From NCBI GenBank assembly GCA_045592905.1, contig JAZNVR010000024.1:1528-65527 (forward strand): a stretch of 64,000 nucleotides of DNA, given 5' to 3'. Both the position numbers and the translations under genes were made by a program. The notes beneath the pieces were generated by a model. That model was not told where the DNA came from. It saw only the letters and a program-made list of their open reading frames with translations, and did not search any database. Positions 1 to 64,000 of this stretch are shown in pieces (positions within the stretch are counted from its first letter, which is position 1; every line of letters begins with the position of its first letter). This DNA comes from Candidatus Enterousia sp. (GTDB lineage: Bacteria; Pseudomonadota; Alphaproteobacteria; Rs-D84).

Positions 1-1569
1 GCTTTATGGGTTCTTGCACTGCCGTTAATGGGCTGTACAACTGTGCCAACAACAACAAATGATGACAGACTAAATAACTATAATCCAAAAATTACAACGG
101 TGGATTTTAATTATAACCCATACAAAACCCCAATCGCACAACCATATATCAATGAATTAACACAGCAAACAAATATATCTGGGGCAACATTAATAGAAGA
201 CGGACTGTCCGCATTTATTATACGTTCTGCATTCGCACGTATGGCCACAAAAACAATTGATTTGCAAACATATATATACAGTAATGACTTTTCGTCCAAG
301 GTATTAATCGGTGAACTTAAAAATGCCGCAGACAGGGGCGTAAAAGTAAGAATACTGCTGGATGATTACGGAACCAAATCTGATATCGTGGATGTTATGC
401 TGCTAAATCAACACCCAAATATAGAAGTAAAAGTATTTAATACTGTACAAAATCGTTCAAAACTGCTGTATTATCCACAGTTTTTAACAGACTTTAATCG
501 TCTAAACTCACGCATGCATAACAAATTGTTTATCGTTGACAATATCGCATATATCACAGGCGGACGTAACGTGGGCAGTAATTATTTCTATCCAGAAACT
601 GCATCTAATTTTTCCGATACAGACGTTCTGTTCTTGGGCGATATGACAAAGTATGCAACAAACAGTTTTAATGAATACTGGGAACATCATTTGTCTATAC
701 CGGCATCCGTATTCCCAAAGGCAAAATCTAAAAAAGCACTGCGAAAACTAGAAAAATCGTTCGCAGAACTGGAACAAAAAAGTAAAGATAATATCGCATT
801 GTATAACAATATTATCAATATGGCACAACAAGAATATAAAAATAAAAAAATGGACTTTAGTTGGGGATACGGTAAATTCTTGGCCGACCCACCAGAAAAA
901 GTTGAAATGACAATGGACGAAAAAGAAGCATATCGTGGCGATATCGTTCGGGCATTACAACATCTGTGGAAAAAAACAGAAAATTCTGTTTATATGTCCG
1001 CTGCGTACTTTGTTCCCGGCCAGGGGGGACTGGAACATATCTTGCATGAAGAAAATTCTGGCGTACATATGACAATCGTTACAAATTCACTGGCATCAAC
1101 AAATGCACCAACTGTATATGCAAAATGGGAAAAATACAGAAAACAATTGATTAAATCTGGTGCAGATGTATATGAATTCATGGTGTCCGCAGAAAATCTG
1201 CGTGGCAAAAAACATGATCGTGAAAGAAAACAATCCAGTTTTTCTGTACTGCACAGCAAAACAATGGTGTTTGATGACAATATTTCATGGATTGGCAGTT
1301 TTAACCTGGATCCACGCAGTGCATATTACAATACAGAAAATGTCGCAATATTTGAAAGTAAAGATTTCGCAACAAAATTAAAACAAATGATTATCCAAGA
1401 TACAGAAACATCGTGGCACGTAACATTGGATAAAAATGATGCACCTGTCTGGACAGGCAGCCGCCCAGACGACACAAAACCACAGGTACATAAACACGCA
1501 CCAGACACAACAATATTCAGACGAATATGGAAAACATTGTGCAATCTGGTACCTGAAAAATTCGTATAA
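1..1569 (+). CDS. Phospholipase D superfamily lipoprotein (two HKD motifs); 5' end outside window
   Basis: The frame is open from base 1 (ALWVLALPLMGC = end of a signal peptide with lipobox-like LMGC), so the true start is upstream. Two HKD motifs: HNKLFIVDNIAYITGGRN and HSKTMVFDDNISWIGSFN. Confidence 0.85.
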   Translation, partial: ALWVLALPLMGCTTVPTTTNDDRLNNYNPKITTVDFNYNPYKTPIAQPYINELTQQTNISGATLIEDGLSAFIIRSAFARMATKTIDLQTYIYSNDFSSKVLIGELKNAADRGVKVRILLDDYGTKSDIVDVMLLNQHPNIEVKVFNTVQNRSKLLYYPQFLTDFNRLNSRMHNKLFIVDNIAYITGGRNVGSNYFYPETASNFSDTDVLFLGDMTKYATNSFNEYWEHHLSIPASVFPKAKSKKALRKLEKSFAELEQKSKDNIALYNNIINMAQQEYKNKKMDFSWGYGKFLADPPEKVEMTMDEKEAYRGDIVRALQHLWKKTENSVYMSAAYFVPGQGGLEHILHEENSGVHMTIVTNSLASTNAPTVYAKWEKYRKQLIKSGADVYEFMVSAENLRGKKHDRERKQSSFSVLHSKTMVFDDNISWIGSFNLDPRSAYYNTENVAIFESKDFATKLKQMIIQDTETSWHVTLDKNDAPVWTGSRPDDTKPQVHKHAPDTTIFRRIWKTLCNLVPEKFV

Positions 1570-1570
1570 T

Positions 1571-1600
1571 AAAAAAACCGCTCAAAACGAGCGGTTTTTA
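1571..1600. terminator. Bidirectional intrinsic terminator between PLD and NUDIX genes
   Basis: CCGCTC-AAAAC-GAGCGG stem-loop with an A7 run before and a T5 run after. Confidence 0.75.
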
Positions 1601-1606
1601 TAATTG

Positions 1607-2095
1607 TTATCTTGTTCTTTCGTCCGCGATAATTTGTTTTATTTTGGTTAATTTGTTTATGTTTTTAATTTCTTTTACCAAAAATTCAGGACGAAAATCT
1701 AGTTCTTCAAGTTTATCAATTCTGTGCCATTTAAACAGATATTTTTCGCCTTCTATACCTACAAAGATGCCTTCTTTTTTGAACAAAGGTGAATTTTTTG
1801 GTAATTCTACCAAATAAGAAAAGCCTAATTCGTGGTATGTTTGTTGATTAAGTTGAAAGAAATTTTCAATAATTATTTTTAATTTTCTTTTGCACTTTTT
1901 AATTCCCAGTTCTTCTTCTAATTCTCTGGCTATGGCAGAATCTGTGCTTTCCAACATCTCTGTTCTGCCACCTGGCAAAAGCCAGAAATTACGGTCTTTG
2001 ATTTGATGGATTAAAACAAATTTTTTTGATTTGTCTAAGATAATAGCAGAAACGCGGAAGTTAAATTTATTGTTTCCGTCTTGGTAAGAAATCAT
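1607..2095 (-). CDS. NUDIX hydrolase
   Basis: Nudix box GGRTEMLESTDSAIARELEEELGI; ATG at 2093-2095. Confidence 0.8.
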   Translation of the reverse strand: MISYQDGNNKFNFRVSAIILDKSKKFVLIHQIKDRNFWLLPGGRTEMLESTDSAIARELEEELGIKKCKRKLKIIIENFFQLNQQTYHELGFSYLVELPKNSPLFKKEGIFVGIEGEKYLFKWHRIDKLEELDFRPEFLVKEIKNINKLTKIKQIIADERTR

Positions 2096-2373
2096 CGCAC
2101 CGCTCCATATTATTAAATAGGTGAAGTTTTACTTTATTGTAATGTATAAACAACCAAAGTAAATATAATTATTTAATGATTATATGGGCGATTGCCGTAT
2201 ACGCACGCTTAAATTTAAGTCCCGTAAGGGATTCAATGCAAAAAGCAACAAATGAAATATTTAAATTATCTGAAAAATAATAATTACGAAAACATATAAG
2301 ACCAAACGAAAAGTGCGAAAAACGGCGGTTTTCTGACTGTTATGTGTTCGGGTAAGAGCAAACGGTAAAAAAT

Positions 2374-2400
2374 AAAAAAACCGCAAACGCGGTTTTTTTA
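2374..2400. terminator. Intrinsic terminator after plsX
   Basis: ACCGC-AAAC-GCGGT stem-loop flanked by an A-run and a T-run, overlapping the plsX stop codon. Confidence 0.7.
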
Positions 2401-3465
2401 TTCAGTTTCTTGTAATTTTGCACGAACGTCAGATAACGCCTTGGCACGTTCTTCAATTAAACCATTCAGGTTTGCCTTGGTCAAATCAGATGCATACTTA
2501 ATTGAATTCGCAAATGCCAGCGCATCACTGTTCCCATGGGTCTTAAACGCAAAACCACGTAATCCTAAGAACGTTGCACCCGCATATGAACGTGGATCAA
2601 TCTTATGCTTTAATCGTTTAAATACGTGCACCAAGAAAAACGCACCAATTATTGCCAATACAGATTTCTTGAAATTTTCAACAATAACACGCTTTATCAA
2701 CTTGGCAGTACCTTCTACTGTTTTTAATACAATGTTGCCAGTAAAACCATCTGTTACAACAACCTGAACACGACCAGCACTGATATCATTTGCCTCTACA
2801 AAACCGATGTAATCATATGGCAATTTTTCTTTATTTTCTGTCAGAATCTTGTTTAAGTGTACCAGTGTTTCATTACCCTTGGTTTCTTCGGAACCAATGT
2901 TTAATACACCCAGTTTTGGTTTTGGCATTTTGCCCACAACTTCGGCATAAACACTGCCCAATACGGCAAAATCAAATAAAACATTTTCATCACAATGAAC
3001 ATTTGCACCCAAGTCCAATACAACAACACGACTGTCCCCAGCACCAGATGGCAACATTGTCGTAATCGCAGGACGTGCAATTCCATCAATTGTCTTTAAT
3101 GCCAATTTTGACAAAGACATTAACATCCCTGTATTACCAGCACTAATAATCGCAGCAGAATACCCTTCACGCACATCTTTGATTGCCATGTACATTGATG
3201 TATCCTGGGCATGACGCAGAACATCCATAACCTTGTCTGTACCCTTGATAACATTTGGTGCGTGAATAACCTCTACATTGCGGGCAACACGTGGATATTT
3301 TGCCAGCAACTTACGTAAAATCTTTTCATCGCCAAACAAACGAAAATGAATACTGTTTTCACCATGTTGATACAAGAACTGGTTCATACCGCCCAAAACA
3401 GCATTCGGTCCCTTGTCACCACCCATTGCATCAATTGCGATTATTTTCTTTTCTTCTGACATCAT
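2398..3465 (-). CDS. plsX: Phosphate acyltransferase PlsX
   Basis: IAIDAMGGDKGP N-terminus and a PlsX-like translation throughout; classical position downstream of rpmF. Start placed at the tandem ATG ATG (3465/3462) rather than the upstream alternative start at 3495. Confidence 0.9.
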   Translation of the reverse strand: MMSEEKKIIAIDAMGGDKGPNAVLGGMNQFLYQHGENSIHFRLFGDEKILRKLLAKYPRVARNVEVIHAPNVIKGTDKVMDVLRHAQDTSMYMAIKDVREGYSAAIISAGNTGMLMSLSKLALKTIDGIARPAITTMLPSGAGDSRVVVLDLGANVHCDENVLFDFAVLGSVYAEVVGKMPKPKLGVLNIGSEETKGNETLVHLNKILTENKEKLPYDYIGFVEANDISAGRVQVVVTDGFTGNIVLKTVEGTAKLIKRVIVENFKKSVLAIIGAFFLVHVFKRLKHKIDPRSYAGATFLGLRGFAFKTHGNSDALAFANSIKYASDLTKANLNGLIEERAKALSDVRAKLQETE

Positions 3466-3540
3466 ACATAAAAAAAGCAGAACATGGCCACGCAATGTGT
3501 GCCCTGCTTCTGCCTTATTCCTTTTGTAAATTAAGTTAAA

Positions 3541-3690
3541 TTATTTTGCACCGCATGCAGGACAAACATGATGTGGACGTTTCTTTTCACCACATGTTTT
3601 GCATACACCACATGGCATTACAGACAATGCGTCATGTGAACGACGTTGTGCACTGCGTGCTTTACTTGTTTTACTTTTTGGCGTTGCCAT
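3541..3690 (-). CDS. rpmF: 50S ribosomal protein L32
   Basis: Not in the ORF track (<60 aa). The minus-strand ATG..TAA reads MATPKSKTSKARSAQRRSHDALSVMPCGVCKTCGEKKRPHHVCPACGAK, a typical L32 with a CxxC..CxxC zinc ribbon. The + strand 64-aa ORF at 3546-3740 is its antisense artefact. Confidence 0.9.
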   Translation of the reverse strand: MATPKSKTSKARSAQRRSHDALSVMPCGVCKTCGEKKRPHHVCPACGAK

Positions 3691-3755
3691 TTTTAATCCT
3701 TTTTATTTTTAACTGTTCTATTGTATTCAATTCCTGTTAATTTGCAAGTAAAACT

Positions 3756-4154
3756 TTAATCAGATATTACTTGGGCAAAAAACATACCATGATTATGCAT
3801 TAAACCAACAACCGCACTGTGATCGTCAAGCCCCATATAAAATTTATAACCCAAAGATTCCAGTTCCTTGATTTTTGCCAATTTGAATTCTGCCGTCGTA
3901 CCAGGATAATCATGCGGTTTACAGAAAATAAGTTTGTTTATATTCGGTAACAAGTTTTGAATATGATTTTCAACTTTTTCCTGCCCCATTGCCCAACGAC
4001 CTGTGATAAATACAATCGTAAAACAACAACCCAATGTTTCTAATATCTTTATCATATCATAATTAGGTTCGCCAAAACGATCATAGTTTGGTGTTGCAAA
4101 CTTTTTACAAACAACACCATCAATATCACAGTAAATCGCAGGTTTAGATTCCAT
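3756..4154 (-). CDS. Small HAD-superfamily phosphatase-like protein
   Basis: HAD motif I CDIDGVV near the N-terminus, FITGR (motif II-like) and GLDDH (motif IV-like). ATG preceded by an AAAGG RBS. Substrate unknown. Confidence 0.55.
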   Translation of the reverse strand: MESKPAIYCDIDGVVCKKFATPNYDRFGEPNYDMIKILETLGCCFTIVFITGRWAMGQEKVENHIQNLLPNINKLIFCKPHDYPGTTAEFKLAKIKELESLGYKFYMGLDDHSAVVGLMHNHGMFFAQVISD

Positions 4155-4176
4155 ATAATTACCTTTTTAGACACCG

Positions 4177-4210
4177 ACGCCCAGTGTGGCATTAATACCA
4201 TACTGGGCGT
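4177..4210 (-). other. Hairpin downstream of rpoC (no U-tract)
   Basis: ACGCCCAGT..ACTGGGCGT arms with an inner TGG/CCA extension, about 20 nt after the rpoC stop. The sense RNA continues CGGUGUCUAAAAAGG. Confidence 0.5.
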
Positions 4211-4231
4211 AATGTTTATAATTGCAGGATA

Positions 4232-7200
4232 TTAGATATCCAACAATTGTTGTTGACCATTACCTTCACGTGCCAAGCGTTCTGCCTTTTCTTCTTCTTT
4301 GGCAATTTCACGAACACGACGAACGTATGCACCTGTTCCAATTGGAATCAAACGACCAACAATCAAGTTTTCGTTGATACCAACCAGTTTATCTGTTGAA
4401 CCACTGATTGCAGCGTCAACTAATACTTTTGTTGTCTGTTGGAACGATGCGTTTGAAATAAATGAACGTGATGTCAATGATGCACGTGTCAATCCAACCA
4501 AGACCTGAGATGCAGTCGCTTGTTTACCGTTATCACGTGCGACACGTGCGTTTTCTTCTTCAAAATCAACACGATCTACAACCTGACCCATCAAGAATCC
4601 TGTATCACCCGGATTTGTAATTTCAACACGACGTGTCATTTCACGTATTAAAATTTCAATGTGCTTGTCATTAATTACCACACCCTGCAGGCGATAAACT
4701 TGCTGGATTTGTTCAACCATAAAGGTTGCCAGGGCTTTCTGACCCAAGATACGTAAAATATCTTGTGGTACAGGATCACCATCAACCAACTTTTCAGCCT
4801 TTTTCACAACATCGCCACTGCGTACCAACAGGTTTGTACCCTTTGGAACCGCATATTCAACAGGTGCTGTGCCGTCTGTTGGTTCAATACGGATGATAAT
4901 TTTATTCTTTGCATCTTCCAGTTCAACAGTACCATCAATTTCTGCCAATAATGCAGGATTTGTTGGACGACGAACTTCCAATAATTCATTAACACGTGGC
5001 AAACCACCAGTAATGTCACCTGTACGTTTTGTTTGAACAGGAATACGTGCCAAAATATCACCGGCAACAACATGGTCACCATTGGCAACATTCAACACAG
5101 AATAGATTGGCAATAAATATTCTGCAATCTTCTTTCCGCCCAGTGAAATAACATTGCCCTTGTCATCAACCAAGGTAACTGCTGGTTTTAATGCTTTTTT
5201 GGTATTTGTCTTCCAGTTAATAACCTTGCGTGAAACGATGCCTGTCATGGAATCAACTTCTTCTTGGTATGAAACATTTTCAACCAAGTCATTAAAGTTT
5301 ACAATACCGTCTTTTTCAGCGATGATTGTATTAGAATATGGATCCCATTCTGCAACTTTTGCACCCTTTTCAACCGCATCACCATCGTTAACAATCAACA
5401 TTGATGCATATGGCAAGTTACTGCTGAACAATTCTTTACCTTCTGCATCAACAACAGCCAGTTTGCCGTTACGGCTTAATACTACAACACGACCTGCACT
5501 GTTCTTAATTGTGTTAACGCCAGACAATTTGATTGTACCGGATACAGGTACTTCAATAAAGTGACTTTCCGCACCACCAGATGCAACACCACCAATGTGG
5601 AACGTACGCAATGTCAACTGTGTACCAGGTTCACCAATTGATTGTCCTGCAACAACACCGACCGCTTCGCCAACGTGTACCAATGCATTTCTGGACAAAT
5701 CCATACCATAACATTTTGCACACAAGCCATCTGAACAACATGTCAGAACACTGCGGACATCAACAGATGGCAAACCAGATTCATTGATTTGCTTTGCCGC
5801 AGCCTTGGTAATCAATTCACCGGCAGGAACAATAATTTCTTTGGTAATTGGATGAACAATGTCATGTGCCGCAGTGCGTCCCAAAACAACATCACCCAAT
5901 GCAACAGACAATGTAGAACCCTGATATACAGGCTTCGCTGTGATAAAGTCTGCTGTACCACAATCGTGTTCTGTGATAACTGTATTTTGTGCCAATTCAA
6001 CCAAACGACGTGTCAAGTAACCAGCGTCAGCAGTCTTTAACGCTGTATCCGACATACCTTTACGTGCACCGTGGGTAGACGTAAAGTATTCAGACATGGT
6101 CAGACCTTCCTTAAAGTTTGATATAATTGGAACTTCAATAATAGATCCGTCTGGTTTCTGCATCATACCACGCATACCAGCCAACTGTTGAATCTGACGT
6201 TTAGAACCACGTGCACCAGATAATGCCATCATATATACAGAATTCCATTGGTCGCCAGTTGTCTTACCCAACGCAGCATATGCCATATCGCCCAATCTGT
6301 CTGTTGTCTTGTGCCACAAGTCAATCAATTTGTTATAGCGTTCACCACCCGATAACAAACCGTTTTGATACTGTTCTTCAATTTCAGCAGCAGCCTTTTC
6401 AGATTCTGCAATCAGATCTTTCTTTTCTTCTGGAATGACAACGTCATCATATCCAATAGAAATACCACTGCGTGCAGCCTGTTCAAAACCAGTATTCTTT
6501 AATGCGTCAGCCAACAAAATCATTTCTTTGTCGCCACAACGTTCATATGTTGTTGCCAACAATGCCTTGATTTCACCACGTGGCATAACCTTGTTTACTA
6601 AATCAAATGGCATATTGTCGCAATCTGGTAACAATTCACCCAAAATCATACGACCAGCTGTTGTTTTGTACGTTTTACCCTTGATACGTGCAATAATTGG
6701 TGTATGTAATGTAATTGTCTTGTTTTCCAACGCTAACTTTACTTCATCCATATTGGCAAAACGTGGTGATTTGTCGCTGTGTTCACCATTTATCAACGAG
6801 ATATAGTAAACACCCAATACCATGTCCTGGGTAGGAACAATCATTGGTTCACCATTTGCAGGCGACAATACGTTATTAGAAGACAACATCAATGTACGTG
6901 CTTCTAACTGTGCTTCTAATGAGATAGGAACGTGAACAGACATCTGGTCACCGTCAAAGTCAGCATTAAATCCAGCACAAACCAGCGGATGTAAACGGAT
7001 TGCCTTGCCTTCAATCAATACAGGTTCAAAAGCCAACAATGATAAACGGTGCAATGATGGTGCACGATTTAACAATACAGGATGTTCATGAATAACTTTT
7101 TCCAAGATTTCCCATACAACATCTTCACCATTTTCAACCATCTTGCGTGCTGTTTTCAATGTATTGGCGTAATCACCCGCCATCAAACGTGCAAAAACAA

Positions 7201-8341
7201 ATGGCTTAAACAATTCCAGTGCCATTGTCTTTGGCAAACCAACCTGATGCAATTTCAGTGTTGGACCAGACACAATAACAGAACGGCCAGAATAATCAAC
7301 ACGTTTACCCAACATATTCATACGGAAACGACCAGATTTACCACGCAATGAATCAGATAATGATTTCAATGGACGACGGTTCTGTGATACCATTGGACGT
7401 GCCTTGTGGCCGTTATCAAACAATGAATCAACCGCTTCTTGTAACATACGTTTTTCATTACGGATGATAATATCAGGTGCATGCATTTCCATAAAACGTT
7501 TCAAACGATTATTACGGATAATTACACGACGATATAAATCATTCAAGTCAGATGCAGCAACGTGTCCAGCATCCAACGTAACTAATGGACGCATATCTGG
7601 TGGAATTACAGGAATAATATCAGGCAACATCCACGCTGGTTCTGTCTTGGAATCCAAGAAAGATTCAACCAACTTTAATTGCTTAATAATACCTTTACGT
7701 TTTGCTTCGGATTTTGTATCAGCCAATTCTGCACGCAGACGTGTACGTTCATCGCCCATATCCAAATTTGCGATAATGCTGCGAACACCTTCGGCACCAA
7801 TACCAACATGGAATGCATCTGCCCCAAATTCTTCAACAGCAGCCTGATATTCATCTTCACTGATAACATCGTACTGTTTCAAATTTGTTAAACCTGGTTC
7901 AATTACAATATACGCATCATATGAAATAACCTGTTCCAACTTTTTCTGTGGCAAGTTATTCAATAATGTCGCAATTTTACCTTCACGTAAGAACCAAGTA
8001 TGTGCGACAGGCATTGCTAATTTAATATGCCCCATACGTTCACGACGAACTGCAGAAGAACCAACTTCTACACCGCAACGTTCACAAACAACACCACGGA
8101 ATTTAATTCTTTTATATTTTCCGCATGCACATTCATAATCTTTTACAGGTCCAAAAATCTGTTGACAGAACAGACCTTCGGCTTCTGGTTTCATGGAATG
8201 ATAATTAATAGTTTCTGGTTTTTTTACTTCACCATGGGACCATGACAGAATTTCTTCTGGAGACGCAATTGTGATGCGTAATGCATCAAACTGTTCCTTG
8301 GTTTCTATCTGTCCAAATATCTTTTGCAACATATTGCTCAT
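4232..8341 (-). CDS. rpoC: DNA-directed RNA polymerase subunit beta-prime
   Basis: 1369-aa translation with the NADFDGD catalytic motif and an N-terminal Cys cluster; AAGGAG RBS; follows rpoB. Confidence 0.98.
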   Translation of the reverse strand: MSNMLQKIFGQIETKEQFDALRITIASPEEILSWSHGEVKKPETINYHSMKPEAEGLFCQQIFGPVKDYECACGKYKRIKFRGVVCERCGVEVGSSAVRRERMGHIKLAMPVAHTWFLREGKIATLLNNLPQKKLEQVISYDAYIVIEPGLTNLKQYDVISEDEYQAAVEEFGADAFHVGIGAEGVRSIIANLDMGDERTRLRAELADTKSEAKRKGIIKQLKLVESFLDSKTEPAWMLPDIIPVIPPDMRPLVTLDAGHVAASDLNDLYRRVIIRNNRLKRFMEMHAPDIIIRNEKRMLQEAVDSLFDNGHKARPMVSQNRRPLKSLSDSLRGKSGRFRMNMLGKRVDYSGRSVIVSGPTLKLHQVGLPKTMALELFKPFVFARLMAGDYANTLKTARKMVENGEDVVWEILEKVIHEHPVLLNRAPSLHRLSLLAFEPVLIEGKAIRLHPLVCAGFNADFDGDQMSVHVPISLEAQLEARTLMLSSNNVLSPANGEPMIVPTQDMVLGVYYISLINGEHSDKSPRFANMDEVKLALENKTITLHTPIIARIKGKTYKTTAGRMILGELLPDCDNMPFDLVNKVMPRGEIKALLATTYERCGDKEMILLADALKNTGFEQAARSGISIGYDDVVIPEEKKDLIAESEKAAAEIEEQYQNGLLSGGERYNKLIDLWHKTTDRLGDMAYAALGKTTGDQWNSVYMMALSGARGSKRQIQQLAGMRGMMQKPDGSIIEVPIISNFKEGLTMSEYFTSTHGARKGMSDTALKTADAGYLTRRLVELAQNTVITEHDCGTADFITAKPVYQGSTLSVALGDVVLGRTAAHDIVHPITKEIIVPAGELITKAAAKQINESGLPSVDVRSVLTCCSDGLCAKCYGMDLSRNALVHVGEAVGVVAGQSIGEPGTQLTLRTFHIGGVASGGAESHFIEVPVSGTIKLSGVNTIKNSAGRVVVLSRNGKLAVVDAEGKELFSSNLPYASMLIVNDGDAVEKGAKVAEWDPYSNTIIAEKDGIVNFNDLVENVSYQEEVDSMTGIVSRKVINWKTNTKKALKPAVTLVDDKGNVISLGGKKIAEYLLPIYSVLNVANGDHVVAGDILARIPVQTKRTGDITGGLPRVNELLEVRRPTNPALLAEIDGTVELEDAKNKIIIRIEPTDGTAPVEYAVPKGTNLLVRSGDVVKKAEKLVDGDPVPQDILRILGQKALATFMVEQIQQVYRLQGVVINDKHIEILIREMTRRVEITNPGDTGFLMGQVVDRVDFEEENARVARDNGKQATASQVLVGLTRASLTSRSFISNASFQQTTKVLVDAAISGSTDKLVGINENLIVGRLIPIGTGAYVRRVREIAKEEEKAERLAREGNGQQQLLDI

Positions 8342-8374
8342 TATATTTCGCTCCTTTCAGTCGCTTAAGAGTTT

Positions 8375-8395
8375 GTTAGTGGTTAGTCGTTAGTG
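8375..8395 (-). repeat. Three tandem heptamers in the rpoB-rpoC spacer
   Basis: GTTAGTG GTTAGTC GTTAGTG on the + strand, which is CACTAAC GACTAAC CACTAAC in the sense transcript. Located between the spacer hairpin and the rpoC RBS. Confidence 0.85.
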
Positions 8396-8400
8396 TTTTT

Positions 8401-8424
8401 CTGAACCCGAATAATCGGGTTCAG
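8401..8424 (-). other. Perfect 10-bp hairpin in the rpoB-rpoC spacer
   Basis: CTGAACCCGA-ATAA-TCGGGTTCAG. In the sense RNA it is followed by AAAAA, not a U-run. Confidence 0.8.
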
Positions 8425-8432
8425 ACTTCCCA

Positions 8433-11400
8433 CTAATCAATTTTCTTTGGTGTCATCGCCAGTCCCAGACCGCGTAATTCGCGAACCAGTACATTAAATG
8501 CTTCTGGCGTACCTGTCTTGATATCGTTACTGCCAGAAACGATGGATTCATACATCTTGTTTCGGCCAACAATATCGTCAGACTTTACTGTTAACATTTC
8601 ACGCAGCAAGTGTGCGGCACCGTGTGCTTCCAATGCCCAAACTTCCATTTCACCCAAACGCTGACCACCCATATGGGCTTTACCAGACAATGGCTGTTGT
8701 GTAACTAATGAATAGTTACCAATTGAACGGGCGTGAATCTTTTCATCAACAAAGTGATGCAATTTCAACATGTACATAACACCAACTGTTACAGGACGTG
8801 CAAACTTTTCACCTGTCATACCGTCATATAAATCAAACTGACCAGTTTCTGGCAAACCAGCCAACTTTAACATATCACGTATATCTTCGGATGTTGCACC
8901 GTCAAATGTTGGTGTTGCCATTGGCACACCATCACGCAACAATGCAGCCTGGGCACGAACATCAGTATCTGTCATTTTTTCCAGTTTTTCTGATATTTTA
9001 TCGCCATAAACCTTGCCCATAATGTTACGTAAGTCATCTGTAACAGCACGTTTAGCTTTTACTTCGTCCAGAACAGCACCAATTTGTGCACCTAATGTGC
9101 GAGCAGCCATACCAAGGTGTGTTTCCAAAATCTGTCCAATGTTCATACGTGATGGTACACCCAATGGATTCAAAACAATGTCAACTGGTGTACCGTCTGC
9201 CAAGTGTGGCATATCTTCAACTGGTACAACCTTGGATACGATACCCTTGTTTCCATGACGACCAGCCATTTTATCACCAGGCTGCAATTTCATCTTGTGT
9301 GCAATGTATACTTTTACTTCTTTTAATACACCTGCATTCAAAGAATTGCTTTCTGTTGCCTTGGATATTTCAGCATCTGCCTTTTCATTCAACAGTTTCA
9401 ATTTCAAAACATGTTGTTCACGCAGTTCGTCAATTTTGGCCTGTGCTTCTTTGTTTTTAACAACCAACTTTTTAACGTCTGTTGGTTTGATACCTTCAAA
9501 TACTTCACCACTTAATTTTTTACCAACAAATGGTTTTACGGTGCCTGTACCGGCCTCAATAACCAGATTTTCTGCAATTTGAAATACTTGATCAGCAAAA
9601 CCCTTTTCAATAATAGCGATTTCTTCTTCGCGGTCTTTGTTAATCTTTTCAATTTTTTGCAATTCAATCATCTGGGTACGTTCGTCTTTCTTAACACCAT
9701 GACGGGTCAAGACATTAACACCGATAACTGTACCTTCTTCGTTTGGACCAACACGTAATGATGTATCTTTTACATTTAACGCCTTTTCACCAAAGATATT
9801 ACGCAACAACGCTTCTTCTGGTGTCAGCAATGTTTCTGATTTTGGTGTAACACGTCCAACCAAGATATCGCCTTGTTTTACACGTGCACCAACATAAATG
9901 ATACCGGATTCGTCCAAATTCTTTAATGCTTCTTCACCAACATTTGGTATATCACGTGTTAAACTTTCTGGTCCCAATTGTGTATCACGAACCTTGAATT
10001 CCTTTTCAACGATTTTTACAGATGTAAATACATCGTCCCTGGAAATCTTTTCAGAAATAACAATAGAGTCTTCATAGTTATATCCACGCCATGGCATAAA
10101 CGCAACCAATACATTGCGACCCAATGCCAAATCACCATAGTTCATAGAAGAACCGTCTGCAATGATGTCGCCTGCAGATATACGGTCGCCAACCTTGACT
10201 AATGGTTTTTGGTGAATCAATGTTTCACTGTTGGAACGTTCAAATTTTTCCAAATTGTAAATATCAACACCCGTTACAACGTTACGGCTGTTCATACATT
10301 TTACAACAATACGATTTGCATCAACAGATTCAACGATACCGCTATGTTTTGCAACCTTACCTGTACGGGAATCACGTGCAACTTCACGTTCAATACCAGT
10401 TCCAACCAATGGTGCCTGAACACGCAATAATGGAACACCCTGACGTTGCATGTTTGATCCCATCAAAGCACGGTTTGCGTCATCGTTTTCAACGAATGGT
10501 ATCAAACCTGTTGCAATAGATACTACCTGACGTGGTTCAACGTCAATAAGATCAATTTCTTCCTTGGCAACCATGGTAAATTCACCGTCAACACGTGCAG
10601 TTACTGTATCTTCGGCCAAAACACCATCTTTGGTTGTTGGGGTATTACCCTGTGCAATCTTGTGTCCCAGTTCTTCGTCTGCTGTCAAATATACCATCTT
10701 GTCTGTAACACGACCATTTTCAACAACATAATATGGTGTTTCAATAAATCCATATGGATTTACACGTGCATATGTTGCCAAATGGTTAATCAGACCAATA
10801 TTTGCACCTTCTGGTGTATGAATTGGGCATAAACGACCATAATGTGTTGGATGAACGTCACGAACATCAATACCCGCACGTTCACGATTTAAGCCCCCTG
10901 GCCCCAATGCAGAAATCAAACGCTTGTGTTCCAATTCTGCCAATGGGTTATACGCATCCATAAATTGAGACAATTGTGATGTTCCCAAGAATTCAGATAC
11001 CAATGACATTAATGGTTTTACATTGATAACATCTTGTGGTTGCATGTTTGCAATGTTTGGAGATGACAAACTTTCACGAACCAGACGTTCAATACGAACC
11101 ATACCTGTACGGAAATTTTGTTCCAATAATTCGCCAACAGTGCGAACACGACGATTTGACAAGTTATCAATATCATCAACTGTATCTTTGCGATCAATAA
11201 TGTTTGTTAATGTTTTCAATACAGCCAAGAAATCGCCCTTGGTCAACAAACGTTCGTCTTCTGGTTTTTTACCAGAATCAATTTTCAAACGTTTATTCAT
11301 TTTGAAACGACCAACCGCAGACAAATCATAATATGCAGGTTCAAAACCTTGACGCATAAACAAGTTAATTGCCGCTTCCAATGTTGGACGTTCGCCTGGA

Positions 11401-12566
11401 CGGATAATATTATAAATTTCAATTAATGCTTCTTCACGATTTGTTGTTTTGTCTGCCAACAAGGTATTACGCATATGTGCAGTAATTGTATTGTTGTCAA
11501 TAGAAATCAAACTGATTTCCTTGATATTCATTTTATCCAAATCGTTTAATACTTCTTCGGTAATTTCTGTACCAGCAGGCATAACAACTTCATCACCAGA
11601 CATAATTGGATCAAATAAATATTCACCGATTAAAGATTCTGGCATAATTCCGAAATTCTTGGTTTCCAACAATTTCTTCATGCGTTTGCCATTCAGACGA
11701 TCACCCTTAGACGCAATAACTTTTTTATCTTTTGGATTAATCAAATCATAATTCAAACGATATTTGTCTAAACCTTCAAAACTTGCAGTTTCGCCAGTCC
11801 ACAATTTGCCATCAAAAGACAATGGAATGCGTTTATAGAATGTACCCAAAATTTCTGTATCAGACATACCACGAATTGTTGTCTTGCGTGGTTCTGCAAT
11901 CCATTTCTTTTCATCTTCGGCTGCTGGCAAGCAACGCAACAATACAGTTGCAGGCACCTTGCGACGACGGTCAATACGAACATAAATTACGCCCTTGGAT
12001 TCTTCAAAATCAATCCATGAACCATGTTCTGGGATAATACGTGCAGTATATGTAATTGGATTTCCAGCGACTTTTGCTTCTTTGGTTGTTGCAAACACGA
12101 CGCCCTGGGCACGATGCATCTGTGAAACGATAACACGTTCAACACCTGATGCGATAAAGCTGCCACGTTCTGTCATCAGCGGCACTTCGCCCATAAATAT
12201 TTCTTGTTCTTTGATATCGCGTAAAGTCTTTTTACCATCTTCTGCGATGTCCCATAAAATCAATCTCAGCTTCAATCTTAACTTGCTGGAATATGTCATA
12301 TTACGCAACATGCATTCTTTTACATTGTAAACAGGTTTGTCCAATGTATATTCCACGAATTCCAGGTCGGCAACGCCGGCATAGTCTTTGATTGGGAACA
12401 TAGAAGAGAATACATTTTGCAATCCCATATTTTTGCGGGATTGTGGTTCAACATCTGCCTGCAAGAAATCTTTGTAGGAATTATATTGAATTTCAACTAA
12501 ATCAGGAAGCGGAGTTTGCAAAAAACTTTTACCAAAAGATTTTCTAAATTTCTGGATAACTGCCAT
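8433..12566 (-). CDS. rpoB: DNA-directed RNA polymerase subunit beta
   Basis: 1377-aa full-length beta-subunit translation; canonical position between rplL and rpoC; ATG at 12564-12566. Confidence 0.98.
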   Translation of the reverse strand: MAVIQKFRKSFGKSFLQTPLPDLVEIQYNSYKDFLQADVEPQSRKNMGLQNVFSSMFPIKDYAGVADLEFVEYTLDKPVYNVKECMLRNMTYSSKLRLKLRLILWDIAEDGKKTLRDIKEQEIFMGEVPLMTERGSFIASGVERVIVSQMHRAQGVVFATTKEAKVAGNPITYTARIIPEHGSWIDFEESKGVIYVRIDRRRKVPATVLLRCLPAAEDEKKWIAEPRKTTIRGMSDTEILGTFYKRIPLSFDGKLWTGETASFEGLDKYRLNYDLINPKDKKVIASKGDRLNGKRMKKLLETKNFGIMPESLIGEYLFDPIMSGDEVVMPAGTEITEEVLNDLDKMNIKEISLISIDNNTITAHMRNTLLADKTTNREEALIEIYNIIRPGERPTLEAAINLFMRQGFEPAYYDLSAVGRFKMNKRLKIDSGKKPEDERLLTKGDFLAVLKTLTNIIDRKDTVDDIDNLSNRRVRTVGELLEQNFRTGMVRIERLVRESLSSPNIANMQPQDVINVKPLMSLVSEFLGTSQLSQFMDAYNPLAELEHKRLISALGPGGLNRERAGIDVRDVHPTHYGRLCPIHTPEGANIGLINHLATYARVNPYGFIETPYYVVENGRVTDKMVYLTADEELGHKIAQGNTPTTKDGVLAEDTVTARVDGEFTMVAKEEIDLIDVEPRQVVSIATGLIPFVENDDANRALMGSNMQRQGVPLLRVQAPLVGTGIEREVARDSRTGKVAKHSGIVESVDANRIVVKCMNSRNVVTGVDIYNLEKFERSNSETLIHQKPLVKVGDRISAGDIIADGSSMNYGDLALGRNVLVAFMPWRGYNYEDSIVISEKISRDDVFTSVKIVEKEFKVRDTQLGPESLTRDIPNVGEEALKNLDESGIIYVGARVKQGDILVGRVTPKSETLLTPEEALLRNIFGEKALNVKDTSLRVGPNEEGTVIGVNVLTRHGVKKDERTQMIELQKIEKINKDREEEIAIIEKGFADQVFQIAENLVIEAGTGTVKPFVGKKLSGEVFEGIKPTDVKKLVVKNKEAQAKIDELREQHVLKLKLLNEKADAEISKATESNSLNAGVLKEVKVYIAHKMKLQPGDKMAGRHGNKGIVSKVVPVEDMPHLADGTPVDIVLNPLGVPSRMNIGQILETHLGMAARTLGAQIGAVLDEVKAKRAVTDDLRNIMGKVYGDKISEKLEKMTDTDVRAQAALLRDGVPMATPTFDGATSEDIRDMLKLAGLPETGQFDLYDGMTGEKFARPVTVGVMYMLKLHHFVDEKIHARSIGNYSLVTQQPLSGKAHMGGQRLGEMEVWALEAHGAAHLLREMLTVKSDDIVGRNKMYESIVSGSNDIKTGTPEAFNVLVRELRGLGLAMTPKKID

Positions 12567-12722
12567 CTGTTTTAATCCTTTTTTTGTGTGTTTTGTGCAA
12601 ACGGTTGCGACATGTTATGTCACGACTTTTTGTGTTTGTGCTTTTTACGCCTTTGTGCCCGCATAGGATTTTCATCCCAGGCGGGCGGCGTTTTGTTGCA
12701 TTTTTCATACAACTTATTTTTT

Positions 12723-12740
12723 CAGAACCATGCGGTTCTG
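12723..12740 (-). other. Hairpin just downstream of rplL (A-tract follows in sense RNA)
   Basis: CAGAACC-ATGC-GGTTCTG. The + strand has a T-run before it, so the sense (minus) RNA reads hairpin then AAAAAAUAA. Confidence 0.65.
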
Positions 12741-12753
12741 GGGGTGCGATGAA

Positions 12754-13119
12754 TTATTTCAATTCAACTTTTGCACCAGCTGCTTCTAATGTAGCCTTCA
12801 TTTTTTCGGCTTCATCTTTTGCAACTGCTTCTTTCACTGCTTTTGGTGCTGATTCAACCAAAGCTTTTGCTTCGCCCAGCCCCAAACCAGTGATATCTTT
12901 TACAGCCTTGATAACAGCCAATTTGTTTGCACCAGCTTCTGCCAATACAACATCAAATTCTGTTTTTTCTTCTGCTGCAGCAGCAACTGGACCAGCAGCA
13001 ACTGCAACAGCAGCAGCAGCACTTACGCCCCATGTTTCTTCTAATGCTTTGGACAGTTCAACTGCTTCCAAAACAGTCAATTTTGACAATTCTTCAACTA
13101 ATTTTTGAATGTCTGCCAT
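12754..13119 (-). CDS. rplL: 50S ribosomal protein L7/L12
   Basis: 121 aa with an Ala-rich hinge ([19 protein letters not shown]) and a conserved C-terminal domain; canonical position. Confidence 0.95.
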
Positions 13120-13167
13120 TTTATTTACTCCTATTATTAGGTAGGTCAGAATATCGCTATTCTGATT

Positions 13168-13647
13168 TTATTGTTCTTTTTTTCCATACTCTGCTGAAAC
13201 ACGTGCAATGCGTGATCCTGGTTCAACCAAGATACGTGCAATAGTAGAACGGATTTCCAACAGGGAAGGAAGCTTGGATAATTGCAATACGCCGTTCGCA
13301 TCCAGAACGTCTGCATCCATTTTACCGCCCAAAATTGTCAAATTTGGATGTTCTTCTGCAAATTTGGCCAAAACTTTGGTAACAGCCAAACCATCAGTTG
13401 CAACAGCAACCGCAGTTGGACGTTTCATCATTTCAGATACAGGTTCAAAGTCAGTGTCTTTTGACGCCAACTTCATCAAACGGTTTTTGACTACTTTGAA
13501 TACAGAAACCAATGGACGTAATTCATTACGCAGTGTTTCAAATTCTTTTACAGTCAAACCATGGTTTTCAATAACGAAAACACCGTTTGCTTCTTTCAGG
13601 GACGACTGCAACGCTGAAATCAAATCTGATTTTTCTTCGCGTTTCAT
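13168..13647 (-). CDS. rplJ: 50S ribosomal protein L10
   Basis: 159-aa L10-like translation directly upstream of rplL. Confidence 0.93.
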   Translation of the reverse strand: MKREEKSDLISALQSSLKEANGVFVIENHGLTVKEFETLRNELRPLVSVFKVVKNRLMKLASKDTDFEPVSEMMKRPTAVAVATDGLAVTKVLAKFAEEHPNLTILGGKMDADVLDANGVLQLSKLPSLLEIRSTIARILVEPGSRIARVSAEYGKKEQ

Positions 13648-13799
13648 CTATTTTTCCTTCAAGCTTCTGTTTTGTTTAACTTTCCATCCAAGGTTGCCCT
13701 TGGGTGGGGCTTTGTTTCCTGCCCCAAAGAATTTTTCTTTGTCTATGATGGAAATTAAGCGTTGCCGCACCATCAGTCTTGGACAGAAATCTTGTCTTT

Positions 13800-13824
13800 G
13801 CGATTGGGGACATGCCCCAGTCGC
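13800..13824 (-). other. Hairpin downstream of rplA in the rplJ leader region
   Basis: GCGATTGGGG-ACATG-CCCCAGTCGC (10 bp, one G-U pair) 6 nt after the rplA stop. The sense RNA continues AAAGACAAG. It lies in the 183-nt rplA-rplJ spacer where L10-leader autoregulatory structures usually sit. Confidence 0.6.
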
Positions 13825-13830
13825 AATTAA

Positions 13831-14505
13831 TTATTTTGCATCTACTTTCAGACCTGGGCCCTGGGTTGTCGCAACAGATATACCCAAGATATATTGACCC
13901 TTGGTGGATGCAGGTTTGATTTTCTTTAATTGATCAATCAACGCATTTGCATTTTCAACCAATTTCGCTGTTTCAAAAGACATTTTACCAATACCAGCGT
14001 GGATAATACCTTTCTTTTCCGCACGATATTCAATCTGACCAGCCTTGGCAGTTGCAACAGCTTCGGCAACATTGTTTGTAACAGTACCCAATTTTGGATT
14101 CGGCATCAAACCCTTTGGTCCCAAAACACGTGCAATTTTTGACATTTTTGGCATCATGTCAGGTGTTGCGATTACACGATCAAAATTAATATTGCCCGCT
14201 GCAACTGAATCAATCAGTTCTTCGCCACCAACAACATCTGCACCGGCTTTCTTTGCTTCATCTGTTGCATTTGCAGTAAATACAGCAACACGTACAGATT
14301 TACCAGTACCATTTGGCAATGATAACATACCACGAATGTTTTGATCAGCCTTGGTTACATCAATACCCAAACGGATTGCGATTTCCAATGTTTCATCAAA
14401 TTTCTTGGATGCATATTCACGCAAAACTTCAATCGCATCAGCCAAAGCATACACTTTGTCTGTGTCCAAGTTTTTCCAAGTTTGTTGTTTCTTTGTTAAT
14501 TTCAT
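13831..14505 (-). CDS. rplA: 50S ribosomal protein L1
   Basis: 224-aa L1-like translation; follows rplK with a 4-nt gap. Confidence 0.95.
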   Translation of the reverse strand: MKLTKKQQTWKNLDTDKVYALADAIEVLREYASKKFDETLEIAIRLGIDVTKADQNIRGMLSLPNGTGKSVRVAVFTANATDEAKKAGADVVGGEELIDSVAAGNINFDRVIATPDMMPKMSKIARVLGPKGLMPNPKLGTVTNNVAEAVATAKAGQIEYRAEKKGIIHAGIGKMSFETAKLVENANALIDQLKKIKPASTKGQYILGISVATTQGPGLKVDAK

Positions 14506-14509
14506 GATA

Positions 14510-14941
14510 TTATTCCCCCACCTTTACGCCCATTGAACGGCATTGACCTGCAACGATATTCATGGCAGATTCAATGGTAGAGCAATTTAAGTCTGGCATT
14601 TTTGCTTCAGCAATTTCTTTGATTTGTGCCTTGGTCAATGTACCAATAAAATCACGACCTGGTTTATGTGAACCAATTTTTGCCTTTAATGCCTTTTTAA
14701 TATAATATGATACAGGTGGCAATTTCATAATGAATTCAAAACTGCGATCTGTATAAACAGTGATAATACATGGAATTGGCATTCCAGGTTCTTTATCAGA
14801 TGTTTTATCATTAAACTGTTTGCAGAATTCTGCGATATTTACACCAGCAGCACCCAACGCAGGACCAATTGGTGGTGCAGGATTTGCCTGTTTTGCAGGG
14901 ACGACTAATTTAACCAATCCCTTTACTTCTTTTTTTGCCAT
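14510..14941 (-). CDS. rplK: 50S ribosomal protein L11
   Basis: 143 aa with the PPIGPALG motif; canonical position after nusG. Confidence 0.95.
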   Translation of the reverse strand: MAKKEVKGLVKLVVPAKQANPAPPIGPALGAAGVNIAEFCKQFNDKTSDKEPGMPIPCIITVYTDRSFEFIMKLPPVSYYIKKALKAKIGSHKPGRDFIGTLTKAQIKEIAEAKMPDLNCSTIESAMNIVAGQCRSMGVKVGE

Positions 14942-15201
14942 TTTTCACTCCGTTTTTTTTCGTTTGTGTCGTGGTACGATATGGCGTATCTACCACGTGT
15001 TGCTGTGATTTTACTGCATTTTTTTCAGAAAACCACAAAAAACTTTATCTTTGTCTTACCTGTTGTTCTATAACCCGTTCAATTACTGGCCTAAGCCGCC
15101 AAAGACGACGATAGTGCCCGACCATTCTGCGAACATATTTTTCAGAACAGCAGACCGTTATTTTTCCGGTGGCGTCACGTTTTAACGACAACCCATCCAT
15201 C

Positions 15202-15735
15202 TTATACCCGTTCAACCTGACTAAATTCCAGTTCCATACTGGTTTCACGACCAAACACCAGAACTGTTACAGTCATTTTCTGTTTTACATTATCAACATC
15301 GGACGCAACACCGTTAAAGCCCGCAAACGGCCCATCAATAACATGAACTTCTTGTCCAACCTCGTACATTACATCATCTGTAACAACAGAACCTTCTTCA
15401 ACTTGTTTCAACAAGCGACGTGCTTCTTCTTCGCTGACTGCGATTGGTTTTTGTCTGGCACCCAAGAACATTACAACCTGTGGTACCTGTTTTACCAAGG
15501 TAAACGTTTCATTATTCATAACCATCTGAACAACAATATAGCCCGGGAAAAACTTTTTTTCTGTCTTTACACGTTTACCAGCTTTGATTTCTGTAACTTC
15601 ACGTGTTGGAACCAAAATTTCACCAAACAACGCATTCAAGCGACGTTTATCAATCTGTTCACGTAAACCACGTGCAACCTTGTCTTCACAACCCGTATGA
15701 ACATTTACGACAAACCACTGCATTTTTTCTTCCAT
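15202..15735 (-). CDS. nusG: Transcription termination/antitermination factor NusG
   Basis: WFVVNVHTGCEDKV NGN-type N-terminus and a KOW-like C-terminus; AAGGAAG RBS; follows secE. Confidence 0.95.
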   Translation of the reverse strand: MEEKMQWFVVNVHTGCEDKVARGLREQIDKRRLNALFGEILVPTREVTEIKAGKRVKTEKKFFPGYIVVQMVMNNETFTLVKQVPQVVMFLGARQKPIAVSEEEARRLLKQVEEGSVVTDDVMYEVGQEVHVIDGPFAGFNGVASDVDNVKQKMTVTVLVFGRETSMELEFSQVERV

Positions 15736-15756
15736 AATACACTTCCTTTGCCTGTT

Positions 15757-15936
15757 TTAGAAAATCCAACCAACAATTGCGTTCAGGATACTGTCAACAA
15801 CAAAAAAGAACAGTGTCGCCAAACCAGAAAACACTAAAATCTTTATCGTCGCACTAATAACATCATCACGCGACGGCCATACAATCTTGAACCATTCACT
15901 GCGAACAGACTTAAAAAAATCAAGTATTTTCTTCAT
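15757..15936 (-). CDS. secE: Preprotein translocase subunit SecE
   Basis: Not in the ORF track (59 aa). Reads MKKILDFFKSVRSEWFKIVWPSRDDVISATIKILVFSGLATLFFFVVDSILNAIVGWIF: a SecE-type KV.WP motif plus a single TM helix; canonical tRNA-Trp-secE-nusG order. Confidence 0.85.
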   Translation of the reverse strand: MKKILDFFKSVRSEWFKIVWPSRDDVISATIKILVFSGLATLFFFVVDSILNAIVGWIF

Positions 15937-15977
15937 AAAAACTGCCTAAATTATTTTTTTACCCATAACTATTATTC

Positions 15978-15996
15978 TGGCAGGGGCAGAAGGAAT
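15978..15996 (-). repeat. Exact 19-nt copy of the tRNA-Trp 3' end
   Basis: TGGCAGGGGCAGAAGGAAT occurs at 15978-15996 and again at 16157-16175 (the real tRNA 3' end). Identity breaks on both flanks. Confidence 0.9.
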
Positions 15997-16119
15997 GTTC
16001 GTATACACTCACCACTCGTACTGGTTTCGCTGCGTTTGCACTTACAAAACCAAACTCGTATGCGAACCCAACACCATTTATTTTGATTCGGGTTCAATTC
16101 CATCCGCCAGACACCACCG

Positions 16120-16158
16120 CATATTCCAGAATACAGACACACTGTATTCTGGAATATG
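16120..16158. other. Perfect 17-bp inverted repeat abutting the tRNA-Trp 3' end
   Basis: CATATTCCAGAATACAG-ACACA-CTGTATTCTGGAATATG. The last 2 nt overlap the encoded CCA end of tRNA-Trp. No U-tract on either strand. Confidence 0.85.
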
Positions 16159-16230
16159 GCAGGGGCAGAAGGAATCGAACCCTCATCCGCGGTTTTGGAG
16201 ACCGATATTCTACCGTTGAACTATGCCCCT
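16157..16230 (-). tRNA. tRNA-Trp (anticodon CCA), CCA end encoded
   Basis: Cloverleaf by hand: AGGGGCA TA GTTC AACGGTA GAAT A TCGGT CTCCAAA ACCGC GGAT GAGGG TTCGATT CCTTC TGCCCCT G CCA. The anticodon corresponds to + strand tgg at 16196-16198. Confidence 0.93.
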
Positions 16231-16406
16231 TTGAACATACTTATACCCGCCTGATGTACCGCATGCCAACACAATAGTCTGTGAAACAATAGCACACCAA
16301 TACAAAAAATCAAGCGGAAATATTATAATATTTTTCCAAATTTGTGGCAAGGACTATTTTTAACAACACTTTTTTTATTTACACAACTGTTTTTGCAAAT
16401 TTTTTC

Positions 16407-16436
16407 TTGCAAGACATGCGTGTTTTTGTCTACAAT
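16407..16436 (+). promoter_or_regulatory. Candidate sigma70-like promoter for the virB8-10 operon
   Basis: TTGCAA (16407-16412), 18-nt spacer, TACAAT (16431-16436), about 25 nt upstream of the GTG start. Motif match only. Confidence 0.35.
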
Positions 16437-16461
16437 CATCATAATCAAGGGGGAGAAATTC

Positions 16462-17148
16462 GTGCAAAACCGCATAGAACCGCCAATTTTGTTATCTAGA
16501 ATAATGACCTTTGTCCTGGCAACGGCCCTGGTTGTGCTGGGTGCGTTGGCAATTACTATTTATAATATGTTCCCTTTGAACCGACCACAAGTATTCTTTT
16601 TGATGTCTACCATTCGTGATAACCAAGATGTCAGACTGGTTGAAATGCAACCACAAAGTGAAAATACAGACAGATACAAACAAAACTTTGTTCGTGAATA
16701 CATCAGATACAGAAATGAAATTTTCGCAAATGCAAACGAAATGAATAAAAAATGGAACAGCGAAGATGGCATTGTCAGAATTATGTCAACAGATGACACA
16801 TATGCAAACTTTGCAAATTCAATCTTGTTTAACGAAGTAATGAGCAACAGTATTTCCAATATACCTGTACAATGTGCCGTATTTTTTGATGGGGCACCAA
16901 TGCATATGCCATCAGATTCACAGAATTTAGATACATATCAGTCAAAAATTAGATATTTATGTGCAGATAATACTGGACGTGAACTAAAAAAAGATTATAC
17001 AATAAGAATGAAAATACTAACACAGGACGGAACACAAATAAAATGGGCCGACCGAATTGAAAACCCACTTGGATTAAAAGTGGCAGAATATACGATAGTA
17101 TCTGGGGATGGGGATCCATTAAACACTGGATTCTTGGCAACAGAATAA
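16462..17148 (+). CDS. virB8: Type IV secretion VirB8-like protein
   Basis: Short N-terminus, one TM helix (MTFVLATALVVLGALAITIY), then a periplasmic domain with VirB8-type strings FVREYIRYRNEI and NPLGLKVAEY. Start set at the GTG 6 nt after a GGGGGAG RBS; ATG at 16504 is an alternative. Followed by virB9 and virB10. Confidence 0.8.
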   Translation: MQNRIEPPILLSRIMTFVLATALVVLGALAITIYNMFPLNRPQVFFLMSTIRDNQDVRLVEMQPQSENTDRYKQNFVREYIRYRNEIFANANEMNKKWNSEDGIVRIMSTDDTYANFANSILFNEVMSNSISNIPVQCAVFFDGAPMHMPSDSQNLDTYQSKIRYLCADNTGRELKKDYTIRMKILTQDGTQIKWADRIENPLGLKVAEYTIVSGDGDPLNTGFLATE

Positions 17149-17169
17149 AAAAGACAGGGAAGGATTGGT

Positions 17170-18696
17170 ATGACGTTTACAAAATCGTTCAAGTTTAATG
17201 TTTCTATTTTTTGTTTGGTCGGGCTGTTATGTCTGCCAACGTTTGGTGAAGAATATGGTATCCAAGAAGCGTGGGACAACCCAACCGCAAATATGGCCAG
17301 TGGCAGTATCAAGCCAGGGTATGCACAATTATCTTGGTCATCTGGTACAGTGTTACCAATCAAACTGCGTAACGGCATGGTTACGATGATAACGTTGCCA
17401 AACGGTGAACAAATTGCAGATGCGTTTGTTGGGAACCAAGGATTATTCTCTATTCAAGCAACCCAGGGTGACAGAACGATGTTCATATCGCCAGATGCGA
17501 CAAACCAAGGTTCTGATACAAATTTGATTGTAACTGGAAAATCAGGAAACAAATACATATTTTATTTACGTAGCGAACCATCAAATTCCAGCGAAATAAC
17601 ATATTCACAGGTTGATGTATTACTGGATGGGAATGCAAATCTGCCAATGGCAGGAACTGCAACGGCCTCATCTGGGGGTGCAAAATCTATATTCAAAAAA
17701 TCAGCCCCCACGACCAGTGTTGTTGGTGTTGATGGCGAAGATTACGGATGGATAAAATCAATGAAAATTGACCCATCTGAATTTAGATTTGATTTAGATA
17801 TCTTTGTGCCAAATCCAGACGATTATGTAATTGCACCAGAACGTGTATGGCGTGATAGAATATTTACATATATTGACTTTGGCGACAAGGTTATATCAAT
17901 GACACAACGCCCTGTTGTATCATTATTAGTAGAAGGTGGTGAATCACCTGTGGGATTCCGCACAGATGGTGAAGACGGCAGATTATTAATAGTAGAGGCT
18001 GTTGGCGACATGGTTCTGCGTAGTGGTCAACGCATTGTTTGTATAAAAAAGCGTGAAAAACCATTCTTGATTGCAGACACAGCATCAGTTATGGCATTAG
18101 CAGAAGCAAATGTTGCACAAAGCATGCTGTCTGGACAATCACTGAACAATATTGCGTATACAGACAGTATGGCCGCAATGAGTATGGGTACAAACTATAC
18201 AGGAACACCAATGTATGTTGGTAATACAGGAACAGTAAACCCAGCCACTGGTGCAGGATATTATATGCCCGCAGGATTTACCGTACCCCAGGTAATGCCA
18301 TCATCTGGCAGTGTTGTTAACATGTTACCACAGGAACGGAATACAGCCGGGGCATATTTACCACAAACAAATATTCCACTAATTGCCAGCAATCAAACAG
18401 GTGTTGCAATTGAATTGAAATCAGACACTTCTGTCAAGGCACTTGAAAATCACTGGACGACATTGTTGGCAAAATTTAGCGGTGAAGACGGCCAGGGATT
18501 ATTAACACCATATAAAGACATGGTATTCTTTGCCGTTGACGAACAAGGCGTTGGTGATTTAGGGGCAGCATCTTCTGCAGCACGTCAATATCGTCTGCGT
18601 ATTGGGCCATTTGCAAACATTGAAACAGCACAAAGCCTGTGTGATAAATTGCTGAAAGTCAGCGGAACCAGTTGCAGTGTTGTTCGTATGCAATAA
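17170..18696 (+). CDS. virB9: VirB9/CagX/TrbG-like protein with a C-terminal SPOR domain
   Basis: Signal peptide (..LLCLPTFG/EE). N-terminal VirB9 domain (NLIVTGKSGNKYIFYLRS) and C-terminal VirB9 domain (RIFTYIDFGDK..RPVVSLLVEGGESPVGFRTDG..LIVEAVGDMVLRSGQRIVCIKK). Then a roughly 110-aa S/T/G/M/N-rich linker and a SPOR-like end (VAIELKSD..YRLRIGPFANIETAQSLCDKLLKVSGTSCSVV). Confidence 0.85.
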   Translation: MTFTKSFKFNVSIFCLVGLLCLPTFGEEYGIQEAWDNPTANMASGSIKPGYAQLSWSSGTVLPIKLRNGMVTMITLPNGEQIADAFVGNQGLFSIQATQGDRTMFISPDATNQGSDTNLIVTGKSGNKYIFYLRSEPSNSSEITYSQVDVLLDGNANLPMAGTATASSGGAKSIFKKSAPTTSVVGVDGEDYGWIKSMKIDPSEFRFDLDIFVPNPDDYVIAPERVWRDRIFTYIDFGDKVISMTQRPVVSLLVEGGESPVGFRTDGEDGRLLIVEAVGDMVLRSGQRIVCIKKREKPFLIADTASVMALAEANVAQSMLSGQSLNNIAYTDSMAAMSMGTNYTGTPMYVGNTGTVNPATGAGYYMPAGFTVPQVMPSSGSVVNMLPQERNTAGAYLPQTNIPLIASNQTGVAIELKSDTSVKALENHWTTLLAKFSGEDGQGLLTPYKDMVFFAVDEQGVGDLGAASSAARQYRLRIGPFANIETAQSLCDKLLKVSGTSCSVVRMQ

Positions 18697-18725
18697 ATGA
18701 TTGTACTTATAGTGTGGGTAATAAA

Positions 18726-21200
18726 ATGAAAAATCTGAAACAGCAGTTCGCAGAGTTAAAAGAAAATACACCAAAACATATTCAATGGTTGTTGTTGGTG
18801 GCTGCGTTTATTGTGGTGGTAATTCTGCTGACGTTGCTGTTCGGTGAAAAGAAACAAACTGATTTATCAAACACAAATAAAACGGTACCTGTGCTAAATA
18901 TAGAACCAGATATTGTAAATTGGTCTGATGTTACAGTAGGACAAAAGAAAACCCAACCAATTAAAATTACTGCGTCTGCACCGGTAAAAATAAAAGATGT
19001 AAGATTACATAAAGAAATTGCTGGTTTTCATATCACAGATACATGCAAGGCAATCCGACAGATTAACGACAAAGTTGCATGTGTAATAACTGCAATATAC
19101 GAACCAACCAAGGCCGCAAATACGGAACAATTACCAATATTTATTGATTGGTATGACGCAGCGGAATCAGAAACAATGACACATTCTGACAAGATAGTTT
19201 TATCGTTGGGTGCTGTTGCACCGGTTGTTGAAAAACAATCAGAACCAATTGTTGAACAGAAATCTGAACCTGTGGTTGAAGATAAAAAAGAACCAGTTGT
19301 TGAACAGAAATCTGAACCTGTGGTTGAAATACCAGACACAACAGAAAACTTAAAAGAACCAGAAGAAACAAAAGAAAAAGATATTGAACAATCAGAACCA
19401 ATACCTGTGAAGCAAGAAATTAAAAAGGATATAGAATCTATTGCACCAGCAATCAATTTTGACGAGGATTCTTATACCCCACCACCAGAAACATGTTCTG
19501 ACTTTGCGTTTCCAGGATATGATAATTCTGGTCGTCAAATCGGCTGGATTAAACCCGAAGGCGGAACATATAAATTCCATCCATTTTCTGATACAGAATG
19601 CAATAATCCAACTGGTATATATAACCCAAACAATGGGATTATTACAGATATAAACAGCAAAGGAAAAAGAATCGGTACAGACGCAGAACATATTGGACGT
19701 GCAATAACAATTGACGGGAAATTACCAGAACTGTCAAATGCACCAGCAATAAAATCTGTTAATCGTGCAAGACAATTATCCAACGACGAACTGGATTTAG
19801 GTGCCGCCATTCAAATAGGCACAGGTGCAGGCCACTTGACCAGTGAAGGGATAAAACCATTCAGCAATACTATCAACCCTGCCCCAAAACAAGATGTTTC
19901 TTATGAATCTACGGGGCAAGATACCGTTGTGTCATCAGAAATACGTGACAGACAATTCTTGTTGCGTCAATATAAACCGATTCCTGCAACAATTGTGTCT
20001 GATGTTCGTGCAGACCCAGAAGCATTGGCAAACAGCCATCTGCCTGTACGTGCAACCGTAGACAGAAATGTGTATTCTGATAACGGTCGCAACGTTATAA
20101 TTCCAACTGGTACATTAATGTTGGGATACGTTACTGGAAAATTACCTGGACCATATACATCTATTGGCAGAATGGATATAAAATGGTACCAATTTATATT
20201 GCCAAATGGTGTTGAATTTAATTTTGGTGAAAACGCACCGTTTTCTGGCGATGCCCAAGGACGCTCTGGCATCCCAGGATATGGAAGTACGGATTATTTG
20301 GAACAATTCTTTATGCCAATGTTGACTGCAATTGTCCCAGCAACTGTTAATTTGATTGCACCTATTAGTGATGCGTTCGTTAATCAAATTGATTTAGATA
20401 ATAACACTGTTGTACAAAGTGGCACAATGCGTTCATCAGAAATGGCAAAAAATGAAATTATATCGGCATGGAACAGTGTTGCACAAAAATTATTGGTTGA
20501 TATGATGGATAATACAGTTCCCCCATTTACCATTGCAGCTGGCACACGTATCACAGTATATTCACCTGTTGATTTAATGGTTACATGTGGTGCCCCAGCA
20601 GATCATCCTGGTAAAAAATGTGCAGTGCACGCATATGGTTCACAGACACGTAACACAAGGTATAGTGATGCCGAGCCAAACTATAATGACGGTTCATGGG
20701 TTGGACAATCAAGATCATTTAATATTGGTCAGTTTTGTGTTACAAAAGATGGGAAACAAACGGCAGATTCAAAATGTAAGAAGCCTTCTGAGTGTGATGG
20801 GTATGATTACAGAACTGTATTAATGTACTGTGAATCATTAAACTATAAAACAAAAACAGAAGTTCAAATGGATGCATATAAACAAAGTTCACAGGAAAAA
20901 TACCAAGAAACATATGGTGGCGGGTACGACAGCAAAACAGGTAAATTCCAAGGTAATTCAACACAACAGGCGGCATATGATGAAATGGTTGGAATTACAT
21001 ATGACGAAGATGGGTTTGTTGAAAATCCATTTGGGTCCCCAGAACCTGCTGCACCAGAAGAACCAGTTATGACATGTCTTGATGGTTCTTTACCAGATGC
21101 AAACGGTTGCTGTGCTGGTGAAATTTATACAGATATGGGCGAAGCAGGATTTAACTGTTGTCCAGAAACAGGTGGCGACTGTTTCCCACCAATAAAATAA
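18726..21200 (+). CDS. virB10: VirB10/TrbI-like protein with extra N-terminal and Cys-rich C-terminal regions (824 aa)
   Basis: TM helix (WLLLVAAFIVVVILLTLLF) and an acidic/Pro repeat linker. TrbI/VirB10 domain: IPATIVSDV..VYSDNGRNVIIPTGTLMLGY..IKWYQFILPNGVEF..DAQGRSGIPGY..PPFTIAAGTRITVYSPVDL. About 205 extra C-terminal residues carry 12 Cys. ATG at 18726 preferred over the TTG at 18672. Confidence 0.85.
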   Translation: MKNLKQQFAELKENTPKHIQWLLLVAAFIVVVILLTLLFGEKKQTDLSNTNKTVPVLNIEPDIVNWSDVTVGQKKTQPIKITASAPVKIKDVRLHKEIAGFHITDTCKAIRQINDKVACVITAIYEPTKAANTEQLPIFIDWYDAAESETMTHSDKIVLSLGAVAPVVEKQSEPIVEQKSEPVVEDKKEPVVEQKSEPVVEIPDTTENLKEPEETKEKDIEQSEPIPVKQEIKKDIESIAPAINFDEDSYTPPPETCSDFAFPGYDNSGRQIGWIKPEGGTYKFHPFSDTECNNPTGIYNPNNGIITDINSKGKRIGTDAEHIGRAITIDGKLPELSNAPAIKSVNRARQLSNDELDLGAAIQIGTGAGHLTSEGIKPFSNTINPAPKQDVSYESTGQDTVVSSEIRDRQFLLRQYKPIPATIVSDVRADPEALANSHLPVRATVDRNVYSDNGRNVIIPTGTLMLGYVTGKLPGPYTSIGRMDIKWYQFILPNGVEFNFGENAPFSGDAQGRSGIPGYGSTDYLEQFFMPMLTAIVPATVNLIAPISDAFVNQIDLDNNTVVQSGTMRSSEMAKNEIISAWNSVAQKLLVDMMDNTVPPFTIAAGTRITVYSPVDLMVTCGAPADHPGKKCAVHAYGSQTRNTRYSDAEPNYNDGSWVGQSRSFNIGQFCVTKDGKQTADSKCKKPSECDGYDYRTVLMYCESLNYKTKTEVQMDAYKQSSQEKYQETYGGGYDSKTGKFQGNSTQQAAYDEMVGITYDEDGFVENPFGSPEPAAPEEPVMTCLDGSLPDANGCCAGEIYTDMGEAGFNCCPETGGDCFPPIK
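19251..19328 (+). repeat. In-frame tandem repeat inside virB10 (30-nt exact copies, 48-nt period)
   Basis: GTTGAACAGAAATCTGAACCTGTGGTTGAA at 19251-19280 and 19299-19328. It encodes reiterated (E/K)x(K)(S/K)EP(I/V)VE octapeptides. Confidence 0.85.
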
Positions 21201-21226
21201 TCAAATACACTTGATTAATAATTATC

Positions 21227-21252
21227 AGTACGCATTCATGCGTACTTTTTTT
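21227..21252 (+). terminator. Intrinsic terminator after virB10
   Basis: AGTACGCAT..ATGCGTACT stem followed by T7. Confidence 0.8.
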
Positions 21253-21428
21253 ATTAAACAAATGTATATCCAAATGAATAGAAACGATTCGCACAACAAA
21301 ATAAAAAAATTATGTCCGAATCTATTTTCCTGTCTGAACTTCAACCAATGGTTGTAACATTTTACAGGAATCTTTTCTTAGGTTATATATCATACTAAAC
21401 AATTAAAAGTAAAAAGGAGAAAGAAAAA

Positions 21429-21773
21429 ATGACATCAACATTCGCAATAAATGTATCGGTTGAAAAATTCCAATCTGCAGAACAACTGTGGTTTTGGTTT
21501 TTATATTCCAAATCTGTACGTAATGGTTTTTCAAGAATACATTCTAATCCAACAAAACGACCCTGCGAAATACTGGATGTTGAAACAATGATTACTAAAT
21601 TATATTTATCAGGTAAATTAAATGACGAGCAATTACAAACAATGAAAAAATTTGGCGATAAACGTCGTGCACCACATCAGTATATATGGAATGAAAATCG
21701 TGCGGCTGCACAATGGAAATCTGCAATGGATGTTATAGAACATACTGCACAAAAATTAGGATGGATTGAATAA
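21429..21773 (+). CDS. Hypothetical protein (114 aa)
   Basis: Strong RBS AAAAGGAGAAAG 6-8 nt before the ATG; balanced composition; no motif I can name. Confidence 0.6.
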   Translation: MTSTFAINVSVEKFQSAEQLWFWFLYSKSVRNGFSRIHSNPTKRPCEILDVETMITKLYLSGKLNDEQLQTMKKFGDKRRAPHQYIWNENRAAAQWKSAMDVIEHTAQKLGWIE

Positions 21774-21833
21774 TAAATATTCGGGGTGCAAATAAAATAA
21801 ACACCCCGAAAAAATAAATAAACGAGACAACAA

Positions 21834-22187
21834 ATGATTATTATTGCTTTTTCTTGTAAAACATCAAAAATAATGCCACGTATTTTTTGTCGTAAATATA
21901 AACACGTTGCACCAATCGCTGTATACAAAGACACAATGATATTATATCAATTCGTAAAACATAACACGATTGTACAAATCAATTTGCGTATGCAAGACAT
22001 AACAAAATTGCAAATGTTTGGTTGGAGATTTATATATTTAACAGGTAATTTATCAAATAAATTCTATCCTGGAAATGCAAAAACATGTGTTCAAATGACA
22101 AAACAAGCCATAGGTATCAAAAATTGGAAAATCCAAACACCTGATGCGTTGTATAAATTTCTGCAACAAATAAAAAATCCCAATTAA
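21834..22187 (+). CDS. Hypothetical protein (117 aa)
   Basis: ATG start with a weak RBS. Ends inside a clean bidirectional terminator, which supports transcription through it. No recognisable motif. Confidence 0.45.
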   Translation: MIIIAFSCKTSKIMPRIFCRKYKHVAPIAVYKDTMILYQFVKHNTIVQINLRMQDITKLQMFGWRFIYLTGNLSNKFYPGNAKTCVQMTKQAIGIKNWKIQTPDALYKFLQQIKNPN

Positions 22188-22197
22188 TGGGATTTTT

Positions 22198-22200
<3 letters not shown>
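22172..22200. terminator. Bidirectional intrinsic terminator (117-aa ORF / ligA)
   Basis: A6-ATCCCA-ATTAA-TGGGAT-T7. Confidence 0.75.
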
Positions 22201-24256
<2,056 letters not shown>

Positions 24257-24258
24257 TA

Positions 24259-25638
24259 TTATTCCAATGTTCGTAGACTTATTTTATCTTCATCTACGAT
24301 GACAAGTTTTCCAGAATTTATATTAAATCTGCGGGCAGCATTAAATCCATCACGCATACCAAACAACTGGTTATCATAAATTGGAAACACACCACGCAAT
24401 AAACATAACTGGTTTGCAATCACAGATTCATTACATACCGCAATCACAGGAATATCAGGTTTGCGACAAGAAATTTCTGTTGCAGCAACAGTATCACGTG
24501 CAAAAACAATAATTGCAGATGCCTTGTTCAAATATGCCATTGATGCCACAGAACGAGACCAATCATTTTCTGGAATATTTTCAACACGTGACCAATCATA
24601 TGGATTTGCAATCGCATCAGCATCAGCATGGATTAAAATATTTGCCATTGTTTCAATCGCATTTACTGGATTAATACCAATCGTTGTTTCTTCAGATGTC
24701 ATTGTTGAATCAGCACGCAAGTATGCAGCGTTTGCAACGTCTGTAATTTCTGCACGTGTTGGAAATTCACTGCTTACCATAGAGCCCAACATCTGTGTTG
24801 CAACAATAACTGGTTTATTCATTTTTCTGCACTCACGAATTATATGACGTGATATTGCAGGCACTTCGGCATATGGGACTTCAACCGCTAAATCACCACG
24901 TGCAATCATTATTCCATCAGATGCAGATGCAATATCAGCAATACGTTCAACCGCATTTGGACGTTCTATTTTTGCAATAATCTTGATTGGATGCGATGAA
25001 TGCTGGGAAATAAAATCACGTACTTCGGCAACATCTTCGGGGCGTTGGACAAATGATATCGCAACATAATCCGGTTTTTTTGTAACAGCATATGCCAAAT
25101 CTGCCCTATCTTTTGCAGTTAATACAGATGTTGATATGTCTGTATCAGGCAAATTAAATCCACGTCTGGACCAAATTTCAGTACCACGCACAACAGTTGT
25201 TTCCACACGATTTTCCCCAACACTGTCAACAACCATTTCAATCTTGCCATCATTTAACAAAATTCTGTCACCAACATTTAATGATAGTAATACATCTGTA
25301 TCAGGCAGTTGAACACGTGTTGAATCACCAGGTGTTTCATCTGAATCAAACACAAACTTTTGTCCAATAGTTAGTGGATATTTGTGTTCTGTCTTGAAAT
25401 TACCAATACGATGTTTTGGCCCCTGCAGGTCAATCATTATCGCAACAGGGATATTTAATTCATTTGATATTTCACGAATCAAATCAATTTTATTACCCTG
25501 AACATCACCGGTATCATGGCTAAAATTCAATCTGCACATATTGACACCAGCACGAATCATTTGCGTAAGTGTTTCCCTGTCTTCGCAATTTGGACCGATT
25601 GATGCAGTAATTTTCGTATATTTATTCATATTTTCCAT
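24259..25638 (-). CDS. pyk: Pyruvate kinase
   Basis: TKITASIGPNC..CRLNFSH N-terminus and a PK-like translation throughout. The true start may be the ATG at 25629 (MNKYTKI..), which has better RBS spacing. Confidence 0.93.
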   Translation of the reverse strand: MENMNKYTKITASIGPNCEDRETLTQMIRAGVNMCRLNFSHDTGDVQGNKIDLIREISNELNIPVAIMIDLQGPKHRIGNFKTEHKYPLTIGQKFVFDSDETPGDSTRVQLPDTDVLLSLNVGDRILLNDGKIEMVVDSVGENRVETTVVRGTEIWSRRGFNLPDTDISTSVLTAKDRADLAYAVTKKPDYVAISFVQRPEDVAEVRDFISQHSSHPIKIIAKIERPNAVERIADIASASDGIMIARGDLAVEVPYAEVPAISRHIIRECRKMNKPVIVATQMLGSMVSSEFPTRAEITDVANAAYLRADSTMTSEETTIGINPVNAIETMANILIHADADAIANPYDWSRVENIPENDWSRSVASMAYLNKASAIIVFARDTVAATEISCRKPDIPVIAVCNESVIANQLCLLRGVFPIYDNQLFGMRDGFNAARRFNINSGKLVIVDEDKISLRTLE

Positions 25639-25719
25639 TCCTGTCTGTTTTTGTTTTTCTTGATTTTTGTCTTTTATGGTATATCATAAAGTCATCAAAT
25701 AAACAAGGGGAAAACAGAA

Positions 25720-25968
25720 ATGAAACAAGCAAATCATGGTGCAATTGACAATCAACAATTAATCAGCATTATTGAACGTATTGAAAAATTAAATGAAGAC
25801 ACTGCTGCAATTGCCGCAGATATCAAAGAAATTTATAGCGAAGCAAAATCAGCCGGGTTTGACCCAAAATATATTCGCCAAATGATCCGTTTGCGTAAAC
25901 TGGACCCAGACGAACTGGACGAAGCAGATGAATTAACACAAATGTATCGTAATGCACTGGGGTTATAA
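25720..25968 (+). CDS. gapR: GapR/DUF2312 (UPF0335) nucleoid-associated protein
   Basis: 82 aa with IERIEKLNED..DIKEIYSEAKSAGFDPKYIRQMIRLRKLDP, the pattern of the alphaproteobacterial GapR family; AAGGGG RBS. Confidence 0.85.
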   Translation: MKQANHGAIDNQQLISIIERIEKLNEDTAAIAADIKEIYSEAKSAGFDPKYIRQMIRLRKLDPDELDEADELTQMYRNALGL

Positions 25969-26282
25969 TGAAAGGTTTTACAAAAACCATTGAAGATTTT
26001 AACTGTGCCCATTGTGGCACAGTTGTTCATGGTAATGGATATACCAATCATTGTCCAAAATGCTTGTGGTCAAAACATGTTGATAATAATCCAGGCGATC
26101 GCAGTGCGACATGTGGTGGAATGATGGAACCTGTAACAGCAGAACCAAATGGTGAACGTTTTATCATCACGCACAAATGTCAAATATGTGGAAAAACAAA
26201 ACGACAGAAAACCGCTGACAATGATGATATAGATAAAATTATTGAATTATCCAACAATAAATCTTTTATTTTTGGAAAATGA
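25968..26282 (+). CDS. RNHCP domain protein
   Basis: FNCAHCG..GYTNHCPKCLWSKHVD..ATCGG..CQICG. TAATG overlap with the gapR stop. Confidence 0.75.
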   Translation: MKGFTKTIEDFNCAHCGTVVHGNGYTNHCPKCLWSKHVDNNPGDRSATCGGMMEPVTAEPNGERFIITHKCQICGKTKRQKTADNDDIDKIIELSNNKSFIFGK

Positions 26283-26310
26283 AAATACGCCCCATTTGGG
26301 GCGTTTTTAT
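26283..26310 (+). terminator. Intrinsic terminator after the RNHCP gene
   Basis: ACGCCCCA-TT-TGGGGCGT followed by T5; overlaps the pyrG stop. Confidence 0.7.
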
Positions 26311-27878
26311 TTCCTGTCCTTGGCAGCACCAACAAACGCATTAAACATTGGGTGTCCATGATACGGACTGGATTGAAATTCTGGATGAAATTGCCCAGCA
26401 ATAAAAAATGGATGATTTTTCAATTCTATCATTTCAGGCAAACGACCATCTGGACTGCGACCAGATATTATCATACCCGCATCTGCAAATTTCTGTTCTA
26501 ATGATATATCCATTTCGTACCTATGACGATGACGTTCGCTGATTTGTGTCGTACCATAAATTTTATACGCCAACGTATCTGGCGTAATTTCACATGGATA
26601 CGCCCCCAGACGCAATGTCCCACCATAATTTTCAGAATCGCAATCGGCAATTATACCAATAACAGGTGTACAATCTTTCTTGAATTCTGTTGAATTAGCA
26701 TCTGTTATTCCCAAAACATTGCGTGCAAAATCAATTACAGCAACCTGCATTCCTAAACATATGCCCATATACGGAATCTTGTTTTCACGTGCATATGTTG
26801 CAGCAGCAATTTTTCCATCAACACCACGTTCACCAAAACCACCTGGGACCAAAATACCATCAACATCAACACATTTATCTGGGCTAAAATCTTCGGCATT
26901 TATCTTTTTAATTTTTACATGCACATTATTTTGAACGCCTGCATGGAACAATGCTTCGTTCAATGATTTATATGCATCTGGAACATCAAAATATTTACCA
27001 ACAACACCAATATTTACAGTTGGAATATCTGCAGACAAATATTTTTCAATCCTTTCAAATCGTGTCATATCACCACGTGCATGTGGCAAACCAAAATGAT
27101 CTGCGATGATATCAAAAACATGTTGTGCTTCATACGCCATTGGTATTTTATAGATATTATCAACATCAATACCACTAATTACGCTTTTAGCAGGTAAATT
27201 GCAGAACATTCCAATTTTATCACGTTCTGATGGTGTTAACATGCGTGGTGTACGAACAATTAACATATCTGCCTGGATTCCATTTTCCAATAAATTACGC
27301 ACAGACATTTGTGTTGGTTTTGTTTTTAACTCGCCAGATTTTTCTAAATATGGTGCCAATGTTAAATGAACAAACATAACATTTCTGCGACCAACATCAT
27401 TTGCAAATTGACGAATTGATTCCAAGAAAATTTTACCTTCTATATCACCAACTGTTCCGCCAATTTCACATACGACAAAATCTGTATCAACAGGGGCAGA
27501 AATATATTCTTTTATCTTGTTTGATACGTGTGGAATCATTTGCACAGTTCCACCCAAATATTCCCCACGTCGTTCTGCATTTAATACATCCCAATAAATA
27601 CGACCACCAGAAACAGAATCGTTTCTTGATAATTTTGCACCCAAGAATCGTTCATAATATCCCAGGTCTAAATCCGTTTCATGACCATCATTTGTTACGT
27701 ACACTTCGCCATGTTGAATAGGCGACATAGTACCAGGATCAATATTTAAGTACGGATCAAATTTACGTGCATGAACAGTGTACCCCCTGGATTGAAGAAG
27801 GGCGCCACACCCTGCCGCTGCGACGCCCTTACCTAAACTGGAAACTACACCACCTGTTATAAAAATATATTTTGCCAT
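26307..27878 (-). CDS. pyrG: CTP synthase
   Basis: MAKYIFITGGVVSSLGKG N-terminus and a glutaminase domain with GICLGMQ. Confidence 0.97.
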   Translation of the reverse strand: MAKYIFITGGVVSSLGKGVAAAGCGALLQSRGYTVHARKFDPYLNIDPGTMSPIQHGEVYVTNDGHETDLDLGYYERFLGAKLSRNDSVSGGRIYWDVLNAERRGEYLGGTVQMIPHVSNKIKEYISAPVDTDFVVCEIGGTVGDIEGKIFLESIRQFANDVGRRNVMFVHLTLAPYLEKSGELKTKPTQMSVRNLLENGIQADMLIVRTPRMLTPSERDKIGMFCNLPAKSVISGIDVDNIYKIPMAYEAQHVFDIIADHFGLPHARGDMTRFERIEKYLSADIPTVNIGVVGKYFDVPDAYKSLNEALFHAGVQNNVHVKIKKINAEDFSPDKCVDVDGILVPGGFGERGVDGKIAAATYARENKIPYMGICLGMQVAVIDFARNVLGITDANSTEFKKDCTPVIGIIADCDSENYGGTLRLGAYPCEITPDTLAYKIYGTTQISERHRHRYEMDISLEQKFADAGMIISGRSPDGRLPEMIELKNHPFFIAGQFHPEFQSSPYHGHPMFNAFVGAAKDRK

Positions 27879-27956
27879 AAGAATACCCCCTTATGTGTAT
27901 CTATCGTACGAAAAATTTTATTGCAGTGCAATTAAATAAATTTCTATACTAAAATT

Positions 27957-29888
27957 ATGAAAGATTGGATAAAAAATCAATTACAAAATTCCTTTTTATA
28001 TATACCATTTTTAATGGCATTTGGGGCGGGTATTTATTTCTGCAGTACAACAGAAATAAAAATACTGTACAGCATATGTTTATTTATTATTTCCTGTATT
28101 GGAATTGGCTATAATAAAACACCTGTATTATTGCGTGGTATTTGTTTTTTAGTTTTTGGTTTTTGCTATGCATCATTATTTACACATACCATAAATACGC
28201 CACGTATACCACACCACACAAACGCAAATGAACTGATTGGTATTGTTACAAATATTGATTTTTCAAATGACAAAAACAAGATTTTATTGACTGTTAATGG
28301 TCAAGACATAAATACAGTTGATAAGCCTGTTATAATTCGTCTGTCTGTAAATCCGGATATTTCATTACCAGACATTGGTGATACGATACAATTTAATGGT
28401 ACTGTTTATAAACCATCCGTTGCCAATGCGCCTGGAACATTTGACTTTGCACGTTGGACATATTTCAACCATATTACTGCAACAGGATATGCAGACAAAA
28501 TAACTGTAATTAACACTTCGGACACAAAAACCATTAACACGTTGCGTAATTTTTTACATAATAAATCTGAATCTTTTCTGACTGATACGTTGGTACTGGG
28601 GTATAAATCCGCAATACCAGAACAAGACCAGGAAATTTGGAAATCTACTGGGGTTGGACACATTTGGTCAATCAGCGGATTTCATATTACATTGGTTGGC
28701 GGTTGGATATTTGCGATTATATATTTAATATTCCGCAGTATTCCGTACATAACGAAACGTATACCCGCCAGGATTCCTGCAATAATAATTACTTGGTTTG
28801 GTTTACTGTTTTATTTATTTTTATCTGGTTCTGATGTTGCAACCATACGTGCATTTATCATGACCAGCTTGGCATTTATAGCGTTTATTTTCGGACGAAG
28901 TGTTATTTCTGTTCGTAATGTTGCATTGGCATTTTGTCTGATATTCTTAATAAACCCACACTATGTAATGCAGGCAGGGTTTCAACTATCATTTTCTGCT
29001 GTATTTGGACTGGTGTGGCTGTATACAGATGTTAAACCAAAGATGCCTAAAAATAAATTTATCAAGATAATCTATGCAATGCTTTTAACTACGTTTGTTG
29101 CGACAATATTCACAGCACCTTTTATTGCTGCACATTTTGGACAAATTCCAACGTACAGTTTATTAGGAAACATGATTTTCTTGCCGATATTCTCATTTGC
29201 AATTATGCCATTGATTATGATTGGTACAGTATGTGCCATCTTTAATATTATGTTTCCGATTCATTTTGCACACAGCATATATGATTTTGCGTATTCTATC
29301 GCAATATGGATTTCTGAATTACCAATGGCAAACATATATACGCCATATATATCAAATACCAACTTAACATTGTTTATCATCGGATTTATTTTTCTGATTC
29401 TTGTCAAGAACAACAAGATAAAGTTAAATTATATTTTATTTATAATGTTTATCTGTATGGGAATTATTGGAATATATATTGAACACAAGCCTGTATTTTA
29501 TTCAACGTATGACACTGAATTAGTTGGATTTGTTAAACCAGATGGACATCTGGAATTTAATAAAGCACGTTCATCAAAACACTATTTTGCATTTAATACA
29601 TGGAAACAAATTAATGGCGAACCAACCGACACAAAAAACATTCGTGCAAAACATACCCATGGCGTTTACAGATATAATACAGAAAAATTTAATTTGGTAT
29701 ATATACTAAAATTTACATCACTAATGAATAATATTTCGCAATTATGCAACGATGACAATGTTGATTTCATTGTTTCGTATCATGACATAAAATCAAAACA
29801 CTGTGGACACAAGATTTTACAAGGTGGCTTTGTAATATATCCAAATGGGGATATTACATATATACCCCGCAAACGTAAATGGAATTAA
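27957..29888 (+). CDS. comEC: ComEC/Rec2-family competence channel protein (no obvious metallo-beta-lactamase module)
   Basis: Polytopic membrane protein with ComEC-like N-terminal and competence-domain architecture. I did not see an HxHxDH motif in the roughly 150-aa C-terminal tail. Confidence 0.8.
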   Translation: MKDWIKNQLQNSFLYIPFLMAFGAGIYFCSTTEIKILYSICLFIISCIGIGYNKTPVLLRGICFLVFGFCYASLFTHTINTPRIPHHTNANELIGIVTNIDFSNDKNKILLTVNGQDINTVDKPVIIRLSVNPDISLPDIGDTIQFNGTVYKPSVANAPGTFDFARWTYFNHITATGYADKITVINTSDTKTINTLRNFLHNKSESFLTDTLVLGYKSAIPEQDQEIWKSTGVGHIWSISGFHITLVGGWIFAIIYLIFRSIPYITKRIPARIPAIIITWFGLLFYLFLSGSDVATIRAFIMTSLAFIAFIFGRSVISVRNVALAFCLIFLINPHYVMQAGFQLSFSAVFGLVWLYTDVKPKMPKNKFIKIIYAMLLTTFVATIFTAPFIAAHFGQIPTYSLLGNMIFLPIFSFAIMPLIMIGTVCAIFNIMFPIHFAHSIYDFAYSIAIWISELPMANIYTPYISNTNLTLFIIGFIFLILVKNNKIKLNYILFIMFICMGIIGIYIEHKPVFYSTYDTELVGFVKPDGHLEFNKARSSKHYFAFNTWKQINGEPTDTKNIRAKHTHGVYRYNTEKFNLVYILKFTSLMNNISQLCNDDNVDFIVSYHDIKSKHCGHKILQGGFVIYPNGDITYIPRKRKWN

Positions 29889-30616
29889 TAATCTGCACGA
29901 ATAAAATATAACCCAGATGCCGGTGCTGTTGGGCCAGCCATACTGCGATTTTTTGCATTTAAAATTTCATCAATATCATATGGTTTCCCCAGTCCAATTT
30001 CAATCAATGTTCCAACAATATTACGCACCATGTGATGCAAGAATGAACGTGCAGAAAATTCAAAAATTATTTCATCACCGCTTTGCGTAATTTTAATTTT
30101 ATCCAGTGTTTTTATTGGGGATTTTGCCTGACATTCCGACGCACGAAAACTGGTAAAATCATGATTGCCGATTAATTTCTGTGCTGCCACTTGCATTGCA
30201 TCAATATTTAATTTTCGTGGCACCCAATAAACACGATTTTTGTTTAATACAGGTGATGCACTGCGATTCAATACAACATACATGTAATGACGTGCCACAC
30301 AATCAAATCGTGCATTAAATGCATCCGATACAATTTCACAATCCAGAACAGATACAGGTTTATTATTTAGATAGAAATTCAATGCACGCATAACTGTATT
30401 TGCATCAAATTCACCATCAATATCAAAATGTGCAGTCATGGCAATAGCATGCACACCTGCATCTGTACGCCCTGCCCCAACGACATCGGGCCGCATACCA
30501 CAAAAACCATAAATTGCGTCTTTCATAATTGATTGCACAGATGGCCCCTGGCGGTTTTCCTGCCAGCCAATTAAATCTGTACCATCATATTCCAAGATTA
30601 CTTTATATCGTGTCAT
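29885..30616 (-). CDS. truA: tRNA pseudouridine synthase A
   Basis: GAGRTDAGVHA catalytic motif; 243 aa. Confidence 0.93.
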   Translation of the reverse strand: MTRYKVILEYDGTDLIGWQENRQGPSVQSIMKDAIYGFCGMRPDVVGAGRTDAGVHAIAMTAHFDIDGEFDANTVMRALNFYLNNKPVSVLDCEIVSDAFNARFDCVARHYMYVVLNRSASPVLNKNRVYWVPRKLNIDAMQVAAQKLIGNHDFTSFRASECQAKSPIKTLDKIKITQSGDEIIFEFSARSFLHHMVRNIVGTLIEIGLGKPYDIDEILNAKNRSMAGPTAPASGLYFIRADY

Positions 30617-30765
30617 TATCTTGTTTTGTGCTTAAAGCGATTACACCAACCATTTGCAGGCACCAGCATTGGCCCAACAATTTTTACAATTACACGTGGC
30701 CCATAATAGCAACCACCATCATCATAACGTTTACAATCTTCACATTTTTCTGAAATACAGCACAT
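30616..30765 (-). CDS. Small Cys-rich protein (49 aa), paralog of the adjacent 87-aa ORF
   Basis: Not in the ORF track. Reads MCCISEKCEDCKRYDDGGCYYGPRVIVKIVGPMLVPANGWCNRFKHKTR. AAGGGA RBS. Its stop overlaps the truA ATG (TAATG). Shares KCExC, DG.C and WCxxF motifs with its neighbour. Confidence 0.55.
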   Translation of the reverse strand: MCCISEKCEDCKRYDDGGCYYGPRVIVKIVGPMLVPANGWCNRFKHKTR

Positions 30766-30776
30766 AATTGTTTCCC

Positions 30777-31040
30777 TTATTTTAATCTTTGTGTCAAACC
30801 CTTAATTTTTTGGACCAGCAACTGCATACGTGTCATTTCTGGTTTTGTATTTTTTTGTTTGCTGAATGCATCAAAATGGTCGCACCAATCATCTGGTTTT
30901 ACATGACGCTTACCCAAAATAACACGCAAAATCCAACATGGATATTCACATACCAAGCCATCTGAACTGTTTTTATCGCCAGAATGTTGACAGTTTATAC
31001 AATTTTCACATTTTGATACCACATCAATTATAGACGACAT
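30777..31040 (-). CDS. Small Cys-rich protein (87 aa)
   Basis: KCENCINC..DGLVCEYPC..DDWCDHFD followed by a basic helical tail. Starts 2 nt after the fmt stop. Confidence 0.6.
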   Translation of the reverse strand: MSSIIDVVSKCENCINCQHSGDKNSSDGLVCEYPCWILRVILGKRHVKPDDWCDHFDAFSKQKNTKPEMTRMQLLVQKIKGLTQRLK

Positions 31041-31042
31041 AT

Positions 31043-31849
31043 CTATACCCCTATTTTTACTGGTTCACCACGAAGGCCATTTACAAAACTTTTCCAATCC
31101 ATCGGCTTTTTACCGGCCGGCTGTAATTGCAAAATTTCAAGTTTATCGCCATCTAAAACCGTAGATAAAATCTTGACATCAATGCCATTTATTTTTGTGC
31201 GACCCGCCCCCAACGCACGAACCTGATTATGAACTGCAACCGCACCGCGTGTCCAGTCAATTATTTCATCTGCACCTGTCCATTTTTTCGTGAATGTTGG
31301 CGTACCATTTTGCGGCACTGCACTGTATACATCAGGATTCATCAAGAAAGACAACAGCATATCAATCGCAATTTGTGATACACGTGTTTCAACACTGTCG
31401 TTTGTATCATTAATATCAATATCAAATTCACAACACTGATAAATATCACCGGCATCCATTTCTGATGTCATTTGCATCAAACATACGCCAGACTTTTTAT
31501 CGCCATTGTAAATCGCACTGCGAATTGGAGATGGGCCACGATATTGCGGCAACAAACTGGGGTGAATATTTACGCATGGTGCAGAATTTAATACATTATC
31601 ACGTAATATTACACCATACGAAATAACAACAACCATATCAGGTGAATAATTATATTCATTGATGTTCGTATGCAGCGTCAACCCATGTTCAACCGCCCAG
31701 TTATGCACAGGCGATGGCGTCAGTATCTGTTTACGGCCAACAGGTTTTGGTGCACGTGTAAACACCGCCATAATTTCATGACCAGACCGTCTGATTGCTT
31801 CAAAGATTGGCACAACAAATGCGTTTGTGCCCATTAAGACCAATTTCAT
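31043..31849 (-). CDS. fmt: Methionyl-tRNA formyltransferase (short, 268 aa)
   Basis: HPSLLPQYRG motif; canonical position after def. Confidence 0.9.
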   Translation of the reverse strand: MKLVLMGTNAFVVPIFEAIRRSGHEIMAVFTRAPKPVGRKQILTPSPVHNWAVEHGLTLHTNINEYNYSPDMVVVISYGVILRDNVLNSAPCVNIHPSLLPQYRGPSPIRSAIYNGDKKSGVCLMQMTSEMDAGDIYQCCEFDIDINDTNDSVETRVSQIAIDMLLSFLMNPDVYSAVPQNGTPTFTKKWTGADEIIDWTRGAVAVHNQVRALGAGRTKINGIDVKILSTVLDGDKLEILQLQPAGKKPMDWKSFVNGLRGEPVKIGV

Positions 31850-31850
31850 G

Positions 31851-32351
31851 TTATTTACGTTTTTTTACTTTTCTCATAACCATTTCACGACGTACAGGCG
31901 ACAAATAATCAACAAACAATTTGCCATCCAGGTGGTCTGTTTCATGTTGAACAATACGTGCAGGATTACCAGACATCTGGGCCGTTTTTTCATCGCCATT
32001 TTCGTCTGTCCATTGAACGACAACAGATTGCGGACGTGTAACATTTGCAAATACAGGCAAACCATTATTTCCCAACACAGACAAACACCCTTCTTCTAAG
32101 GTACAGGTATCATCGCTGTACGATAAAATCTGCGGATTAATCATACGATATACAATTTCTGTATCTGGGTCCATCATAACCAAAAATCTGGACAAAATAC
32201 CAACCTGGGGTGCAGCCAAACCAACCCCATTTTGCTGACGCATCATTTCAACCATTTCATCCATATCCGCCAAAATTTTAGGCGTAATAGTGTTAACAGG
32301 TTCGCATTTTTGACGCAAAACCAAATCACCACAAAGTTTCATTTGCAACAT
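31851..32351 (-). CDS. def: Peptide deformylase
   Basis: GVGLAAPQVG, EGCLS and QHETDHLDG motifs. Confidence 0.93.
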   Translation of the reverse strand: MLQMKLCGDLVLRQKCEPVNTITPKILADMDEMVEMMRQQNGVGLAAPQVGILSRFLVMMDPDTEIVYRMINPQILSYSDDTCTLEEGCLSVLGNNGLPVFANVTRPQSVVVQWTDENGDEKTAQMSGNPARIVQHETDHLDGKLFVDYLSPVRREMVMRKVKKRK

Positions 32352-32393
32352 TTATAAAACCTCTTATAATTAATCATAGCAAAGGATTATCAA

Positions 32394-33272
32394 ATGACAA
32401 CTTATATTTTTGTATTGCTGGGAATAATTATCGTTTTATTAGTTGTGCTGTTAATACGTAAACCAACTGTGGACATATCTGCACTGCGTGAAGACAACAT
32501 AAGATTACGTGAAAAACTGGCAGAACGGCTGGGGGCATTATCACAAAACGCAATTGAATTGAAAAATATCAGTGGCGATATTGCAAACTTTAAGAATGTT
32601 TTAATGGGAAACAAACAGGCACGTGGCACATTTGGCGAACGCCAACTGGAAGATTTGGTTCGTGATATCATGCCACCAGAAACATATGCATTTCAGTCTG
32701 TGTTGGAAACAGGGGTCAGACCAGACTGCATTATTCGTCTGCCGTATCCGCCAGGCGACATGATTATTGACAGCAAGTTCCCACTGGAAAGTTATAACCG
32801 TATGTTGGCAGATGCAAATGATGGTTTTGCACGCAAACAATTTGAACTGGATGTACGCAAACATATTGATACCATTGGTGAAAAATATATAATTTCCGGA
32901 AAAACAGCAGAATCCGCAATGATGTTTATTGCGTCTGAATCAATATTTGAAACATTACATCGTGAATTTCCAAACACAATTGAATATGCGGCACGCAAGA
33001 AAGTATTTATCGTATCACCATCAACCTTGTGGGCAACACTGAATACAATTCGTGCAGTTTTATCAGACATAAAAATAAAACGTGTTGCAGCCAAAATAAA
33101 AAAGGAACTGGATTTACTGTTAACCGATTTGGGTCGCTTATCTGACAGGGCGGAAAATGTTTCCAAACACTTTGCCCAGGCACAAAACGATATTGAACAA
33201 CTGCAAACATCTGTTTCTAAAATCGCACCACGTGCTGAAAAATTGCGTGACATGGATTTTGGCGAAAATTGA
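32394..33272 (+). CDS. rmuC: DNA recombination protein RmuC (short form)
   Basis: N-terminal TM/coiled coil, then an RmuC-like nuclease core (RPDCIIRLP..IIDSKFPL..FIASESIF..VFIVSPSTLWATL); AAAGGA RBS. Confidence 0.8.
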   Translation: MTTYIFVLLGIIIVLLVVLLIRKPTVDISALREDNIRLREKLAERLGALSQNAIELKNISGDIANFKNVLMGNKQARGTFGERQLEDLVRDIMPPETYAFQSVLETGVRPDCIIRLPYPPGDMIIDSKFPLESYNRMLADANDGFARKQFELDVRKHIDTIGEKYIISGKTAESAMMFIASESIFETLHREFPNTIEYAARKKVFIVSPSTLWATLNTIRAVLSDIKIKRVAAKIKKELDLLLTDLGRLSDRAENVSKHFAQAQNDIEQLQTSVSKIAPRAEKLRDMDFGEN

Positions 33273-33325
33273 CATTGATACAAAAAAACAATATAATTCC
33301 CCTTGTAAAATATTCGTGGAGGAAA

Positions 33326-33925
33326 ATGAAAAAATTTTTATTTGTTTTTTCGTTTATTTTATTGCCAATGTGTGCAAATGCCGCATATTGTTTAGTTATG
33401 TGTGGCACAAACGACACAACACAAAGTTTTTGTAACACCAAATCAAACTGGTGCGGTTCTTCAAGCGATACAACAATAGAATCTGTCGGTGTTAATCCGA
33501 ATAGTTTATCAACCCGTTATTGCACACCACTTTACGGTGCATTTGGTGGAACATTATCTGTAAACACATATATTGTATGCTATGCAACACCAGAAGAATG
33601 TATGTACACAAACTGGACTTCACAATCTGGTGGAAAGGAATTATTATCTGGTCACAGTTGTCGTGAAGACCATGTAAATACTGCTGCATCTGGTATGGCA
33701 AACAAATGGCGTTGTGCAAAGAATTATTATTGTGCAAATTGTACCGGTGGTATAGGATATAAAACAGGCAGTGTAGCAACAACTATCACATGTACCGCAT
33801 GTCCAAACAGCGGTTTAACATCAGGACCGGAAATGGATTCAATTACCGATTGCTATTTACCAGCCGGAACATTCGCAGATACAACAGGTACATACACCAG
33901 GGATAACTGTCCATATCAAAATTGA
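33326..33925 (+). CDS. Secreted Cys-rich protein (199 aa)
   Basis: GGAGG RBS; signal peptide MKKFLFVFSFILLPMCANA/AY; many Cys. C-terminal CxxC..CxxCP..C.LPAGTF repeats. Confidence 0.7.
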   Translation: MKKFLFVFSFILLPMCANAAYCLVMCGTNDTTQSFCNTKSNWCGSSSDTTIESVGVNPNSLSTRYCTPLYGAFGGTLSVNTYIVCYATPEECMYTNWTSQSGGKELLSGHSCREDHVNTAASGMANKWRCAKNYYCANCTGGIGYKTGSVATTITCTACPNSGLTSGPEMDSITDCYLPAGTFADTTGTYTRDNCPYQN

Positions 33926-33954
33926 AAAAATGCCCCAATGGGGCATTTTTATTT
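33925..33954. terminator. Bidirectional intrinsic terminator (Cys-rich gene / yidC)
   Basis: A6-ATGCCCC-AAT-GGGGCAT-T5. Confidence 0.75.
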
Positions 33955-35511
33955 GCCTTGACGCTTTATTATCTGCATTTGAATAATTCCAAACACATTT
34001 GACACAGTCCAATACAAAACCAACCCTGCTGGCATCCATGCAAACATTATTGTAAATAATATCGGCATCCAGCGCATCATACGCTGGGTCTGGGCAGTAA
34101 TATCATTTGGATTTGACGATTTACTTGGCGGGGTCTGTAAATATTGCTGTAACCACATTGTCGCACCCATTAATATTGGTAAAATGAAATATGGATCCAT
34201 GGCCGCCAAATCAGATATCCATAAAAAGTGTGCGTTACGCATTTGAACAGATACTAACAACGCCTTGTACAATGCAAAGAATATCGGTATCTGAATCAAC
34301 ATCGGCAAACAGCCTGCCATTGGCGATGTCTTGTGTGTTTGATACAGTTTCATCATTTCCATCTGCAAACGCATTTTATCGTTTGCATACAACTTCTGTA
34401 TACGTTGCATTTCAGGTTGCATTTTCTGCATTGCGACCATATTTACATAAGACTTTCTAGTTAATGGCCACATTAACAAACGCAACAGTATTGTCATTAT
34501 GATAATCGCAACACCATAATTCATAACAACATGATTAATGCCATTTAACACCCATAACATTGGACGTGCCAAAAACCAAAACCAGCCATAATCAATCGTA
34601 TCACCCAATCCAGCAATCCGCTGTTCTGCAATATTCAAAACATTTTGTTCACGTGGTCCCGTAAACACATTCGTTGTAACAATATTTGTTTCACCACTGG
34701 GGATATTTATTGTTGCAGTCGCAATATCAGAAATATATTTGTCCCCAGACTTCTTTACACGTATCGTCTGATCAGGACTGTTAACAGATACAATCGTTTC
34801 CCAATACTGGTCTGCAAACCCAGAAAATCCATTGGTCGTTGAATATGCATATGATTTTTTATCCAATTTATGCCATGGCATTTGTTCAATATCAGAATTA
34901 GCAAAAACAACCGCACCATTTGTTGTGCCAGATGCAGACTGCATATCATTTTCACGAACAATGCGTGCGTATGGCGATACAGAAATATTATGCCCAGATT
35001 TATTTTCAATTGTATCTGTAATTGTTATAACATATCCATCTGTCGCTATATCACGAGTAAAATTAACACCATCAGAATTACGCCATGTATATTTACCATT
35101 CTGTTCACGCCACACAGTATCCGCCACAGGCGATGTTGTACCAGTGGCCAATATTCCAACTTCTATAAAATTATCATCACCAGACAGCAATGTAACCTTG
35201 TCAGATGATTTTGGTGATGCAGCAAAATCATTCAAAACAACATTTGATAAACGTAATCCCTGAATATTTGCAGACATTTTATCAGATGTAATTGTATGTT
35301 GTGGCACACCAGACAAATCAACAGTACTAATATTTTCTGATACTGTTTGTATTGTATTCTTGGGCGACATAATACCGCCAATCAACCACCATACGGCCAT
35401 AAACACAACCATCCACCATAAAAAGCCAGAAAATCCAGACTTTTTATTCGCTGCATTTTTATTTGCATTCCACTGATTAAAACCAGAATTTCTATCCATA
35501 TACTGAACCAT
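33949..35511 (-). CDS. yidC: Membrane protein insertase YidC
   Basis: 520 aa with a large periplasmic domain and a conserved C-terminal 5-TM core (..MQKMQPEMQRIQKLY..GCLPMLIQIPIFFALY..). Confidence 0.93.
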   Translation of the reverse strand: MVQYMDRNSGFNQWNANKNAANKKSGFSGFLWWMVVFMAVWWLIGGIMSPKNTIQTVSENISTVDLSGVPQHTITSDKMSANIQGLRLSNVVLNDFAASPKSSDKVTLLSGDDNFIEVGILATGTTSPVADTVWREQNGKYTWRNSDGVNFTRDIATDGYVITITDTIENKSGHNISVSPYARIVRENDMQSASGTTNGAVVFANSDIEQMPWHKLDKKSYAYSTTNGFSGFADQYWETIVSVNSPDQTIRVKKSGDKYISDIATATINIPSGETNIVTTNVFTGPREQNVLNIAEQRIAGLGDTIDYGWFWFLARPMLWVLNGINHVVMNYGVAIIIMTILLRLLMWPLTRKSYVNMVAMQKMQPEMQRIQKLYANDKMRLQMEMMKLYQTHKTSPMAGCLPMLIQIPIFFALYKALLVSVQMRNAHFLWISDLAAMDPYFILPILMGATMWLQQYLQTPPSKSSNPNDITAQTQRMMRWMPILFTIMFAWMPAGLVLYWTVSNVFGIIQMQIIKRQGK

Positions 35512-35514
35512 GAT

Positions 35515-36051
35515 TTATTTACCACCCTTTATTGATTTAATACATTTACGACGTGCAATATACCAATTTAATAAATATAATCCAACGCCAACGACAATAC
35601 ATATATCTGCAACATTAAACGCAGGCCAATGTATTGCCCCAATATGAAAATCAAGAAAATCTATGACTGCACCAAAACGTACCCTGTCAATCAAATTACC
35701 AATTGCACCACCCGCAATTAAAGCCAACGGAATACGTTCATAACGTGCAGAACGTGCAAACAAATAATATAAAATACATCCAATAATAATTCCTGTGGCA
35801 ATAATTATAATCAATGGTGCGGTTTCACCCATCGCACGAAATAACGAAAATGACGTGCCTGGATTCCACGTAAATACAATATTAAAGAAATCAAAAACAT
35901 GTGCCATCAAATACGGCACAGGAACAACAGACCATGCAGGTCCAAACAAAACAACACCACCTGTAATCAGGTACAATAAAATACCCTTGGTCAACTGATC
36001 TAATATGACAGTCCCAAAAATAACAGATAAAATTAATGCAATTTTCTTCAT
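35515..36051 (-). CDS. lspA: Lipoprotein signal peptidase II
   Basis: LDQLTKG, NPGTSFSL, GGAIGNLIDR and FNVAD motifs. Start set at the internal ATG (MKKIALIL..). Confidence 0.88.
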   Translation of the reverse strand: MKKIALILSVIFGTVILDQLTKGILLYLITGGVVLFGPAWSVVPVPYLMAHVFDFFNIVFTWNPGTSFSLFRAMGETAPLIIIIATGIIIGCILYYLFARSARYERIPLALIAGGAIGNLIDRVRFGAVIDFLDFHIGAIHWPAFNVADICIVVGVGLYLLNWYIARRKCIKSIKGGK

Positions 36052-36107
36052 GATAACCTTTCCCATATATATAGGTTGAAATATAACAATATACAACTGC
36101 AAAATCA

Positions 36108-36140
36108 AATAAAAAGTCCTAGATGTCTTAGGACTTTATT
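36108..36140 (-). terminator. Intrinsic terminator after the kef-like gene
   Basis: AGTCCTA..TAGGACT stem with a + strand A5 run before it (= U-run in the minus-strand RNA). Confidence 0.6.
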
Positions 36141-36144
36141 CTTG

Positions 36145-37854
36145 TCAATCTTGCTTGTCTGATATAACTGTTGACAGTGCACTGTAACCTTCTGCACGCA
36201 TATCATTTAATAAATCTTCTATTTCTGAAACATGAATGCCAACATGCCCCAATACACTGGAACCCAACAAGAAAGATGATTCTATGGTTTCTGGCATTGC
36301 TATACTTACCCCTTCGGCAACCAACATCTTGGAATCTGCTAAATTTCTAGCCCTGGCGAAAATTTTCATACGTGGTGCAATAGATTTTATTGTTAAAATA
36401 GACTTTCTGGCGGTGGTCGCATTATCCAATGCAACAACAACACTTTTTATCTTGCGTGGGGACAATCCAAATTCTGTCAAAACATCTGCATGTGTTGCAT
36501 CACCATAAACAACGTTAAAACCCTGTTCACGCCCCATCATGACAGATGACACATCTAAATCAATTGCAATATATGGGATATCCTTGGCATCCAGCATCTG
36601 ACATACAATTTGACCAACACGACCAAATCCACAAACAATTACATCAGGATTTATAACAGAATCTGATTTTTCTAGGCCATTGGTATAACGATGCGGAAAT
36701 AATTTGCCCTTGCGTTGTAAATAATCATGCAAACATAACAATATTGGCGTTGCCATAATAGACAAAACAATTATCGCAGTTAATATTTCTTTGTGTGATA
36801 CAGGGATTATTTCTATACCACTGGATTTCATCGTTTGTAACATCAGCAATGCAAATTCACCGCCCTGTGCCAATATTAACGCAATCAACGTTGCGTTTGG
36901 AATGTCAACACCACGAACACGTGCCACCATAAATATTGCTAAAAACTTTATAACAATTAAACCAATCAAACCACCCAAGACAACATACCATTTTGACAAT
37001 ACTAAATCCAGGTTCAATCCCATGCCCAACGATATAAAAAACAATCCCAGGAATAATATTGCATATGGTGAAACCTCGGCCGTTATTTGATGACGATATA
37101 TCGTTTCAGACATCAACATACCTGCCAAGAAAGCCCCCAATCCAACTGGCAATCCCATTAAATCCAAAACAACTGCCCATAATGCGATATTTAACATAAC
37201 AGCCAATAAAAATGCTTCTTTGGATTTTAATTTTGCAACCCGACGCAATAATGGTGTCATAACAAAACGACCAATTAAAACAACGGCTATAATCAATGCG
37301 ATTGATATTACAAATACATCAATTGCCGCAGCACCTAAATTAAACGTTTTACCAGAAAACACAGGCAACATTGCCAATAATGGAATAGATAATAAATCTT
37401 GAAACAATAAAATTGAAAACGTTTGACGCCCCATATCTGTATTTAACTGATTTCTGTCTGTTAACAATTGTAAATCAGCAGATGTACTGGACATCGCCAG
37501 CATCAACGCCACCATTATCGTACCCATCAATGTCCAGTGTGTAATTCCAGCCAATAACGGGAACAACATAACAGCAACCATCAAAACCTGGGCGGCACCA
37601 AACCCAAATATCGTACGACGCAAACGCCATAATCTGGTTATATTTATTTCCAACCCAATATTAAACCATAAAAATAATATACCTAGTTCCCCCAAGAATG
37701 ACCATGTATCAGTTAATTCAAACAAATTAAATACATACGGTCCAGATAATATCCCTGCTAATAAAAATGCAACCAATACACCAACACGTGCGGTACGTAA
37801 TAAATAAACCAACACAAATACAATCGCTGTAAACAGCAACACAGATATGGACAT
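36145..37854 (-). CDS. CPA2-family K+/H+ antiporter (KefB/KefC-like) with a TrkA-N domain
   Basis: About 12 TM segments followed by a Rossmann-type VIVCGFGRVGQIV segment. Confidence 0.85.
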   Translation of the reverse strand: MSISVLLFTAIVFVLVYLLRTARVGVLVAFLLAGILSGPYVFNLFELTDTWSFLGELGILFLWFNIGLEINITRLWRLRRTIFGFGAAQVLMVAVMLFPLLAGITHWTLMGTIMVALMLAMSSTSADLQLLTDRNQLNTDMGRQTFSILLFQDLLSIPLLAMLPVFSGKTFNLGAAAIDVFVISIALIIAVVLIGRFVMTPLLRRVAKLKSKEAFLLAVMLNIALWAVVLDLMGLPVGLGAFLAGMLMSETIYRHQITAEVSPYAILFLGLFFISLGMGLNLDLVLSKWYVVLGGLIGLIVIKFLAIFMVARVRGVDIPNATLIALILAQGGEFALLMLQTMKSSGIEIIPVSHKEILTAIIVLSIMATPILLCLHDYLQRKGKLFPHRYTNGLEKSDSVINPDVIVCGFGRVGQIVCQMLDAKDIPYIAIDLDVSSVMMGREQGFNVVYGDATHADVLTEFGLSPRKIKSVVVALDNATTARKSILTIKSIAPRMKIFARARNLADSKMLVAEGVSIAMPETIESSFLLGSSVLGHVGIHVSEIEDLLNDMRAEGYSALSTVISDKQD

Positions 37855-37882
37855 TATTCTCTCTCTTCTCTTGTGTTATATA

Positions 37883-38707
37883 TTATAACAAATTTTTAGC
37901 CAATATCGCAAATGTTTCTGGTGATAAATTTTCTGCACGCTCTGTCCCTGTTAAACCAAATTCAGACCAATTAACATTTGGCAGTATTGAACGTATCATT
38001 TTACGACGCTGACCAAATAATTTTGCCGTTATTTTTTCAACTTTAGATAAATCTGAAATATGTGCGATTTTATTTTTATTCGGTATAATCTGAACAACTG
38101 CAGATTGCACTTTGGGACGTGGGACAAACGCTGTATTCGGAACATCAAATAATATTTTGCTGTCTGCAATCAATGATGTCAGAACAGCCAAACGACCATA
38201 ATGTTCATCGCCAGGCTGTGATACAATACGCAATGCAACCTCTTTCTGGAACATCAATGTCAAAGATTTTATATGTTCACCGCCCGCTATTTTTTGCAAC
38301 CAACCAATCAATAATTGAGTGCCAACGTTATATGGCAAATTTGCACATATTGCATACTCTGACAGCCCAAGTTCTGAAAAATTTACACGCAACGCATCAT
38401 CATATACCACTTCTAGCCGACCATCAGATGCATTTACAATCTGTGTCAAAATAGGAGATGTGGTTTTGTCTTTTTCAATTGCGATAACACGTGGGGCACC
38501 AGCCAATAATATTGCACGTGTTAACCCCGCAGGCCCAGGTCCAACTTCTATTACAGGAACAGATTCAATATCAGGAACACTGCGTGCAATACGACCTGTT
38601 AAATTCAAATCAAACAAAAAATTTTGACCAAACTGCTTCTTGGGTTCTAAACCAGATTCACGCATCATGACAGATACAGGTGGCAAAGATGATATACCAT
38701 TATTCAT
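37883..38707 (-). CDS. rsmA: 16S rRNA (adenine1518/1519-N6) dimethyltransferase
   Basis: FGQNFLFD and EVGPGPAGLT motifs. Confidence 0.92.
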   Translation of the reverse strand: MNNGISSLPPVSVMMRESGLEPKKQFGQNFLFDLNLTGRIARSVPDIESVPVIEVGPGPAGLTRAILLAGAPRVIAIEKDKTTSPILTQIVNASDGRLEVVYDDALRVNFSELGLSEYAICANLPYNVGTQLLIGWLQKIAGGEHIKSLTLMFQKEVALRIVSQPGDEHYGRLAVLTSLIADSKILFDVPNTAFVPRPKVQSAVVQIIPNKNKIAHISDLSKVEKITAKLFGQRRKMIRSILPNVNWSEFGLTGTERAENLSPETFAILAKNLL

Positions 38708-39303
38708 AACGATTTTCGTCCCCCAAATGCCAATGTCAATGTTCCATCATCAAGATAATCTAAATCACCACCCAATGGCACACCAGATGCCAATTCTGTA
38801 AATACAACATCTGTACCATCATCAATAACAGACATAATATAATTTTGTGTTGTCTTGCCTTCTATGGTATTTGGTAATGCAAATATGACTTCTGAAATAT
38901 TTTCATCTTTGATACGTGATGAAAGATTAGAAATATTCAAGTCCTGGGGCAAAACACCGGAAACACCAGACAACAAACCACCGATTATATGATAACGCCC
39001 ATGAAACACAGATGATTTTTCCAAGACCCAAACATCAGATAAATCACGAACAATACATAACTGACCATTTTGACGTGATGTGTCCTTGCAAAATTCACAC
39101 ACCCCCACACCACAATCAGTCAAAACACCACATATTGGACAAGGAACAATATTTTCTGTGGCATCAATTATCGCATCTGCCAACGTACGTGCACGCCCTG
39201 TTTTGTCCTGCAACAAAGCCAACACAATGCGTTGACCACCACGACCACCAACACGTGGCAGTTTTGCGAACAACTTTATTAACTTTTCTATTTTTGGATT
39301 CAT
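38704..39303 (-). CDS. recR: Recombination protein RecR
   Basis: C4 zinc finger CPICG..CEFC and a Toprim segment. Start at the internal ATG (MNPKIEKLI..). Its stop overlaps the rsmA start (ATGA). Confidence 0.92.
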   Translation of the reverse strand: MNPKIEKLIKLFAKLPRVGGRGGQRIVLALLQDKTGRARTLADAIIDATENIVPCPICGVLTDCGVGVCEFCKDTSRQNGQLCIVRDLSDVWVLEKSSVFHGRYHIIGGLLSGVSGVLPQDLNISNLSSRIKDENISEVIFALPNTIEGKTTQNYIMSVIDDGTDVVFTELASGVPLGGDLDYLDDGTLTLAFGGRKSL

Positions 39304-39319
39304 TACATACCATACAATA

Positions 39320-40471
39320 CTAATGAAATATATAACTGTCAATACCATGCGATATTGCATTTGATTTTATTTTTTGTGCATCTGTTTCAGATAAACCATA
39401 TATACGAACACGATATAACCCTGTATCAGTCTGTTCAACAACAGTATTTACACCTAATTTAGTCTTAATACTTTGTACATGTTTCTGGGCCGTTGACTGC
39501 GATGAAAATGCACCAAACTGAACCCCTGCACCACCAGACTGGTTTACAACCGTCTTTACAGGTTTAACAGGCTGAGAATTACCAGTCGCATAATTATACA
39601 TCTGCGACATTGTTACAGTATCAGATGATGTTTGCACAATCGGTTCAACACGACTGTTCACAACAACAGGCGCATCACCATTACCCAACATAGAAAAACC
39701 ACGATTTAACATCTGGGCGGCAACATTTGCACGAACATCTTTGTTTTCCGCACCCAAAACAACAGACATTAAACGATTATTACCACGCTGTGCAGTTGCA
39801 ACCAACGAATATTTAGACTTCTTGGTATATCCTGTTTTCATACCATCACAACCATTAAAAGATGTCAACAACCTGTTTCCATTTGTGTATGTCTTGCCAT
39901 TATATGTCCATGTCTTGATACCAAAAAAATGCCAATATTGTGGAAAATGTTTATATACAGCCATTGACAGTAATGCAATATCACGTGCAGTTGATAAATG
40001 ATCGTCATTTGGCAAACCGGATGAATTCTCAAAATTTGTGTTAGTTAATCCAATTTCACGTGCGACACGTGTCATCAAATCTGCGAACGATTGTTCTTGG
40101 CCGCCTTTTAAGTTTTCTGCCAACACACGTGCAACATCATTTGCACTGTATACAGCCACAGCCTTTATCGCATCTTCAACACGAATTTTAGACCCAGCCA
40201 CCAATCCAAGTTTAACAGGTTCTGCATTTGCGGCCGATTGCGATACAATTAAATAATCATCCAACGCCAAACGATTATGTTCTAGTGCATCAAACGTTAA
40301 ATATAATGTCATTATCTTTGTTAAACTGGCCGGATAATTTAATTGATTTGCATTTTCTTGATACAGCACACGACCCGAGTTCATATCTGCAACCAATGCC
40401 GCACGATATTGTGCACCATACACATCAAAAGATAAACATATCATACATAAAAATAAAATCATTCTTCTCAT
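39320..40471 (-). CDS. D-alanyl-D-alanine carboxypeptidase (PBP5/6 class) with a C-terminal SPOR domain
   Basis: SLTKIMT (SxxK), YSAND (SxN) and KTGYT (KTG) motifs. C-terminal GVQFGAFSSQSTAQKH..GLYRVRIYGLSETDAQKIK is SPOR-like. Confidence 0.85.
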   Translation of the reverse strand: MRRMILFLCMICLSFDVYGAQYRAALVADMNSGRVLYQENANQLNYPASLTKIMTLYLTFDALEHNRLALDDYLIVSQSAANAEPVKLGLVAGSKIRVEDAIKAVAVYSANDVARVLAENLKGGQEQSFADLMTRVAREIGLTNTNFENSSGLPNDDHLSTARDIALLSMAVYKHFPQYWHFFGIKTWTYNGKTYTNGNRLLTSFNGCDGMKTGYTKKSKYSLVATAQRGNNRLMSVVLGAENKDVRANVAAQMLNRGFSMLGNGDAPVVVNSRVEPIVQTSSDTVTMSQMYNYATGNSQPVKPVKTVVNQSGGAGVQFGAFSSQSTAQKHVQSIKTKLGVNTVVEQTDTGLYRVRIYGLSETDAQKIKSNAISHGIDSYIFH

Positions 40472-40513
40472 GCTGATATATGTTAGTAAAAAAAACCGAA
40501 CCCGGTCAACAAA

Positions 40514-40541
40514 TAAAAATCCCTGAACACAGGGATTTTAT
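40514..40541 (-). terminator. Intrinsic terminator after the 318-aa ORFan
   Basis: A5-ATCCCTG-AACA-CAGGGAT-TTTA. Confidence 0.65.
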
Positions 40542-41497
40542 TAACGCATACGTGTTATTCGTGCAAGTTTTAATTGTGCATTTAATCGTTCATATTTTCT
40601 TTCTTGCAATGCTTTTTGTTTTGATTTATCCAAACTATTTTGAAATCCCTGTGTTCTGGCATGTTGTTTTGCCAATAAATCCATACGTTCTTGCTCATGC
40701 TGACGCAACATATTCTGAAAATCATCAAACACTGTTATATTCTTCAATTCTGCATCATGTCTTTGTGATAAACAATCAAGTTCTTTACTGTTCATATCGT
40801 GCAACATTTTACGCACTTTTTCTGCTTTTGATTTTCTGTCGTTTGTAATTTCCTGTCTGGCAGCAACAGCATTCGCAACAGTCCCAGATGCATACATATT
40901 GTATTCATTCAACATTTGAACAGAACCTGTACGCATAATATCACGTTTGCGTAAATTTTCTGGCGTCAAAGAAACCTTGGACATAGATACTAACTGTAAC
41001 ATTTCGTTATACACATCTGATACAATCTTAATTAAATGCGAACTGCCATGAACAGGTAACAAAGCCATTTTCTGAAAAGAGTTCAACAAACTTCCTATTT
41101 TCAAACATTGGTCTGCAAACTGTTTGGACTGACCACGTGCAGGTTTAATAATATATTGTTTATTGAATGGATGTCTGTAACCCCCTGTTGTTTTATTTAT
41201 TACACCATGCAAATACCGTGGTAATTTTCTGTAATCCGAAGATAATGGTGAAATGTTATATAACGCATCACATGCACACATTTTACCATTATTCAACAAC
41301 TGTGCCGGTAACGGTGAATAAATATGGAACACAGCATATAAAAAAGCAACAATACTCCATATCGTTTTACCCTTGGCAAATACAGTATCGTACATAAACT
41401 TCACATAGTCATACTTGACATTCGTGTCCATATTCGCAGTTAATTCGTTAAATATTTGTTCTGGTAATTTATCTAAAATTGTTTTTTCTGTATTCAT
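40541..41497 (-). CDS. Hypothetical protein (318 aa), monocistronic
   Basis: ATG with an AAAGGA RBS; flanked by intrinsic terminators on both sides; K/Q/R/E-rich helical C-terminal third; no recognisable motif. Confidence 0.6.
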   Translation of the reverse strand: MNTEKTILDKLPEQIFNELTANMDTNVKYDYVKFMYDTVFAKGKTIWSIVAFLYAVFHIYSPLPAQLLNNGKMCACDALYNISPLSSDYRKLPRYLHGVINKTTGGYRHPFNKQYIIKPARGQSKQFADQCLKIGSLLNSFQKMALLPVHGSSHLIKIVSDVYNEMLQLVSMSKVSLTPENLRKRDIMRTGSVQMLNEYNMYASGTVANAVAARQEITNDRKSKAEKVRKMLHDMNSKELDCLSQRHDAELKNITVFDDFQNMLRQHEQERMDLLAKQHARTQGFQNSLDKSKQKALQERKYERLNAQLKLARITRMR

Positions 41498-41527
41498 ATT
41501 TATATAATCCTTTACCCAATACTATAA

Positions 41528-41558
41528 TAAAAGTCCCTGTATTACAAGGGACTTTTTA
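41528..41558. terminator. Bidirectional intrinsic terminator after the RND pump gene
   Basis: AAAAGTCCCT..AGGGACTTTTT. Confidence 0.7.
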
Positions 41559-41560
41559 CA

Positions 41561-44500
41561 TCATTTTAGAAATTTTGGTCGCCAATGACGGGCCCGTTCA
41601 ATCAACACAAATAACGCAGGTGTTAATGTAAATGTAAACAGCAAACTGGCCAACATACCACCAATCATAACTGCACCCATGGCAACCTTCATACCGTCTG
41701 CAGACCACAATTGCGGCACCATACCAGCCACAACAGCAATTGATGTCATTAAAACCATATTCTTTTTATCATTTAGTTCTGCCCACAATGCATCAAACGG
41801 CTTTTCACCACTGTTTACACGATTAATTGTTGGTTCCAGAACCAAGATATTATTATTAACAACCAATCCGACCAACATAACAAATGCCAACATCGCACCA
41901 ACATTCATTGTCGCACCAGACAAGAACATCAAAATAAACACACCTGTAAAACTGGTCAAAATAGATGTTGCAATCGTAAACGGATGTGCCAAAGAATTCA
42001 GAATTGCGGCCAACAACATGTACGTCAAAATCGTTGCCAACAAGAATGCCTTGCCAATTTCACCAGTGGTTTCACCTTGAATTTCAGACATTCCACCAAA
42101 TTCAAAATAATATCCTGGTTTCCAATCTATCTTTGCTAATTCTGATTCTATTTTACTTTGTACAGGCCCCATTGTTGATTTTCCGATATTTATATCAACT
42201 TCGGTTAATCTGTTTTTATCTTCACGACGAATATCCGGTGTTGCAGGCATATATTTTACATCGCCCAACGAAGATAACGGAACCATACCTTTGCTTGAAT
42301 TTACATACACATTGTCAAACATCGTAGCGTTTTTAAATGGTTCTGCAAATTCTAAAATTATCGGATATTCTTCACCGTTTTCTTTATATTTGTATGTGTC
42401 ATTACCAAATAACGCTGTACGCAAAGTCGTTGCAGCATATGCGTTTTGAACACCCCAGAAATTCATTTGTTCTTCGTCTGGAATAAATTGCATTTCCATC
42501 GCAGGCAATTGCTGTGCACGAACAGCAGATTGAACTTCTGGTATTTTATTTACAATATCAATAATTTGATTTGCGTATGCTTCACGAATATTATCATCTT
42601 CACCAAACACATTCAAAACCAAATCTGCTGAAACACCTGCTGAATGTGCTTCACCTGCACGCATTTGTATTTCAACATCTGCAATATCTGCTAAAACAGG
42701 TAACATACGTTGAACCAACATCTTATCTGATATTGAACGTTCTGATACATCAACCAATTCAACTGTTACAGAAATATTTTGTAATCCACGTTCTCCAATT
42801 TTTACAGTAGTCGCCTTGACTTCGGAAAACTGTTTCAGTTTTTCTTCAATCTGTATTGCAACAGATTCAGACTTTTCATACGTTGAACCCATCGGGGTAC
42901 GTGCAGTAATTGTTATTTCATTTGCATCTGTTGATGGCGAAAATTCATTACCAACAAACTTCATAAACATTGTTGACGCAATAAATATTGCAACACCCAT
43001 ACCAACAACACGCCCAGGATGTGCAAATTGCACATTAAACCAACGATACAACCAACTGTGTTCTAATGTTGCACGTTCTGCTTTAACAACTTGCTTTTTT
43101 TCTTGTTTCTTTTTACCTGTTAAACGCAAGAATTTTGCAATCATCATTGGTGTTAATGTGAACGAAAACATCAACGACAACAATGTTAAATATACAACAG
43201 TCATACCAAACTGAACCATAAACTGGCCAACAATTCCGCCCATAAACGCCAATGGCAAGAACACAACAACGTTTGTTCCAACGCCCGCCAACACAGATAC
43301 CGCAACTTTTTTAGTTCCATCAATTGCGGCATCTTCTGGATTCTTGCCGGCATGCATTTCTTGTAATGCCGCCTCAATCAAAATAATCGCATTTGACACC
43401 AATGTTCCCAATGCAGATGAATATGCCAATAATGTCAATGCGTTTACAGTAAAGTTACTTTTATCCATAAAGAAGAACCCAGCAATCAACGATGCAGGAA
43501 TGACAACACCCGCAATAACTGTTGAACGCCAATTTCGTGTAAATGCCAACAAAACTAAAACAGTCAAAACAACCCCCAGGATAATACCATTGATTGTACT
43601 GTCTGTTTCATCTGATACGGCAATAGATGAATCCGATGCAATTAACATTGTCGCATCTGGAAATTTAGATTTCATATCTGATTCTAACTGTGGCATTTTT
43701 TCACGTAATGCACGAGAAATATTTATTGCATTTCCATCCGAAGATTTTACAACAGATGCAACAACAACAGATTCGCCATTATAACGTGCACCATTTTCAA
43801 TATCACGTGCAGCATCTGAAATTGTTGCAATATCAGACAATCTAAACTTATTACCTTCTACGGTTGTTAAATGCAAATTTGCAATTTCATCAATTGAAGA
43901 AAACTCGCCAATAAAACGAACATTAGAAGAATCACGACTGGTTTCTATTTTTCCACCTGGAACATTCAAATTACGAGCCCCCAGTGCAGACACAACATCC
44001 ATAACCGTTACACCATTCGCAGCCATCAAATCAGGATTCATCGCAATACGAATTGCACGTTGCAGACCACCAAACACAGAAACACTTGCAACACCTGGTA
44101 TCGCAGTAATTTTATTAGATAAAATATTATCAACATATTCTTCCATTTCACGTGCATCTGCACCACGTAAAACAATATCAACAACAGATTCTTGTAATGG
44201 GTTTAATTTTTCAACCACAGGTCTGTCCATATCTTCTGGGAATTCAGACAATAATGCATCCAACTTTGTTTTTACTTCTGTTGATTTATCATTAGCATTT
44301 ACACCCAAGTTAAATTCAGCAACAACAAAACCACTGTTTTCATAACCATACGAAATAACTCTCTTTAATTCTGAAACTTCTGAAATTGCATCTTCTGCAC
44401 GTTTCAGAATTTGTGATTCTATTTCTTCGGGTGATGCACCAGGATAAATAAACGTTGCTGTAACCAATGGCAAATCCATTGGTGGTGTGCGTTCAATATT

Positions 44501-44590
44501 CATATTTGGAAACGATACTAACCCTAAAACGAACCACAATAAAACAAACATTAATGTTGTAATTGGTCTGCGTACAAAGAACTTTAACAT
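41561..44590 (-). CDS. RND (AcrB/HAE1-like) inner-membrane efflux transporter
   Basis: 1009 aa, 12-TM/two-large-loop architecture, AcrB-like N-terminus MLKFFVRRPITTLMFVLL. Confidence 0.93.
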   Translation of the reverse strand: MLKFFVRRPITTLMFVLLWFVLGLVSFPNMNIERTPPMDLPLVTATFIYPGASPEEIESQILKRAEDAISEVSELKRVISYGYENSGFVVAEFNLGVNANDKSTEVKTKLDALLSEFPEDMDRPVVEKLNPLQESVVDIVLRGADAREMEEYVDNILSNKITAIPGVASVSVFGGLQRAIRIAMNPDLMAANGVTVMDVVSALGARNLNVPGGKIETSRDSSNVRFIGEFSSIDEIANLHLTTVEGNKFRLSDIATISDAARDIENGARYNGESVVVASVVKSSDGNAINISRALREKMPQLESDMKSKFPDATMLIASDSSIAVSDETDSTINGIILGVVLTVLVLLAFTRNWRSTVIAGVVIPASLIAGFFFMDKSNFTVNALTLLAYSSALGTLVSNAIILIEAALQEMHAGKNPEDAAIDGTKKVAVSVLAGVGTNVVVFLPLAFMGGIVGQFMVQFGMTVVYLTLLSLMFSFTLTPMMIAKFLRLTGKKKQEKKQVVKAERATLEHSWLYRWFNVQFAHPGRVVGMGVAIFIASTMFMKFVGNEFSPSTDANEITITARTPMGSTYEKSESVAIQIEEKLKQFSEVKATTVKIGERGLQNISVTVELVDVSERSISDKMLVQRMLPVLADIADVEIQMRAGEAHSAGVSADLVLNVFGEDDNIREAYANQIIDIVNKIPEVQSAVRAQQLPAMEMQFIPDEEQMNFWGVQNAYAATTLRTALFGNDTYKYKENGEEYPIILEFAEPFKNATMFDNVYVNSSKGMVPLSSLGDVKYMPATPDIRREDKNRLTEVDINIGKSTMGPVQSKIESELAKIDWKPGYYFEFGGMSEIQGETTGEIGKAFLLATILTYMLLAAILNSLAHPFTIATSILTSFTGVFILMFLSGATMNVGAMLAFVMLVGLVVNNNILVLEPTINRVNSGEKPFDALWAELNDKKNMVLMTSIAVVAGMVPQLWSADGMKVAMGAVMIGGMLASLLFTFTLTPALFVLIERARHWRPKFLK

Positions 44591-44608
44591 AATACCACCC
44601 CTTGGAAA

Positions 44609-45208
44609 TTATTTGCTTAATTTTACTTTATCGCCTGCGTTAACTTTGGATAAAATCACAATATCGCCTGATTTTAATCCAGAATCAATATATGCATTTT
44701 CAGAATCTTGACGAACGACATGAACATTGCGTTCAACTGCAATACCATCTTCTACAACCAAAACAGTATTGTTTGAAATTGCATACAACGGAATAAATAT
44801 TCCATTGGTTGTAAATTCTGCAAACTGCAACCCATCTGACACACCAGATGTACGAACCAAATACATACCTGTATTCAGATCAATACCACTGGAAACATAC
44901 GTTATTTTACCATTACCAATTTTTTGTCCGGCACGTAAATTTGCAGCACGTTCCCCAGACACATATGCACGATTATTTTTAATCGCCACTGGTTCATATA
45001 TTGTTCCAGTTGCATTTATAACATCCATGGATTCTATTGGCAATCCAACATCTGCAGCGACACGTGATGCATTAAATACAAATCTTGCATTTTCAGACGC
45101 AACCGCTGCAAATCTAAATATTACCCACCCAACCATAATTGCAACCAGTGCAATAAAAAAAGCATGCTTGAATTTTTTTGAACGAATTGTTTTTTGTATT
45201 TTTTCCAT
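44609..45208 (-). CDS. Unusually short RND periplasmic adaptor (membrane fusion protein-like, about 200 aa)
   Basis: N-terminal TM anchor, then beta-rich segments resembling the MFP barrel/membrane-proximal parts (..YVSGERAANLRAGQKI..GMYLVR..VLVVEDGIAVERNV..GLKSGDIVI). No coiled-coil hairpin-length segment. ATG at 45208 (AGGTGA RBS) preferred over the GTG at 45217. Confidence 0.7.
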   Translation of the reverse strand: MEKIQKTIRSKKFKHAFFIALVAIMVGWVIFRFAAVASENARFVFNASRVAADVGLPIESMDVINATGTIYEPVAIKNNRAYVSGERAANLRAGQKIGNGKITYVSSGIDLNTGMYLVRTSGVSDGLQFAEFTTNGIFIPLYAISNNTVLVVEDGIAVERNVHVVRQDSENAYIDSGLKSGDIVILSKVNAGDKVKLSK

Positions 45209-45209
45209 T

Positions 45210-46541
45210 TTACTCACCTAATTTTTTTACCGATTCTGCAGACATTAAAATATTATACTTGGTACTTAACAGTGCGATATCCAACTGATACAGCCCCGCA
45301 GACACATCTGCTAATTCAACCGCAGACGTTTGACCAGAAGCGAAACGATTCTGCGATAATTTGTATGTCTGAGCAGCCAAATCACGTGCCTTTTCCAATG
45401 TTGTTAAGTTTCCACGTAATCTGTTATATTGTGTTATAGCGTTGTTATATTGTTCTGTTGTTATTTTTTTTGCTTTATCTAAATCTTGTTGTGCCGCAAT
45501 TGCATTCATTGCTTCAACTGTTGCATTTGCACGATTTAATCCACCACTAAACAACGGCACCTGTAACGCCAATCCCCAATATGCAGACTGACTGCCTTTC
45601 TTATCAAACATATGCCCCATATCTTCTGATAATGTCATATAACTATAATTTGCAGTTGCAGCCAAGGTTGGGTATGCATTTGCACGTTTTGATTTTGCCA
45701 AACGTTCGTACATTTTAACTTGTTCACCCAATATTTCCCATTGTGGCGTTGTATTTAATTCAGCCGCATTTAATTCATCAAACTTTTTTGGGAAAGAATC
45801 TGTTAACACTAATTTTTCATCAATGTTGATACCAGCCATAATTTTCAACATTCTGTGTGCAGTATCACGATTGAATTCTGCATCAGAAACGTTTATTTCT
45901 TTGGATGCGATATCTGATTCTATTTTTAATAAATTACTGCGATTTGCACGACCTGCTGATGTCAAACTTTTTTTAGCAGCACGTGCATTTGCTAAATCTT
46001 GTTTTGCCAAAACCACAATTTCATCTGTCATTTTTGCAGTCCAATATAATTGTGCTGCAGCATACTTAACCTCACGCAGGGTCATTTCCTTAGACGCTTC
46101 GGACATTTTAATTGCAGACTTTACAGATTTAACTGCATTGCCAATCTTGCCAAATGTATAAATCGGTTGCGTCAATGACACGCCCGCCTGAAAAATATTA
46201 TCAGGAACAGGAATTGACACTGCTGTATCCTTCAGAGATTCCGCAATAAACCCACCCATTGATGGCGGCAAATCAATTGTTTTAGATTTTGATGGATCTT
46301 CTACATTAACTAAATTCATATACGACACAGAACCATCCAGTTTAAACCAACGATTTGCATTAGCCGCATCCAATGACGCTTCGGCTTTTTTAAGATTTGC
46401 ATCAGCTTTCTTCAAATCATGCGACTGATCTAATATCATATTGGTTGCACTTTCCAACGATAAATCCATTGCATATGACGGCAATATAAAAGCACCTGCA
46501 ACAACAGATGCAAACACAAACACTGTTTTCAGTTTATTCAT
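45210..46541 (-). CDS. TolC-like outer membrane efflux factor
   Basis: Signal peptide, then two repeats of the OEP-type helical/beta pattern; position in the efflux operon. Confidence 0.85.
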   Translation of the reverse strand: MNKLKTVFVFASVVAGAFILPSYAMDLSLESATNMILDQSHDLKKADANLKKAEASLDAANANRWFKLDGSVSYMNLVNVEDPSKSKTIDLPPSMGGFIAESLKDTAVSIPVPDNIFQAGVSLTQPIYTFGKIGNAVKSVKSAIKMSEASKEMTLREVKYAAAQLYWTAKMTDEIVVLAKQDLANARAAKKSLTSAGRANRSNLLKIESDIASKEINVSDAEFNRDTAHRMLKIMAGINIDEKLVLTDSFPKKFDELNAAELNTTPQWEILGEQVKMYERLAKSKRANAYPTLAATANYSYMTLSEDMGHMFDKKGSQSAYWGLALQVPLFSGGLNRANATVEAMNAIAAQQDLDKAKKITTEQYNNAITQYNRLRGNLTTLEKARDLAAQTYKLSQNRFASGQTSAVELADVSAGLYQLDIALLSTKYNILMSAESVKKLGE

Positions 46542-46983
46542 TATTCAACTCCACATTATTCAAAACATTTCTTAATGTACGCAATGCATCTGTCAGACGT
46601 TTTTCATCTTCTTTGGAAATTCCAGAAAACATCTGTTCAACGCCCTGACGAAACAAATCCATTGCACGCAAAGACAATTCTGCACCACGTGGTGACACAC
46701 AATACCACGTGTTACGTCTGTCTTCATCATCAGTCGCACGCACAACCAACCCATCGTGTTCCAGTTTGCGAAACGCAGCACACAAATTAGGCGTAGAAAT
46801 ATGTTCACGTCGTGCAATATCTTTCAATTTTGCACGCCCACCATTATGCAAACGCACCAATATCGCCAACAACTGACGTGGATATCCAATATTTTCTGTA
46901 CGTTTTAGTCCCAATCTGTCGGACATTTTTTCCATTGTCCACAAATTATCTTCTAATAATGCAACAAATTCCTTGCGCGACAT
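46534..46983 (-). CDS. MarR-family transcriptional regulator
   Basis: Winged-HTH region (LKDIARREHISTPNLCAAFRKLEHDGLVVR..DEDRRNTWYCVSPRG). First gene of the efflux operon, with an 8-nt overlap with the next gene. Confidence 0.85.
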   Translation of the reverse strand: MSRKEFVALLEDNLWTMEKMSDRLGLKRTENIGYPRQLLAILVRLHNGGRAKLKDIARREHISTPNLCAAFRKLEHDGLVVRATDDEDRRNTWYCVSPRGAELSLRAMDLFRQGVEQMFSGISKEDEKRLTDALRTLRNVLNNVELNNE

Positions 46984-47126
46984 TTTATTCTCCTATATAA
47001 TAGGTTCGGTATATAAATTTATTACAAATTTTAATGATTATAAAATATAATGATTTTTATTTCAAGCACAAAATTGAAAAAAACAAAAAAAATTTGCACG
47101 CTATTGATTTGTAATAAAAAATATTA

Positions 47127-47154
47127 TTGCAATTTATGAAAAGATAGTTATAAT
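47127..47154 (+). promoter_or_regulatory. Candidate promoter of tRNA-Gln
   Basis: TTGCAA, 16-nt spacer, TATAAT; the -10 element ends 12 nt before the tRNA 5' end. Confidence 0.5.
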
Positions 47155-47166
47155 CATTGACGCAAT

Positions 47167-47240
47167 TGGGGTGTCGTCTAATGGTAGGACAAGAGATTTT
47201 GGTTCTCTTTATCATGGTTCGAATCCGTGCGCCCCAACCA
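47167..47240 (+). tRNA. tRNA-Gln (anticodon UUG), CCA end encoded
   Basis: TGGGGTG TC GTCT AATGGTA GGAC A AGAGA TTTTGGT TCTCT TTAT CATGG TTCGAAT CCGTG CGCCCCA A CCA. Anticodon at 47199-47201. Confidence 0.93.
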
Positions 47241-47299
47241 AGATACATGGTTGATAATATGCGAGAAAAGAAGTTTTATTTTAAAACCATAAATCAGAT

Positions 47300-47330
47300 A
47301 AAACACCCATAGTTATGGGTGTTTTTTTTA
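47300..47330 (+). terminator. Intrinsic terminator after tRNA-Gln
   Basis: ACACCCAT-AGTT-ATGGGTGT followed by T8. Confidence 0.8.
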
Positions 47331-47359
47331 ACCTAAAAAAATAAAAAAGGAGGTAAAAA

Positions 47360-47824
47360 ATGGCTAATATATTTAGATACTCAATAAAAGCAATTATTAT
47401 CAAAGATGGTAAACTGCTGGTTGAAAGTTGTGATTATGGGCGGGGACGATTTTCCAAATTGCCGGGTGGCGGACATCAATGGGGCGAAACAATGGTTCAG
47501 GCAATTCAACGAGAATGTCGTGAAGAATTATGCTTGGATGTTGTGCCAAAACGATTGGTGATGGTTCGTGACTATATTGCCAAGAATCATAATACAACCA
47601 TTGATAACGATGATTTTCACCAGGCCGAACTGATGTTTGAATGTGATGTTGCAGACTTTTCCACAATGGGTTGCGGCACAGAACCAGACAGCGAAGGTCA
47701 ACAAATTTTGTGGGTAAATTTGGATGATTTAGAAAAAACAGATTTTATGCCCCAGGCTATTGTGCCATATCTGAAAAAACTGGGAGACATAACAGAAACA
47801 GTCGTGCTGGGGGATGTAAATTAA
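47360..47824 (+). CDS. NUDIX hydrolase
   Basis: Nudix box GGGHQWGETMVQAIQRECREELCL; AAGGAGGT RBS. Confidence 0.8.
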   Translation: MANIFRYSIKAIIIKDGKLLVESCDYGRGRFSKLPGGGHQWGETMVQAIQRECREELCLDVVPKRLVMVRDYIAKNHNTTIDNDDFHQAELMFECDVADFSTMGCGTEPDSEGQQILWVNLDDLEKTDFMPQAIVPYLKKLGDITETVVLGDVN

Positions 47825-47969
47825 ACAAAAGAAAGAAAAAACACTCTGCAGGCCAAGACAAACAAGAATTGACCGCACGATTAAATGCTGATTGTCCATT
47901 AGCGACCAACAAAGAGATAGAACGGTCTGATTTTAAATATCTAAAAAAACTTGCATGACACATATATAC

Positions 47970-48002
47970 AAAACTGCCCAGTAATAACTGGGCAGTTTTT
48001 TA
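47970..48002. terminator. Bidirectional intrinsic terminator (NUDIX / ABC-F)
   Basis: AAAA-CTGCCCAGT-AATA-ACTGGGCAG-T6. Confidence 0.8.
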
Positions 48003-57515: not shown

Positions 57516-57893
57516 ATGGAATCAGATATACAGGATTTATTAGAATATCTTTTGTATTCAATAAAACATTCTTTTGTGCATTCAACTGTGTCACAAGGGT
57601 ATTCTTTGTATGCAATCGGTGACAGTATTGAAGAATGTGATTTTTTATTATCAACAAAATATTCACACACAGATAATTTTGATATATGGATTGAATACGA
57701 GATATACTTTAGCAAAATCCCAACTGTAAAAATCACATTACCACTAAACGCACCTATAAAAGACGATTTAGCGGTTGCTGTCTTGGATATTTTCAAAATG
57801 TGTTCTAACAAAGTTATTGCCCAAGAAAAATTGGCCCAAAAAAATATGTTCTTGCGTACATTCAAGGCACAAAATACTGAATTAGAATACTAG
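57516..57893 (+). CDS. Hypothetical small acidic protein (125 aa)
   Basis: Has an ATG start and a protein-like composition. The fully overlapping minus-strand ORF (57461-57865) has only a TTG start and no RBS. No RBS is seen for either, so the call is tentative. Confidence 0.4.
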   Translation: MESDIQDLLEYLLYSIKHSFVHSTVSQGYSLYAIGDSIEECDFLLSTKYSHTDNFDIWIEYEIYFSKIPTVKITLPLNAPIKDDLAVAVLDIFKMCSNKVIAQEKLAQKNMFLRTFKAQNTELEY

Positions 57894-58612
57894 ACTGTAC
57901 GTGCCACACGACAAAACGTTACCCCGTATACCGCAGATGCACCTGCACGCATTAATACACGACGCAATTCCGAAAAAGTCGCACCCGTCGTCATAACATC
58001 ATCAACCAACAATATCCTTTTGCCACGAATCGCTTCTGGATTTTTAACCGCAAAAACACCATGTATATTTTCTGCACGTTCACGTGCATTTTTATGCCCC
58101 ATATCAGGACGATGAATACGACTAACAGAATCTAAATCCAACGGTATATTCAACACCTGGGCAATCGGTCGTGCCAGTAATGTTGCCTGATTATAGCCAC
58201 GCTTAAACAAACGCTTATTCGCCAATGGCACCGGCATAACAATATCTGCATCAACATCAATATCACGCAACGCCCACATCATCGCACGTGACATAAAATT
58301 TGCATAATGTACACATCCTGCATGTTTGAACGGCAACATCGCAGAACGTGAAACATCATCATATACACACGCAGACCGTATCCAATCCAGTTCACAATTT
58401 CCAGACGCACATGTTGGACATAATGCAGTTGTACCAAAATCAAAATCTGAACTGAATGGATAGCCGCATTTAACACATTTTGGATTTGTAATCCAATTCA
58501 TATTCGCCCAACAATCAGCACACAATTCACCATGTATAGATACCGGTGTGTTACATAATGGACACACCGGCGGAAATAAACAATCAATCAAACGTGTAAA
58601 AATATTTACCAC
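57890..58612 (-). CDS. comF: ComF-family protein (phosphoribosyltransferase domain)
   Basis: N-terminal double CxxC zinc finger (CPLCN..CADCW..CVKCG..CPTC) and the PRTase motif ILLVDDVMTTGAT. GTG start overlapping the upstream gene's stop. Confidence 0.85.
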   Translation of the reverse strand: MVNIFTRLIDCLFPPVCPLCNTPVSIHGELCADCWANMNWITNPKCVKCGYPFSSDFDFGTTALCPTCASGNCELDWIRSACVYDDVSRSAMLPFKHAGCVHYANFMSRAMMWALRDIDVDADIVMPVPLANKRLFKRGYNQATLLARPIAQVLNIPLDLDSVSRIHRPDMGHKNARERAENIHGVFAVKNPEAIRGKRILLVDDVMTTGATFSELRRVLMRAGASAVYGVTFCRVARTV

Positions 58613-59886
58613 GACATACTTTTATATACTTTTTTACCAGTATTTTCACCAAATATATTCTTATGCTGCTGTGTCAGCGTATCATACTGATCACCAGAAA
58701 TTATACGCAGCACAAAACCAGATTCTTCACGATTTGACAAAACAGGAACAATTCGCTGTTTAGAAACACCATTATCCGTCAAAACCTGTTCAACAATCGC
58801 CAAGCGACGTGCAGCCAACTTTCTTTCATCATTATCCACCGTCATATACTGTGGAATTGCAATTTGAATTGCACGTGTCGGCTTGTTAACAACAATACCA
58901 GCATATTCTGTTAACAATTGATAATTTGCACGTGACAATGCAGAATCATCATTGCGAAATTTAATTTTGATTTCCAACGGTCTGATACCACCCGCTTCTG
59001 ACAAATCACGTTTTGCTGTAAACCCTTCTACTGCAGAAGACATATCACTGGCAACATCAAAACTGTCATCCATAGAGAATGTTGAAAGATGCTTGTTTTC
59101 TGACAAGAATGTTTTTCTGAACGCCTGACGCAATTCAGATGGCGTCATTTTTGACATATCGTCACGAACAGATGCGATTCGTGGCGAAAGATTCTTTTCA
59201 ACTTTGCGAACAACAACATCATCACTGTCATCCATTTCAACAACCATACGACGCAAAGAAACAGAATCTGTTGGGTCAGAATTAAACGCAACACGTTCTG
59301 AATCAGCATTATTTGATTGTACATGTGCAATTGGTGCACTAATTACACGTGGCGAAACAGTACGAACACTGTCTTCGGCACGCTTTTGTAAATCAACCAA
59401 ACGTGCAATCTGGTCATCAATATTTGATACAGATGTATCAATTAGTTCTGGACGTTCTTGAACAGTGCCAGTACGACTAACCGATGCATAGGTTTGGTCA
59501 ATTCTCTCCTCTGGTAACTGGGAATCTGTACGATATACAGAAAATTCATCAAGTTTCGGCATGCGTAATGCAGTATCATTTTTCGCCCATAAATCAGCAC
59601 TTGGCCGTTGTGGTACCAACACGTCATTCACAGCAGCCACATTCGCAACACGTGCGTTTTCAGATGATGAAACCGGTTTTGCCGCACTGCGTGCAACAAC
59701 CCTTTTTGTACGTGTTTGTGCAACCGGCTTAACAGGTTGTGCCACAACAACTTTTTCCCCCACTTCACCAAACGCATCACGTGCAGACACACCGCCAGAC
59801 GCAATATTTACAACCGGCAAACGTGCACTGCCCAATGCAGGCAATATAAAAAACATAGACAATACAGAGACTGTAATACGATGCAT
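58606..59886 (-). CDS. Secreted protein with an OmpA-like C-terminal domain (426 aa)
   Basis: Signal peptide MHRITVSVLSMFFILPALGSA, then a long acidic/Ser-rich region. The C-terminus (IKFRNDDSALS..LLTEYAGIV..ERKLAARRLAIVEQVLTDNGVSKQRI) resembles an OmpA/MotB peptidoglycan-binding fold. GGAAGGAAAGGAAA RBS. Confidence 0.6.
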   Translation of the reverse strand: MHRITVSVLSMFFILPALGSARLPVVNIASGGVSARDAFGEVGEKVVVAQPVKPVAQTRTKRVVARSAAKPVSSSENARVANVAAVNDVLVPQRPSADLWAKNDTALRMPKLDEFSVYRTDSQLPEERIDQTYASVSRTGTVQERPELIDTSVSNIDDQIARLVDLQKRAEDSVRTVSPRVISAPIAHVQSNNADSERVAFNSDPTDSVSLRRMVVEMDDSDDVVVRKVEKNLSPRIASVRDDMSKMTPSELRQAFRKTFLSENKHLSTFSMDDSFDVASDMSSAVEGFTAKRDLSEAGGIRPLEIKIKFRNDDSALSRANYQLLTEYAGIVVNKPTRAIQIAIPQYMTVDNDERKLAARRLAIVEQVLTDNGVSKQRIVPVLSNREESGFVLRIISGDQYDTLTQQHKNIFGENTGKKVYKSMSW

Positions 59887-59970
59887 TTTCCTTTCCTTCC
59901 GATTTCATCATAGAACAAATGACGAATCGCACGCAAGCAGAAAATACATCAACCAATAAAAAAACAAGTA

Positions 59971-61014
59971 TTATTTTGTAATTTCATCCACTATTAAATT
60001 AACCGCATTATTTGGAACCAATGCCTTTTGTGCCATTTTATTTAATCTGGATGGATTATCAAATAAATCATTTAACATCGCAGATAACCAGCGCACTGTA
60101 AATTTAGACTGTTCAATTGCAAAACCACCACCGGTTTTTGCAAAACTGGCCGCATTTGCAGCCTGATCCGGGTTTATTCCCAATGGGACCAATATCGCAG
60201 GACGACCAATTGTTTGCAGTTCAACAACTGTGCTGGCACCACTGCGACCAATTATTAAATCAGCACTGGTAATTGCATCTGACATATCATGAATAAAAGA
60301 CAACACATTTGCACGAACTTTATTTTCTGCATAAAAACGTTGTAATTTTTCAACATTTTCTGGTCGTGTTTGATGTGTAACAAAAATCTTTTTATTTTTC
60401 ATCGCTACAACAGATTGAGGAACAATTTCATCCAGAATTTGGGCCCCCAAAGAACCGCCTGTTACCAATAATTTCATATCCCCAGATAACGGTGTACCAG
60501 AACGTATCATAAAATCAGAACGTACAGGCAACCCAGTGTATACAACCTTGGTTGCAGAATTAGTTACACCAGAAACATTTGGAAAACTGGTCATTAATGT
60601 TTGCACCCAGCGCATTGTAAATTTATTTGCACGACCAATCGCAGCATTTTGTTCATGCAAAAAGGTCGGTATACGCCAAACATGTGCAGCAAATACCGCA
60701 GGGACAGATGCATATCCACCGAACGCAACAACTTTATCTGGACGTGACACTAAAAAACGCAACGTTAATGCAATTGCAGACAAACCGATTTTGAATAACG
60801 CATAAAATTGCTTAATACGACTTTTTGCACCAACACCAGATGCCCATATATGAACGACACGTGCCTTTTTTGGTTTATCACGCAAAACCATCTGACGCAC
60901 ACGTCCATCACACGAAATAATTACAGAATGAGAACGTGCGACTAATTCTGTTGCGACACTAAGTGCCGGAAAAACATGTCCACCTGTACCGCCTGTTGCA
61001 ATCCATATTTTCAT
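59971..61014 (-). CDS. murG: UDP-N-acetylglucosamine--N-acetylmuramyl-(pentapeptide) pyrophosphoryl-undecaprenol GlcNAc transferase
   Basis: ATGGTGGHVFPAL N-terminus. Start at the internal ATG (MKIWIATGG..). Confidence 0.93.
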   Translation of the reverse strand: MKIWIATGGTGGHVFPALSVATELVARSHSVIISCDGRVRQMVLRDKPKKARVVHIWASGVGAKSRIKQFYALFKIGLSAIALTLRFLVSRPDKVVAFGGYASVPAVFAAHVWRIPTFLHEQNAAIGRANKFTMRWVQTLMTSFPNVSGVTNSATKVVYTGLPVRSDFMIRSGTPLSGDMKLLVTGGSLGAQILDEIVPQSVVAMKNKKIFVTHQTRPENVEKLQRFYAENKVRANVLSFIHDMSDAITSADLIIGRSGASTVVELQTIGRPAILVPLGINPDQAANAASFAKTGGGFAIEQSKFTVRWLSAMLNDLFDNPSRLNKMAQKALVPNNAVNLIVDEITK

Positions 61015-61027
61015 CTTAAACCCTTTG

Positions 61028-62188
61028 TTATTTTCCCCATTTATCTTCACGAACCAACGCCATGACCATACCAAACAATAAACAATATCCGATAAACGAA
61101 CTGCCACCATATGAAACGAATGGCAACGTCATACCTTTTGGTGGAATCATACCCAACGTTGTTGCAAGATTTATACACGTTTGCATAATGAACAATAACC
61201 CTGCCCCAAAGACAGAATAAAATACAAATTTATCACGCACAGACACTGCTGTTTGTATCATATGCCGCCATATTAATACAAAAAACAATAATATTATACA
61301 CGCACCAACAGCACCCCAATCTTCTACCAGTGTTGCAAAAATAAAATCGGTATGTGCATCACCCAATGATTCTTTGGCAAAGGCTTCATCACCCATACCA
61401 AAAAAACCACCTTGACGTATTGTACGAACAGACAATCCAACCTGGCTGGTTGGGTCAAGTGGGGCAAAAAAATCTGAAAAACGACTAATAAAATGACTAA
61501 AATTCTGGGGGACCAATATAAAAAACAACCCGGCAGCACCAAAACAAGCACCCAATACAGGCAGTAAAATTTTATACGGTAATCCTGCAACAAAAAACAT
61601 TCCACCAATTACCACCAGGAACAATATCGTTGTACCAATATCTGGGTGCGATAACATAATCAGTAACATTATCGCAAATGGAATCAAAAATGTCCACCAA
61701 CTGAAACGACGCAATTGCCACGATTCACGATTAAGAAACATATTCGCACCATATAATTGCTTCATCTTAGATAAAAACCATGCAGTTAAAATTATCAATC
61801 CTGGTTTTATCAAATCAGATGGCATTAAACGTAAACCACCAAACACAGCCCATCTGTCAGAACCATGTATTGTATGTGGCATTACAAGTGTCCATAACAA
61901 TAATATTGCACAAACAAAAACATTTGCAGACGAAGTAATCAAAACCCATTTCTTGTTAAACATACTGGATGCAAACAACGCAGTAATACCCAAGAAATAA
62001 AAAGGTAACATTTTCTGTAAAAAATAATACCATTCCCAATCTTTACGATATGCCTGAATAGACCCAGCAGATATAACAGACAGAGCACCAATAAATATCA
62101 GCACAAATAAAAACGCCAACAACTTGCGATCAATGCCGTAATACCAACTGGCTAAAAAACTTTCTTCGCTACGTTTAACCCAAACCAT
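61028..62188 (-). CDS. ftsW: SEDS-family peptidoglycan glycosyltransferase FtsW
   Basis: 10-TM SEDS-type translation; located between mraY and murG. Confidence 0.9.
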   Translation of the reverse strand: MVWVKRSEESFLASWYYGIDRKLLAFLFVLIFIGALSVISAGSIQAYRKDWEWYYFLQKMLPFYFLGITALFASSMFNKKWVLITSSANVFVCAILLLWTLVMPHTIHGSDRWAVFGGLRLMPSDLIKPGLIILTAWFLSKMKQLYGANMFLNRESWQLRRFSWWTFLIPFAIMLLIMLSHPDIGTTILFLVVIGGMFFVAGLPYKILLPVLGACFGAAGLFFILVPQNFSHFISRFSDFFAPLDPTSQVGLSVRTIRQGGFFGMGDEAFAKESLGDAHTDFIFATLVEDWGAVGACIILLFFVLIWRHMIQTAVSVRDKFVFYSVFGAGLLFIMQTCINLATTLGMIPPKGMTLPFVSYGGSSFIGYCLLFGMVMALVREDKWGK

Positions 62189-62204
62189 ATCCGCCTGTCT
62201 TTAT

Positions 62205-63293
62205 TTATGCAAATTTCAAGAACACTAATGCCAAACCAGAAAACAATATTGACATCACAAAGAAACGTTCCACTATTTTTGTTTCTGGCCATTTTAATTC
62301 TTCAAAATGATGATGTAATGGTGCACGCAAGAATACACGACGACCTGTACCTGTAATTTTTCTTGTTATTTTGAAATACATCGTCTGAACAAAAGAAGAC
62401 AACAAAATCAAAACCATCATACCAGCAGCCAACCCCATTACCAGTTCTGCTTTTAACAGCATCGCAACAGTCCCCATAAATCCACCCAATGCCAACGACC
62501 CAACATCACCCATAAATATTGAAGCAGGCTTTGCATTATACCATAAAAAACCAAGAACCGCACCAAACGCAGATCCCAACACAGCATAAAGACCGCTGGC
62601 CATCGGCAAGAACATTACTGTATCCATAAATCCAATACGTGTCGCACCATACAACGCAACAACCAATACAATCAACACAGGCATAAATAATTTTGACAAC
62701 ATACCATCTAAACCATCTGTAATATTTGTTGCATTTGCACTGCCACAAATTACAAAGTACGCAAAAACATAATACAACAGTCCAAGTGGCAAAATAATAC
62801 CAGCACCAATTGACAATGAATATTCTGGAATATATGGTGGCATTGTTTTGTTAATTAAATATGCCAAGATAACAACAAAAACACCTTCTGCGACCAACCT
62901 TGTCATTGGCGACAGACCGTTTGATGCTTTTTTTGACTGTGATGATACTTTTTTATAATCATCAATAAAACCTAAAACACCAAACATAACCAGTGCAGCC
63001 AGTGCAATCCAACCCGTTGGGTTATATAGTGGCATAAACAATAAACTGCCACACAAGATTGATAAGACAATTAATATACCACCCATTGTTGGTGTACCTG
63101 CTTTCTTGCGATGAGCATCCGGAACATTTTCACTGATTGGCTGCCCTTTTTTCTGGACATTTCGCATAAATGCAATAAACGGACGACCAAACAACAACAT
63201 CATCATAAATGCTATAAAAAAGCCACCCGCAAATTGTGTCCAACCACTGGCGAAAAACGAGAAATTTTGATTAAAGAAATATTCCGTCAACAT
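62205..63293 (-). CDS. mraY: Phospho-N-acetylmuramoyl-pentapeptide transferase
   Basis: NATNITDGLDG and PLHHHFE motifs. Confidence 0.95.
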   Translation of the reverse strand: MLTEYFFNQNFSFFASGWTQFAGGFFIAFMMMLLFGRPFIAFMRNVQKKGQPISENVPDAHRKKAGTPTMGGILIVLSILCGSLLFMPLYNPTGWIALAALVMFGVLGFIDDYKKVSSQSKKASNGLSPMTRLVAEGVFVVILAYLINKTMPPYIPEYSLSIGAGIILPLGLLYYVFAYFVICGSANATNITDGLDGMLSKLFMPVLIVLVVALYGATRIGFMDTVMFLPMASGLYAVLGSAFGAVLGFLWYNAKPASIFMGDVGSLALGGFMGTVAMLLKAELVMGLAAGMMVLILLSSFVQTMYFKITRKITGTGRRVFLRAPLHHHFEELKWPETKIVERFFVMSILFSGLALVFLKFA

Positions 63294-63356
63294 ATAAAAT
63301 CCTTTCCTTGATACCGATATTTTATCACAAAAGACGAAATAAATAAACGTTAATAA

Positions 63357-64000
63357 TTAAAATATTCCACCAACAACCGCACTTCCTTCTGCCACTGATT
63401 TTTTTGGTGCAGGATTTGGTTTTTGACCAGGCTTGAAAACTTCTTGGATGATTGTGCCATTGGGATCAACAGATGCAGATGCACCACTGCGACGATTGAC
63501 ACGCATGAATGTCATTCCATCTGGCACTGCAAACGGTTGATTTTTTTCGTTCTGTAATGCAACACGCATAAAGTCAGCGAAAACACGTGCCGCCATATGC
63601 GAACCCGCCCCACGACCCAATGGTTTTGGGGTATCGTATCCTAAATAAACACCTGCAATTAAATTCTTGGAAAAGCCAACAAACCACACATCTTTGACTT
63701 CATTGGTTGTACCTGTTTTCCCGGCAATTGTATGTCCATATACACGTGCCTGTTTGCCTGTACCACGTTCAACAGCCCCTTGTAAAATAGACACCATCTG
63801 ATACAAACTATGTTCATCTGATAATGTCTGAGATGACACAGTTGTTTCTGGTGGCAATAAATCATCAGACCATTCCACCATTTCCACAGTTTCACCATCA
63901 ATAACACGCCCGTATCTGTCCTCTATATAATCAACCAGTTTTGGTTGTATTGCACGTCCACCATTAACAAATGCAGAATAACCCAACACTAATTTTTCCA
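63357..64000 (-). CDS. mrcA: Class A penicillin-binding protein (PBP1A-like), C-terminal part; 5' end outside window
   Basis: KTGTTN motif and a transpeptidase C-terminal region. The frame stays open to base 64000. Confidence 0.85.
   Translation of the reverse strand, partial: EKLVLGYSAFVNGGRAIQPKLVDYIEDRYGRVIDGETVEMVEWSDDLLPPETTVSSQTLSDEHSLYQMVSILQGAVERGTGKQARVYGHTIAGKTGTTNEVKDVWFVGFSKNLIAGVYLGYDTPKPLGRGAGSHMAARVFADFMRVALQNEKNQPFAVPDGMTFMRVNRRSGASASVDPNGTIIQEVFKPGQKPNPAPKKSVAEGSAVVGGIF

Follow-up and report, generated by a model that had tools for sequence, protein, structure and literature searches.

The window, that is, the whole 64-kb stretch of DNA analysed, carries on its forward strand a virB8-virB9-virB10 operon (16462-21200) composed of three co-directional ORFs with gaps of 21 and 29 nt, which encode products of 228 aa (VirB8), 508 aa (VirB9/CagX with a C-terminal SPOR domain) and 824 aa (VirB10/TrbI). 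The features of the locus are as follows:

16407-16436, + strand: promoter-like hexamers (TTGCAA-18 nt-TACAAT, 9/12 matches) in the tRNA-Trp/virB8 gap
16462-17148, + strand: virB8-like gene, 228 aa (Pfam VirB8, profile matches to structures)
17170-18696, + strand: virB9/CagX-like gene, 508 aa (Pfam CagX and SPOR)
18726-21200, + strand: virB10/TrbI-like gene, 824 aa (Pfam TrbI, AF2 model, Foldseek)
19220-19328, + strand: 24-nt x 4.5 tandem repeat (TRF) encoding the Pro/Glu-rich, periplasm-spanning linker (EPVVEQKS) of VirB10
21075-21182, + strand: C-terminal six-cysteine module of VirB10 (aa 784-819, C-x10-CC-x14-CC-x7-C)
21227-21252, + strand: intrinsic terminator (8-bp G+C-rich stem at 21227-21246, 4-nt loop, T7 tail)
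21429-21773, + strand: adjacent gene o114, a conserved 114-aa cytoplasmic-looking protein (tblastn)
21834-22187, + strand: adjacent gene o117, a conserved 117-aa protein with conserved His and Cys positions (tblastn)

Both the co-directional arrangement and the assignment of the products to the VirB8, VirB9/CagX and VirB10/TrbI families, as put forward in the initial annotation, were borne out, the former by the ORF coordinates and the latter by a profile-HMM check in which all three proteins lay above the Pfam curated cut-offs. Position 16407, given there as the start, is the first base of the promoter-like hexamer; virB8 begins at 16462 with a GTG located 5 nt past the RBS GGGGGAG (16450-16456), whereas the ATG at 16407-16409 lies in another frame. 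Though the hexamers of the promoter element claimed for the operon are present, a scan for this pattern at 9/12 found 25 sites against 26 expected from shuffled sequence, which is no better than chance. The tRNA-Trp gene lies 230 nt upstream of virB8 with no intervening ORF, and because tRNA-Trp and secE upstream are divergent, a promoter should nevertheless lie inside this 230-nt gap. The clean terminator described after virB10 was confirmed as a strong hairpin structure, with a fold dG of -16.7 kcal/mol (z = -5.25) and 0 of 200 shuffles as good. The two downstream genes, which had been taken for ORFans, are conserved clade-wide in >70 related species: by tblastn, o114 was matched in 76 of 82 sequences (81 loci plus the window) with 60-82% identity, always downstream of virB10, and o117 in 72 of the 82 with 37-65% identity. 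Neither of them matches a Pfam or NCBIfam family, and neither was found in the outgroup operons.

VirB8 matches Pfam PF04335 with 34.2 bits (cut-off 23.2, E 2.9e-8), and its family profile matches the solved TrwG, TraE and Brucella VirB8 structures (best E 7e-8). Its topology, as read from the sequence, comprises a single TM helix (about aa 15-35) after a short cytoplasmic N-terminus, followed by a periplasmic VirB8 domain, and a virB8 gene precedes virB9 in 77 of 79 related loci. VirB9 carries a signal peptide, a CagX domain at aa 53-294 (Pfam, 77.5 bits against a cut-off of 34.2, E 1.6e-21), a low-complexity linker at about aa 300-400 and a peptidoglycan-binding SPOR domain at about aa 410-508 (nt about 18397-18693), of which aa 470-506 match PF05036 with 25.0 bits (cut-off 21, E 2.4e-5). 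The TIGR02781 VirB9 equivalog scored 54.7 bits, below its cut-off of 217.7. VirB9 is 74-89% identical across Enterousia, and all lineages of the alignment (A4), the outgroups and the giant-VirB10 lineage included, retain its SPOR region of about 95 aa in conserved form, with Pfam SPOR called weakly in L084 and L089. The codon-position identities of virB9 (0.90/0.96/0.58) clearly point to strong purifying selection.

VirB10 matches Pfam TrbI with 63.5 bits (cut-off 35, E 3e-17), and more than 120 full-length homologues were obtained. The NCBIfam models gave 59.8 bits for VirB10, 49.5 for ComB10 and 31.2 for TrbI, all far below the equivalog cut-offs (300 for the ComB10 model, NF038092). The protein starts with a short cytoplasmic tail, conserved in alignment A1, and a TM segment (aa 20-43), followed by an ASH/PapD-like Ig domain (aa 55-165, nt 18888-19220), the repeat-encoded linker, whose length differs between homologues (A1), a small, conserved beta domain that contains Cys (aa about 255-330, nt 19488-19715) and the TrbI barrel (aa 418-613, nt 19977-20564), in which the AF2 model places two long antenna helices at aa 523-594, and it ends in a 200-aa C-terminal extension. 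In the Foldseek search the AF2 model matched ComB10 (top), CagY, TrwE, TraF and Xanthomonas VirB10, as well as the ASH domains of HYDIN/CEP192. The best solved-structure match of the single sequence is also ComB10 (E 1.9e-5), while the family profile ranks CagY above ComB10. The six-cysteine module (..DANGCCAGEIYTDMGEAGFNCCPETGGDC, with FPPIK directly after it) is nearly invariant among 34 VirB10 homologues and occurs as a single copy within the 64-kb window. In related genomes it recurs two to three times in small secreted proteins, whose genes share a separate conserved operon with that of a MacB-type ABC exporter. Outgroup L084 has genes for large Cys-rich secreted proteins just upstream of virB8 and co-directional with it; the two Cys-rich genes overlap each other by 7 nt.

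The 64-kb window has no T4SS gene besides these three. VirB4, VirB11, VirD4, VirB6 and VirB2 were looked for without success there and in the 10-kb flanks of the operon at about 150 loci of Enterousia and the mid-size-VirB10 outgroups, which together with the window sample about 10% of an Enterousia genome; VirB3 was likewise not found in the window or the flanking loci, and the locus contains no ORF suited to a VirB7-like lipoprotein. The original observation that no ATPase, pilin, coupling-protein or VirB7 gene stands beside the operon thus holds over about 150 related loci. In the window and in all Enterousia loci, virB10 is followed by the terminator and unrelated genes, not by virB11 or virD4. 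The window does encode comEC (27957-29888) and comF (57890-58612), as had been pointed out, at 6.7 kb and 36.7 kb from the operon and in transcription units unrelated to it.

The operon is real, strongly conserved, kept throughout the Enterousia genomes and placed at a fixed chromosomal site beside secE. The gene order secE / virB8 virB9 virB10 o114 o117 / yidC is identical in about 80 species, about 292 matching stretches were found in species-representative genomes, many of them titled Candidatus Enterousia, and 82 intact full-length virB10 ORFs (780-846 aa) were counted in the genomes examined. The G+C content of the operon is that of its surroundings. The operon was not found on any viral contig, and the identity of plasmid VirB10s to the VirB10 of the window does not exceed 29%, so the operon is not a mobile-element fragment. 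That the locus is a now functionless leftover of a conjugative T4SS, whether a decaying remnant or a piece of a mobile element, is extremely improbable; the sole pointer to it would be the missing T4SS genes beside the operon, and it is already contradicted by these conservation data: the intact ORFs, the wide distribution, the purifying selection, the fixed position and the matching G+C content.

The relatives of the operon provide further context. In every mid-size-VirB10 lineage examined (L083-L087, L093-L096), the three genes form a stand-alone unit in housekeeping surroundings. A sister lineage, represented by three gut alphaproteobacterial MAG loci (L089, L090 and L091), has the order virB8-virB7-virB8-virB9(SPOR)-virB10(ASH, 2.1-2.3 kaa)-virB11. 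These loci resemble Enterousia in the conserved C-terminal SPOR region of VirB9 (35-42% identical to the VirB9 of the window), the N-terminal ASH/Ig domain of VirB10, the chromosomal housekeeping surroundings and VirB4/VirD4 not being found nearby. However, only the sister loci have a giant VirB10, a duplicated virB8, a 58-59-aa VirB7-like lipoprotein and virB11 directly after virB10, whereas the Cys-module tail of VirB10 is a feature of Enterousia. A VirB7-like lipoprotein gene (57-59 aa) precedes virB8 in outgroup L085 as well as in the sister loci, but not in Enterousia. The non-canonical additions that the initial annotation had singled out are thus present, though they are not idiosyncratic, as VirB9-SPOR and VirB10 ASH/Ig are common to a virB11-bearing sister lineage, which speaks for a true T4SS lineage and against an isolated curiosity.

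Compared with known systems, the locus shows partial likeness to several. Scattered chromosomal T4SS loci are established for the rvh system of Rickettsiales, whose block is virB8-virB9-virB10-virB11-virD4 with duplicated B8 and B9. The two share a chromosomal, vertically inherited T4SS-type system, in Enterousia too probably split over several loci, in reduced-genome, host-dependent Alphaproteobacteria with no mobile-element context, but on gene arrangement, which is the basis of this comparison rather than sequences, the Enterousia locus has neither attached B11/D4 nor the duplication; on the same criterion the sister lineage, unlike Enterousia, has the virB8 duplication and virB11. With the minimal VirB7-VirB9-VirB10 core of VirB/Trw/pKM101, the Enterousia proteins have in common the VirB9/VirB10 folds, the antenna helices and the N-terminal inner-membrane anchor, while a VirB7 gene is missing and extra domains bring VirB9 and VirB10 to about double their usual size. 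Enlarged VirB9/VirB10 homologues are also found in the Helicobacter Cag system (CagX/CagY), and CagY is the top family-profile match; however, the Cag island holds the full apparatus together, and the extra region of CagY consists of repeats that have no relation to the ASH and Cys modules. The ComB machine of H. pylori consists of VirB2-VirB4 plus VirB6-10 and has no VirD4 or VirB11 (PMC12857230). Its likeness to the operon lies in the B8-B9-B10 block without VirB11/VirD4 at the locus, in the presence of ComEC in the genome and in ComB10 being among the best structural matches; the differences are the lack of comB6/comB7 upstream, the lack of SPOR, ASH and Cys modules in ComB9/ComB10, and the phylum.

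Candidatus Enterousia (order Rs-D84, Alphaproteobacteria) is an uncultured lineage with genomes <1 Mb that is widespread in human, ruminant, horse and bird guts (PMC12306168). The Enterousia genome size is roughly 0.85 Mb. The lineage lacks biosynthetic pathways, including nucleotide biosynthesis, and standard transporters, and it is predicted to be partner-dependent, with a metabolite acquisition route described as unknown (PMC12306168). That metabolic study speculates about cell-cell connections, does not mention a T4SS, and names type IV pili for the Verrucomicrobiota lineage UBA9783 only, not for Rs-D84 (PMC12306168). Within the full-text library searched, no paper treated a T4SS in this clade or linked 'Enterousia' and 'secretion' in a relevant way.

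The list of three readings offered at the outset (a T4SS with scattered genes, DNA uptake in the manner of ComB, or a scaffold put to a new use) is still the right one. With a probability of about one half, we take the operon to code for the envelope-spanning core of a T4SS-type machine that is chromosomal, vertically inherited and scattered over the genome and that serves exchange with a partner. Family membership, canonical membrane topologies of the three proteins, conservation, synteny and purifying selection count in favour of this, as do the small genomes with their predicted partner dependence (PMC12306168) and the precedent of the rvh loci. The sister lineage also speaks for it, as it places SPOR and ASH where at least one T4SS ATPase is kept. 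Against it stand the requirement of every known T4SS for VirB4, the failure to find VirB4, VirB11, VirD4, VirB6 and VirB2 in the window and flanks, a sample of about 10% of the genome, the gene order after virB10, which is unlike that of rvh and classical VirB loci, and the silence of the published study on any T4SS (PMC12306168). Alternatively, the VirB9/VirB10 ring might serve as the outer-membrane port of a ComB-like DNA-uptake conduit, with ComEC and ComF moving the DNA across the inner membrane, mainly as a nucleotide source; such a conduit would need a VirB4 (ComB4) encoded elsewhere, and no VirB11 or VirD4. The retention of comEC and comF and the missing nucleotide biosynthesis are consistent with this, and as no type IV pili are named for Rs-D84 (PMC12306168), another outer-membrane DNA port would be needed. 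It also fits that virB11 and virD4 never follow virB10 in Enterousia loci, as in ComB (PMC12857230), and that ComB10 leads both structural comparisons. The likeness to ComB proposed at first is nevertheless weak: the ComB10 model gives 49.5 bits against 300, below the 59.8 of the generic VirB10 model, and the family profile puts CagY higher. Moreover, no comB6/comB7 homologue lies upstream of virB8, comEC and comF belong to other transcription units than the operon, virB11, which ComB lacks, is retained in the sister lineage, and a weakly secretin-like lipoprotein elsewhere in related genomes (sub-threshold) could be an alternative port. To our knowledge, ComB systems occur in Campylobacterota only, and overall we regard an uptake conduit of this kind as unlikely.

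It is also conceivable, if rather improbable, that Enterousia and the mid-size-VirB10 lineages lost the other T4SS genes and keep VirB8-VirB9-VirB10 as a passive, ATPase-less trans-envelope structure: a tether between outer membrane, peptidoglycan and inner membrane, a surface anchor or a pore, which might display or dock Cys-rich secreted proteins with the C-terminal module of VirB10. The three-gene unit standing alone in every mid-size-VirB10 lineage examined, the peptidoglycan-binding SPOR on VirB9, the invariant Cys module that VirB10 gained and shares with the small secreted proteins of the MacB-type exporter operon, the Cys-rich genes just upstream of virB8 in L084 and the published genome analysis that reports no T4SS (PMC12306168) all point this way. 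However, inner-membrane partners are the usual contacts of VirB8 and of the short, conserved cytoplasmic tail of VirB10, virB11 is retained in the sister lineage, and the absence of the other genes refers to about 10% of the genome. We know of no T4SS-derived core complex that functions without VirB4. That these lineages hold neither VirB4 nor any other T4SS gene, and that an ATPase-independent pore, tether or docking platform for Cys-rich surface proteins serves to attach to a partner cell and to draw DNA or metabolites from it, seems doubtful to us.

For the scattered T4SS-type machine, the following arrangement can be proposed. The N-terminal helix of VirB10 would anchor it in the inner membrane, and its ASH/Ig domain and Pro/Glu-rich linker would cross the periplasm. 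Together with the C-terminal domain of VirB9, VirB10 would form an outer-membrane ring whose pore is lined by two VirB10 antenna helices, while the SPOR domain of VirB9, on its flexible linker of ~100 residues, would tether the ring to peptidoglycan and plausibly replace the missing VirB7 lipoprotein. VirB8 would be the bridge to the inner-membrane complex. The genes for VirB4, VirB3, VirB6, a pilin and possibly VirB11 or VirD4 most likely lie in other parts of the genome, in line with other chromosomal T4SSs that are scattered, and the machine may serve the contact-dependent exchange with a partner cell that these metabolically deficient bacteria need.

The combination of a SPOR-bearing VirB9 and a VirB10 with an ASH/Ig domain and a six-cysteine tail in a stand-alone B8-B9-B10 unit defines a subfamily for which we found no description. 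The Enterousia operon poses in testable form the question whether VirB4 is dispensable for a T4SS core and, if true, an ATPase-independent structure would be the first known T4SS core complex working outside a T4SS. As for the missing apparatus by which Enterousia, with its predicted partner dependence, would connect to other cells or take material up, the operon is a concrete candidate.

The three tightly spaced, co-directional genes proposed in the initial annotation were borne out on the forward strand at 16462–21200, separated from one another by 21 and 29 nt:

virB8, + strand, GTG start at 16462: 228 aa, with the ribosome-binding site GGGGGAG 5 nt ahead of the start
virB9, + strand: 508 aa, comprising a signal peptide, the CagX/VirB9 domain, a linker of low complexity and a SPOR domain at the C-terminus
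virB10, + strand: 824 aa, with a TrbI/VirB10 domain (Pfam, E 3e-17)

Profile-HMM searches against Pfam supported all three family assignments, with the virB8 product scoring above the curated VirB8 cut-off (34.2 vs 23.2 bits), the CagX/VirB9 domain detected at E 1.6e-21, and the peptidoglycan-binding SPOR domain at the C-terminus of VirB9 reaching 25.0 bits against a cut-off of 21. In addition, a VirB8 profile of 29 family members matched the solved structures of TrwG, TraE and Brucella VirB8 (best E 7e-8). None of the curated NCBIfam equivalog cut-offs was reached, whether for VirB9 (54.7 vs 217.7), VirB10 (59.8 vs 220), ComB10 (49.5 vs 300) or IncP TrbI (31.2 vs 386), so the operon proteins fall within these superfamilies and outside all named orthologous groups. 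The clean terminator was also recovered as a hairpin 3′ of virB10, with an 8-bp stem at 21227–21246 and a run of seven T residues (dG −16.7 kcal/mol, z −5.25). The promoter-like element suggested at 16407–16436 did not hold, as its 9 of 12 consensus matches are at chance level; even so, the 230 nt before virB8 must hold a promoter, because the upstream tRNA-Trp and secE genes are divergent.

An AlphaFold2 model of VirB10, built from 34 homologues (mean pLDDT 55, with 75–85 in the domains) and compared with the PDB by Foldseek, gave the following layout:

aa 20–43, transmembrane helix, preceded by a short cytoplasmic tail
aa 55–165, ASH/PapD-like Ig domain, matching the ASH domains of HYDIN and CEP192
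Pro/Glu-rich linker, encoded by a 24-nt repeat in 4.5 copies
aa about 255–330, small conserved beta domain
barrel, with two long helices (aa 523–594) as the predicted counterpart of the outer-membrane antenna
C-terminal extension of 200 aa, with a nearly invariant module of six cysteines (aa 784–819) at its end

The predicted barrel matches ComB10, CagY, TrwE, TraF and Xanthomonas VirB10. In two database proteins, P0170 and P0182, a C-terminal part of Enterousia-type VirB10 (aa 690–823 and aa 584–708, respectively) follows an N-terminal region of unrelated sequence, either through chimeric assembly or because the gene is a genuine recombinant.

VirB10 is closest to more than 120 full-length proteins, at 50–80% identity, from uncultured gut Alphaproteobacteria. 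When a single genome per species was scanned, 292 stretches matched; among the 80 best, many bear the title Candidatus Enterousia, a member of the order Rs-D84. Across 80 species loci, wherever the contig extends far enough, the gene order is rpoB ... nusG secE (−), virB8 virB9 virB10 o114 o117 (+) and yidC lspA (−), where o114 and o117 are two small genes 3′ of virB10. VirB9 identity across Enterousia ranges from 74 to 89%, whilst identities to a relative at codon positions 1, 2 and 3 are 0.90, 0.96 and 0.58 for virB9 and 0.81, 0.86 and 0.55 for virB10, pointing to clear purifying selection on both genes. The G+C content of the operon is the same as that of its surroundings. A mobile-element origin was ruled out by the fixed synteny, the lack of any match to an IMG/VR viral contig and the low identity of plasmid VirB10s to the window protein (≤29%). 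On these sequence comparisons, the operon is a functional, vertically inherited chromosomal feature, neither a mobile-element fragment nor a decaying remnant, the latter reading being at odds with its conservation. In most Enterousia genomes (loci L001–L081) yidC-lspA comes directly after o117, whereas the window, locally rearranged with respect to most relatives, has some 11.7 kb (22198–33925; ligA, pyk, pyrG, comEC, truA, fmt, def, rmuC and others) between o117 and yidC.

Though described as ORFans in the initial annotation, o114 and o117 (21429–21773 and 21834–22187) are conserved clade-wide, with 60–82% and 37–65% identity, respectively, in more than 70 Enterousia species. Some 300 nt and the terminator set them apart from virB10. 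Since neither gene has a homologue next to the outgroup operons or a family match in Pfam or NCBIfam, their tie to the system may reflect no more than the overall conservation of gene order in a small genome. The o117 product carries an invariant His near its N-terminus and a Cys near residue 90, a pattern that recalls, by eye, permuted NlpC/P60/LRAT-type enzymes.

A search of 1.84 billion representatives found 895 relatives. More distant lineages, at 28–38% identity, have the same ASH, middle and TrbI layout, and the stand-alone virB8-virB9-virB10 unit again sits amid housekeeping genes, flanked by mutS and thrS in outgroup locus L085 and by atp genes and lptD/lptF/infB in L095. A gene for a 57-aa, VirB7-like lipoprotein lies 5′ of virB8 in L085, and a common secreted protein of about 120 aa follows virB10 in L084, L085 and L087; L095 has a 120-aa ORF at the matching position, alike by position and length alone. 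Just upstream of virB8 and on the same strand, L084 (4305–7519; outgroup MAG GCA_031283185.1) encodes two secreted Cys-rich repeat proteins of 811 and 261 aa with recurrent 'xCC' dyads, whose genes overlap by 7 nt and whose products have no Pfam match. A sister lineage abundant in gut MAGs carries virB8-virB7-virB8-virB9(SPOR)-virB10(ASH)-virB11, followed by housekeeping genes, with a VirB7 lipoprotein of 58–59 aa and a VirB10 of 2.1–2.3 kaa. The duplicated virB8, VirB7-like lipoprotein, giant VirB10 and attached virB11 of this T4SS locus are missing from the Enterousia locus. The VirB9-SPOR and ASH domains are thus older than Enterousia and occur also in a lineage with a T4SS ATPase beside the core genes, which raises the odds that the Enterousia operon belongs to a true T4SS.

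All window ORFs of at least 150 aa were scanned with Pfam or assigned through synteny to annotated relatives, and no other T4SS family was found among them. The window and all of about 150 loci, including 81 Enterousia loci and the metagenome set, were also searched by tblastn with VirB2, VirB3-B4, VirB5, VirB6, VirB11 and VirD4 of an Acinetobacter plasmid and VirB11 of the sister lineage. VirB10 was recovered and VirB11 was detected only in the giant-VirB10 lineage, with no other component in the window, the 81 Enterousia loci or the metagenome loci of Enterousia and the mid-size-VirB10 outgroups. The VirB11 references match each other at E 1e-17, so ATPases this divergent are detectable. The earlier statement that no ATPase, pilin or coupling-protein gene lies beside the operon was therefore upheld by Pfam, synteny and tblastn for the window and these loci, which together cover only about one tenth of an Enterousia genome. 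With the sister-lineage VirB11 as database query, the 120 matches listed were all at least 70% identical and of the same lineage, and are uninformative on Enterousia; distant VirB11 matches traced each time to the same sister-lineage locus. No P-loop motifs were found in the unannotated large ORFs near the sister-lineage operon, and the 811-aa protein of L084 was rejected as a divergent VirB4, being a Cys-rich secreted repeat protein.

The terminal motif of VirB10, ..NGCCxGExYTDMGxxGFNCCPxxGGDCFPPI, is repeated two to three times in tandem in small secreted proteins that related genomes encode, whilst VirB10 is its sole carrier in the window. A conserved operon adjoining ftsQ/ftsA in loci L088 (1318–6336) and L150 (4439–9942) contains:

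a 107-aa protein
a 449–451-aa lipoprotein, with a weak, sub-threshold STN/secretin-N match
a MacB/FtsX-type permease
an ABC ATPase
a 190–311-aa protein

The same operon encodes a secreted protein with two to three copies of the six-cysteine module. These proteins were rejected as a second T4SS locus, as they sit in a MacB-type ABC exporter operon without T4SS genes; it is possible that the VirB10 tail docks such secreted proteins. A 218-aa secreted protein of the window (33269–33925) has more than 20 Cys in a motif unrelated to this module and no family match.

Other features were observed in the window. A D-Ala-D-Ala carboxypeptidase (Peptidase_S11; 39320–40471) is its second protein ending in SPOR, and a 426-aa secreted protein between comF and murG (58606–59886), whose C-terminus has an OmpA-like match that is weak and below threshold, may be a further envelope protein that binds peptidoglycan. 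A low-G+C stretch (49502–53765; 29–32% vs about 38%) lies downstream of tRNA-Gln (47167–47240) and spans tRNA-Glu (52919–52993). The products of its five ORFs are coiled-coil or rich in Lys/Asn; one of them has a signal-anchor, and that of 51823–52860 has an HExxH motif (HEMNH). Pfam, run on all of these ORFs but 53205–53765, gave no match. The stretch resembles a variable island whose secreted or effector-like proteins evolve fast.

The best-supported reading, to which we assign a probability of about 0.5, is that the operon supplies the core scaffold for a T4SS-type machine whose genes are scattered over the chromosome. A ComB-like DNA-uptake version, as compared in the initial annotation, would be consistent with the retained ComEC and ComF, the inability of the lineage to make nucleotides, the unattached B11 and D4, and the naming of type IV pili only for UBA9783, not Rs-D84 (PMC12306168). 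It is nonetheless unlikely. The sequence evidence of ComB orthology is weak: the ComB10 model stays far under its cut-off, and ComB10 ranks top in the PDB with the single sequence but CagY does so with the family profile. That the proteins form a repurposed scaffold working without an ATPase is likewise doubtful. In the scattered T4SS-type machine, VirB10 would connect the inner membrane with a pore in the outer membrane that it builds together with VirB9, and VirB8 would join an inner-membrane complex powered by a VirB4 encoded elsewhere. By way of a flexible linker, the SPOR domain of VirB9 would hold the ring to peptidoglycan; it may take the place of the absent VirB7 and may favour positioning of the machine at the septum or the poles.

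The genome study of Rs-D84/Enterousia metabolism (PMC12306168) makes no mention of a T4SS, and in the searchable literature we found no description of this operon type and nothing relevant on RF32, Rs-D84 or Enterousia together with T4SS. Overall, the initial observation of an orphan core-complex operon is confirmed whilst its interpretation is supported in part, and a conserved stand-alone VirB8-VirB9(SPOR)-VirB10(ASH + Cys module) operon is typical of Candidatus Enterousia and its relatives.
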